Origin: Zootoca vivipara
Taxonomy: Eukaryota
Direction of reading: 5' to 3'
Assembly (NCBI RefSeq): GCF_963506605.1
Contig: NC_083282.1
Location: 5,394,001-5,458,000, forward strand
DNA: 64,000 nt
Shown here: positions 1 through 64,000 of the stretch, piece after piece
Layout: the number at the start of each line of letters is the position of its first letter
Position numbering within the stretch: the first letter of the stretch is position 1
The notes under the pieces: generated by a model
What the model was told of the DNA's origin: nothing
The model's database searches: none
The model's input: the letters and a program-made list of their open reading frames with translations, nothing else
Program-made: the position numbers and the translations under genes

Positions 1-989
1 CTCAGCCTGGGTGCCACCATTGCCACAAAAGGGAAGGAGTGTTAATTATTGATACTGTTGCATGCCACCCCAATCTCCGAATGGTGCAAGATTCCAGGGG
101 TTCCGGGCGCTTACCCAGAGTTCATGTTTCCTTTTGGAAATGAGGCATAGCAGAAACTGTGTTGTCTTTAGGATATATGGTTTACTTACACATACATACA
201 TACAGTACAGCATTAGCCTATGATGGAGAAGGGGTTCGCAGCATTAACACCCCCCAAAAGTTTATTGTTTCTCCCATAGCTGCAGCCTTGGATTCAAAAA
301 GGAATCAAACGTTGCTCTCAAACATTGCTCTCTCTCTCTCTCTCCAGCTTGCTGCTTCCTTCCTAGGTCACATCACAGCTCTCTACTCTCAACTCTGTCT
401 TTATTCCTTCTTGCTGTCTGTAAGTTGAGGGAGGGGCCCCACCCATTTGCCATTTATCACAGAGCCCCTTCCTTTGTTCTCCTTACTCCTCACCCCAAGG
501 CTAGCCTGGCTATTATTTTAACACTTGTAAGATCCAGGGATGAGAGGGGTCTAGCACCCAGTTTAAGATGCACACACCCCAAACTCATAGCACTATCCTT
601 TACTAGGTGATAGTTGTAATGCAATTAGGAAAAAGCACTGTTGCATTGGCACAATAAAGCTACCTCCCAAACCCTGCCCTGCCTCCACACTCCTCAATGT
701 ATTTTTATGAGTTCCCTTTCTTGCTTTCCTTTCCTCCCTCTGTCCCCATGTATGTCCTCTTAGCTTTCTCAGGCATTAATATGGTCCCGCAGCAATGGCT
801 GATCATGCCCTCAACCCAGACAGAACAGAGGCACTGCTTAGTGGGAAGTTTGCCTACCCAGGTAAAAGGTATTGATCCTGTTCTAAAGGGCTGTAATTCC
901 CCCTAAAGAATCATGTTCATCACCTGAGGGTGGGTGGGTGTGCTCATTCATCCATTTTTGTAATGGGCAGAAATCGCCTCTGTAACCCA

Positions 990-1520
990 GAGTACCTTTC
1001 TCCAACTCAGGAAGTTTTGCCAGCTATGGTCAAAGCAGCCTTGCTTCAGCAATTCATGCGTTGGTAACCTCCTCTGTGGACTACTGCAAAGTATTATGTG
1101 CACTGTTGCTTTTTAAAATGTTCTGGAAATTTGTGTTGGTTCAGAAAGTAGCTAACAGACTGCTGAGACTGGATTGTATGAATCACACCACTCTGGTGAT
1201 CAAGCAGCTCCCCTGGCTCACAGCAAAAAAGAGGGAAAATCAAACACCTTCAATTGGACCTGGAAAAGGCCCTTTGCAGTTGTGACCAGGGTGCTTCATG
1301 GAGTACCTCTCTCCGCATGTACCTGTCTAATTGTTGGGATCTCCTTCAAAGCTCATATCAAATGGCCCTGCCAGGTAATGGTAGGTAGAAGGGCATTTTC
1401 AGTGTGGCTACCCAGCTGTGGAATGCTGGCTCCAGAGTGATGCCCTTTTTTATTCTCCTAGGCCTGTTGATGTCTCATAGCTTTAAGATGCTTTTACCTT
1501 CTGTGACTTGTCTTTTAATG
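990..1520 (+). mobile_element. Old, degraded L2 LINE 3' fragment
   Basis: Degenerate LVTS-VDYC / HTTLVIKQLPWL motifs typical of the L2 ORF2 C-terminus. Confidence 0.5.
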
Positions 1521-2459
1521 CTTCATGTATACTGTACTTCCAAAGCAAGCAAACAGAGCAGGGAAGTGATTTTGAAGTTTCTATTATTCCCCTTTTGGAA
1601 ACTGCAGCTAGCTGTCAAACAAAGCATGTATGTCTCTTTTACACACGGTACTCAAGAAGGAAATGCAGCTAATTAGAGTTGCTGTTAGTTGACATTTTAA
1701 TATCATTTCAGGCTGGGAAGACATCTTTCAGACAGAAGAAATGTGTGGATCCTTGTGCCATGGTTCAAGACTGGGGATGCTAGGAGCCATGGGATCTGAA
1801 ATGAAGAGCAGCTGCTTTATCCTTTTGGCTATGCCTGGTATAGAGTGACACATCGGCTACCTGGCAATGTTCTTACTTCTATCATCCTAGTTATTATCAC
1901 AAACAATAAAGAGTCTTGTGGCCCTTTAATAAGTTCAGTATGGCTCTGCACCTGAATCAGCACATGTAATCAATCTTTGCCACAGGAGCCTTGAGTCTTT
2001 TCCTACACAGCAACCACTGTTATTTTTAAGCTGCCTTTCTACAGGATCCTGCACTTGGGTTGACTTACCAGCAGCAGACACGAGTACAATAAAAAAAGGC
2101 GTAGATACTATACTATATACACACTCTTGACATGAATTGCAGTCCAGGCTCATGCATGTTGACAGGGTTTCACAAGGCCCAGTGGCAGGAAAGTATGCGC
2201 TGTATTGCAGCCTGAAAGTAAAGCACTGAAAGTTAATCTCTACGTAGAAGGGGTTTTTCTAAAATAAAGAGCATTTCATAGCAACTCTTCCTTCCAGTCT
2301 TCAGCTACATACCGTTGCGGCTCTTTGGATTTCGGAACCACAACTGATAAACCAAGGTTTCTTCTTCCTCACAGATTATATATACTGTATGCGTGCATAT
2401 ATATATCCACACACACACACACACACCCCTTTCTATATCTACACCTTCCGCATTCTATA

Positions 2460-3010
2460 AATGGAGGGCAAGGAAGCGGCGCCTGCCTGGGCCCGCTCCG
2501 CCCCCTCTGCCGCCGAGCAGGAAGGGGCGGGCGGCTGCCGGGCGAGCGATGCATTAGCGGCGGCCCTGGAGGCGAGGCAGGGCTTTGCTGCTGAGGCGAG
2601 CGGAGAGGCACCCAAGATGGCCCCTGCTGCAGAGGCGGCCGTGGCAGCAGCAGAGGGCCGGAGGGCGGAAGGGAAGGCCGCGGCCGCCCGGCTCCTGCTG
2701 CTGGTGGAGGACAAGGAGAAGGAGGGCGCGACGGCCACGTCCGTGGCCCGCAGCTGAGAGGAGCTGCCGCCGCCGCCGCCGTGAGGTAAGCGGGAGTCTC
2801 CCCGGTGGGCGGGTGGCGGGGAACAATAGGGCGGAGGCTGCGGCCTTCTCCTCTCTTTCCCTTCGGGCCGGCGGCGCCTCTACCTGGCATTGCGGCTGGT
2901 GTCTCCGTGCGAGACGACCCAGCGGCCTCTTCCACCATTTCCCCTCCACTTCGTCGCCGCCTCTGTAGGCCTCAGGCTTCTGCCGTGCGCTTTCCGCCCC
3001 CGCGGCTTCG
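2460..3010 (+). promoter_or_regulatory. CpG island promoter / first exon region of RC3H1
   Basis: Very GC- and CpG-rich block in an AT-rich background; GC boxes (ggggcggg ~2524), YY1-like CAAGATGGC at 2613-2621, (GCC)n run at 2765-2780. Confidence 0.85.
2560..2785 (+). other. RC3H1: RC3H1 non-coding exon 1 (5' end approximate)
   Basis: Strong donor GAG|GTAAGC at 2785/2786 inside the only promoter-like CpG island upstream of the first coding exon; the TSS cannot be fixed from sequence. Confidence 0.7.
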
Positions 3011-3069
3011 TAAGAGGCCGGGAAATATTCTGGGGGCCGGTGGTTACACGCGGTTTCAACTCATTCCAG

Positions 3070-3070
<1 letters not shown>

Positions 3071-3120
<50 letters not shown>
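3071..3120. repeat. (TG)25 microsatellite
   Basis: Perfect dinucleotide run. Confidence 0.98.
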
Positions 3121-3128
<8 letters not shown>

Positions 3129-4832
3129 CAACCCAGTATTCTTGGCTAGGACGTGCGCGGGGGTGGGTGGAACCCCTTGCCAGGTGTGATCCTCATTGAC
3201 CCTCGGTGGGAATTATCTCTGACAGCTCAGCTTCATGCATGTCTACTCAGAAGCGCCCCCATTAAGTTCAGTGGTACTTACTCCCGAGTAAGTGTGTGTG
3301 TGGATCGCACTCTAAAGTAAACACACAAACAGATAGGATCACATTGCGCACGTCCATACTTCTTAGGGGAGAGCGCTGTCCCACATGTTAAAAGATCACA
3401 CATGCTTTTATTCTGTGCCTCTGTTCCCTAAATGTAGCTTCTATGTTCAGTCCCTGAAGCTTTTTGGGTTCTGACATTGACCTCCCCATGATCTTTTGAA
3501 CATTATCCCTGGCAGTAGTTACTGTACTCAAGGGAGGAAAGAAACGTTAAAAACACAGAACAAAATGTAATTCTAAAAATTCTGGAGGAGTACAAGTACC
3601 CCTACCTTCTGTATATTTATCATGTATGTAACTTTCAGTGTCATGGTTTCAGAGGATTGGACAAAAGTCTGCTTCCCAGGAAATGAAGAATCTGGTTTGG
3701 CTACCTCAAGCAAGCAAACAATCAAGCAAGCAAACCTTTGTGTTCAGGGAGAGAGTTGATATTGAGCAGGAAGTGACATCTGCAAACAGTTCACCAAGAA
3801 GCCATGAAAAATTTCATTGCACAAAATGAAGGCTGTTTAGTTTATTCCTCACCCATCTCTTCATAAACACAACTGTCACACCGATTATTTTGTTAGAATA
3901 AATTGTGATTTATTTATTTTGACTTCTATCAGATAGTGTTTTGGTTATGAGAGAGCATTGTGAATTGTGTTCATGAAAATTAACAGGAATTTGTATTTAC
4001 TTACCTGGTCGCCACAGGTGATCAAGAATGAAGAACACATAGAATTCATTATTTAAGGAATTTTTACTCCACTCTTTAGCTGAAAAGCCTTCTAGAATGG
4101 CTTACAAAGATCAGCATCAATATAGTCCCCGTACCCAGGATTATATTCTAAAATGATATATAAAAATGCATTCAAGTGAGTAAACAGAATGACAGGGCCT
4201 GAGGGACAGGTCAACCTGCCTTTTCTCTGCTAGCTTGCTCAGCTTCCATCATTACTTGGTATTGAACCCCCATCATATTTAGCAAGTATGAAAACATTAT
4301 GTCCTGGTGGAATAAGGACAGATAAGTTGCTCTTTACTTCCTCCACCTGCTCACTCAGGTTCTGTGCTGGCTGTAGGGAGTGAAATCCCTTCTACTCTGA
4401 CCAGCCCATAAACCAAATAAGCTGGCAGAGGAGGATGCTGTGATCAATCCTCCTCTGCCAGACTTCTGCATTTTCCTGCAAGATCTGCAGAAAATAAAGC
4501 TCTTCCCTGCAGGTCCAGTATAGAAAGGGGGGTGCTGGTGGCAAAAGGACAAGGCGATCATTGGCTTTGCTACTAGCCCATCACATTTCTATGCTGAAGG
4601 CACAACAGACAAAGCCCTCGTTTGCACATGTAGCATATAAATCAGTTGGGCTAATAGAAGAGGCAGATAAGTGCTCCATGCCTCTTCTGGCGCCTGCTGC
4701 AGTTCTAGTCTACAGGTTTTTTAGTTCTTTTTGCTAGCAGATAATGTCAACTGTTAAGGCTGTGTGGGTCTTGTACCCAAAGGAAGCATTTGATTGCATG
4801 TGATGAAATGCTTGCTTGTAGGAGATACTGTA

Positions 4833-5076
4833 CTGTCATACCTCGGTTTAAGTACGCTTCAGTTTGAGTACTTTCAATTTAAGTACACTCATACCTCGGT
4901 TTAAGTACGCTTCGGTTTGAGTAATTTCAGTTTAAGTACACTCCCGCGGACCCGTCTGGAACGGATTAATCCACTTTCCATTACTTTCGATGGGAAAGTT
5001 TGCTTCAGGTTAAGTACGCTTCACGTTAAGTACGGACTTCCGGAACCAATTGTGTACTTAAACCAAGGTACCACTG
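4833..5076. mobile_element. Tc1/pogo(Tigger)-type MITE with a 53-bp internal tandem duplication
   Basis: TA-flanked; right TIR ccaaggtaccactg|TA; left-end segment repeated at 4837 and 4890. Confidence 0.75.
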
Positions 5077-7513
5077 TACTATACTAGAAGTGTTGGTCAC
5101 CATACAGAACACTCTCTGGGTCTTGTGTTAGTGCTGGTGTTACCTTAAGTAGGTTCTTTCACCTTGCTGTATGGCAGAGCGTTCCCTGGGTAATATTTAT
5201 ATAAATTGTGATTACATTGCAAAACAGTATGGTTGCTGCAGCTCTACTCATTTTTGTTCATTGATCATGCCAGAAATAACATTCACTACTATCATATTTG
5301 GCAATAATTTTGTCCTGGCTCATGGACAAATTACTGTGATGCTTGCAACCTGCTCTTATACATGTTTACTCAGAATCAAATCCCACTGAATTCAGTAGGA
5401 CCTGCTGTCAATTGCGTGTGCATAAATTGCAGCATTACTGCATAGCAGGGGTGGGCAAGAGGTAGATTGGAAATTTGGTAGATTGGTACAGTTTCCTGAC
5501 TTCCACTTGTTGGAACAAAGACAGTTCCCCTGAATTTAGCTGTTAAGAGACCCTGATGTGTGATAACTAGATGCATAGTTAGATTATACCAATAGGTAAT
5601 TTACTCCTTTCCCAAGCCATCATCTTGCATCTGTGCCTGACTGGTTGGGGCACCTTTGGTTTCCAATTTTTTTTAAAACATAACCCACAAATCTAGTTGC
5701 CCATTCTTGCTATATATTTTACGATGTTTAACTATCCAAATTTGTTGCTATGTCTTCATTATGAAGTAGTAATGTTCATTTACTAAACACTCTTACAGTC
5801 TAAAAATGATATTTTGTTGTTTGTGTATGATAATGGTCACGTCTACTCAACGTGGTGGTTTCTAAACTTATGGTCCTTTGCTTATCACAGTGGTGATCAT
5901 CTTCAGTTTTCAACTCCCCACTTTTTTAAAACTGGAGAAATTAAAATCTCATTACGCTACAGTCCTAGTCTCCTGGATGCTGGGGACTGGTGTTGGGAGT
6001 TAGAATGATGTCTCTTTGCTGATGGGGAAGAATGCCACTGGTGGGTGGGTTCTGCTGTGATAAGACTACCATATTTTACAGTTGCCAGTGAAATGGATTG
6101 TTTTGGGGCAGGGCACCAGAGGCTTTGAATTCACTGGATCCAAAGCCCCACAGATCCCTAAGGAGCCTCTGTCTGGAGCTACTACAGCAGAAAAGGCTGG
6201 CAGAAGCCAACAGGGCTTCTGAGTACCAGTTGCTGGGAATCACAGGTGAGGAAAGTACTTTTGTGCTCAGGTCCTGCTTTTGGGGTTCCCACAGGTATCT
6301 TGCTGGCCACTGTGAGAACAGAATGCTGGACTAGATGGGCATTGGCCTGATACAACAGAAGTACTGTTGGTAGATGGGACTGTTGGGTTTACATCAAATT
6401 CTGCACTCTCCTGAAAGAGCAGGTGGGTACTTGGGGATGCTCCTTGAAGCAGTGCTCCTGTTTGATGTATGTGTGGCAAAGGATGCCTTTTTCCTGCTTC
6501 AGCTTCCTGATGAAAGGTGGACCTTGCTGCAGTCATTTATTCTGTATTGACTTCTAGATTAGATCGCTATAACAAGTTGTATGTTGAATCTGACATTAAA
6601 ATGCATTTTTAAACTTCTGTTAGTGCAGAATGTTGATGGGAGCTTTGATTCTATCACATTGCTTCTCTGTGATTTTTACTGATCTTGCCCTGAAAGCCCT
6701 TAATATATTGGGACATGGGTAGTTTAGGAACTTTCTCTTTGCATATGTCCTTCCCCACATTCTTGGATCTTTAAACCTCAGTAGGTACATCGGTGTCAAC
6801 TGGAGATAGGACATTTTCTATTGTGACTTGTACGCTATGGAGTACCTTGCTGCACCAGGCAGCTGTAGAGTGGTTAGTTGTATAATTTTGCTGGCTGAGT
6901 TTTGTGCTGCTGCAATTTTTGAAACAGTTTGTATACTGTTATTTAATGTCTACTGTGTTTTTTCAGAGACAATTTGCTTTTATTCTGTATTTATTACAGT
7001 CTTCTCAGAAAAATAGGTGGGATAGAAAATGTAAGATGGGGATTATAAACTTACAAAACAGCTGGGGGGGGGAACAGCCCATCCTCAACAGCTGTGTACA
7101 TACCTCATGTCATCCAGTTTTCTTAAAAAATTGTACATTTGTTGAAGGATCAAAACTAAGTTTAAATCTAAATTTTTATTTCATCCTGTTTTCATTTGAA
7201 ATTTTTGTAAAATGATTATTTTTACCTTGCCAAAATCCTTAAAAGCTGAGCCCAGAATTCAGACATTTCAAAACTAAAAATACCAATCTTTTCAGAACTT
7301 CATAGGCTTTAATATGATATGTCACATGATGGACTTACTTTAAATGTTAAAGTTAAGTTACAAAATTTAAAATTGAAAAATGATTAAAAATTGATGATTT
7401 TTAAAAATCTGAAAAATGTATTTATTATTTCATATTTCTAAGAGCTACTTGCAGACTTTCATCTTGGGATCTGAAAGCTGCAGACAGCATTTGATGCATT
7501 TGATGTTCTTTTA

Positions 7514-7868
7514 GGGATGCAGGTGGCCCTGTGGGTTAAACCACAGAGCCTAGGGCTTGACGATCAGAAGGTCGGCGGTTCGAATTCCTGCGACGGGGTG
7601 AGCTCCCATTGCTCGGTCCCAGCTCCTGCCAACCTAGCAGTTCGAAAGCAGTTTGAGCAAGTGCAAGTAGATAAATAGGTACTGCTCCGGTGGGAAGGTA
7701 AACAGCATTTCCGTGTGCTACTCTGGTTCGCCAAAAGTGGCCTAGTCATGCTGGCCACATGACCCGCAAGCTGTACGCCGGCTCCTTCGGCTAGTAAAGC
7801 AAGATGAGTGCCGCAACCCTAGAGTTGTCCGCGACTGGACCTAGCAGTCAGGGGTCCCTTTACCTTTC
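7514..7868 (+). mobile_element. Sauria SINE
   Basis: tRNA-like head with B box ggttcgaattcc, cctttaccttt tail, TSD atgttctttta (7503-7513 / 7870-7880). Confidence 0.9.
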
Positions 7869-8665
7869 TATGTTCTTTTAAGTAGCAAATTAAGTTTAGA
7901 TTGCATTGTGTGTACAGTCATCCCCCCCCCACTTAATGTTCTGGGCCTCTGCGCATATAAGCAAAAATTGCATAAGTGCGGAGAACCCTCTAAATGCCCA
8001 GTTTTTAATTATTGTTAATATTATTTACTAATTAATTAATTTTGTATATGGCCCTATACCCCCAGGTCTCAGGGCAGTTTCTGCTCTCCAGTTCTCTCTC
8101 GCCCTCTCTCTACACACATCTCTTTTGTTCAACTAGAGTTTAAGCTCTGGGGCTGGCTGAAAACTGGAGGACACTCAGAAAAGTGGCTGCTGCTGCGCTA
8201 CCTTGCACATCAGCTGTTAGGCGGGGAGGCTGAGCAGTCTAAACAAAGCCCTCCTTGACATCCTCTTTGGGCTCCAGAGAGGGTCTCTTCACAAGCCATG
8301 AGGACTCTAACTCTCTCCCACCATTTCCTGGTTTGAATTTATTTTTTCTTTCCCAGCACTGTGCATGTATGCAATCACGTGTGAGTCAATCACACATAAA
8401 TGGGAACGGTGCCTGCATTAATTTTTTTATTGGATTTTTTTTTATCTGTCAGTTTATCAGGTTGACTGTTTTCTTTTAAATATTTATATTCCACTTTTCC
8501 AGGCAAAGCCTGTTCAAAGCAGTTTACAACAATAAGGAGTTACAACTGTAAAAAAATACTCCAGGAATAAAGATAAAATGCATTCAGAAACTTCCATACC
8601 ATCTGATTAGCTCTCAGACTGGCATCCTTTATTAGTGCTGAATTGAAGTAGATTATACAGTAATA

Positions 8666-8801
8666 CAGGCATCTTCAAACTTAGGCCCTCCAGATGTTTT
8701 GGACTACAATTCCCATCTTCCCCGATCACTGGTCCTGTTAGCTTGGGATCATGGGAGTTGTAGGCCAAAACATCTGGAAGGCTGCAGTTTGGGGATGCCT
8801 G
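8666..8801. mobile_element. hAT-type palindromic MITE
   Basis: caggcatc...gatgcctg TIRs; same family as 11317 and 56869. Confidence 0.85.
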
Positions 8802-8951
8802 GTAGTACATTAAATTATCTAGATAGGTGTTAAATGGATCAATCTTGTGTAATCCTACTCAGAATAGAGCCTCACTGAGATAAAGGAGGCTTACTCCCAA
8901 GTAACTGTATGGGACTGTAGCCTCAGGCACTTTCATGTGAATAAGTCCTAT

Positions 8952-9150
8952 TCATAGAATCATAGACCCAAGACTCATCTAGTCCAACCCCCTGCAATGC
9001 AGCTAAAGCACCCATGTCAGATGACCATCCAACCTCCAAGGAAGGAGAGTCCACAACCTTTTGTGGGAGTCTGTTCCACGGCCGAACAGCATTTACAGTC
9101 AGAATTTCCCCCCTGAATGTTTAGTTGGAATCTCCTTGTAACTTGAAGCC
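8952..9150 (-). mobile_element. CR1 LINE 3' fragment
   Basis: catagaatcatag tail (reverse of the ATTCTATG-type CR1 tail) plus degenerate ESP/AVEQ region. Confidence 0.65.
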
Positions 9151-9279
9151 ACAGGAAGTGGGACTTCTTATTAGAAATGTTTAGGACTGTGCTCTTGAGC
9201 AGCCTTCTAATTTGCATTTGCCTTTCCACCAGGAGTTTGCATTTAGAGCCAAATTAACAAATGATATAAGTGTGTAGAC

Positions 9280-9623
9280 CACCACTGAGCCTTTTGGACT
9301 TGCTGATCGGAAGGTTGGCAGATCGAATCTGCGTGATGGAATGAGCCCCCGTTGCCCTGTGCCAGCTCCTGCCAATCTAGCAGTTCGAAAGCACACTAGT
9401 GCAAGTAGATAAATAGGTGGCGGGAAGGTAAACGGTGTTTCCATGCACTCTGGTTTCTGTCACGGTGTGCCGTTGCACCAGAAGCGGTTTAGTCCTGCTG
9501 GCCACATGACCCGGAAAGCTGTCTGTGGACAAACGCTGGCTCCTTTGGCCTGAAAGCAAGATGGGCGCTGCAATCCCATAGTTTCCTTTGACTGGACTTA
9601 ACCGTCCAGGGCTCCTTTACCTT
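9280..9623 (+). mobile_element. Sauria SINE (5' truncated)
   Basis: Body similar to the 7514 and 12709 copies; cctttaccttt tail; TSD tataagtgtg. Confidence 0.85.
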
Positions 9624-11316
9624 TATAAGTGTGCAAGAGACAAGGTGTGGACTGAATTCATCTTAGTTTGGCCCTCATTTATTATAACCACATTTTTTAA
9701 TATACTACTTGGTTTTTCAATGTCTTAGTTAAGGCGGTAAGTTCACAAATTTATTTATTTATTACCCACCCTTCACCCTAACACCCCAGCATTAAAACAC
9801 AATATTAAAAGCAATCTGCAGCCATAAAAATAAGATGTGTCCCAAAAATATACATTGCAGGTGTCAAAAGCAAGAGTCAGGTGTGTTTTCAGCATTCTCC
9901 AAAAGCTGTATGATGAAGGTGCCAGACACACTTATTGAGAAAATTTGTACTGTATAGTCTGGGCTTCTAAACTGAGAATTTCTGTTGTATTAGCCTTCTT
10001 GATGTTTAAAAATGTGTAGAATAAAATATGTAACATTTTTCAAGTATTTTAAAGAGGAAGGTGGTGAGCCATATATACATTAATCCTTCATCAGCCTTAG
10101 TCTTCTGAGGAGTAACTGGATCAATCTTTCCTATCATGCCAGGGATTGGAGGCATCCAGTAAAAGTGAAAGAGGTTATTCCTGCTCCTCTCTAATTTTAA
10201 AGACAAATGCAAACTTGTGAGCGGTGTGAATCTCACATCACAAGTTATTTGTATAAGACATTAAATCTTGGGGTGGGAGATGCAGTGTCTCTCTTTGCAC
10301 CTAGCATGATGTAAGAGACCCCTCCTTTTCTGCTGTGTGGAGAATTTGTGGGAAGTATATATTACTTTGCTCTGGGCCTCTAGAAGCAAATGGTGGCCAG
10401 AAAGAAAATTTGCCTTTACAATTGGCAACTGCTTTTGTGGATTCCTGATCTGATACAATTGAGTTATCTCTTACATTTGTTCTGTTATCAGGTACTGTAC
10501 TAGTATTAATTATGAAATGAGGCAGACTGCTGAATGAAAAGCCCGCAAAATGCTGTGATAAAAATGAAAATGTTGAACTTCCAGTTGACTTCTAAGGATG
10601 TAGGAGTACTGGCTTCAGAAAATTAAGATGACTGCAAAATAGTCTGAATTTTATTTTTTAATTTCTTAAGAGAATCAGTTTTTAATATTTGACACAAGGA
10701 AAAAATCAAGCTGAAATGTAATCTGACACGCAGATGTTAAGTGATAAACTACATTACCATTTCTACCAGAGATTTATTTATTTGCCAACACAGTAAATCC
10801 ACTGTGTTCTGCAGTCACTATTGGAATATGTAACTAAATCTGGACATTCTATAATCCACTGCAATGCGATTTGAACTGGTTTGGGTTTTTTTTTTAGTGT
10901 AACTTTTAATTGAAAAATTTCCCCAGGCTTATTCAGATGCAATGCTAAATCATAGTGGGGAACTTCCAGCCCACAGATGTCAGGGCCTGGGCAGAGAAGG
11001 AATGGTGGAGGCTGCCTCCCCATCCTGACCCTTCCAGGGAGGAGGAAGAGGAAGACAGTATAGACAGGGGAGTGAGGGAGATCGCAGCTCAGAGGCAGAT
11101 GAGGGGGAAAGTTGGGAAATAATGGGAGAGGAGGAGGAGAAAGCAGCTGATGGACACGGTGTCTTTAGAAAGCATTCCAGACCCCCCTCTCCCAGAACCC
11201 GGCAAGCCTGAAAGTAGGAGAGCAAAGAGCTCAAAGACAGAGGGGACGTAGCAGCACCCATGGAGGAGAAGAATGAGGAAGTGGGAGAGATGGGGGTGGT
11301 GGAGATTCACTCAGGA

Positions 11317-11452
11317 CAGGCATCCCCAAACTGTGGCCCTCCAGATGTTTTGGCCTACAACTCCCATGATCCCTAGCTAACAGGACCAGTGGTCGGGGAA
11401 GATGGGAATTGTAGTCCAAAACATCTGGAGGGCCGAAGTTTGGGGATGCCTG
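11317..11452. mobile_element. hAT-type MITE
   Basis: TIR caggcatccccaaact; perfect 8-bp TSD actcagga on both sides. Confidence 0.92.
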
Positions 11453-12708
11453 ACTCAGGACAATGCCATTATCCAAGAGGCTGGGTTCTATAGCCTTGCT
11501 CTGGAAATCTATATAAATAAAAAGGTAAAATGCCAGGTTGTGTGTGCTCACTCTCAGCTTACGCCGAAAGTGCTTGACCGAATGAGTTGAAATTTTGACA
11601 CAACGTTGCAATCCAATACAGGAGTGTTTGTATAAACTTAGATTGTACAGATGTCACACCTATCACAGGTAAAAACATGCTTTTTTTGGATTTTTTTTTT
11701 GAAAAACCAGAAAGACAGGAACAGGAGAGGTTGCAAAACATCGCCCTGTAGCGGCGACACCTCTGGTACTGCAGCTAGAAAAGCTTCCCTCTCCAAAGCA
11801 GTTTGCAGACTGGGCTGAGTGGAGGTGCGGGCTTGCCTGGGTGGGGGGTGGGTGGAGGATGGGATTGGGATAGGTCATGGGTCGGGATGGGGTGGGGTGG
11901 GGAGAGTCACAGGGATGAGCCACAGCAACGCTAGTACTGAATAAAAATAGGACGATAAGAAGCATTCCCTTGTCTCTGTACATTCCTGGGCAACTAGCCG
12001 GGAGTTGCTGGCAGCAGTCTGACAAAAGGCCTCATTATTGCTGTGAGGCCTCTGAAATTGACCCACCAGGCCATTTTGGGCAGATCATTCTGATCGTCCT
12101 CATGTCTGATGTGGTATGATTACAGGTGATTGATGGGTTCATCCCAGTCCCATCCTATTGCTGAAAGTGTAGGGTTTGTCTCTTGGATCAGCCCTTCTGA
12201 CTGGAAGTGATTCGTCACCCCTACTTTAGCATTACTACAAGAGCATGCCTAGGTTAGCCTTGGGCTCACGTGCTCCCTCCTTCCTCCTGCAGTGTGACCA
12301 TGAGGAAGAGTTTGGAAACTTTTCCGTCTGTTTTTGAGTAACCGCAACTTGTTGTGTTGCCCAAACCTGGACAGGCAAACTGGTTAACCTTAACTGCTTT
12401 ATGGAACAATCCAACTTCACACCATAATTCCAAAATCAGGTTTGTCTAAGCAAACCATAGTTAAGTTTAAATATTCAGCTGTAATTCTAGTATTCAGTGT
12501 TAGTATCCAGATGTAATTGTAAACTGTGATTAATCTTAAATGGAAGCTTAAAATTGTTAAGGTTTTTGTTGTCAGCTTGTTGTTTATGCTGGCTCTTAAA
12601 CATTGTCTTACTCAGAATTTTACAGTGTTTGCAGACTGCCCTGAAAAATATGCAAGAAGGCCAGATTTGGGATATAAATTAATAAATGAATTAAGGGCAG
12701 CATATGAA

Positions 12709-13073
12709 GGGACCCAGGTGGCGCTGTGGGTTAATCCACAGAGTCTAGGGCTTGCTGATGAGAAGGTCGGCGGTTCGAATCCCTGCAACGGGGTGATCTC
12801 CCGTTGCTTGGTCCCAGCTCCTGCCCACCTAGCAGTTCGAAAGCACATCAAAGTGCAAGTAGATAAATAGGTACTGCTCCGGCGGGAAGGTAAACGGCGT
12901 TTCCGTGCGCTGCTCTGGTTCGCCAGAAGCAGCTTTGTCATGCTGGCCACATGACCCGGAAGCTGTCTGCGGACAAACGCCGGCTCCCTCGGCCTGTAGA
13001 GCGAGATGAGCGCCGCAACCCCAGAGTTGGACACGACTGGACCTGATGGTCAGGGGCCCCTTTACCTTTTACC
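12709..13073 (+). mobile_element. Sauria SINE, full length
   Basis: gggacccaggtggcgctgtgg head, B box ggttcgaatccc, (ACCTTT)-type tail, TSD tatgaa. Confidence 0.92.
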
Positions 13074-14835
13074 TATGAATCATAGATCATATGAATGTAG
13101 AGTTGGAAGGGACCCCAGAGGTCATATAGTCTGCAGTGCGGAAACTCATTTGGGAGGATTATGACTGATTGTGTGGCATTATGATTAGTGCCACAATTTT
13201 TTGGGGGCTGTCTGTGTGATTAATGATTCTGGAACATTGACAAAGTGGCTGTCATGCAGATGTGTTTTCAGTAGATTGCATTCCAAAATCCACAGTTGAG
13301 CTATGTCTTTATTAGAGCCAACCCAAATATCACAAAATAATGAAGTAGCTTTTGATTCCTTCATTATTCACCATCTGGTTGGATGTTAAGCAAGCAGGCA
13401 TGGGGAGAGAAGCAAGCTCACTTGAAGGCACAGCCTTTGTGGCTTCAACTTCAAGGCAGCTTGTTTTTCTCCCCACTCTTTGTTTGCTTAGCATCTATCC
13501 TGAAGAACTCAAAAGCTTGCTAGATGTTTTTGTCATACTTTGACCGGTCTTATGTTGTCTAACTGATGGCCTTTCATTTTAATTGATTATAAGTGATGAT
13601 TTTATCATAAGAACTGGCCCTTGGTGGTGAGAGTTTATTCTTTACTTGTACTGTCGTCTGCATGGCAGTCTGTTGTCTCTAGACTACCATGGTGGTATTG
13701 TCATTGTGATTTTTTGGTAGCCTTAAGATTCTAGACCAGTTTTCTCCAACCTGGTGTCCTCCAAACATTTTGGAATAAAATGTCCACAATCTCTAACCAC
13801 AGGTCACGTTGGCTGGGGCTGATAGGAGTTGTAGTTTAAAAGGAGACTAATAGAAATGTATTGATTTCATTGGGTCTACTCTGAGAATGTTAGATATACT
13901 CACTAAGAAAACAATGTGGATTAAGAATAGCAAAGCAAACTAAGTGATTTGATTGAGAATCCTAGGCCAAATCTTCCTACTCGCTTGCTAAATATTTGGC
14001 CTTTTCCCAACTTCATCCAAGCTACATAGTTTAAAAAAGAATTTCTAAGTTTCCTAGAATGTCCTAACATCTAACATTTTTGGATAAAGTTATTAATGAC
14101 CTAATTGGTGCTATGGGCCAGGGTGCTCTTGTCTTCATCTGGAAAGTCAGACAGGAACAAAGGAGGAAATGAGTCACTCTGCAAACATCTTTTGGACCAG
14201 ATATTTTCCATCTTTTATGTTAATTGCATTCCTTGCATAGGTGAGCCCACCTAGGTTGATAATGGCTGTCCATATTCTAACCAGGGAAATCATAATTGGA
14301 CTGTTGTGTACCCTAGTCTCTCTGATACATTCAAACCCAAGTTTTCCAGGTCCAAATTTACCACTGTTCACTTCTCATGAAATTCTGGCCTATGCACAGT
14401 GACCATTCCAGTGAGATTCTTCTGCGAACCTCATTGTAAGTGTTTCATCGCTTTTCCAGGGCAGAAGTAGAAATGTGTCATGTTCTCTGTCCAGAATTTC
14501 TTATCTTTCATTTTCAAAAATGTTGTGCATTGCCTACAGAACAGCTATAGGACTTAGAAAGTTACATTAGCTTTTGGAATAGGGGTAAGGGAATGGCTGA
14601 GAGAATATTAGTCATCTTTAATATAATATATTCAAAGAGGTTATAGTAAGAAGACATCTTAGTGGTATATATAAACAGCCTTCTTCATTCTAAGTAAGTT
14701 CAAATGACAACAAGTTGTGCCAGTATCCTGCCACAACACGGTTAGTAGAGCTGTTACTATCTCCCATTTCAGTACAGGATGAATGGATCACAGTTAAGTC
14801 ATTATGAGGCGCTTAAGTTGGGCTTTGTTCTTGTC

Positions 14836-14892
14836 AGCCAATCACTGGGCTTGCACTTGGTTGCTTATTTGAATAGCCAGAACTATATAAGA
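14836..14892 (+). promoter_or_regulatory. Histone H2B-type core promoter: CCAAT, octamer-like H2B box, TATA
   Basis: gCCAATca (CCAAT 14838-14842), CTTATTTGAATA 14864-14875 (octamer ATTTGCAT with one mismatch), TATATAA 14884-14890; ATG 76 nt after the TATA end. Confidence 0.7.
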
Positions 14893-14965
14893 TTATTTCA
14901 GGGGACAGGGTATGAGCATTTTCAGGCAGGCAGGGAATTTGGCTGTGTGAACTTAAAGTCAAACA

Positions 14966-15361
14966 ATGGCTGCTACCACCCGGAGAACCAGGAAAAAAAG
15001 CCAGGTGCATCAAAGGCAACGGTACAGGACACAGTATAGGCAGAGAAGGCCCAGAGGGGGGAAGATACTTGGGAGGCATGCAAAACATGGCCATGGAAAG
15101 AAGCTCCCTGACAGAAGGCCATCCAAGAAAGCACAGAAACTGCGGCTTGACAGTGTTCGAATGACCAACGAAGCCCAGAACATCTTGCATTTCTGTGTGC
15201 ATGACCTCTACAAGAAGGTGTCCTTGGCTGCTGAGCGCTTGAGGAAAAAGAAGCGCCATGTCTCTATTACTGTCTCAGATGTAAGAAATGCCCTGAAAAA
15301 GATCATGCCAAGGAAGTATGACAGAAAGTCTGTATCCTCCATTCCCTGCAAATGCCGTTAG
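14966..15361 (+). CDS. Divergent histone H2B-like protein (131 aa), intronless, nested in RC3H1 intron 1
   Basis: Kozak aaacaATGG; 41/131 residues K+R; ungapped by-eye alignment of aa 66-124 to H2B 54-112 (A..I....V.D........A.RL........IT......A.....P.......VS); own promoter and polyA signal. Confidence 0.8.
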   Translation: MAATTRRTRKKSQVHQRQRYRTQYRQRRPRGGKILGRHAKHGHGKKLPDRRPSKKAQKLRLDSVRMTNEAQNILHFCVHDLYKKVSLAAERLRKKKRHVSITVSDVRNALKKIMPRKYDRKSVSSIPCKCR

Positions 15362-15742
15362 AGACATCTCTCCCCTTTCCTATGACAGGCTTAGAAATGG
15401 AAGAAAGAAGGGAAAGGGGGGAAAGCACTAGCCTGAGAGAAAATCCAGTACTTTGCCTGCCTGAAAAAAAACACCACCTTCAAATTTCCAAGCAATCCTG
15501 TAACCTACCTTTTTATTACTGGATCAACATCCCCACTAATAATGAACTCGAGGAAGGGCAGAATCTGGCATTCTGAAGATCATGACAAGATGATTATCAT
15601 ATTGCCCTTATGCTGAATCAGGGAGATGGATTATTGGGTGTTGGAAGAAAATGACTTGTCAAGTTGTGGAATATCAAGGACTCTAATCAGCAACTGTGGA
15701 GCATGTGAGGTGTTCCCTAAAGGGAGACATATTCCCTTTTTC

Positions 15743-15748
15743 AATAAA
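15743..15748 (+). terminator. Polyadenylation signal of the nested H2B-like gene
   Basis: AATAAA ~380 nt after the stop, followed by GU/U-rich sequence (ctgtgtcttt...ctggttctt, ~15776-15800). Confidence 0.55.
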
Positions 15749-17374
15749 ACAGGATCTGTGCAGGAGAACTCATCACTGTGTCTTTAATATTCTGGTTCTT
15801 CAGAACTATACATTTATTAGGGGAAGGCTAGCTTATGTAGTTTATGGAGGCTGTGTTTTGCATACTCTTTAGAACTTGTAATAATGTTTGACTACGATTT
15901 TTTTTAAAATAAAAATAAGTGATATCAGAATTAGATAGAAATGGAAAGTATGTAGGATGCAACACATTGGGATTGTATCACTGAATATTGCTGTAAATGT
16001 GTCTTGAATTGCATTGCCTTTAAAATTGTGGAAAAGGAATTTTAAACAGGACATTATGTTAGGGGCTTTATCTGAGAATATGTCCATATTGGTCCCAAAG
16101 ATTACCTGATAAAGGGCTTTTTTGTGTACTCACTTTTTGCCATGTATGTTCAGTATCGTAGCAGCTGTTACTTTAAAATGGTGATTAGGTAGTGAATTGC
16201 ACTGGTTCTTTTCCTAATGTTTCTTCCTTAGTTGGAAAGATGTTGCAAATAGGCATTTTATACAATTTATATAATAACCCTGAAAGGTTAACAATTCAAG
16301 TGCTTACTGTATTTCCCAAAATGCCTATTTGCAACATCAAGTCAAATGTTTGGGGTACCTATCCCCAGAAGTCACCATAGGACATATGCATATAATATCC
16401 CTGATGTAAGGATATAATTTCTCTCTTTTCCTCTGGTGCAATAAAATTTTTCTATGGATTTGCAGCTGAGGCAACTGCTAGTTTGCCCCAAATTTTGTGG
16501 TAATCAAGGCGCTTCAGAAGCAAAAGTAAGGTCCAGTTTTTTCAATGTTCAAACTTCTCTACCACTATCATGTGGCATATTTTACTTGATCAGAAGAGAG
16601 TCTTTGTTTCACTGTTCTGTATAGCTGTGGAAATTCTGTGTAACAGAAACTCGAAACGTTTCATGTATGTTGCAACTGAGTCATACTTTTATAAAGGTGT
16701 AGTTGTGATTTTAACTTTGAGAGATGTTTGAATTGTGAAAGCTTTGCAGCGCTGTTAGAATGAGGATTTTGAAGTGCAGGAGACAAATTTTTATTTGTCT
16801 GTTATTATGATATATTTTGAAATGTCAGTTGAACAAAAAATTGCAGACCTGCAGTGAATTGGTTTGTGGTTCTTTTTGTGAAAGTGTTAACTACATTTGT
16901 TAATGGGGAAATGCCAGTGGTGTGTTTTGTACTTTTAAAAAATAAAACCTTTATGGTAACCTATGATGTGTACCAGGAAAAAATATATTCTGCAACCTGT
17001 ATAATTTTTGATAATTACTGCATTTACATGGCTGTTTTTGCATGATTTTTAAACTTCTGGAGCACCTCAGTGGGAGTTGGGGCACGGTGCTTTAGTGGTT
17101 CTGCTCCTATTCCAGGGCCAATTCCAGAAAGCAGTTAGGGAAGACTGCTTTTCAGTCCCATGGGAGTTGTCGTGTGGTGTCCTGCATGGTTCCATCTTCT
17201 TCTGCCATGCTGTGAGGCCTCTGAGCTGTCATCTAATGTGGAGTGAAGTGCTATCAATATGCAGGCAACACCCAGCCCTGTTCCATCTGAATCAGAAGAG
17301 ATGGCTGAGGTGTTCGATCAGTGCTTGGAGGTGGTGACTGACTGAATTTGAGCAGTGTTAGAAATTCAGATATA

Positions 17375-18332
17375 CAGTCATGGAAAAAAATAAAGTGCAC
17401 CCTCTTTTAATTCTGTGGACATAATAACAATCATCTGTCCCTAAGCGGGTCTTAAAATTAGGTAAATGCAACCTCAGATGAACAATGCATGACATATTAC
17501 ATTGTGTTATGATTTATTTAACAGAAATAAAGCAAAAATGGAGAAGCTATATGTACACCTTATGATTCAGCAGCTTGTAGAACCACCTTTATCAGCAGTA
17601 GCTCTATGTGAGCATTGCACGGTCTGACCTTGAGGTGAATTTGCTGGGACGTCCACTCCTGGGAAGATTGGCACCTGTCTTGAATGTTTTCCACTTTTGA
17701 ATCATCTTTCTCACTGTAGAATGATGGACATAAAATTGGTTGGAGATGGCCTTAGAACCCTCCCCAGTTACGTGGGCAGCAACAATTGCTTCTCAGAGCA
17801 CTGCTGATGTCTTTCCTCCTTGGCATTGTGTTAAAACATACCTGAATGCTTTAGACCAGGCATAGGCAACCTTGGCTCTCCAGATGTTTTGGAACTACAA
17901 CTCCCATGATCCCTAGCTAACAGGGCCAGTGGTCAGGAATCATGGGAGTTGTAGTTCCAAAACATCTGGAGAGCCAATGTTACCTATGCCTGCTTTAGAC
18001 CAGCAATCTGCTGAAACTTCAACTTTTATAGAGGAGGTTAGACTTGCTGATGATCAATTAAGCAAGGGCATTTGATTAGCAGCACCCGTCTGCTACTTAG
18101 CCCCTTAATTTCTATGGAAGCAGTAAGGGTGTACTTAGTTTTTCACACATGGCTTCCCCATTTTTGCTTTATTTTTGTAAGTCATGACACGGTGTAACAT
18201 GCCATGTGTTGTTGTTCATCTGAGGTTGTATTTACCCAATTTTAAGACTTGCTAATGAACAGATAATTGTTATTATGTCCTCATAAGTAAAACCACAGAA
18301 TTCAAAGAGGGTGCACTTTTTTCCCATGACTG
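17375..18332 (-). mobile_element. Internally deleted Tc1 DNA transposon with ~200-bp TIRs
   Basis: TA|cagtcatgg...ccatgactg ends and long inverted arms. The minus strand from 17826 encodes a degenerate Tc1 paired-domain start (MPRRKDIS...HHSTVRKMIQKWKTFKTGANLPRSGRPSKF). Confidence 0.85.
17857..17992. mobile_element. hAT-type MITE nested in the Tc1 element
   Basis: caggcatagg...cctatgcctg TIRs; 8-bp TSD ctttagac. Confidence 0.9.
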
Positions 18333-18949
18333 CATAAGCTAGGGGCAAATGGCTTCTTAAACCAAGGTTATAGCTGCCAAAACAGAATGTCTGTTTGCCA
18401 TTTTGGGGCAAAATGACTCTGAAGTCTTATTTTTCAGTTGATGAACTGACTGTGATTGATTTTCAGTTAAACACCTGGCTACTTCAGATGGCCGACCTTG
18501 AACTAGATTAAGAACTTTGAGAACTTAAAGCAAAAAAGTAATTTTATCCAGGGACAACCCGCCTGTTCCAGCCTCTTTTTCTTAACACAGACCATTCATA
18601 AAGTAAGAATATTCTTCAAAACTGTGAGCAGGACAGTGGGGTGAGGGAAGTGAAAGCAAACAAACTACATCAATTAACTATAACATCATTCACTGCTTCT
18701 GCTGCACAGAAAAAGCCTTCTGGTTTCTAAAATTCATTCTGATTGTGCAGATAAAATATAATGGATAGAATTCTTCAGGATGTTGTATTAGTGTGTGAAA
18801 GCAGTCAAGATTCAATCAATGATCCCCAGGCATGCAGCTCCAGGTGGTGGAGATGTCAGGCTCCATCCTGGCACCCAGGCATTTTCACTTGGTTGCAAGT
18901 GGCCAATAGTCTGGTGCAAAATGCAGCTGGCGCCCAGCTTAATTTCAAA

Positions 18950-19512
18950 CACTGGGTGTGAGCCAATAAACTAAAGCTGACTTGGCCACTGTACTCTGGT
19001 GACTTGGGGCTGCCCTTGAAGACAACTAAGAAACTTTAACTGGTCTAACATGCAGTGGCCAAATTATTGGCTATATGCCATATAGACATCACATGACCAC
19101 TGTTTTAAAAAGCTGCACAAGTGGCTGGTTTCTTTTGTGGCCAAATTCAAGCCCTATATGACTCAAGCCCCAAATACCCGAAAGACCGCTTCCTTCCCTA
19201 CAGAATCAGTTATTAAGATCAACAGTGGGGCCCTCTTGGTTGTTCCATTGCTCACAGAATCTCGGGGTAGCAGTGTGTTGGGAGAGGGCATTATTGGTGA
19301 CAGCCCCTAAGTTGTGGAACTCGCTCCCCACAGAGTGTATTGGGCTTATTCATTATTTAGCTTTTGGTGAATGCCCCTCTTTACTCTGGCTTTTGACACC
19401 TGAGTTGTATATTATGACCCACCTAAAATTGTAAGTTTTTAAAAAGCTGCTTTTAACATTGTGTTTTAATTGTTGTAACCCACCCTGGGACATGCTGGTG
19501 AAGGATGGGTAA
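18950..19512 (+). mobile_element. Old L2 LINE 3' fragment
   Basis: Degenerate L2 motifs (TAPKLWNSLP) and L2-type 3' end. Confidence 0.55.
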
Positions 19513-19514
19513 TT

Positions 19515-20000
19515 AATCATAGAGTTGGAAGAGACCACAAGGGCCATCCAGTCCAACCCCCTGCCAAGCAGGAAACACCATCAAAGCATTCTTGACACAT
19601 GGCTGTCAAGCCTCTGCTTAGAGACCTCCAAAGAAGGAGACTCCACCACACTCCTTGGCAGCAAATTCCACTGTCGAACAGTTCTTACTGTCAGGAAGTT
19701 CTTCCTAAAGTTTAGGTGGAATCTTCTTTCTTGAAGTTTGAATCCATTGCTCCATGTCAGCTTCTCTGGAGAAACAAAAACAACCTTTCTCCCTCCTCTA
19801 TATGACATCCTTTTATATATTTGAACATGGCTGTCATATCACCCCTTAACCTTCTCTTCTCCAGGCTAAACGTACCCAGCTCCCTAAGCTGTTCCTCATA
19901 AGGCATTGTCTCCAGGCCTTTGACCATTTTGGTTGCCCTCCTCTGGACACGTTCCAGCTTGTCAGTATCCTTCTTGAACTGTGGTGCCCAGAACTGGACA
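19515..20000 (-). mobile_element. CR1 LINE 3' fragment
   Basis: [25 protein letters not shown]...EKRRLRGDM and TVRQWNLLP motifs. Confidence 0.92.
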
Positions 20001-21231
20001 AATAAATAATGATTATTATTTATTCCTGCTCTGCTAATCATATAGGCAGTGACAATTTGCATCCTGACCACTGAAGTTCCCTGCAAGTTTCAGAGATTTA
20101 CCACACTTTGTCTCTTATCAGCAGCAAGGACTGGAAATGTGTCTTCTTATAGAAGGTGGATTGTGAATCAGGATGCTGAAAACCATGACCAATGCATTCC
20201 CTGTATTTTACACACAATTAATGAATATGCACACATGACAGATGCATTTGTTTTGATCTGTCTAGTTTAAACTGAGCCCTAGGATCTGGTTGGAGGATTA
20301 TTTACTTGAGGTATCCTTAAGGCTGTGCACTTGCAGATATTGGCTGGTGGAAATATAAGAGCCTGTCATCATAAATCAAAAGAGCTGTATGATTTTTGTG
20401 TGCAAAAGAGGTGTATTTAAAAACAAAACAAAAAACTGTTCCTCTCACTAAATGATTTATTGCATAGTTCAACTTTGCCAGGAAGCTTATGAAAGTGTCT
20501 TGAGAAACGCACCCATTACCTCTTGATTTTATGGTTACTTCCTGTGAAGCACAAGAAACTAGCAACCTTCTGAACCATGGACTTTCTGAACATAGAGATG
20601 TAGCTTACCATCTCCACACTGGCATTTCAGCAATGAAAGCATTTCAAGGTACTGGTATAGCATAGCAGCTAAGAGTACAGACTATTAAGTCAGGTAGTCC
20701 CTGACTTCAGGATCATTCTCATTGACTACATACTCATTTGGTTGACCATATACAAGTCTCTATTTTCCTCCCATCATGTGTGTATAATAAAACTGGCTAA
20801 GTTTATGAGATTGTATCTATAGTTGAATATGCATTTTATGCTAAACAAGGGGTGGCCAATATAGTGTCCTGCAGGTGTTGCCAGCCCCAGACAACATGAT
20901 CAGTGGCAACAACTAGAGGGCACCATGTTGGCTTCCCCTGTGCTAAATCATGGTTTAGTGCAGTGAGCACAAGCTGCAGTGAGCCACAGACACTTCTCCC
21001 CTTTCCCCTCCCATGTTGTCTGGAGGAGTTCAGAAACTTGCTTTCTGTCTCACTTAAACTTAGCTGGTATTTTTGTCAGAACTGGGGATTGTGATTTAAT
21101 GTTAACCATGGTCAGTTTCAAAATAAGCCAACTTTAAACCATAGGTAATAAAGCAGTTTTGTTTAAACAAAGATTTAACTTAAGCATGATGTACGAATGT
21201 AGCTACTGTGTCTCAAGTTATTATATATCTA

Positions 21232-21477
21232 CAGTGGTACCTCTACTTACGAATTTAATTGCGTTCCGAACGCACATCTGTAAGTCGGAAAAAAATGTAA
21301 GTTGAATCCCATAGGAATGCATTGGGAGAAAAAATTCGTAAGGCAAAGCAACCCTATCTAAAAATTCGTAAGTAAACTGCATCCAAGATGGCTGGCGGAG
21401 CTCCGTTCGTAAGTAGAACATAGCTGCCAAGTTATCCCTTTCATAAGTAGAGTTATTCGTAAGTAGAGGTACCACTG
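21232..21477. mobile_element. Tc1/pogo(Tigger)-type MITE
   Basis: TA|cagtggtacctctacttacgaat ... attcgtaagtagaggtaccactg|TA; same family as 55521 in opposite orientation. Confidence 0.9.
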
Positions 21478-22086
21478 TATATTTAGTTATCTGTCTATCT
21501 ATTATCTATCTATCTATCTATCATCTATCTATTCTGTCTGCTTTCTCTGAAAGCAGTGTTTGAAAAGTAGTCTGTGATTCTTTTCTTTTATGAGGTGCAC
21601 AGAGATATCATGAGAAAACAGTTTCTTTAGCCTTGATTACTAGACCTCGTCCCAACTACCGGTAGTTTATCAAGGTCCAGTTGTTGTTAGGTTTTGAAAA
21701 CAAGGATAATCACTTCTGAATATAAGAATGCCTCTGTGGGCAGTCATGTTAAAAGGTGCATAGTCTTCAGGGGGGTCTTTCTTAAGAGAGTATACATTTT
21801 TTTAACATTTAGTAACTGTATAGTAAGTAAATGAAAAGTAAATAAAAAATGCTGTTGTACTAAATGTATTTGCTGTGTAACATTAACTAATAATTAGTGC
21901 TGCATGAACACTTAAGTTGCTCTGTAAGCACAGCCAAAGCTTGGAATTGGGGACTGAGTAAAAATGCCATATCTTGAGAAATGTCATATTTTGAGTATCA
22001 CAGCCATTGCCATCATCCAACTCATAGCCAAGCTGCCTAGGAACTTGGTGCTTCCTTGCCCCTCTCTGACCAGAAGGAACAAAATA

Positions 22087-22372
22087 CAGTGGTGCCTCGC
22101 TTAACGAATGCCCTGCTTAACGAAATTTCCGCTTAACGAAAGGATTTTTCGAGCGGAGGTTGCCTCGCTAGACGAATGCGTTTTACGAAAAATTCGTCTA
22201 GCGAATCGCGGTTTCCCATAGGAATGCATTGAAATTCAATTAATGCGTTCCTATGGGCAAAAAATAAAATAAAATAAAATTCAGTGCATTCCTATGGGAT
22301 TCGCTAGACGAATTTTTCGCTATAAGAAAAGAGCCGTGGAACGAATTAATTTCGTCTAGCGAGGCACCACTG
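22087..22372. mobile_element. Tc1/pogo(Tigger)-type MITE
   Basis: TA|cagtggtgcctcgct ... agcgaggcaccactg|TA. Confidence 0.9.
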
Positions 22373-22397
22373 TATATAAAACTGTGCAAAACAAATA

Positions 22398-23164
22398 CTG
22401 TATTTTTCGCTCCATAGCACGCACCTGACCATAGGACGCACCTAGTTTTTAGAGGAGGAAAACAAGGGGGGGGGGAAATATTTTGCTTTCTTGAATTGAC
22501 CTAGGCATAGCAGTCAACTCCTAGAGACCTAGGTGCCTTTGCCCCCCAATTAAATATTTGAGACAGCTTCTTTTGCAAAGGGGGAAAGCTCCATTTTTTT
22601 TAGGATCAGCTCAAAGTTGTGCAGCTTTTTTTGCAAATGGGAAAAGCCCCGTTTTTAGGGGGGGGGTCAGCTCAGAGTTGTGCATCTTTTTTGCAAAGGG
22701 GGAAAGCTCCATTTTTTTAAGGATCAGCTCAAAGTTGCCGAGTTTCCTTGCAAAGGGAATAAAATCCTGTTTTTGTGGGGTTCAACTCACAGTTCTGCAG
22801 CTTCTATAGGAAAGTAAATGGACCCATTTCTACAGTTTCCTTACAGATAATCTAATTAGCCAGTCACATGTCTCCCTCTGCAGACAACAATTGAGGCCTA
22901 GGCAAGCCCTTGGGAAGGGAGCTAGCTCTCTTATCTTCCTCCCCGATCTCTTGCAATCAGCTGCTGAGCCGGTTCCTTTCAGCTCATTCCCTCTTGTTAG
23001 CCTTTAGCTCTTTCTTTCTTTTTCTTTTTTTAAAAAGCACGATCTGCCTTTAGCCCCTGGGCAATTCGGCTCCAGGGACCACACTTTCGCTCCATAAGAT
23101 GCACAGACAGTTCCTCTTCTGTTTTAGGAGGAAAAAAGTCCATCTTATGGAACTAAAAATACGG
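22398..23164. mobile_element. pogo-like non-autonomous DNA transposon with internal ~60-bp tandem repeats
   Basis: TA|ctgtattttt ... aaaaatacgg|TA; about 4 copies of cagct..ttttgcaaagggggaaagc..ggatcagctca at 22560-22800. Confidence 0.7.
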
Positions 23165-23232
23165 TATATGCAATGTTGTATAACTTAACAGAATCTAGTG
23201 CTACCTCAGCACAGTTTCAAATTTATTGATAC

Positions 23233-23371
23233 TGGTGGTGGACTCTCATTCCTCGGAAGTTTTTAAACAGAGGTTGGATGGCCGTCTGTCATGGATGCTT
23301 TAGCTGAGATTTCTGCATTGGGGGGAGTTGGACTAGATGCCCCTTGGGCCCCTTCCAACTCTAGGATTCTA
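23233..23371 (+). mobile_element. CR1 3' end fragment
   Basis: ggactagatg...ccttccaactctaggattcta tail. Confidence 0.6.
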
Positions 23372-37022: not shown

Positions 37023-37609
37023 GTACATTCTCTTCAAATCATTCCACTTCCTTTAATTTTCTACTATGTTTTTATTGCTGATATTAGTTGTAAGTGGGGA
37101 TCCTCAGTTCTTCTTCCCATGTCCCACTTGCTATCAAGAGTCTCCTAAGGCATACCATGCTTCTCAGGTGCTATTAATGGCAAGGGCAAGCCCAAGCCTT
37201 CCTCGTGAGCGTGAAGCAGAAAAGTGGCTGGGAGATTGTCTCAGGAATGTGCTGTGCTTTGTGGAGCTGTGATGGGGTTGCCAGTTCCATTTTCACTTCT
37301 GTAAGAACTGCCCTCTTGAACAGGATTTAATATCGCTGAGCCTTGATGCATTGTATATTAGTATATAAAATTAATGAACATGCAGGCTGTATTATTGGAA
37401 AGGGCCTAAGCTGTGATTGACCAATGGCGAGAAATCTTGAATTCTAGAGTAAATGCATCTCTGTTGAAAAAATGGTTTCACATCAAGGCAAACATCTTGA
37501 GGGCTGGTGAGACAAGAAATTTTAAAATGTATCTTTTAGGTGTGATTCACTGAAGATGGTCTCTAGGAGTACAGAACGCAGTTCTAATTACTGTACATAT
37601 ATATTTAAG

Positions 37610-37742
37610 TTGCAGACCCCAGCCTCTTTTGCACAGAGTGTTCAGGAACTAACTATCGCTCTCCAGAGGACTGGTGACCCAGCCAATCTGAACCGGCTTC
37701 GACCCCACCTAGAACTCCTTGCAAATATTGATCCCAGCCCAG
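37610..37742 (+). CDS. RC3H1: RC3H1 coding exon 6
   Basis: [44 protein letters not shown]. Confidence 0.93.
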
Positions 37743-39335
37743 GTAACTATTAAAAAAGTGGTTTATATTCATGCTCACATCAGCAGAAGAGGCTGTGCAT
37801 ATCTTTCAATCAAACTGATACGTGTCAATGTAAGAAGCACAAGTGAACAGAGTACTCTCTTGTTTCTTTATTAACAAAAAAGCTGTTTCTCTTGAGATGC
37901 TCTAGTCTCCTTTATATTCTAATGGCGGACAGACCAGGCTTGTTTATTTTTTACTAGAACACTTAAGACCCATGAACCAAAGCAGGGTGCAAAATTGTGG
38001 CTGGTGCAGAACCAAATGCAAAATGTTCATCCAGGGGCGGAGCACCTTTAGTTATAAAGTACAAATCTACCTTCTGCCCATGTGCCTAGACTTCTCAGAG
38101 TTGTGGCAATCTCAGCATTTGGGAGTTCTAAGGCATAAAAACATCCCTATGAGCTGAGACAATAAGAGTGGAGACCACTTTCAACCTGAGGGCTATATTC
38201 CCTTGTGGAAAACCTTCCAGGGGCTGCATCCCAGTGATGGACAGGGTCAGAGGTGAAATTCAGCAGATGAATAGATCACCCTTTTGTATAGCAGGCTATG
38301 TTCCTTCTGTACAAAGGTTGCGTGTTACATGGATATAGGTTTCTGTACATACACATCTCCCTTTCCTGGCAAGCAAGAGGCACCAAAATTTAGTGACACA
38401 CTCTAGCCCGGGAAAAGCACTTGAAGAGTACACAGAATAAAGATGGTGAGGGGAACGGCCTATGGAGGGTTCCAAGAACCTGGAGGGGCCACATTGGACC
38501 TCAGGCTATTCCTCCTATAGGTGTGCATTCACACTACTGATCTTGCTCTGTTTATTCATAAACAATGGACATTCGCTGGGAGTAAGTCGCACATATGCTG
38601 ATTGGCTTGCCCACAAAAACATATGCCCCAATAAAGTTGTTTGCCTTTAAGGTATTCTAGGACTTTGTTGGTTTTGTGGCAACAATGGCTACTCCATAAG
38701 GTCCCACAGACCTTAATGATAATAGGAAAAGGCCTTGTGACCTGTATAATTCTGAATGGGTCAGGATCATAGGATTATTTTTCTATGAATTCATGAGGTT
38801 AGGCTCAGAGTCTTGCTAAATCCTGCCCAGCCCTTTCTGAGGAGGACATGTCTGTGTATGTCTCTCTGCTTATCATTGTTGTAGTAGGGTTATATTGCCA
38901 TATTTTAGCAAAAGGAACACATGTCAATGAGATAGTCCTTTCACTAGAAATGACTCTATTGGGCTCTCTCAGACATTGCTGCTTTTCCTTGATTACCTCT
39001 AATCTTCTCCCATATTTCCCACAATTACAATATTTTTTCTGGGGGGTGTCTCTCTGAGGGTTCAAATGCTCTCAAGCATTTCTATTTGAATAACTTTATT
39101 CCTTACTGACAGGCAGGAAATGTTTGCTGCTGCTGCTGCTGCTCCCTAAATCTGGCAAATCAGTGTTGAATTTCCATAGACATTTCCTTAGTCTTGCATG
39201 TCAAATTTATTCTTCCTTCAGAACTAAAATGTTGCATGTTGTAAATTTTTTGATGCTTGCTATGATTCAGATCCTGTTTCTACAGGATTTCTCATTTTCC
39301 AGAGATAAATTCAATTGTTCTTATAAACACTGTAG

Positions 39336-39454
39336 ATGCCCCACCACCCACCTGGGAGCAGCTTGAGAATGGACTTGTCGCTGTGCGGACTGTGGTACAT
39401 GGGCTGGTGGATTACATCCAAAATCACAGCAAAAAAGGAGCAGATCAGCAGCAG
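39336..39454 (+). CDS. RC3H1: RC3H1 coding exon 7
   Basis: [40 protein letters not shown]. Confidence 0.95.
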
Positions 39455-39728
39455 GTACTGTATTGTGTGGAACTTGTGTGGAAGGCACACTTTGTCATAG
39501 TAGACCTTGCCAAATCAAAAAAGAACAAAAGGAAATGCTTCCCCTAGTATATGTAAGATAAAAAAGGTGAATCAGTTGCCAATATATATAGAAGATATAA
39601 TTTCATGCCTGGAGTTCTCAGAAGGAAGTACTGTAGGAAAAGGAAGATTTTGTAAAAATTGGGGTGTTGGTCTAGTCCTTCCCTGCCACCTCCAGCAAAT
39701 CCACAAAGATTATATGAGTCACATAGGG

Positions 39729-39866
39729 CAGTGTTTCCCAACCAGTGTGCCTCCAGATGTTTTGGGACTACAACTCCCATCATTCCTGACCACTGGTCTT
39801 GCTAGCTAGGGATGATGGGAGTTGTAGTCCCAAAACATCTGGAGGCACACTGGTTGAGAAACACTG
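39729..39866. mobile_element. hAT-type MITE
   Basis: cagtgtttc...gaaacactg TIRs; 8-bp TSD acataggg. Confidence 0.9.
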
Positions 39867-40119
39867 ACATAGGGGATACATTGCACACATGAGGCTGAGG
39901 ACAGATAGTAGTCTTTCAGAGACTTGCAGGGTGTAGGATTAAGCCATCATTGTCTGTGGCACACATTTTGGTTTCTGGGTGGAGGTTTTGCAGGTTTCTG
40001 AAGCACTGGGAGAATTTGACCACATATTATAGCAGTACATAAAAAATAAATGTGTTCAACAACACACAGCGTTTTCACAGTGACCATATCAAATCACATT
40101 GTTCCATGAGTTGACTTCC

Positions 40120-41690
40120 CACCCTCACCTCCAGTGTTTTTGCTCAAACCTTTTTTACTTCATTATAATCTTTATCTATTATAAAAAGTTCCTTTATTTT
40201 AATTATTTTATTTTATATTTTTCTTCCGCTGCTTTATATCTCGAATCCTGCCTGTGATTCCATTTGACTATGATGCTTTTTCAAATAGTCTATGAACAGC
40301 CTCCATTCTTCTATAAAAAGCTCATCATTTTGATCTCTCTATTTTTTCTGTCCATTATTGACATTTCTGTATAGTCTGTATACTTTCAAAAGCCTATCCT
40401 CCTTTGTTGAAACCTTCTCTTCTTTCTGTTTCTGTGCATATCATATTCTAGCAGCTGTTGTCACATACATAAATAATATGGTCATCTTCTTTGGAGCATC
40501 TGTCTCTATTATCCCTATAAGAAAAGCTTCTGGTCTTTTGGGAATAGCCCATTTAAACATTTTCTTCATTTCATTATATAATTTCCCAAAAGGCTTTAGC
40601 TGTTGTCCACCACATATGGAAGAATGACCCTTCTATCCCTTTGCATTTCCAGCATTTACTTGACACATTTTTATACATCTTGGCCAGTTTATTTGGTGTT
40701 AAATATTAGAATCATTAAATCATAGAGTTGGAAGAGACCACAAGGGCCATCCAGTCCAACCCCCTGCCAAGCAGGAAACACCATCAAAGCATTCCTGACA
40801 GATGGCTGTGAAACCTCCGCTTAAAGACCTCCAAAGAAGGAGACTCCACCACACTCCTTGGTAGCAAATTCCACTGCCGAACAGCTCTTACTGTCAGGAA
40901 GTTCTTCCGAATGTTTAGGTGGAATCTTCTTTCTTGTAGCTTGAATCCATTGCTCCGTGTCCGCTTCTCTGGAGCAGCAGAAAACAACCACCCTCCCTCC
41001 TATATATGACATCCTTTTATATATTTGAACATGGCTATCATATCACCCCTTAACCTTCTCTTCTCCAGACTAAACATACCCAGCTCCCTAAGCCGTTCCT
41101 CATAAGGCATTGTTTCCAGGCCTTTGACCATTTTGGTTGCCTTCCTCTGGACACGTTCCAGCTTGTCAGTGTCCTTCTTGAACTGTGGTGCCCAGAACTG
41201 GACACAGTACTCCAGGTGAGGTCTGACCAGAGTGGAATACAGTGGTACTATTACTTCCCTTGATCTAGATGCTATACTCCTATTGATGCAGCCCAGAATT
41301 GCATTGGCTTTTTTTAGCTGCTGCATCACACTGTTAACTCATGTCAAGTTTGAGGTCTACCAAGACTCCTAGATCCTTTTCACATATACTGCTCTCAAGC
41401 CAGGTGTCACCCATCCTGTATTTGTGCCGTTCATTTTTTCAATATTATCAATTCCTTTATCCATGTCAAACATGCTGCATCATAATATAATTTTAGATTT
41501 GGAAGTGAGCCCCCTCTTTCCCCCTTTTCATCCTAACCTCACATTGTAAGAAAAAAAATAAAGAAAAAGAAATATTTGGAAATGAGAATCTACCTCTTTC
41601 TTTAGTATCTGTTAATATTTTAAATGTAATACTTGGTTTCTTGCCTTGCCAAATGATCTTAGCTCTTTTTGCCATTTAAAGCATCCAATA
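40120..41690 (-). mobile_element. Degraded L1 ORF2 3' fragment, interrupted by a CR1
   Basis: Minus strand reads KCWKCKGIEGSFFHMWWT...PEAFLIG...TTAARI (L1 C-terminal CCHC region). Confidence 0.7.
40709..41440 (-). mobile_element. CR1 LINE 3' fragment inserted into the L1
   Basis: [43 protein letters not shown]; TSD aatatta (40702-40708 / 41441-41447). Confidence 0.93.
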
Positions 41691-43586
41691 TTACACATTA
41701 ACACTACCGTTTGGAACAGCATTTCTAACAGTTATCTGTGCTGCCTGCATGTCTGTGAAAATTCTTCATATGGCCACATTAACTGAAAAGGTACTGATTG
41801 AAAGTGTAATGTACTTTGCCATAAGGTGTTCTGGAACCCATATCTATCAAAGCAGTGGAAATGTGTAAATAGTGGAATCCAGCAAGAAACATGGAACTGT
41901 TACATCTGAAATATTCATAGCCATTCCAAAGCATTTGAACTCTCATAAATCACAACTCATTCAGACATAGACCCAAAGAACCATGCAATGAGTTCTATGT
42001 ATCCTGGGCAACTTTGGACTTATCTCCCCTTGCTGCATGACAAAGCTCTTCTGAAACAGGCATTTTAAAATCAGTTTGTGATAATAGCATGGAGGTCAGC
42101 TGCTCCAAGACTGGGAATCCTGCTAGGCATATAGCCCACACCCTCAGACATATCCAAATTAGTTTTGTTTGATCCTAGTTGGAATCCTAAAATCCAGAAG
42201 ATGTCATAACATTTTGTGCATATTGATCATTTTGTCCAATTATTAAGGTGGGAGGAAGAACTACATATTCTGTGGGTTTCACAGAATGTGAGGGCCCAGT
42301 AACTATTTTTTAATGTGATTTAAGAGGAAACATCGAAAATTGCAGTCTGAAGATTTTCATTAAGCTTTTTAATTGTAGAAAGAAAATCAAAGCTACTCAC
42401 TGGAAAGTGTTTTCTTTTTTAAAAAAGTTCTAAGCATATCTAGAATTCAGAATAGTAGAGAAATGATGGACATTAATTACATTAAAATTTGAGTAAGGTA
42501 GCAAGTATTAAATAAATGTTATAGGTAATTAGGCATTTTCTAATTTATTGGAACAAGAAGCATTTATTTTCTCTTACGCTATGTATAGCTCACTACTGTG
42601 TAATACTTATTTTGCATTACTTGTCTTTAATTTCTATGGTAATTTGTGTGTGAGTATTATTTCATAGGCATAAAGCTGAGAGAATGCAAGTCAAAACAAA
42701 GAGAGAGAGTGTGTGTGTGTCACAAGCCTGCTTTTAGAAACAACTTCCAAATCATAGTTGGAGTGTTGAGAACATAATGTGGATTCCTGTACTTCCTTCT
42801 CCCTTCATGCATACAGGGCCCCACCGCTGCGCTCTGAGTTGCAGTAGCCATAGTTTTTACTTCTGTGGGTATAGGGTGGTATATAAATAATAATAATTAA
42901 TAATAATATAGTTAATTAATTTTAAAAAAAAACATATAAACTGTTTTTCACCATCAGAGAGGTTTGAAATGGTGGCTGAATCATATAGCTGATGGGAATG
43001 TGGAAGGAGAAGAACATACCAGGCAGGTTAGATGTGAAATAATTTTTTTAAGCCATTGAAATATTTAGCAGTGCTTTTGCATTTGTGAAGTACTTTGCAA
43101 CTTTTGCTGCATGAATGGAGAAAATTTTTTTTAGATCCACATTAAAACAGTAGAATTTATGACAGAAAAGCAACTTAAAAATGGAACATTTTATTGGAAT
43201 TCCAACCCTGGAATTGCTACACCATTGGGAAAAGGATTATCTACTAATGGTTCCATACCTAATATTGTCAAGGTGTTGACGGTGTTCAAAACTCCCTTTG
43301 TTCTAGGCGCATTTTGCGACAGGGAATTTTGTTAGTGTGAGCAGTTTCTGAGCCCTGGGCGCAATACTGCACCTAAGATTTCAGATTGAAACTTCAGAGT
43401 GGAAGGAAAGGAGGACCTTTTTCCGCCTCCCCACTTCTAGCTACTCTCTGAAGACTGGAGAAGAGACCCTCTTAAGAATACTAGGGGGGTGGGCAGGGGA
43501 AGGACTAGACCATGTGAAAAATGAACATAATATTTTAGCTGCAGTTCATTCATTTTCAGCTTTCAGCACGCCTAGACATTCCATTG

Positions 43587-45489
43587 AACTGGCTGTCCAA
43601 CGAGGCCTTACGAATAGCGGAGGAGAGGAGGCAAGCAAAATGCAAGGGAGATAGGGAAAGATACAGGAAACTGAATGCAGATTTCCAAAAAACAGCAAGG
43701 AGAGACAAGAGCAATGCAATGAGCAATGCAAAGAAATAGAGGAAAACAATAGAATGGGGAAAACCAGAGATCTGTTCAAGAAAATTGGAGATATGAAAGG
43801 AACATTTCGTACAAAGATTACCATAATCAAGGACAAAAGTGGTAAGGACCTAACAGAAGCAGAAGACATCAAGAAGAGGTGGCAAGAATACACAGAGGAA
43901 TTATACCAGAAAGACATGGAGGTTTCATACACCCCAGGTAGTGTGGTTGCTGACCTTGAGCCAGACATCTTGGAGAGTGAAGTCAAATGGGCCTTAGAAA
44001 GCACTGCTAATAACAAGGCCAGTGGAAGTGATGATATTCCAGCTGAACTATTTAAAATTTTAAAAGATGATGCTGTTAAGGTGCTACACCCAATATGCCA
44101 GCAAGTTTGGAAAACTCAGCAATAGCCAGAGGATTGGAGAAGATCAGTCTACAGCCCAGTCCCAAAGAAGGGCAGTGCCAAAGAATGCTCCAACTGCCGC
44201 ACAATTGCGCTCATTTCACACGCTAGCAAGGTTATGCTTAAAATTCTACAAGGCAGGCTTAGGCAGTATGTGGACCGAGAACTCCCAGAAGTGCAAGCTG
44301 GATTTCGAAAGGGCAGTGGAACCAGAGACCAAATAGCAAACATGCGCTGGATTATGGAGAAAGCTAGAGAGTTCCAGAAAAATGTCTACTTCTGCTTCAT
44401 TGACTATGCAAAAGCCTTTGACTGTGTCGACCACAGCAAACTATGGCAAGTTCTTAAAGAAATGGGAGTGCCTGATCACCTCATCTGTCTCCTGAGAAAT
44501 CTCTATGTGGGACAAGAAGCTACAGTTAGAACTGGATATGGAACAACTGATTGGTTCAAAATTGGGAAAGGAGTACGACAAGGTTGTATATTGTCTCCCT
44601 GCTTATTTAACTTATATGCAGAATTCATCATGCGAAAGGCTGGACTAGATGAATCCCAAGCCGGAATTAAGATTGCCGGAAGAAATATCAACAACCTCAG
44701 ATATGCAGATGACACAACCTTGATGGCAGAAAGCGAGGAGGAATTAAAGAACCTTTTAATGAGGGTGAAAGAGGAGAGCGCAAAATATGGTCTGAAGCTC
44801 AACATCAAAAAAACCAAGATCATGGCCACTGGTCCCATCACCTCCTGGCAAATAGAAGGGGAAGAAATGGAGGCAGTGAGAGATTTTACCTTCTTGGGCT
44901 CCTTGATCACTGCAGATGGTGACAGCAGTCACGAAATTAAAAGACGCCTGCTTCTTGGGAGAAAAGCAATGACAAACCTAGACAGCATCTTAAAAAGCAG
45001 AGACATCACCTTGCCGACAAAGGTCCGTATAGTTAAAGCTTTGGTTTTCCCAGTAGTGATGTATGGAAGTGAGAGCTGGTCCATAAAGAAGGCTGATCGC
45101 CCAAGAATTGATGCTTTTGAATTATGGTGCTGGAGGAGACTCTTGAGAGTCCCATGGACTGCAAGAAGATCAAACCTATCCATTCTTAAGGAAATCAGCC
45201 CTGAGTGCTCCCTGGAAGGACAGATCCTGAAGCTGAGGCTCCAATACTTTGGCCACCTCATGAGAAGAGAAGAATCCTTGGAAAAGACCCTGATGTTGGG
45301 AAAGATTGAGGGCACTAGGAGAAGGGGACGTCAGAGGACAAGATGGTTGGACAGTGTTCTCGAAGCTACGAACATGAGTTTGACCAAACTGCGGGAGGCA
45401 GTGCAAGACAGGAGTGCCTGGCGTGCTATGGTCCATGGGGTCACGAAGAGTCGGACACGACTAAACGACTAAACAACAACAACAACAAA
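43587..45489 (+). mobile_element. BovB (RTE) LINE, 5' truncated, RT domain nearly intact
   Basis: FIDYAKAFDCVDH, GVRQGCILSPCLFNLY, NLRYADD, FELWCWRRLLRVPW; (CAA)n tail; 13-bp TSD agacattccattg (43574-43586 / 45490-45502); premature TAG at 44123. Confidence 0.96.
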
Positions 45490-45899
45490 AGACATTCCAT
45501 TGTTGCACCCATAACCTAGGTTTAAGGTGCCATTTAGCTCCTAGCTTTCATATCTCAGTTTCTAACACTGAGTGTTGAATAAAGAGATGAGTGGATTCCA
45601 TTTATTAAATCTGCTATCACAGCACATGCAGCACAACTCACTGCATGCTTACTTGGAAATAAGTTGCATAGTGTCCTCAGTTCACTGGTATATTTGTTTA
45701 AGATTGCAACCTTAATAGTGAATCCCAATTCTTCTTGGTCAGTTCTCTAACAAAGCTTTCTTTCTGGATCTGGAGATCTCTCTACACAGTCTTTTTTCAA
45801 TTTTTTTTATTCTGAATTTATTTTGGAGCATTATTTTTAGAAGAATTGTAGACTTTGACAATTTTGGTTTCAGTTTCCTTATTTTTCCATTTGATCCAG

Positions 45900-46012
45900 C
45901 CTCCTCAACACAGCAAGTATAAGACATATATGTGCCGAGACATGAAGCAGAGAGGAGGTTGCCCCCGTGGGGCCAGCTGCACCTTTGCACACTCGCAGGA
46001 AGAACTAGAAAA
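45900..46012 (+). CDS. RC3H1: RC3H1 coding exon 8 (CCCH zinc finger)
   Basis: [38 protein letters not shown]. Confidence 0.97.
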
Positions 46013-46257
46013 GTAAGATTCCATGTCTTATTCTACTTCTGATTGTGAACTTAGTATCCAGTTTAGAATGGATAATTGAATAGGGTTGAAGGTATAAATG
46101 TTTCAGATCACCTGCATGGGGATTGGGAGAACATGGCAGTCTACAAAGATAAAATAAAATGGTGGTGGAAGAATTAAATTCTACAGCTTCTTCATATATG
46201 TATATCAGCTTACAAGGCTTCTGCAGGGGTAAGCCCTGTCTTCCTAACTTTCTAGTA

Positions 46258-46510
46258 CAGTGGTCCCTCGGCTTACGAATTTAATTCGTTCCGAATGCAC
46301 ATTTGTAGGTCGAAAAGTTTGTAAGTTGAAAGAAGCAGTTTCCCATAGGAATGCATTGGGAACGGAAAATTCGTAAGTCGAGAAAACCCCATCTAAACCG
46401 CAACGGTTTTCCTTTCGGATGTCGAAAAAAACGTAAGCATGAGGCCATTTTTTTCCATTCGTAACTCGAAATTTCGTAAGTCGAGTACTTTGTAAGTCGA
46501 GTGACCACTG
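46258..46510. mobile_element. Tc1/pogo(Tigger)-type MITE
   Basis: TA|cagtggtccctcg ... cgagtgaccactg|TA. Confidence 0.85.
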
Positions 46511-46952
46511 TATCTTGCCCAATATGCCCCTAGATAGTCGTCTTTTGTCATACTAGTGTGTGGGTTTTACTGCCAAACTGGAATTATGCCCTGATTTAGA
46601 GAGAGAAAAATGAGATGAGACGGAGACAGACAGTAAGATTTGTATGCTACAGGCTGTTAAAGAGGGCAGGACTGAGTGAAAATACGAGTTACACATTCAC
46701 TATCCCAGCAACTGAGTAAAACACCTTGTGACATTTTGTAAGCAGCAAGCAGCCGTGTTTGCTGCATGGTGCCTAGTGTGTGCTGCCCTCATCACACCAA
46801 TAAGGTTTGGCATAGCAGGCGTTCCAGCTGCAATAGTCGTGCCTGAATTAAAGTTTGTGCTCTAGCATTTGAGTAGGAAAAGAAAAATAACTGTTCCAAC
46901 GTGAGCTGTAACTCATCCTTGTTCTTTAATTCCTCACGTGTTTCTCTTGAAG

Positions 46953-47234
46953 ATTTCGTAAGATGAACAAACGTCTGGTTCCTCGAAGACCCCTGAGTGC
47001 CTCCTTAGGCCAGCTGAATGAGGTGGGCCTATCGGCAGCAGCTATCCTCTCGGATGAAGGGAGTATGGACTTGCCCAACAGAAAACCCTCTGCCTTGCCA
47101 AATGGGATTGTTTCAACAGGCAGTGCAGTGACACAACTGATCTCTCGTGGAACCGACTCCAGTTATGATTCAGCCTTGAAGCCCGGGAAAATTGACCATC
47201 TTAGCAGCAGCGCCCCTGGGTCACCTCCTGACTT
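46953..47234 (+). CDS. RC3H1: RC3H1 coding exon 9
   Basis: [25 protein letters not shown]...[17 protein letters not shown]. Confidence 0.95.
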
Positions 47235-47909
47235 GTACGTTTACCTTTTTATGGTGTTCATATAAACTGGGCAGTCTAGAGAATGCAGTCCACATGTGCA
47301 TAAATTGGATACACAGACATGACTTTTGCATTCAGGTCACCTCTGTATCTGGCCTGCATTACCATCAAATATAGGTGGCAGTACTTCCATTCAAGAGGAT
47401 TTCACAAAGCCCATAGTTAAACTATGGAATTTGCCCCCACAAGATGTAGTGATGGCCACAAACTTGGTTGTCTCTGAAAGGGATTTAGGCAAATTCATGC
47501 AGGACAAAGCTAACCATGAATACTAGCCGTGATGGCTGTGTATTGTCCCTTGCATTGGATGCAGCATGCCAATGAATACCAGCTGCTGGGAATCACAAGG
47601 GGGGATAGTGCTTGCTTTCCATGGGCACCTGATAAGAACAGGTTTCTTGAATAAGTGGGTCTTTTGTCTAATCCAGCAGGGCTCTTTTGATGTTTCTGTA
47701 AGCTGGATTGCCGTAGCTTCTGGAACCCTAGCTGGACTCCCTTAATATCTGCTGGTGATGCTTCCACCTTCCATCTTCTGCTACCTCTTGCATATGCTTG
47801 GTTGCTGAGAAGTCAATGTACAAATCAATGTAGGCTCCAAAGCAGCAATACTCGGGGGGATTCATCCCAGGTTTGTAGCTGCTCTAATGTTGTGTTGGAT
47901 CTCTTTTAG

Positions 47910-48127
47910 GCTGGAATCCGTTCCCAAGAGTTCTCTATCTGCCTTACCAGTGAACTCTCACCCAGTGGCCCCCCGAGGACCTGCAGACCTGCCTCCAATA
48001 TCTGTTGGGAAGCAGCTCCAAATGGTGCCACGAGGCTCCCAGTTGTATCCAGCTCCACAAACAGATGTGTTTTACCCAGATCCTCGGGGAGCAGGTCCAC
48101 CATTTGAATCTCCACCTTACCAATCAG
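47910..48127 (+). CDS. RC3H1: RC3H1 coding exon 10
   Basis: [15 protein letters not shown]...[24 protein letters not shown]...PYQS. Confidence 0.93.
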
Positions 48128-48480
48128 GTAACAATGCCATCTGGGTAAAATTTGGGCTTGTGGCAAAGGTTTACATATTATTTATTTATTTACTTGCCCT
48201 AGATGAAGGATGGGGTGCTAGATACTGTGGGGTGCTAGATACCTCTTACCTGTGAGTAAGCCCCATTGAATTCAGTAGGACTTTCTTTTGAGAAGACAAT
48301 GGTTAAGACTGCTATGTTAGTGTTAAATTTTCAGTCTGGTACTTCCAATTTCCAGCCTTTTAGATCATCTAGATTTAAAAAGGTTGGCAAAGAGTGTTAA
48401 TAAAATAGGTGTCATATACACACGTCCTGCTATCAGCCTGCTCATTATCTACCAATTCACGTATCCAAACATAGGAAATA

Positions 48481-48641
48481 CAGTAGTACCTCCGGTTACG
48501 TAACCCTCTGGTTATGTAAACTTCAGGATGCGAAAGCGGCAAACCTGGTAGCATGCGCAGAAGCGGTCCTCAGGTTGCGGAAACCTCAGGATCCAACCGA
48601 ACCTCCGGAGCAGATTCCGTCCACAACCGGAGGTACCACTG
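48481..48641. mobile_element. Tc1/pogo-type MITE
   Basis: TA|cagtagtacctccggtt ... aaccggaggtaccactg|TA. Confidence 0.85.
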
Positions 48642-49037
48642 TATGCCCAAACATTGCTATACACTCCACAGATAGAGATCCAAAGGGCTGGAACTTGCCC
48701 ACTTCCTTACTTGTGCTTTTTTTTGGTCAAGCCATTTTCAAGTAGAAACCATGGAATGGGGAGAAAGATTGGATGAATCAGAGAGCAGGAGAGGTCGGAC
48801 AAATTAGCTTTTCCTTTGTCTCTCTTTTGCTGGTTGGCTGCAGTTGTTTTAGGAAGAAACCATGGTGGGAGAGGGAGAAAGATCACTGATTCCTATAGGA
48901 ATCAGTTGAAATTGTGGACTTGTTCACCTAACCAACTATTTCCAGGGAATGCTTTGTGGATGGTAAGCAGGCCCTGTGTGTATAAAGAAATTTATTGAGG
49001 GATACCTTTTTGTACTTTAATTTTGCTAGGCCATATA

Positions 49038-49251
49038 CAGTCATACCTTGAAAGTCAAACGGAATCTGTTCCGGAAGTCCGTTCAACTTCCAAAACGTTT
49101 GGAAACCAAATCATTTGGAAGCTGTGGAAGCCTTGTCGAACAGTAGGGTTCCAAATAATGTTTGCAAACCGGAACACCCACTTCCAGGTTTGCGGCATTC
49201 GGGAGCCAAAATGTCTGAGTACCAAGGCATTTGGGATCCAAGGTACGAATG
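49038..49251. mobile_element. Tc1/pogo-type MITE (degenerate right TIR)
   Basis: TA|cagtcatacctt; internal similarity to 61267-61506 in reverse orientation. Confidence 0.7.
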
Positions 49252-50887
49252 CATTTCTTGCCCTCTGCAGTGGATTTCAGATAAACTACCCCAATATTTG
49301 ACACCTGCTGCTTAGCTGTCTCCTACCCTACCTATCAATGCTGATAAAATATCCTTTCTACCCCCCTTCTTAGTTGTGTGTTCAAACATCCTATCATTGT
49401 AGCACTTCATGTATAGCACAAAATATAACCTAACTCTTTACACAGACATTTCAACATCTGGTCTCAGAATGATCAATATAATTTGCGTAAACTTTTTTTT
49501 TTTTTTACAGTTGCATGCTTTATCTTGAACCAGATAAGTGCAGGATTTGGAGTTATGTGATGAGGGAAAGTGTCTGTATAGGGATAGAGAAATGTATGAA
49601 TGAAAAGCAAAAGGGATGTGTATGTACTTGCTTGGGATCACAAGGCAAGAAGTGAAGTAAAGCAAGAAAAAGGGATACCATCCCTAAACGCTGGTGGAAA
49701 CTTTTGCACATTTGCAAAAGGCGACATGCACATTTTTCAGAGGATGCTTTGTAACTAGGAGAGCTAGATAACTGCTTTTTGTTAAACTAAAACTGAAATC
49801 ATCATGAATCCACATTTGTAAGTGGTCCCAGATTGTTGAGGTTCACACATTCAGAATTACAAGGGATGACCAGCTCTCCTTATAATCCCAACAACACATC
49901 ACTACTTGGCGTTCTGACTAAAATCTTGTGTATAAGCACAACCACTCCACCATTTAAGAAGACCCAAGTGAGTTGTTGTTTTTACAAATTGTATTGAAAA
50001 TTTTAAGTGAATTTTTGCAGGTAGGGAAATACCTTATTTTATTTCATCAAGCCAGAAGAGAGCAGCTGTCTGGTTAGATGTAGCAACTTTCAGAGTTGAA
50101 AACTGCTGCCACCAACTGGAAGCATTCACACTTGCAGAAGTTTCGTTGAGTGTCAGCCATATATTTAGAAATAGGTACCACTCCCAAGAATTAATCCATT
50201 TCTTGAAAACATAGTGAAAGGTGGCAATCCTATGATACAAAGTTGCTCGCCTTCTCTAGGTTCTTTTATCTCATCCCACTAGCTTTCATGACAATCTAAT
50301 CCTTTTGAAGCTGTTTTCCTATGTGCAACAACACCACCAATCCCTTTTTCCTGCAGGATCTCAACACAAAATATTGTCAATGTTTTTAGAAAAGGATACA
50401 TTCCATTCTAGCCCCCTCAGCATTGTTGCCATTATTGCCCATGCAACCCCCTTTTCATCACCTGGCTTCTTAGGGCAGGGTCTCCCTGGTGACTTCCTGC
50501 TCCTGCTAGTGTCTAAGGGAGCCACATACTCCCAAGCAGGGTGAGTAGATGAGCAATTGTCCTGTTAGCATCACTGCTGAGAGGACCTCTCTGAATTGGC
50601 CCATAGTTATAGTGGCTCCTTGAGGGGCTTCCACATGTTTTCCTCATGGTAATTTATAAAACACCATTGGCCCAAAGTTAAGGCAAGTGATGATCTATTG
50701 TTATAATGCAAAGTGTTTCCAAGCTCTTTCCAAACAGCTGTCGCTTGGTAAAAATGGATTAACATCTTCAAACGTAAAGTGAAAGGAGATTTAAAGTGAC
50801 AACTTACTGCCACTTCCGTTCTCTGAAGCAGTTGAAAGAGTGAATTGCTTTAAAGCAGCTTTCCGAATTTTTATTTTGTGCATTTAG

Positions 50888-51279
50888 GTGTATATTATCC
50901 TGCAGCTCAGCCTTCGCAGTGTATGTCTCGATTTGTCCGGCCTCCACCGTCTGTTCCTGAACAAGGCTCTCCTTATTTAGAACATTACCCACCATACCTT
51001 CAGGATCGCATGGTGAATTCTCAGTACACTGCACAGCCCCAACAATATCCTCCTATGGGACAACCCATGTACCCTCCACATTATGACAGCCGGCGCATGT
51101 ACCCCCCTCCCCAGCCATACCAGAGGGAAGAAATCATCCGAGGAAGCCCTGTGCCCATCGAAATTCCTCCACCAGCTGTGTCACCATATGTACCTGAAAC
51201 AAGAGACAGATATCCACAAATGGAAGGCTACTATCCAGTTGGTCCACATCTGAGTCAGATCAGACCTTCATATCACAGG
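50888..51279 (+). CDS. RC3H1: RC3H1 coding exon 11 (Pro/Tyr-rich)
   Basis: [22 protein letters not shown]...[16 protein letters not shown]...RPSYHR. Confidence 0.94.
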
Positions 51280-51599
51280 GTATGAGTTCTATATGTCACT
51301 TCTTGTTTGTTTGTCTGTCTGTCTGTCTGTCTGGTTTTTTTTGGGGGGGGGGGCTTGGCATTTTAGTCTACGAAATGCTATACAGTCTTCATTCTTGCAG
51401 AAGCTCTGTGTAATCCCATTTTACACAAGGGAGAAGTAGAAAGTTGGGCTTGATTAGGGCAACTGAGTAAGTTCATGACCAAGTAGGGATTTTCATCTAG
51501 ATCAGGCCCATATGTATGTTTCATTTAAATTAAATAAAAATGTACATCAGAGAAACTAAGATTCTGCAATAACAAAAGGTAAAAATTGAAACCTTTATA

Positions 51600-52956
51600 C
51601 AGTGGTACCTCGGTTTATGAACACAATTGGTTCCAGAAGTCTGTTCATAAACTGAAGCGAACTTTCTCATTGAAAGTAATGGAAAGTGGATTAATCCGTT
51701 CCAGATGATGAAAAACACCCCCTAAAACAGCAATTTAACACAAATTTTACTAATGAGACCATTGATCCATAAAATGAAGGCAATAATCAATGTACTGCAC
51801 TATAAAATAATTAAGACAGTATTGTCCCTTATGTCCACTGATGATAGTCAGTTTGGATAGGGGGCTTTTATCCATTTCTGCAGCCACACAATCAACCAGT
51901 AGCTGAACTGGGTTCCACACAGTCACAAAAAAAAGTCACAAAAATAAAGCCACAAGCCGCAGTCACAAAAGCAAAAAACAAAGTGTTTTCTTACCTAACT
52001 TTGGGGCTGGGAAGCTACCTGCTGGACATCATCCTGCGGGGCAGTTGTGGAGGCCTCTGGGCCTCTGCAGCTGGAGGCCAATTGCGGGGCCTCTGTAGGA
52101 CGCTCCAAGTTCCCATAATCTTAGAGCTGGGAGGGGCCCCCAGGGTCATCTAGCTGAACCCCCTGCAATTATTTTTGCCCACGACCCTGAGATTTAATAG
52201 CCCTCCTGCCCCCCCCCAAATGGCTGGCGGATGGGGGGGGGAAGCGAACATGAACCTGAAGCGGCGGCGGCAGCAAAGGGGAGAAAACCAGCGGCCGCCT
52301 AGTGGAGAAGAGGGTAGTCCGGGGGTGGGCGGGGGGGAAAGAAGGGAAGCAGCCTTGGATCGGGGCCTCTGCGGAGGTCCGGAATGAAGCCCCGGCCTCT
52401 GCGAAGCCATCCGAGGCTCCGTTGCTGCAGCGCAGCCTCGGATGGCTTCGCGGAGGCCAGGGCTTTGATCCGGACCTCCGCAAAGGCCCAGGCTTGGATC
52501 GGGTCTCCGCGGAGGTCCGGATCGAAGCCCCGGCCTCTGCGAAGCCATCCGAGGCTCCGTTGTTGCAGCACAGTCTCGGATGGCTTTGCGGAGGCCGGGG
52601 CTTTGATCCGGACCTCCGCAAAGGCCCAGGCTTGGATCGGGTCTCCGCGGAGGTCCGGAACGAAGCCCCGGCCTCCGCGAAGCCATCCGAGGCTGCGCTG
52701 CAGCAACGGAGCCTCGGATGGCTTCGCAGAGGCCGGGGCTTTGATCCGGACCTCCGCAAAGGCCCAGGCTTGAATCAGGACCTCCGCGAAGGTCCGGAGC
52801 GAGGCCCCGGCCTCCGCTAAGCCATCTGAGGGCCTCCGGTGCTGCAGCGGAGGCCTTCCTTGGCCTCGAACACCTCGGGTTACTTACTTCCGGGTTTCGG
52901 TTGTTCGTAAACCGAATGTTCGTAACCCGAGGTGTTCGTAAACCGAGGTTCCACTG
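51600..52956. mobile_element. Large Tigger/pogo-type non-autonomous element with GC-rich cargo
   Basis: TA|cagtggtacctcggttta ... taaaccgaggttccactg|TA; contains a SINE/CR1 tail fragment (~52113-52168) and a 138-bp tandem repeat. Confidence 0.8.
52355..52860. repeat. 138-bp GC-rich tandem repeat (~3.5 copies), each unit a palindrome
   Basis: gcggaggtccgg anchor recurs at 52371, 52509, 52647 and ~52786. Confidence 0.95.
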
Positions 52957-53667
52957 TAATTAAAAATACATTTATTTATTTTTTAATTTTTATCATTTCT
53001 TTTTGCCTCTGCTACCCATGTGGGACATACAGAGAGGGACGGCTTGCCCTTAGTTGCTGAAAATGAGAGGTCAAGTTTGCACTGTATTCCCACTCAAAAA
53101 ATTCTGGACCAGAACCATAGCTTCCATTGGTGAGCGAAGACCCGCTCCTTTCTGGCAGCTTAGACTTTCTCCAGAAACACGGGCATTTTTGTTAGAGGAA
53201 CAAGATGATATTTTCTTCCAGCCTGACTCTGAGGTCTTGAGGCATACAAAGTGGGGTTCTAGCACATCCTCATCCAAAGATCTCCAATTTGAGGGCTGGG
53301 ACTTCTTTACTTACACATCATTGGAGACTTTGCCACACAGGGTGCAGAGTACAGTCTCTGTCTTAGAACTGAATTTCTGCAGAGAATCAAGGGGAATACT
53401 GTCCCCTTCTGGAGTGAATTGCAGAGGCTATTATGGTCAACTCCAGAGTTTTGGAGGAGCAGAATGCTCAAATATAAAGCATTCTAGACTTCAGATTTGG
53501 ACAAAAATACACCCCCTCCGTGCTTAGTCTTGTTCATTGTCGTTGATGTCTAACAATTGTGGATTGTGGGCTGCAGCTTTAGATTCACATGTAGAATGGA
53601 TAATTGATTGTGTCTTAAATTTTAAATGTTTTAAGTATTACTTTTCAAAATGATATTCTGTCTTCAG

Positions 53668-53826
53668 GAGCCTTATAGCCGGCCTCCCCCTCAGCCTCAT
53701 CCCAGTCTAGATGATTTGCACCGACGACGAAAGGAGATCATGGCCCAGCTAGAGGAAAGGAAGGTCATCTCCCCACCTCCTTTTGCACCATCACCAACTC
53801 TGCCTCACTCTTTACACACTGATGAG
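53668..53826 (+). CDS. RC3H1: RC3H1 coding exon 12
   Basis: [53 protein letters not shown]. Confidence 0.95.
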
Positions 53827-54881
53827 GTGAACATGTTTTTAAAATGATTTTAAAATATAGCTGTTGCTTTAGTAATAGTCATGGAAGTAGGTTTAGTAAT
53901 GAACAGGGGTGTCAGATTTGATGACGTGAACATGCGTGAGGGCCAACCAAAGTTGTTGACCTTTTTTTAGGATTGAAGTTATTGACCTTTTCTACAATTT
54001 TACCCCAAAAGCTGAGCTTTTCCGGGGATTTTTATACCCAGGATTAAACCAACCGGCAGGCTGGATTAGGCCCCTGAAACAGACTTTGGACATGCCTGGT
54101 AATGAACAATGAATGTAAACTGACATGCAGGGAGAAAGGTGCATTTGAACCATGTCCTGCCAGAATCTCACTGCATCCAGCCATGTGTAGGAGAGAGAGT
54201 GCACACACATGCATTGGACAGAACAGCATGATCAGCATGAATTGCTTAGAATTGTCCACATGATCTGAGCCTATGCACATTGGATTTTAAAGATGTGCAC
54301 CCTATTTAAATGTTATGCCACATGTGGAGATTCAGTGGCTTGGGAAACAGGAGGGTCTTGTCAGATTGTGTGGGGAAAGAAGGCGTACTCTCACTTGCCC
54401 ACCATGCTTCAGATGCATCATGTCTAAACTGGGCTAGAGACATAGTAATGAGAGCTTCAGAGAAATACTGTGCCATCAGTGTCCCTTTTTAGAGCTGACT
54501 TCTAAATAAGCCAGTCCAATAGAATGGCCTCCCAATTTTAGTGGCACATTGAATGCACTCATTATATTTGAAGGTTTTTTGTATTAACAGCCATATTTCA
54601 TGTTCCCATTAAATATTAGAATGGTGTTAACTAGGCTTGTGATGTTGGGCGCATTTATTTACATTTTATGCAAATTTATGCAAGAAATACCATATACAAT
54701 AGCCATACTGGAAGTGTCTGAACACTTTCAAACCACTTTGTCTCTTGTGCTATTTCAGAGTCAATTTAGAAGTTTAGTGGAGGCACATAGGATTTTTTAA
54801 AATTTAATTTTAGTACTATTGCAATAACTGAATGTTATTCTTCTCCTTCACTTACAAAAATGGACTTTGGTTTTTTTGCAG

Positions 54882-55034
54882 TATATAGATGAAGATCTGA
54901 AGGTAGCTGGCAAATACAAAGGAAATGATTATAGCCAGTACTCTCCCTGGTCATGTGAAACCATTGGCTCCTACATTGGAACCAAAGATGCAAAACCCAA
55001 AGACACAGCAGCAGTGGGACTTGTTGAGATGGGG
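54882..55034 (+). CDS. RC3H1: RC3H1 coding exon 13
   Basis: [41 protein letters not shown]...VEMG. Confidence 0.95.
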
Positions 55035-55520
55035 GTAAGCATGCAGAGAAGACCAAACGATCAGTGCCAGAGGGTGCTATTCAAATGGACCTTGTACCAG
55101 AAGGGCAGATTATAATAAGTTGGCTTTAGCATGCAGTAAATCCTAGCTCTAGACTATTTGTTAAAAGGTGTGGACCACGTTAGTGTTATGGTTCTGAACC
55201 ATGTGTCACAAGAGAACTGTTTGTGTGCTGTGAAAAGAGAAAAAGGTATCTACTCCGAGAAAGCTGTTTGCTGTGTCTCTATCTGATTCCCTGCTCTAGC
55301 CTTGCCTCCTTCATCAACTTGTGTGTGCTGAGCCAAAACGCCCCCCTTCCTGTCTTTCTGCCACTCCATTTGCACTCAAGTAAAATGAGGGCAACATTTC
55401 AACATTTTTTAATGGTGTGTGTGTGGTGGTGGTGGGGTTAACCAGAATTGGAGAACGGGGTTGGATGTAGCCCTGACTGTGTTCTGCTCCTCTTGGAGAT
55501 CCTCAGCTGTGTGAGAGATA

Positions 55521-55733
55521 CAGTGGTACCTCTACTTACGAATAACTCTACTTACAAATGTTTCTACTTACGAATGGAGCTCCGTCCGCCATCTTGGATG
55601 CAGTTTAGATAGGATTTTTTCTACTTACGAATTTTTTCTCCCAATGCATTCCTATGGGATTCGACTTACAATTTTTTTCTACTTACAAATGTGCGTTTGG
55701 AACGCATTAAATTCGTAAGTAGAGGTACCACTG
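55521..55733. mobile_element. Tc1/pogo(Tigger)-type MITE
   Basis: TA|cagtggtacctctacttacgaat ... attcgtaagtagaggtaccactg|TA. Confidence 0.9.
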
Positions 55734-56094
55734 TACTGCATTCTGGGAAGAAGGAGAATAGTGGGCTCCAACGGTATAACCTTCCAACGGAACAGCAGTA
55801 TATAAATGTTTTAATTTATCTTTAATATCAATTTGTCTTTGGTAGTGGTTTGGGCAGCCACATAAAATATTATAGAATATTAAAATATTAAAGGGTCCAA
55901 GAGAAATCCTAGAAGGTGTTCATTTTTTAAAAGTGTATCTAGATTTTGAAAGAAATTTGTTGGAACAGGGTCTTTCTGCACATGTGCCCCCACCCCCAGT
56001 TCCCTGTGAAATGATAATTTTATTCTTACTGAGACGAGTTAGTTAAAATGGAGAATCTTGCTTATAATCCCCTATTTTTGGTTCACCCTCCCAG

Positions 56095-56308
56095 AACGTG
56101 GATAGCAAGGGAATGCGAGACCAGCGTTTGGATTTGCAGAGGAGAGCAGCAGAGACTGGTGACGATGATCTTATTCCATTTGGAGATCGGCCTACGGTAT
56201 CAAGGTTTGGTGCCATCTCACGTACATCTAAGGCGATGTATCAGAACCCTGGCCCCATGCAAGCCATGACAGTCCAAGGGGCATCTACAAAGCCAGGCAA
56301 CATTTCAG
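56095..56308 (+). CDS. RC3H1: RC3H1 coding exon 14
   Basis: [46 protein letters not shown]...NIS. Confidence 0.95.
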
Positions 56309-56868
56309 GTATGCAGTGTACCCCTTTGGAGGCCGGCTTTCTTTTGCAGTAGGCTTTCATCAGTCCTGAAGTGTAGAATTAGGAGTTGCTAATAGACACA
56401 CAAATTTAGAATTTCCTGTAGGAGCCTCCTCACTTCAGCCATAACCTTGGGAGACATTCCACAGCTAGTTGGTGTTTGTACCTGTGCTTCTTCAACTAAA
56501 GCCTGTATGCCATGTGGCAAATGGTTCAAAAATTGAGAAATCCGAAAACGGGTTTGTGAAATGACATAGGGAGAGACTTTTTAATAATTCTCTGTGAGCT
56601 AATGTAAACCCTTGAGCGTGCCTGAAGTTCCTCCTTGAGTCCCAGTGCTTGTCTGCAGCATGAAGAAGATGGGAGCTCTGCCTTGTATAGTGATTTCAGC
56701 TTAAGTGGGGGCAGTTTGGACAGAGAAGCATAGGGAGGCATTTGGGACACACACTGTACCAAGTGGATACATGGCCCTGCTGCGCTGCCACTTACTCAGC
56801 ATACTCACTGTGGCAAACCTGTGAGTGAGCCTTTTAGTGACATATAAGCAAATTCTAAATGTTATGTC

Positions 56869-57004
56869 CAGGCATCCCCAAACTGCAGCCCTCCAGATGT
56901 TTTGGCCTATAACTCCCATGATCCCTAGCTAACAGGACCAGTGGTCAGGGATGATGGGAATTGTAGTCCAAAACATCTGGAGGGCCGAAGTTTGGGGATG
57001 CCTG
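56869..57004. mobile_element. hAT-type MITE
   Basis: Near-identical to 11317-11452. Confidence 0.9.
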
Positions 57005-57456
57005 GTTTATGTCCTACATGCAAAAGTCAGCGTAGATTTTGCCAATACCCCTTTAGCCTACGTAAGCAGCCTTTCCCCAGGCTAGAAGTAATGAGTGTTT
57101 GTTTTTTTTGCTCCCTCTGCAGATCTATCTTTCTTTTTTGAAAGCTGGAATGGGTATTTTAAAGGTCTCCAACATTCTCTGTGGTGTTGTTCAACTGCTC
57201 TTTGGTCTTTTCTTCCATTCCCATCCCAGTCACCAAACATTTTATGGTGGCTGTTTTAAAAGGAGATGGAAATATGACCCAGATCTGTCAGTATTTTTGC
57301 AGACTTTCTTCAATATACATTTTTTCACAAAAGGAAAGAAAAATCAGTTAATATTACATACATTGCCTTAGCAACTGTGCAACTTCATCTTCTCTACCAT
57401 AAATATAAGTCATTTGAATCAGCACTTTTTAATAGCCCTTTCCAATTGCTTTGTAG

Positions 57457-57550
57457 ATTACAGCCCTTATGAAACACACAGTGCATGGGGAGGTTCGCCA
57501 TATTCACCTCATCAAAACATACCTTCTTCTCAGGGACGCCCTAGTGACAG
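57457..57550 (+). CDS. RC3H1: RC3H1 coding exon 15
   Basis: DYSPYETHSAWGGSPYSPHQNIPSSQGRPSDR; donor CAG|GTAAGA. Confidence 0.92.
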
Positions 57551-57685
57551 GTAAGAGTGTCCAAACGAGGATCCAAACCTGCTGTGTTTGGGTGGACAAT
57601 ACTATACAAGTTTTTGTCTTTTCTAATGCCTTGAAAAGGGAGAACTGAAACATTTGCTTCTTTTTCAAATTCTCTGTCATCAAAG

Positions 57686-57815
57686 GGAGAGATTGTCTAT
57701 GACAGACGTGGCTGGCCATGGGAAGCCTTTGCCCTCATCTGAGAGGGAACAGCAGCTTCGACTTGAACTGCAGCAGCTAAACCATCAGATTAGCCAGCAG
57801 ACACGAGGACTGGAG
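57686..57815 (+). CDS. RC3H1: RC3H1 coding exon 16
   Basis: ERLSMTDVAGHGKPLPSSEREQQLRLELQQLNHQISQQTRGLE. Confidence 0.92.
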
Positions 57816-59214
57816 GTTAGTTACCTAATATTGCACTAGATAATATGCAAACACCAAAGATGCCTGTAACTATTTTGTGACAGACATTTCTGAAATATTA
57901 ATGCTTCAGTGCTAAGACCTTTAAGATGAAATCATTCAAACACATTTTCATATATATGTATATATAATTCAATTCTTAATTTCAGATGTCATTTAGATAC
58001 CAGTATGCTTATATTTTATTTGTTCAGCTAGGTACAGATCAGTCCAAATTAGGCAGAAATAATTTGTTTTAGTGCAGTGGTTCTCAGGCTAGGAGCAACT
58101 CAATCAACATTGAATGATTTGCTGCAGACTCCTGTGCACTGCTACGTAACATGGAGGATGTTCTAGGACGCAGTCAGCTGATTACCAAACCTATTTGGCC
58201 TCCCTGCTGCCCTTTATGAACACTTCTTGAGCACCACTCCTGCAACTACAGGTTGCAAGGGAAGATCACTGGTGATAGGGAAACTATATTTTAAGGAAGC
58301 TTAACTGCCATCACCTCCTTCTCATTAAGTAACCTCTAGTAAGCTTCCAAGAAATCGCAGAAAGCCACTGCTTCAAAACCAGGATGTGGGGTGCATGGGG
58401 TCTCAGGACTCTAGTCAGATGCTTGGTTAAGTCAGCTTCACCACAGCACCAGCTTGCAGTAAACTTGATTACAGTGAGACGCCTTGAGCAAGGTGGCCAA
58501 TCCCGGCACGTGTCAGATTTTTGCACAAAGCTTAAACAGGACACACCACCGTGCTTCTCTTTCAGTCACGCAATGAAATCTGTGGACAGTAGGGACAGAA
58601 CAGAGAAAAGAACATGGATTCACTACCTCAAGGAGGAGTGATGGCGTCTAGCTTGGATAGCTTCACTAAGAGCTGGTTTCTTAATGGCTAATAACTGTGA
58701 CAGTTAAATGGAACCGCCATGTTCCAAGTGTACCTATGAATTTTGGGGGGGAAACAGCAGGATGGTGCTCGCTATCTTTTCTCACTTGTGAGCTTCCCAC
58801 GTGCACCTGGCTGCCTCCTTCCAGAAAGAGAGTGCTGAACTAAATGAACCCTTGGCCTGATTCAGCAATGAACGTCTTGTGTCAGTGCTGTTTGCTTTTG
58901 TCTCACATCTTTCTTAGAGCATGGATCCAGGCATCACCACATACGCTACGAGCTGAAATGAAAGATTGTTCACAAAGCTTGGGGAAAGGGCTTGCATGTT
59001 TCACAAGCTACTGTATATTTCTGATTTAAGATTATATTCATGGGTGTGTGAAACATTCTTGGGAGTAATGACCAATTTGTGTATTTCATATGAGAAAGAA
59101 GGAAGGTTGGGTTTTGGGAACCAAGCAATACTCTTGAAATTTGGCCTCATCCTCATGTCTGCATGGTGTTTTTTCTGTGCTCAGTTGTGTATGTGCTTCG
59201 CTTTGTGCATTTAG

Positions 59215-59385
59215 GCTGTTAGTAACAGGCTGCTGTTGCAGAGGGAGGCGACCCCCTTGGCAGGCCAGCCACAGCCCCCACCGCCACCTCCTAAGTGGCC
59301 TGGAATGATCTCAAGTGAACAGCTGAGCTTGGAGCTGCACCAGGTGGAGAGGGAGATCGGGAAGAGAACCCGGGAGCTGAGCATG
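59215..59385 (+). CDS. RC3H1: RC3H1 coding exon 17 (coiled coil)
   Basis: [57 protein letters not shown]. Confidence 0.95.
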
Positions 59386-60430
59386 GTGAGTGTTTAGCAG
59401 GGTGAGCAGAGCAGATTGAAAAAGAAACTGCTGTTGCTGGGTGAGTTCCTCAAAGGTGTTATTCTAGATAACAGCTTCCCGTGTTAACTCTTCTTATTTA
59501 ATTTAAATATTCTGACTTCTGTAGCTTTGCAGGTCCCCCCCCCCTTATAATATATTATATAGTGCCAGGGTAATTGAAAGGCTCACTCCCGCCCCCCTTG
59601 GCAAGTGAATGAGGTGATAACGAGGCTTTCAAGTTTTACTACTATTTGGGACAGATTAGCATAGAGGAAATTGGAGAATGAGGAAAGTAATCAAGCAGAG
59701 GGTAGGTAACTCTTTCCTTGGTGGGTATTCCTACCTCACACTAGCAGTTTAAATAGTAATACTGCTTTGCATGATTGCATGTGTTTCTAATTGGAAGCTA
59801 AAGGTTGCATTTCAGCGGACTAAATCTATTTTTGTTAATTCTTAGTGTGTGATACAAGTTGAACACGTGCAGTCAGAAGTAAGCACCAATACATCAGGTC
59901 ATGTCACCTGACAGATCAGGGATATGAACCCAGGTCTCCCTAGCCAAATTCCATATGCTGATAACTACACCACCTTTGCCAGCTCACCATTATATAATTG
60001 TCAGCTGATCCCTATAAAATTGGATATTTATCATAAAATGGATCAACACGGTCTCATATTTAGACTCTCCTAGGAAGCCTGGCTAGGAGTTCTCATGATG
60101 AGCTCCTGGAGTTCAAAACTGTCCCACTGCATGCACTGTGTTGCAGCCTGGGCACCACACCTGTTAGTTGACATTTGGAAATGGAGCAGTGGTTTTCAAG
60201 CCTGTGGTGATAGAATTCTTTAGCTTTTGCTGCTTGATACATGTGCTTTTGTGTATCCTGAACAAATGGACAGGGCAGATATGTCTCAGATGTTCCCTTG
60301 CCCTGCAGCTTTTGTGTGAGTTGGTTTGTGCAGTGGTTTTAGAATTATCCCATTCCTCATCTGTGAAACAAGCATAGAAAACCTCTTACCTGCATTTAGT
60401 GAACTGTACATATTCCCATTCTTGCCCTAG

Positions 60431-60537
60431 GAGAGTCAGTCTTCATTGGAAGTGAAAAGCAAAGTGAGTGCCAGTAAGCAGACAGAAAATGGACAGCAAA
60501 GCAAGGTACCAGCTGAGGATGTTGCACTTACATTCAG
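60431..60537 (+). CDS. RC3H1: RC3H1 coding exon 18
   Basis: ESQSSLEVKSKVSASKQTENGQQSKVPAEDVALTFS. Confidence 0.9.
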
Positions 60538-60726
60538 GTAATAGCACTGGTCTTCAACTGGTGGGTCACAGCCTGATCCAAGGTGGGTCACAACAGGAGC
60601 ACTATCACCATGCAAACATATGCAGTCACAGAGCACACAGTAGCCTGTCAAATTTATTTTGCCCAGTTACCATCTCTGTCTATGCTCTGCTTTGAACTAG
60701 TGGTTGTGACATATTACAATATTGGG

Positions 60727-61083
60727 GTAAAGGTAAATGTAAAGGGACCCCTGACCATTAGGTCCAGTCGTGACCGACTCTGGGGTTGCGCGCTCATCTC
60801 GCATTATTGGCCGAGGGAGCCAGCGTATAGCTTCCAGGTCATGTGGCCAGCATGACATAGCCGTTTCTGGTGAACCAGAGCAGCACATGGAAACGCCGTT
60901 TACCTTCCCGCTGTAGCGGTTCCTATTTATCTACTTCCATTTTGACGTGCTTTCGAACTGCTAGGTTGGCAGGAGCTGGGACCAAGCAACGGGAGCTCAC
61001 CCCGTCACAGGGATTCGAACCGCCGACCTTCTGATCAGCAAGCCCTAGGCTCAGTGGTTTAACCACAGCGCCACCTGGTTCCC
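60727..61083 (-). mobile_element. Sauria SINE
   Basis: Reverse complement of the 12709 family; TSD tattggggta. Confidence 0.92.
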
Positions 61084-61266
61084 TACACTATTGGGGTACT
61101 GCTCCCTAAATGGAGTTGAGAAGGTCCAAACAGATGCAACTTAACAAGGCAGATTAAAGATACTAAAATAAACATGGCAATATATTCTCTTTTTTCTTGT
61201 GTATTCTGTTTGTTTTGGTGATTTATTATTGTTTTATGTCTAAACATAGAAATGCATTTTAAGGTA

Positions 61267-61506
61267 CAGTCGTGCCTTGGTTGGCGAACACCTTGCGATT
61301 CGAACGTTTTGGCTCCCGAAAGCCGCAAACCTGGAAGTGAGTGTTCCAGTTTGCGAATGTTCTTTGGAACCCGAACGCCTTCCGTGGCTTCCATTGGCTG
61401 CAGGAGCTTCCTGCAGCCAATCAGAAGCCGCACCTTGGTTTCCGATCGTTTTGGAAGTCAAACAGACTTCCAGAATGGATTCCGTTCAACTTCCGAGGTA
61501 CGGCTG
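61267..61506. mobile_element. Tc1/pogo-type MITE
   Basis: TA|cagtcgtgccttgg ... ccgaggtacggctg|TA. Confidence 0.85.
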
Positions 61507-61809
61507 TATGTGGAATTTGCTTCCACCCACATGCCCTGCCTAGAAAACCAATATAGTGGAACACAACAAATGTGAGTTAAAACCAATTCCACTACCTTCA
61601 GAATGCATAATCTGTCTTCACTGAATTTGTATTTAGAGTATTCTGTATTTTACCAGACTGTACTGATCTTTTGATTGTCATTGATAGTGGCCACTTGGGA
61701 CACCATGTCTTCTCAATATTGTTCTTTTTCTAAAACTTTATTCAGTTTCTTTATTTCTCTGCCTCACTGTCTTCACTGTTAATTTCCCTTTTTGGCATTC
61801 ATTCTTCAG

Positions 61810-61963
61810 CAGTGATGTTCCAAATGGATCAGCTCCAACCCAAGAAAGCATTGGCCTCCTCTCCAGCAAAACTGCAGCTCTGAGCTTGCCGGAAGATACT
61901 GAAGCGGGAGGAGGCGACTTGGATGCCCAGAGGACAGGAGCAACGCCTACATCTGCTCCCTGA
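61810..61963 (+). CDS. RC3H1: RC3H1 last coding exon
   Basis: SDVPNGSAPTQESIGLLSSKTAALSLPEDTEAGGGDLDAQRTGATPTSAP*; completes a 3408-nt in-frame CDS. Confidence 0.92.
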
Positions 61964-64000
61964 AGGAACAAAAGCATCTCTCCATTTCTGCCTGGGGTCG
62001 CCTTTACCCCTCCTTGGGATATAATGGGAGACACTGAGCAAGAGCTGCAACAATGGCAGGTCCTGAGACAATGTGCACAACACCACTACTAGAACAAACC
62101 CTGCACATAGTTCACATTAACACATTTTTTAATTAAAAAAATGAAAATTAGCAGTATCTGCAAGCAACTCTGATTAAATTTGTTTTTGTTCTGTGAATGA
62201 ACTTTATTTTAATAACTTTGGATGCCTTGAATGCCAGGGCTTTAAAAGAAACAGATATTATATATATAAATATATATACACACACTCTGTTTGATTAATT
62301 GTATGATCTTAATGAGGTAGGTTTTCTCTTTTATTTTGGTATTATTACATACCCAGTATATAATTTCCTCTTTTCTTCTCCCTTCAAAACAGTCTCACTC
62401 ACCACTGCTTTGTGTGAGTTTGAAAAGAAATTAGGAAGTGTTGCAATGGAGGAGGAAGCTCTCAATTGCTGTGTGTTGCAGAGTTTCTGAAAGTAACTCT
62501 CCTTAAGCATGGTAGTATATCACCATTATCCATTGTATTTTTCTAAGCATGATAGGTTTTTAATTTCAATTTGTAAACCATGTATTCAGCACCTCAACAA
62601 GCAGGTCTATTTACATGAACAAGAATGAAATAGCTGTTCCATTTCTGGTGAGGCAGCATAAATTGGCTAATACTGATTGATCCCAGCACTCTTGAAAGGC
62701 AGCCATTGCATTTCTTCTGCAGATTAAGAACACCTAAACTGAAGTGTAGAATGGCTTCGGTTGTCAGAGATGGGTTAGGTTAAGAAATTTGGGTCTCTCT
62801 GCTTCTTTGTCAGGTCTAAAGCACAACTTCCATGTTAACTTTTGTTTTGGGAAAGGATGTGGACGGCATGATACCCTAATGCAGGGAAAGCTGCTGTATC
62901 TGCCCAAGATGAGAGCTGTAGAAGTTATAGTTTGGGTGGGATGAAGCAAGAAGACAGAAAGCGCAGGCCCCTTGACTTTGTGTTCCCTCTGCATCTTTAA
63001 AGCTCCAAAGCTGCTCTTGATTGCCCCTGGTCTGTCTTGGGGTGGGGGACTTGCCTATCCCTGCTGTATTCAGTCTCTGAAAGTGAAGGCTTTCTCTGAG
63101 TAATGGGAGAGACTGACAAGGTAATAGAACTCCTTAGATTTACTTTCAGCAACTCTGTCTCAACAGCAACACCCTTCAGGATCTAGATGGGATGAAAACC
63201 TTTCTTGTTGCTGCGTATGTCATTGCATTTAAGATTGTCCTTAAAATGCCACTGTTGCAGGCAGTGATCTTACTTGTGCTGTGCATATTTTGACTTCCTC
63301 CTCTTTCCCTCCAGGTTGATATGTAGGTAGAGATGCTCTGAGTGGAAACCATTGCAAAAGCTCCCACGCATCTCTTCAGCCTACTTCTCCCATTTGGATT
63401 AGACTACTAAAACTCAGAAAGCACTGGTTATGTAATAAGTTGAAGCATTGCTTTGGTTGGGTAAAAGCATAAGTTTATTAATCTTGTTTTAGGTTGTTTT
63501 TCTTCCCTTAAACCCTTGTTGAGGTCATAGCAACCTTCAGCTATTTTGCATCTGTCGTACTGTTACATTGAACAAAATGGGGGGGGGGGATACAGTCCCC
63601 TGTTGCCTACCAGTAGGAGAGTCCAAGCAGAAGACTCTGTTGAGTAGTGATTATTTAATTTGCCCAGTCAAGGCACCGCATTTATATACTATTTCACATT
63701 GAATTTGATTATGCCCTACAGACCTGGCTGGCCAAAAATTTGATACATGTATTGGCTTGGGATTCGAGCATTCATTTTTTTATTTAAATAAAAATTATCT
63801 ATATATGTATGTATATATACACATATATGTAGTTATATCTGTATATATATTGGGTATGTTTTAAGAATTTTTTCACATGAGTGCAGCTGTTATAAAACAT
63901 CTGGGAGGTAGAGGCACTGAGAAAATATATCTCAAAAGGCATTTTAACAATCATCTTCAGCTTCTCTTAAATTCACACACCACTCTGTCAGAATTTTAAC
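61964..64000 (+). other. RC3H1: RC3H1 3' UTR (probably continues beyond the window)
   Basis: AU-rich sequence with no recognisable TEs after the stop codon; CDE-like hairpin, PUM motifs, candidate polyA signals. Confidence 0.8.
62185..62201 (+). promoter_or_regulatory. CDE-like stem-loop (Roquin-binding element) in the 3' UTR
   Basis: UUUGUUC-UGU-GAAUGAA: UUCUGUGAA core with a YRY tri-loop, lower stem with G-U pairs. Confidence 0.55.

Follow-up and report, generated by a model that had tools for sequence, protein, structure and literature searches.

The window, that is the whole 64-kb stretch of DNA that was analysed, contains a K/R-rich open reading frame (ORF) within the presumed first intron of its host Roquin-1 (RC3H1), on the same strand as that gene; spliced reads were not encountered. 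The first coding exon of the host matches Roquin-1 with an E value of 4e-49, the donor at 2786 is located within a CpG island and the acceptor is found at 26004. The ORF, referred to below as the nested gene, is part of a module with dispersed paralogues elsewhere in the genome:

2786-26004, + strand: inferred first intron of Roquin-1 (RC3H1), donor and acceptor read from the sequence
14770-15790 (approximate), + strand: duplicated module (promoter, ORF, 3' UTR and poly(A) site), delimited by homology with dispersed paralogues
14966-15361, + strand: nested K/R-rich ORF of 131 aa, intronless
15743-15748, + strand: AATAAA poly(A) signal, with a GGAT word after it in 7/7 compared family members

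The helix-2/helix-3 region of H2B corresponds to residues 61-124 of the nested protein, and helix 1 was not aligned. The best matches of the protein in the structure database are H2B, the family profile reached an E value of 3e-10 against single H2B chains, and profile alignment to the genome's own H2B gave a probability of 96.7, restricted to the helix 2-3 region. The identity to H2B is 19% over 68 columns and the complete, near-invariant H2B fold is absent; a Pfam search returned no Histone match to the nested ORF, the AlphaFold model is weak (pTM 0.29) and Foldseek found no match with that model, so that the structural comparison is uninformative. No H2A match was obtained in the 64-kb window. 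LINE-like reverse-transcriptase frames occur in the Roquin-1 introns, for example at 44126-45472 of the window, one of them open over 448 aa (judged by eye).

Four sequencing runs (X1, X5, X6 and X7), which bear no tissue label, are not on record as RNA and were guessed to be so, provided transcription evidence, and two studies give contigs over the ORF. X1 contains one RNA-type contig without joints at 14952-15765, which ends 17 nt past the AATAAA at 15743, and the paralogue on C12 is also present in this run; X7 yielded RNA-type pieces over 15007-15673, again without joints. The nested gene is thus a single ORF covered by an unjointed RNA-type contig, and an intron as in H2B.K and H2B.N is absent. 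Low-depth RNA-type contigs extend across the promoter in X5 (14673-14922) and X6 (14810-15056). Five differences were listed for 14673-14922 in X5, none of them within the boxes, a number too small for a test. The contigs show no start, level or tissue, and the gaps in cover (promoter in X1 and X7, ORF in X5) were not counted as evidence.

Upstream of the ORF, the following elements are found:

14789-14806, + strand: upstream block of the family, with a MYB-like CAGTTA in 2/7 and ATTA at -83/-84 in 5/7 promoters
14824-14828, + strand: SOX-like WTTGT, here TTTGT, one base off the cited core
14838-14842, + strand: CCAAT box, read from the sequence, at the same place in 7/9 family and 9/11 canonical H2B promoters
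14864-14875, + strand: H2B box CTTATTTGAATA, read from the sequence
14867-14874, + strand: altered octamer ATTTGAAT, inside the H2B box
14868-14873, + strand: TTTGAA, the canonical CHR word, inside the altered octamer (PMC4176359, PMC4974476)
14884-14890, + strand: TATATAA
14884-14891, + strand: TATA box TATATAAG
14917-14921, + strand: initiator-like CAYTT, at TATA+33 in 6/7 family promoters, with the predicted transcription start site (TSS) at ~14918

The motifs lie 82 nt upstream of the ATG of the nested gene, and 9 nt (14875-14883) separate ATTTGAAT from the TATA box. The CCAAT box, H2B box, TATATAA and 9-nt gap were all located at the positions given in the preliminary description of this DNA, and the family-conserved CAYTT at 14917 agrees with the TSS at ~14910-14920 proposed there, as a sequence-based prediction. 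An ORF spanning the promoter (14779-15039) was considered as coding sequence and rejected, being without homologue and out of frame with the nested gene.

We attach practically no weight to the possibility that the motifs assembled by chance or arose independently after insertion of the gene. Every motif is short, and a loose composite pattern searched across the genome (1.44 Gb) gave 16 matches versus one for the reversed control, of which seven lie before family ORFs, one before a canonical H2B gene and eight, half of the total, have no ORF longer than 57 aa. Against this, the window contains a single instance of the composite CCAAT-N18..32-ATTTGMAT-N8..9-TATAWA, which was seen in 0/100 dinucleotide shuffles. 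Seven related ORFs are preceded by the same layout, and their spacers and upstream block can be aligned, so that the alignment of the paralogues refutes a chance origin. The octamer-N9-TATA arrangement with at most one mismatch has two matches versus 0.19 expected; genome-wide, a tighter composite pattern gave seven matches versus one in the control, and six of these seven are family genes.

For comparison, 11 full-length H2B genes among 17 matches in the lizard genome served as the canonical set. CCAAT, an octamer-type box and TATA are present in nine of these 11 promoters (the two genes without the layout, L035 and L038, were omitted from the spacing table), versus no octamer-TATA pair in 15 H2A, H3 and H4 promoters. 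The three motifs of the nested gene are an inherited histone-H2B core promoter, the layout being H2B-specific in this genome, and the H2B ancestry originally proposed from the motifs is supported both by this distribution and by the match of the protein or family profile to H2B. The accompanying view that the canonical layout has been kept holds for the order of the boxes and for the CCAAT-to-TATA distance, which is 46 nt in the nested gene and 46-47 nt in the nine canonical promoters. It does not hold for the gap, since 9 nt is the minority spacing (2/9 promoters, versus 8 nt in 7/9), nor for the octamer, which is altered: the A of the nested box corresponds to C in each of the nine canonical boxes, and the exact octamer ATTTGCAT is absent from the nested gene. 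The classic human H2B promoter, quoted in the preliminary description with a 9-nt octamer-to-TATA spacing, was not found in print. As a separate observation, one canonical H2B gene (L044-L045, C13:44.457 Mb) lies in two pieces ~1.5 kb apart.

The nested gene is one of nine H2B-derived basic ORFs at six loci in the genome, all of which are uninterrupted, as are those of canonical H2B. A protein search yielded five paralogues at three further loci, and a promoter scan added three ORFs that this search had missed, namely L019 (C3:3.898 Mb) and L030/L031 (C17:20.66 Mb), whose tie to the family is weak at the protein level (probability 30, E 6e-4). Because the promoter scan detected ORFs so weakly linked by their proteins, the family is better recognised by its non-coding DNA. 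A DNA search with the nested promoter alone found the C12 paralogue at 71% (E 5e-10). The full promoter is retained in seven of the nine copies, with a CCAAT-TATA distance of 46-47 nt; the tandem copies L005 and L006 (C2:18.05-18.07 Mb) have open frames, lost CCAAT and octamer through deletion and were left out of the seven-member promoter statistics. C17-type proteins are barely recognisable as H2B, and the motifs RNxCxIRFP, CPL and YSDxEIFYxLA are kept in monitor, cobra, agamid and geckos.

The family promoters resemble one another beyond the three boxes. In the block from -110 to -51, 12 of 21 family pairs exceed z=3 versus none of the 63 family-canonical pairs, and above -110 no homology was detected among the seven family promoters; pairwise homology begins 96-147 nt above the TATA box. 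In a promoter tree, six of the seven family promoters fall on one starred branch (95/93), L004 is not placed and the C-to-A change is not ordered. The MYB-like site was rejected as a family element, being confined to 2/7 promoters, and CRE half-sites were found in 0/7. At the 3' end, the histone stem-loop (Rfam RF00032) was found at 0/7 family loci and at 3/3 canonical loci tested; a pyrimidine/purine hairpin after the stop codon received no support either (z -0.7 at the nested gene, no consensus pairs). In the 3' UTR of the nested gene a complement to the 5' end was noted:

15454-15467, + strand: 14-nt perfect complement of 14919-14932 (predicted mRNA 5' end), in the 3' UTR at stop+92

The duplex between the two segments has a z of -4.7, and shorter complements are placed at stop+101..104 in L002 (10 nt), L004 (9 nt) and L005/L006 (7 nt); none was seen in L003, L019, L030 and L031. 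Pairing of the two ends of the nested mRNA is thus possible, judging from base complementarity.

In 13 stretches flanking the paralogues, the only H2A match was a weak one of 31 aa (E 0.08), and a scan of 270 of 450 candidate stop-free segments from nine of the 13 stretches revealed retroelement domains and one WWE domain only. A trio of H2A genes near the C2 family genes was considered as partners and rejected, as these are stem-loop H2A genes (L069-L070, C2:17.66 Mb); they have long Ala/Lys-rich C-terminal tails and lie ~390 kb from the C2 trio. L072 (C4:28.79 Mb) contains a pair of divergent H2A genes that seem to have an intron in the 5' UTR; one of the two ends in SQEF and is presumably H2A.X-F-like. 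The C3 family gene is followed, ~5.5 kb downstream, by a chromodomain-bearing LTR retroelement (L065:6452-9999).

These comparisons bear on the source of the nested gene. A canonical H2B gene could have moved from the cluster straight into the intron together with its promoter and still be run by Oct-1/OCA-S, a route we regard as quite improbable. It would account for the similarity of the core promoter to canonical promoters (z>3 in 38/63 family-canonical pairs), it would agree with the control of H2B through ATTTGCAT, the octamer bound by Oct-1/OCA-S (PMC5706932), and the nested locus could itself be the founder of the family. The nested promoter is, however, nearer to its paralogues (mean core z 8.9 within the family) than to any canonical gene (3.6 for family-canonical pairs), and the copies at C7:67 Mb and on C2 retain the ancestral C, so the nested copy is derived. 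The family promoters are CpG-poor: the CpG observed/expected ratio is 0.17 in the nested promoter, whereas 10/11 canonical H2B genes reach 0.69 or more, and turtle and bird relatives, described below, indicate an older founder. Taken together, the family-only upstream block, the poly(A) signal, the missing stem-loop and the lack of an H2A neighbour or H2A remnant in the window argue that the nested gene descends from a diverged founder and not straight from the cluster.

We therefore favour, with some reserve, the reading that DNA-level duplication of an H2B-derived gene, by then diverged and polyadenylated, brought the promoter into the Roquin-1 intron, where it is predicted to be active in the germ line and not in S phase. 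An ancestral replication-dependent H2B gene of early sauropsids would have lost its stem-loop and its H2A partner; the resulting founder would have acquired a tail rich in Arg/Lys as well as a poly(A) site while keeping CCAAT, box and TATA, and copies of ~1 kb would then have spread to at least six loci, with flanks outside the functional parts eroding since. The earlier proposal that the gene moved with its promoter stands as far as the joint movement is concerned, but the source would be a diverged polyadenylated paralogue rather than a canonical histone gene.

Whether the copies spread as DNA or through RNA was weighed separately. At six loci, the copies are homologous over ~140 nt above the predicted TSS, a segment that a plain retrocopy would lack. 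The statement in the preliminary description that a retrocopy would not carry upstream elements is too strong: ~3% of expressed retrocopies inherit the parental promoter (PMC4772013), and host RNA contains the promoter, the gene being sense in a host intron. Retroposition of an RNA begun upstream of the promoter, for example a host transcript with its 3' end at the poly(A) site of the nested gene, would mean that a retained promoter says nothing about movement as DNA; it is nevertheless unlikely in our judgement. It is attractive in that every family member is intronless and that homology fades near the poly(A) site (z>3 in 1/21 family pairs at +26..+65), so that homology past the transcript is seen on the 5' side only and its 3' limit coincides with the poly(A) site. 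The nested copy is also sense in the RC3H1 intron with RNA-type contigs over its promoter, so a promoter-carrying RNA may exist, and germ-line expression favours retroposition, with retrocopies of H2B.K and H2B.N on record (PMC8857922). On the other hand, the inheritance of a promoter, given its base rate, would have had to occur in at least five dispersals and with similar 5' limits (-96 to -147), which disfavours plain retroposition; above -110 no paralogue matches the RC3H1 intron, and local duplication of DNA is the simplest account of the tandem copies on C2 and C17. A-rich remnants are lacking as well: after the poly(A) signals the A fraction is 0.14-0.30 with no A-rich tract, and the T+G fraction is 0.48-0.72 after each signal.

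The flanks themselves do not separate the two mechanisms, since the 3' limit of homology is as in a retrocopy and tails or target-site duplications would not have survived in copies of this age; terminal repeats and target-site duplications were not evident, the copies being old enough to have lost such marks. Promoter retention is also inflated by survivorship, because promoterless copies die, and L005 and L006, with intact ORFs and neither CCAAT nor octamer, speak against retention as a rule. A young dispersed canonical H2B fragment, L043 (C2:61.37 Mb), is 98.9% identical to L035, extends from about codon 12 to 26 nt beyond the stop codon and has neither promoter nor stem-loop; its lack of a promoter was counted in favour of the DNA route for the promoter-bearing copies. 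On balance, we consider spread of the family copies at the DNA level likely.

Orthologues of the nested gene are 66-96% identical: 96% in a lacertid and 66-80% in agamids, snakes and geckos. A core of 50 residues is nearly invariant among close relatives, and two related runs each show four synonymous and no nonsynonymous differences in the fold/core, versus three synonymous and three to four nonsynonymous differences in the tail. A profile search gave 621 matches at E <=0.001; among the best 150 of these 621, 20 of which were named, are relatives in skink, anole, gecko, many turtles, kiwi and duck, together with two ordinary H2B records. The turtle and bird relatives include XP_065271328, XP_024050846/7 and XP_067169730/4. 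In a tree of 25 rows, which include no named mammalian variants, the relatives lie on one side of a starred branch apart from canonical H2B, a topology subject to the long-branch caveat. The simplest reading is that the founder is older than the split of squamates, turtles and birds, which dates to ~280 Myr.

Constraint on the promoter, as assumed from the start, finds indirect support in database proteins that were mis-extended, such that their N-termini are translated promoter (P0006, P0014, P0029 and P0030, annotation artefacts). The comparison across species thus relies on back-translated protein with ambiguous codons and not on DNA. The gecko read-through P0006 aligns with the translated nested promoter ungapped, with 14/21 codons matching and the boxes at the same spacing; 8/9 motif codons match versus 4/10 spacer codons (p=0.04). 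P0030 (18/23 codons) and P0014 (14/30 codons), each compared with a paralogue promoter, likewise keep the spacing, and in two reading frames their codons allow the A variant. In P0029, which is related to the C7:67 Mb copy, the upstream and CCAAT part is retained, but the codons do not fit an intact octamer end and TATA.

The substitution in the octamer creates the word TTTGAA, which is found at TATA-16 in 5/7 family boxes (the A variant) and at that position in 0/9 canonical promoters; the two copies that retain ATTTGCAT are those at C7:67 Mb and on C2. Among CHR words, TTTGAA is bound most strongly by DREAM, and TTTGCA, the form typical of histone genes, is bound poorly (PMC4176359), while the LIN54 site is TTYRAA (PMC4974476) and MTL5-MuvB acts in pachytene spermatocytes (PMC8386835). 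In addition, WTTGT is located 14-15 nt above CCAAT in 6/7 family promoters and at that position in 0/9 canonical ones; SOX30 binds ACAAT in testis (PMC8136829) and ATTGT is given as a SOX motif (PMC13219418). As the octamer has changed to a CHR-type word, a role of Oct-1/OCA-S at the nested gene is doubtful, and the nested box has probably ceased to be a plain Oct-1 site. The promoter has a TTYRAA near the predicted TSS with CCAAT upstream, as CHR promoters do, whereas its TATA box TATATAAG counts against the CHR reading, CHR promoters being usually TATA-less (PMC4176359). In the proposed course of events, a SOX-like site would have been gained and the octamer would have become ATTTGAAT in 5/7 copies, which would favour LIN54/MTL5-MuvB over Oct-1, and a start at ~14918 would still be directed by NF-Y and TBP through CCAAT and TATA. 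Germ-line control is predicted from the CHR word, the SOX-like word, polyadenylation and the basic tail, hinting at a shift from S-phase to spermatocyte/spermatid control, with the reservation that short words can mislead.

Several known systems share features with this gene. Replication-dependent H2B promoters (PMC5706932) have the same order and spacing of boxes with a CCAAT-TATA distance of 46-47 nt; unlike them, the nested promoter is CpG-poor, has the C-to-A change in the octamer and contains SOX-like and ATTA elements, and the gene is without H2A partner and has a poly(A) signal in place of the stem-loop. The mammalian variants H2B.1/TH2B, H2B.L, H2B.N, H2B.W and H2B.K (PMC8857922) are likewise divergent, non-canonical products of lineage-specific duplication, and mammalian germ-line H2B variants are mostly polyadenylated, as is the lizard family. 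In contrast to them, and comparing by description, the lizard family is intronless, occurs in squamates, turtles and birds and has no recognisable helix 1. In the available text of PMC8857922, H2B.K is the only variant found in chicken and no lizard is mentioned; that of PMC8685415 contains no description of an octamer in the TH2B promoter.

Orphons are solitary histone genes dispersed from clusters. The family resembles them in being solitary, dispersed, histone-derived and accompanied by flanking regulatory DNA, and differs in that it stems from a diverged founder and not from the cluster, is long-lived and is under selection. CHR/MuvB promoters (PMC4176359, PMC4974476, PMC8386835) share TTTGAA near the predicted TSS and an upstream CCAAT; unlike them, the nested promoter has a TATA box, and its CHR word, predicted here from sequence, derives from an octamer. 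Sea urchin and Hydractinia have sperm-specific H2B variants (PMC5011920) with comparable extended basic tails and a proposed function in sperm DNA packaging, but these variants are replication-dependent with whole folds, and an independent origin is presumed. The family was not found described in the literature on squamate H2B variants and sperm basic proteins that was covered, most subscription journals being outside this coverage, and its database names are automatic labels only ('H2B-like', 'hypothetical').

That a duplicated histone gene retains its promoter is ordinary; a promoter that outlasts the protein is notable. Here, the promoter ties nine scattered ORFs to H2B and provides a practical handle on the sauropsid H2B-derived family. 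We tentatively raise the possibility, without regarding it as the probable one, that this family of reptiles and birds represents undescribed, ancient, protamine-like sperm chromatin genes, with the promoter as their best-preserved part. The C-to-A change would then have converted the Oct-1 S-phase box into a MuvB CHR site and, together with the SOX gain, placed a replication histone promoter under spermatocyte/spermatid control. Should the new CHR word and the SOX site be functional, they would illustrate a one-base route from replication-coupled to germ-line control, and the family would supply candidates for sperm chromatin proteins of reptiles.

Follow-up and report, generated by a model that had tools for sequence, protein, structure and literature searches.

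A conserved histone H2B derivative of Zootoca vivipara belongs to a clade of reptile and bird proteins

An intronless open reading frame (ORF) at 14966..15361 on the forward strand of the window (the whole 64-kb stretch of Zootoca vivipara DNA that was analyzed) encodes a divergent H2B variant of 131 aa, identified by homology to H2B and here termed paralogue A. Paralogue A is a real, conserved H2B derivative rather than a chance ORF, it groups in a single clade with proteins of turtles, an alligator, and birds, and it is almost certainly a functional member of this distinct reptile-and-bird H2B clade. An earlier note on this DNA had described a histone-protamine hybrid; the basic H2B derivative in that description stands, the protamine hybrid does not, and the family across reptiles and birds had been overlooked.

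Identity, conservation, and composition

Searches of the Z. vivipara genome at the protein and DNA levels found paralogue A as a single copy, and an exact look-up of its sequence in the protein collection searched returned nothing. A first search yielded eight relatives from lacertids, snakes, agamids, and geckos, comprising seven squamate orthologues with an intact ORF and 66–96% identity and one partial gecko model; among named proteins, the closest is one of Podarcis lilfordi (96%). All counts of A rows given below cover the window protein and these eight orthologues. Over H2B positions 54–103, each of the eight orthologues is identical to the window protein at 46–50 of the 50 residues, whereas paralogue A matches canonical H2B at only 11 of the same 50, and paralogue B, introduced below, at 26. 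In the N-terminal part, 29–61 of 55–65 aligned positions are identical among orthologues. Because the core is nearly invariant from geckos to snakes, we conclude that paralogue A is under strong selection, and because this core is so far removed from the canonical one, selection appears to act on a new surface. A decaying H2B pseudogene, the odd features of which would be drift, could account for the missing Pfam match and for the lack of ORF reads in three RNA libraries whose tissue is unstated; it is effectively refuted by the conservation pattern, as the ORF is intact, the core is retained, and promoter conservation extends to a paralogue and to a gecko orthologue.

Paralogue A alone gave no Histone match in Pfam and matches H2B only over residues 65–124, without gaps, and among 11 family proteins scanned, including the window protein, one passed the Pfam Histone cut-off. 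A family profile built from 18 relatives, in contrast, matched H2B chains in PDB with an e value of about 4e-12, and the best 60 of its 178 PDB matches were all H2B. The nearest ESM Atlas cluster, "putative Histone H2B-like" with 98 members and without Pfam assignment, is a lead only, and the database names of family members ("histone H2B-like" or "uncharacterized") are all automatic.

Our recount of the composition agrees with the earlier note: 22 Arg, 19 Lys, and 7 acidic residues (D+E), 10 Arg among the first 30 residues, and the C-terminus IPCKCR. The net charge is +34 compared with +18 in canonical H2B, ranges from +33 to +36 across A orthologues and from +33 to +41 across A and B, and lies near +35 in A, B, and C and likewise in the family members from turtles, alligator, and birds. 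Like protamines and transition proteins, paralogue A is thus very basic, enriched in Arg, and tipped with Cys. PRM1, however, is reported to contain 50–70% Arg, to evolve rapidly, and to be derived, it is thought, from H1 (PMC8812575); paralogue A has 17% Arg (15–19% across A rows), no Arg run longer than two, a folded and nearly invariant core, and an H2B origin, and it does not qualify as a P1-type protamine, a short protein with clustered Arg that lacks folded domains. Profiles of protamine P1 and TP1 had no matches in this genome and likewise none in the control genomes, so that their silence here is uninformative. It is improbable that paralogue A itself persists as an end-point basic protein of sperm nuclei, or that it is a precursor whose Arg-rich tail is released as a protamine-like peptide, with terminal Cys residues cross-linking sperm chromatin. 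That reading draws on the rise in Arg/(Arg+Lys) from canonical H2B (0.25–0.29) through A (about 0.5) to B (0.62–0.83), on the conserved terminal Cys of A, and on Arg contents of up to 31% with runs of five in B and of 28% in one kiwi family member; the low Arg content and extreme constraint on the folded core of A speak against it, as does the lack of the Cys tip in B, the Arg-richest paralogue (21–31%).

Kept and lost parts of the histone fold

We mapped paralogue A onto a canonical H2B of the same genome (L008), with which it lines up gap-free from α2 to αC, the numbering being shifted by 12. Residues 1–53 (14966..15124, forward strand, as are the following segments) form an Arg/Lys-rich N-terminal tail that includes a basic stretch in place of the first half of helix α1; its sequence varies among orthologues and its charge is constant (residues 1–56 of A contain 13 R, 8 K, and 1 acidic residue), and pLDDT is about 44–55 in two AlphaFold models. 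Residues 54–67 (15125..15166) comprise a one-turn α1 remnant, modeled as a helix at 54–57 with low confidence in both models, and loop L1, in which L59, at the position of V48, is Leu or Met in all nine A rows. The nearly invariant α2, L2, and α3 occupy residues 68–113 (15167..15304) according to alignment and models, with helices predicted at 68–96 and 103–113 (pLDDT 78–96). Residues 114–131 (15305..15361) are a degenerate αC; pLDDT drops to 43–52 over residues 121–131, and αC is absent from both models.

The loss of the hydrophobic α1 stretch YSIYVY that the earlier note had reported is borne out, the equivalent being DRRPSK without gaps or PDRRPS with a one-residue L1 insertion seen in relatives, and in either register none of the 4–5 hydrophobic residues is left. 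Of 13 α1 positions, the window protein has a large hydrophobic residue at 1 compared with 8 in canonical H2B (A rows, 1–3; C, T1, and birds, 3–5; T2/D group, 5–7), and fully amphipathic α1 and αC helices are missing. At the other end, H2B E105 and E113 indeed correspond to K117 and S125, and the last residue, R131, aligns with T119, so that the protein stops one position short of the K120 ubiquitination site. All nine A rows share the replacements E71 to K, E76 to A, Y83 to K, L100 to K/R, E105 to K, and E113 to S/T/V and the absence of K120; T96 has changed in A together with E71, E76, Y83, and L100. Paralogues B and C retain E76 and have lost E71 and Y83. A terminal Cys-x-Cys is found in seven of the nine A rows and at least one terminal Cys in all nine, while none of the B rows has Cys-x-Cys; the third Cys of A (C77) occupies the buried F65 position. 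H2B residues L80, R79, and D68 are retained, and the α2–L2 surface has become basic (RLRKKKR). At 17 positions of α2, L2, and α3 that we take, on the usual description of the fold rather than from coordinates, to face H2A, all nine A rows carry hydrophobic residues, Ala, Cys, or Pro.

The earlier note also spoke of a lost acidic patch. According to the available description, the patch consists of six H2A residues and two H2B residues (PMC10657182); H2B's share is gone, and judging by the alignment the patch would be reduced rather than removed unless the partner is a variant as well. The proposal in that note that nucleosomes containing this protein would be unstable has gained from the alignment, since E71, E76, and Y83 are replaced in all nine rows too. 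Mutants of H2B E71 are reported to increase dimer exchange (PMC10657182), and the single substitution E76K to distort the H4 interface and perturb the stacking of Y83 on H4 Y88; without DNA, H2A–H2B carrying E76K fails to bind H3–H4 and octamer formation is blocked, whereas on DNA it is still incorporated into nucleosomes, albeit unstable ones (PMC6212774).

These data bear on the possibility that paralogue A is a true but labile nucleosomal variant, which would join H2A, H3, and H4 on DNA and form open, factor-poor nucleosomes in germ cells. The assembly of E76K nucleosomes on DNA, the retention of L80, R79, D68, and the H2A-facing positions, and the modeled α1 remnant are compatible with it, but E71, E76, Y83, T96, and L100 have changed together, most of α1 and αC is gone, and only 11 of the 50 core residues match canonical H2B; we regard it as unlikely, though worth keeping in view. 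Structural searches agree with a histone fold in general: Foldseek with the A model had no matches at an e value up to 0.001, its top-ranked rows being H2B, and VIA-align recovered histone folds including H2B with Z of 5–7 (best 7.1, none at 8 or more), tied within about 1. The model would thus support a generic histone fold without singling out one.

Among known proteins, canonical H2B shares with paralogue A the α2–L2–α3 register, the H2A-facing hydrophobic residues, the intronless gene, and a CCAAT-octamer-TATA promoter; unlike canonical replication-coupled H2B, paralogue A is encoded outside the histone clusters with AATAAA instead of a stem-loop, and it differs in its core, in the degenerate α1 and αC, and in the loss of E71, E76, Y83, E105, E113, and K120. 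Mammalian H2B.N, compared by its description, similarly has a divergent fold and has lost αC and H2B's acidic-patch residues (PMC8857922), but its gene contains an intron and originated in mammals, and its expression is described as oocyte-biased, whereas A is intronless and α1 is eroded as well. The intron within the histone-fold region reported for H2B.K and H2B.N is absent from the single-exon ORF of A; mammals are reported to carry intronless retrocopies of both genes (PMC8857922), and the missing intron alone leaves a remote kinship possible. H2B.L (subH2B), also described in mammals, resembles A in its intronless, poly(A)-type gene and altered H4-contact and L2 residues; by description it is set apart by positive selection, in contrast to the almost invariant core of A, and it is reported from mammals only and not from the syntenic site in chicken (PMC8857922). 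H2B.W of mammals is likewise divergent with an Arg-enriched tail but keeps α1, αC, and most H4 contacts. The short H2As (H2A.B, H2A.L.2), reported to destabilize nucleosomes (PMC7226823), share the Arg-rich tail, the loss of acidic-patch residues, and a truncated C-terminus and may be functional analogues; unlike A, they are of the H2A class, eutherian, and have a complete histone fold.

Promoter, genomic setting, and the reptile–bird family

The promoter core of paralogue A (14838..14889, forward strand) is of the H2B type, with a CCAAT box at 14838, an octamer-like element ATTTGAAT at 14867, and a TATA box at 14884; the octamer has a role in H2B promoters. This pattern occurs once in the 64-kb window and in none of 100 shuffles. 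Its spacing (29/17) is identical in A, B, C, and the clustered gene E1, compared with 30–31/16 in the canonical H2B genes of this genome, and the remaining five clustered family genes fit the pattern only in part. The promoter and 5′ leader (14783..14933, forward strand) are 71% identical to those of paralogue B over about 150 bases (e value 3e-9), and therefore the gene moved by DNA duplication together with its promoter; homology between A and B upstream of 14790 or 3′ of the AATAAA was not above that of shuffles. The gecko orthologue carries a mis-annotated N-terminal extension that matches the translated window promoter (51%, e value 7e-10), so the promoter is conserved in the gecko too. 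The N-terminal extension of P0007 (and, by eye, those of P0025 and P0028) was rejected as protein and attributed to translated promoter. A 7-base word at 14801–14807, upstream of the CCAAT box, is common to the promoters of A, B, D1, and D2, is reversed in C, and is absent from the four canonical H2B promoters checked; it is possibly a germline element.

An AATAAA at 15743..15748 (forward strand), homologous to that of paralogue B, is the likely poly(A) signal. The search for a histone stem-loop after the stop of A gave no Histone3 match; a stem-loop is found in none of the nine family genes compared with all four canonical controls checked in the same genome, and AATAAA is present in all eight family genes having sufficient downstream DNA. 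Paralogue A likely sits in intron 1 (2786..26034) of a Roquin gene on the same strand, because a donor site at a CpG island lies at 2785/2786, although the splice itself is one that we infer; the first coding exon of Roquin, encoding the RING finger, starts at 26035, downstream of A. Judging by its N-terminal sequence, the host is presumably RC3H1. A Roquin intron contains LINE reverse-transcriptase ORF fragments at 43754–45472, presumably RTE/BovB-like, and CR1- and L2-like fragments lie at about 19757, 24577, 32197, and 41000. A GC-rich 138-base tandem repeat (52350–52849, 3.6 copies, 89% matches) has frames open on both strands.

The Z. vivipara genome encodes nine intact family genes. Besides A, these are paralogue B on C12 (L002:1483-1857, reverse strand), with 27% Arg (21–31% in orthologues) and Arg runs of five; paralogue C on C7 at 67.16 Mb (L003:1393-1827, forward strand), with a perfect octamer in its promoter and a Cys-x-x-Cys just after α3 in five of six rows; and a tandem array of six divergent genes of the H2B family, all intact (two of D-type and four of E-type), on C2 at 18.054–18.074 Mb (L029:4839-L031:4017). 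B and C each have squamate orthologues of their own, and the E-type proteins end in Thr-Pro repeats. The C2 cluster lies between genes for a flavin amine oxidase and a zinc-finger protein, the latter presumably ZNF692-like, and is likely the ancestral cluster.

When 1.84 billion representatives were searched by profile, 29 proteins scored at e values up to 1e-10. Ten proteins looked up from the best 36 matches include five turtle clusters and three bird clusters (Apteryx twice, Aix), and a further search added family members from Alligator, Varanus, Anolis, and more turtles; the results suggest that gene clusters exist in turtles and kiwi as well. In these word-limited searches, in which many matches bore no species name, no mammal, amphibian, or fish was named among the family matches. 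In a tree of 56 rows and 72 columns, 48 family rows fall on one side of a branch with 100/99 support, the other side holding canonical, invertebrate, and plant sequences and three H2B.W-like rows (one checked as W-like), which thus group with canonical H2B and outside the clade of A; A, B, and C each form a starred clade. A reduced tree (four long rows and one duplicate removed, 51 columns) retained the separation of 43 family rows at 100/99 and joined A and B at 96/79, a grouping that is not starred. Both trees rest on short alignments with a long stem branch and leave out H2B.L, H2B.N, and H2B.K. In the literature whose full text was searched, most subscription papers lying outside it, the family is undescribed, and in a survey of vertebrate H2B variants in 18 mammals and chicken only H2B.K is reported at a syntenic site in chicken (PMC8857922).

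A possible role in male germline chromatin

The RNA comparison covered 4 of 23 listed runs, including three raw RNA libraries of Z. vivipara for which no tissue is given, sampled at about 7.5 million records each, or about 6 in 100 of each library; in these three samples a few reads were scattered over the intron and none fell on the ORF. A further run, presumably of RNA, gave a contig that covers 14810–15056 at a depth of 3.3; as its start precedes the TATA box, host pre-mRNA or DNA could be its source. A clue to germline transcription comes from a 5′-truncated, broken, retrocopy-like copy of B on C1 at 111.256 Mb (L007:about 1067-1604, reverse strand). It begins at about codon 90, keeps 81% identity along the 3′ UTR, and ends 15 bases past the AATAAA, with no homology beyond that end (116 of 300 shuffles reach the same score); a poly(A) tail or target-site duplication was looked for and none is visible. 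The fragment reads as an old 5′-truncated retrocopy, which is suggestive, though not proof, of a polyadenylated germline mRNA of B, and the same argument has reportedly been applied to H2B.K and H2B.N (PMC8857922). The clue concerns B rather than A and does not distinguish sperm from egg; it bears on A because the two promoters are shared.

A role of paralogue A in spermiogenesis, which the earlier note had also proposed, may be inferred. Our leading interpretation, to which we give a little less than an even chance, is that paralogue A is a male-germline H2B variant that pairs with an H2A-type partner, stays off H3–H4, and remodels spermatid chromatin. Its mRNA would be replication-independent, polyadenylated, and present in spermatids, and the protein would pair in a histone handshake with H2A or with a divergent form of it, giving a dimer that contacts DNA through the Arg/Lys tail and the basic RLRKKKR surface, not through H4. 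Docking on H3–H4 would be lost, because E71, E76, and Y83 are replaced and E76K alone blocks H3–H4 binding without DNA, and the dimer would displace canonical H2A–H2B. Incorporation would do away with the site of K120 ubiquitination and with the acidic-patch residues that H2B supplies, and the result would be a transition-protein-like intermediate, preceding protamine loading, in which spermatid chromatin is loosened and repacked. Germline expression is reported for each of the five H2B variants that mammals broadly retain (PMC8857922), and TH2B–H2A.L.2 is described as opening nucleosomes for transition proteins (PMC7226823); by analogy, paralogue A would act like the TH2B–H2A.L.2 step or like a transition protein. 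Counting against this mechanism, H2B E76K still enters nucleosomes on DNA and B and C keep E76, the mammalian precedents as described diverge (H2B.L is subacrosomal, H2B.N and H2B.K oocyte-biased), and the nearly invariant core fits a dedicated non-histone partner equally well as H2A.

An intronless H2A derivative encoded on C10 of the same genome (L060:1444-1884, forward strand), 54% identical to canonical H2A, has an acidic N-terminus, a weakened acidic patch, and an AATAAA 65 bases after the stop; it resembles H2A.R and is a candidate partner for A. Two further H2A variants of the poly(A) type (71–72%) are encoded on C4 (L058:1501-1911 and L059:1501-1920, forward strand), one of which ends in SQEF and is presumably H2A.X-F-like, and three H2A genes on C2 at 17.66–17.67 Mb (L053–L055) encode a long Ala/Lys-rich C-terminal extension, with a stem-loop seen for L053.

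Paralogue A could instead work outside the nucleosome, as a histone-fold protein committed to one particular partner, be it a sister paralogue, a divergent H2A, or some other protein with a histone fold; a structural component of the perinuclear or subacrosomal region, as described for H2B.L, would be an example. The paralogue-specific invariant cores of A and B suggest specific partners, the fold matches spread over many histone folds, and the H2A derivative on C10 is at hand, but the strongly positive charge maintained throughout the family points to nucleic acid binding, and we consider this reading rather improbable. An oocyte, early-embryo, or somatic variant apart from spermiogenesis has similarly poor prospects, somewhat below these: H2B.N, which also lacks αC, and H2B.K are described as oocyte-biased and retrocopies can arise from either germline, but the gain of Arg and loss of acidic-patch residues resemble the testis short H2As as described, and the lack of ORF reads argues against broad high expression in the three samples.

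Squamates, turtles, an alligator, and birds thus share a multigene H2B clade that is old and separate. Most of its members fall under the Pfam Histone cut-off, and its living paralogues show a graded loss of histone-fold parts. This gradation may represent stages from H2B toward a protamine, with α1 intact in the clustered genes of turtles and lizard, eroded in C and birds, and gone in A and B, and with Arg rising to 31%; of the paralogues, B is the strongest candidate for such a protamine-like end point. That reptiles and birds made their own transition- or protamine-like sperm proteins from H2B, a second histone-to-protamine route beside that from H1, is conceivable, although we doubt it more than we believe it. 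If testis expression holds, these genes would be concrete candidates for spermatid chromatin remodeling in non-mammalian amniotes, and the family forms a natural series in which to ask how far a histone fold can be dismantled under continued strong selection.

Follow-up and report, generated by a model that had tools for sequence, protein, structure and literature searches.

A Candidate Replication-Independent Histone H2B Variant Gene Nested in the Presumed First Intron of Roquin-1 in the Lizard Zootoca vivipara

An Intronless ORF for a Hyper-Basic Protein Lies on the Roquin-1 Strand

The window, by which we mean the whole 64,000-nucleotide stretch of Zootoca vivipara DNA analyzed here, contains an intronless ORF of 131 codons on the forward strand, which starts in the context aca-ATG-G and is preceded by an in-frame stop 12 nt 5′ of the ATG (Table 1). 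Farther 3′ on the same strand lies an exon whose translation corresponds to residues 1–78 of Roquin-1 (phmmer against PDB 4txa, E 9.4e-50), followed by more Roquin-like exons, and on the other side of the ORF lies a GC island that, on base composition rather than RNA, likely represents the Roquin-1 promoter and non-coding exon 1. Because the ORF is located between the island and the first coding exon, it falls in the presumed first intron of Roquin-1 (RC3H1), on the strand of its host, as an earlier first-pass annotation had proposed. The intact single exon and the start context described in that annotation were likewise recovered, both in the ORF read-out and in a transcript contig colinear with the genome (see below). 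A tblastn search of the 64-kb window found no further family member besides this ORF.

Table 1. Coordinates of the H2B-like gene and of the Roquin-1 features that flank it in the window
Feature	Position	Strand	Basis
GC island (72% GC); likely Roquin-1 promoter and non-coding exon 1	2501..3000	+	Base composition
CCAAT box	14838..14842	+	Sequence read-out
Octamer-like element ATTTGAAT, one mismatch to the H2B-box octamer ATTTGCAT	14867..14874	+	Sequence read-out
TATA box, TATATAA	14884..14890	+	Sequence read-out
Unspliced polyadenylated-type transcript, minimum extent	14952..15765	+	809-nt contig, run X1
Coding sequence of the H2B-like variant protein, 131 codons and stop	14966..15361	+	ORF, homology, transcript contig
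N-terminal tail, Arg/Lys/Gln-rich, aa 1–56	14966..15133	+	21 K+R and 1 D+E; low-confidence/disordered in models
Cut-down histone-fold region, aa 57–124	15134..15337	+	AlphaFold2, VIA-align, conservation
C-terminal tail SIPCKCR and stop codon	15338..15361	+	Alignment of clade members
Polyadenylation signal AATAAA	15743..15748	+	Sequence read-out
Roquin-1 first coding exon, RING domain, MPVQAPQW...	26035..26268	+	phmmer vs PDB 4txa

The encoded protein has a mass of 15.5 kDa and a pI of 11.7, with 31% Lys+Arg (41 K+R against 7 D+E in 131 aa) and three cysteines, two of them in a C-terminal C-x-C motif. This motif is present in seven of the eight aligned members of its clade, the exception being P0007, and the SIPCKCR tail that carries it stands in place of most of alphaC and of the K120 region of H2B. 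By itself, the length of the ORF is not beyond chance, given that many stop-to-stop ORFs of at least 75 aa occur in the window. An ATG-initiated antisense ORF of 141 aa (14834–15259, −) overlies the coding region; most likely it is open simply because sense codons rich in AAG/AGA yield few stops on the other strand.

The remainder of the window holds several repeats. Directly 3′ of the GC island is a (GT/CA)n microsatellite (3090–3130). In a Roquin-1 intron farther 3′, a 448-aa open frame (44126–45469, +) matches the reverse transcriptase model PF00078 (E 1.2e-39); this fragment of a LINE-type element carries the single reverse transcriptase of retroelement origin that was confirmed. Just 5′ of it, a 156-aa frame (43655–44122, +) has no Pfam match. 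A GC-rich tandem repeat (52350–52849) consists of 3.6 copies of a 138-bp unit with 89% matches; several of its frames are open on either strand, and it lacks a Pfam match. Two further ORFs, 19760–20089 (−) and 41003–41338 (−), have one peptide stretch in common and no Pfam match, and belong to a single family of interspersed repeats.

Sequence Comparisons Point to Descent from H2B

We compared the protein with all PDB sequences using phmmer, and only H2B chains were matched (E 8e-7 to 0.02), in a gapless alignment of query residues 65–124 with H2B residues 53–112. The offset of +12 and the gapless correspondence to alpha2-L2-alpha3-alphaC are those drawn by eye in the first-pass annotation, in which all 13 of the 13 listed identities turned out to be correct. 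Identity to canonical H2B over the fold is about 22%. A profile built from 13 family members, which provided the profile search for a histone fold that had been suggested as a check, matched H2B with E values of 6.7e-14 (about 7e-14) to 4e-12, and the roughly 60 matches listed were all H2B. Both the single-sequence and the family-profile searches are thus specific for H2B over H2A, H3, H4 and NF-Y.

The Pfam histone model gave a different picture for the window protein alone, as the suggested check against PF00125 returned no match at E up to 10; a sub-threshold match of the window protein to the Pou model was judged to be chance. Of 22 more distant members of the family, 11 touch PF00125 at E up to 1, the best at 6e-7, and P0040 reaches 16.2 bits against a cut-off of 26.4 bits. 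The nearest cluster in the ESM Atlas is a chordate one, labeled “putative Histone H2B-like” and without a named Pfam domain. Judged by sequence comparison, the gene derives from H2B.

A Conserved Promoter and a Polyadenylated-Type Transcript

In addition to its coding sequence, the gene has a CCAAT box, an octamer-like element and a TATA box upstream and an AATAAA signal downstream, so that the promoter motifs and polyA signal ascribed to it at first reading are indeed its own (Table 1). In several relatives in the databases, upstream DNA has been wrongly translated into an N-terminal extension. In local alignments with the translation of the window promoter, these extensions stand well clear of shuffled controls, with scores of 83 (shuffle maximum 42) for P0006, a gecko orthologue of clade I, 67 (45) for P0009 of clade II and 62 (46) for P0014 of clade III (the clades are described below), and tblastn recovers the correspondence too. 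The extension of gecko P0006 keeps both the octamer-like stretch, translated as “LNS” (TTGAATAG), and the TATA stretch, translated as “YIR” (TATATAAG). The promoter block conserved from clade I to clade III includes the CCAAT box and the octamer-like element, with the TATA box conserved in the orthologue. Such conservation fits a duplication at the DNA level of the gene together with its promoter, the promoter still being used.

The histone 3′ stem-loop (Rfam RF00032) was not found in 13500–17500, even at E up to 5, suggesting a replication-independent, polyA-type gene; the location inside Roquin-1 and the transcript end described below agree with this assignment. Weak Rfam matches to miRNA and lncRNA families near the locus are far under their gathering scores and were discarded.

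A transcript-like contig of 809 nt was found in run X1, from a sister Podarcis species, at a depth of 91.5. It is colinear with the window, from which it differs by 16 substitutions and five gaps, and it starts 14 nt 5′ of the ATG and ends 17 nt 3′ of AATAAA. These boundaries and the depth give it the shape of an unspliced polyadenylated mRNA and not of a genomic contig; X1 is presumably an RNA run, a reading for which we rely on the same boundaries and depth. Three further runs from the study that produced X1 contain an equal share of matching words. A 247-nt low-depth contig from run X6, over the promoter, was taken for intronic or genomic background and not for mRNA. A 33-nt stretch of the 3′ UTR (15477–15509) recurs in an unrelated, higher-depth contig of 2507 nt from the sister species (X1 contig 2) and is probably a short shared repeat.

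In two Zootoca vivipara RNA-seq runs, of each of which about 6% was read, zero reads fell on 14903–15505, while a few reads mapped to the flanking intron. That the coding region lacks reads in runs in which the flanking intron has them suggests restricted expression, and points to a gene expressed in some samples only, rather than a silent one. A published gecko testis transcriptome, obtained with a mouse array, contains nothing on H2B.

The Fold Is Nearly Frozen Across Squamates

Orthologues were matched beyond chance, with E values of 1e-72 to 1e-36. They include proteins of Podarcis lilfordi (P0001, 96% identity, named “histone”), Pogona vitticeps (80%, “H2B.5-like”), the snake Pituophis catenifer (78%, “H2B, gonadal-like”) and the gecko Sphaerodactylus (66%, “Uncharacterized protein”), a partial protein of the gecko Gekko kuhli (80% identity over the 38% of the query that is covered, “hypothetical protein”), and three unlabelled, unnamed Logan contigs with 66–75% identity. 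Identity is concentrated in the fold (aa 57–124): 66 of 68 residues are identical to the snake protein and 67 of 68 to that of Pogona, against 31 and 34 of the 56 residues of the N-terminal tail, respectively, and the geckos share 55–58 of 68 fold residues and 25–26 of 56 tail residues. The lineages of lacertids and snakes parted roughly 170 My ago, and a fold that has kept 66–67 of its 68 residues since then is incompatible with neutral drift. The first-pass annotation had described the gene as a fast-evolving variant; within squamates the fold is instead nearly frozen, and its low identity to canonical H2B reflects an old divergence.

The comparison with the sister species leads to the same picture. 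When the 12 coding differences of the X1 contig are introduced into the window coding sequence, the translation is exactly the Podarcis lilfordi protein P0001. Seven of these differences are synonymous and five nonsynonymous, the latter all in the tails, and the four differences in the N-terminal tail are all nonsynonymous, to or from basic or Pro residues; the fold region has four synonymous changes and no nonsynonymous one. Nei-Gojobori dN/dS for this pair, a small sample of 12 substitutions, comes to 0.20 for the whole coding sequence, 0 for the fold and 0.49 for the tails, in agreement with the deeper squamate comparison. A dN/dS near 1 in related lizards had been named beforehand as a sign of decay, and the value for this one pair is well away from it. 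Taken together, these comparisons show purifying selection on the fold, as read from aligned orthologues.

These data bear directly on whether the ORF might be a chance reading frame or a decaying H2B pseudogene, an explanation to which the identity of about 22% over the fold, the missing Pfam match and the frequency of chance ORFs of similar length in the window lend some color. It is contradicted by the conservation pattern, namely intact squamate orthologues with a near-invariant fold and only synonymous changes in the fold relative to the sister species, as well as by the conserved promoter and the high-depth transcript-shaped contig. We thus reject both forms of this explanation as hardly credible, and the earlier view of a functional gene rather than a decayed pseudogene stands.

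A Cut-Down Histone Fold Is Predicted

We modeled the protein in two AlphaFold2 runs, with alignments of 13 and 35 rows, and the results agree. Both predict, with pLDDT >90 over aa 68–113, an alpha2 helix (aa 68–96), an alpha3 helix (aa 103–113) and a four-residue alphaC stub (aa 115–118), whereas the N-terminal 60 residues are of low confidence. Helix alpha1 was predicted in neither run, and the 35-row alignment did not restore it, so that the models contain part of the alpha1-L1-alpha2-L2-alpha3 fold and its alphaC rather than the whole. The residues aligned with the hydrophobic positions of alpha1, which we take to be I39, Y40, V41, Y42, V44 and L45 in human H2B numbering, are R, R, P, S, K and A. 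Both glutamates of the H2B acidic patch are replaced, by K117 and S125 in the H2B-like protein, which presumably correspond to E105 and E113 of human H2B; the chain ends at what we take to be the equivalent of H2B residue 119, and would hence be without the K120 ubiquitylation site.

Structure comparisons of the model gave a similar assignment. The top Foldseek matches are nearly all H2B chains and the rest NF-Y-type histone-fold chains, none at E ≤1e-3, and VIA-align superposes aa 59–122 on H2B residues 44–113 with a middling Z of about 7. These results are consistent support alongside the sequence evidence, and not independent proof. On the models, the loss of alpha1 would be a serious departure from the canonical histone handshake, and entry into nucleosomes may not happen.

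Such a departure raises an alternative in which the gene is functional and H2B-derived, with a product that acts as a free basic protein outside nucleosomes. It could possibly serve as a sperm nuclear basic or protamine-like condenser, or as a structural part outside chromatin; mammalian H2B.L/subH2B is a structural component of the subacrosomal perinuclear theca. The absence of alpha1 from both models with R, R, P, S, K and A at its hydrophobic positions, the pI of 11.7 with 41 K+R in 131 aa, and the three cysteines including the terminal C-x-C are what one might expect of such a protein, and Raman et al. 2022 raise the same option for the truncated H2B.N and H2B.L (PMC8857922). Yet the strongest constraint falls on the alpha2-L2-alpha3 handshake unit, for which a simple polycationic condenser has no need, and the tails, which bear most of the charge, evolve much faster than the fold. 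We consider a purely non-nucleosomal protein unlikely on balance, though worth retaining beside the reading of the gene as an H2B variant.

The Family Extends to Turtles, Alligator and Birds

The family was assembled with an exhaustive phmmer search and two profile searches, and a maximum-likelihood tree of its members was computed. The phmmer search, against 1.84 billion representatives, gave nine matches, four of them without a name; the named ones are reptilian, with the exception of one repetitive 521-aa protein (E 2e-4). In the tree, which has starred clades, the members form five groups. Clade I (support 100/99) is squamate-wide and holds the window gene; clade II, its sister, has only geckos among its named members, and I and II together comprise 13 rows with a support of 100/99. 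Clade III, also squamate (100/100), has a C-N-K-C motif at the alphaC position and includes P0028, a second Podarcis lilfordi gene of 144 aa whose 97-Mb contig also carries that species' orthologue of the window gene. Clade IV (97/90) contains turtles, alligator and birds, and its less-diverged members still have KVLKQ in alpha1, while a second turtle set, near the root of the tree, retains PRE-VAKH. The last profile search added bird sequences and a single canonical H2B from a nematode, and nothing further. Mammals and amphibians contributed no member, a weak negative since that search saturated at 8000 scored candidates.

The gene had been suspected to represent a squamate-specific class, which holds for its immediate, squamate-wide clade and fails for the family, with its turtle, alligator and bird members. 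Nor is it unrecognized, as had been stated: NCBI and UniProt pipelines already predict its orthologues (“histone,” “H2B, gonadal-like,” “H2B.5-like”), and automated “H2B-like” names are already on many family members. Full-text literature searches gave no paper on such an H2B variant in reptiles or birds.

Relation to Known H2B Variants

Compared with canonical H2B, the lizard protein has a homologous, gapless alpha2-L2-alpha3 and start of alphaC, and its gene shares the intronless structure and the CCAAT, octamer-like and TATA promoter layout. It differs in being only about 22% identical, in having lost the hydrophobic face of alpha1 and all but one turn of alphaC, in having K/S for E105/E113, no K120 equivalent, three cysteines and a pI of 11.7, and in being encoded by a single-copy gene with an AATAAA signal and no stem-loop found, in the intron of an unrelated gene. 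The lizard protein resembles histone- and protamine-like sperm nuclear basic proteins in being extremely basic, in its Arg-rich tail and in having cysteines potentially able to cross-link, and is set apart from them by its conserved histone-fold core.

H2B.L/subH2Bv, compared by description, is likewise intronless, very divergent and single-copy, with a basic N terminus. Its genomic neighborhood is probably different from that of the lizard gene. Raman et al. 2022 distinguish seven classes of mammalian H2B variants. They trace H2B.L and H2B.N back to the ancestor of mammals and found neither in chicken, their only outgroup when dating the clades; H2B.K alone was found outside mammals (PMC8857922). 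This date and the lack of a chicken counterpart would separate H2B.L from the lizard gene. H2B.K resembles the lizard gene as a replication-independent H2B variant present in reptiles and birds; in contrast to it, H2B.K is near-canonical and intron-containing, H2BK1 adjoining ABCF2 and H2BN1 adjoining MYO1D-DT, both with an intron (PMC9526256). The lizard gene is intronless and lies in RC3H1, so by gene structure it is neither H2B.K nor H2B.N.

The resemblance to H2B.N is closer at the level of the protein, as both have a highly divergent fold with a C-terminal truncation that removes alphaC and the acidic patch, H2B.N itself being a protein that may be non-nucleosomal (PMC8857922). H2B.N differs in that its intron splits the fold-coding region, its neighbor is MYO1D-DT, it is reported from mammals alone (PMC9526256, PMC8857922), and it is expressed in oocytes and embryos (PMC8857922); instead of two exons in the MYO1D neighborhood, the lizard locus is RC3H1 and its contig is colinear with the genome.

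These comparisons also bear on whether the sauropsid family is a (co-)orthologue of H2B.L/subH2B or H2B.N, which would make it part of a known, amniote-wide class. The H2B.N-like C-terminal truncation and the intronless, very divergent H2B.L-like gene would agree with this (PMC8857922), and the negative result outside sauropsids is weakened by the saturated profile search. Against it are the dating of both classes to the mammalian ancestor without a chicken counterpart (PMC8857922), the two-exon structure of H2B.N near MYO1D as opposed to an intronless gene in RC3H1, and the outcome of the exhaustive phmmer search, whose named matches are reptilian but for the repetitive protein. Such orthology appears quite improbable, and we retain mammalian germline H2B variants as a reasonable analogy.

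Discussion

Our preferred reading, to which we assign a probability of about 0.88, is that the locus is a functional, replication-independent H2B variant gene with its own H2B-type promoter, nested in sense orientation in RC3H1 intron 1. The intronless gene would be driven by its CCAAT, octamer-like and TATA elements and would give rise to a polyadenylated mRNA of about 0.85 kb from the same strand as Roquin-1. The product would be a hyper-basic protein of 131 aa, in which a disordered Arg/Lys/Gln-rich tail precedes a predicted cut-down H2B fold. Its retained alpha2/alpha3 handshake surface may pair with an H2A-type partner, giving a dimer without an acidic patch, or else the protein may act as a histone/protamine-like condenser of DNA. 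Germline (spermatid) chromatin would be its most likely setting, if the mammalian germline variants of H2B are a guide.

A broader and more tentative proposal, to which we give somewhat less than even odds, is that the family represents an independent sauropsid class of “minimal” H2B that has converged with mammalian germline variants, its members being histone-to-protamine intermediates in the repackaging of sperm chromatin in reptiles and birds. This class would span at least four or five clades and would have arisen independently of the mammalian germline H2B variants, losing alpha1, alphaC, the acidic patch and K120 while gaining a hyper-basic tail and cysteines. With the usual dating of the squamate-archelosaur split, it would be >250 My old.

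Systematic surveys of H2B variants have so far been made in mammals only. A cut-down H2B family conserved to such depth in sauropsids would mean that mammals are not alone in germline-style innovation of this histone. The family would also offer a natural experiment on the share of the H2B fold that can be removed while the alpha2-alpha3 core remains strictly selected. For annotators, the locus is a case of a gene that lies within RC3H1 intron 1 on the sense strand, has a polyA site of its own, and should be kept apart from its host. Finally, the chromatin transitions of spermiogenesis are poorly known in reptiles and birds, and the family would supply named candidates for them.
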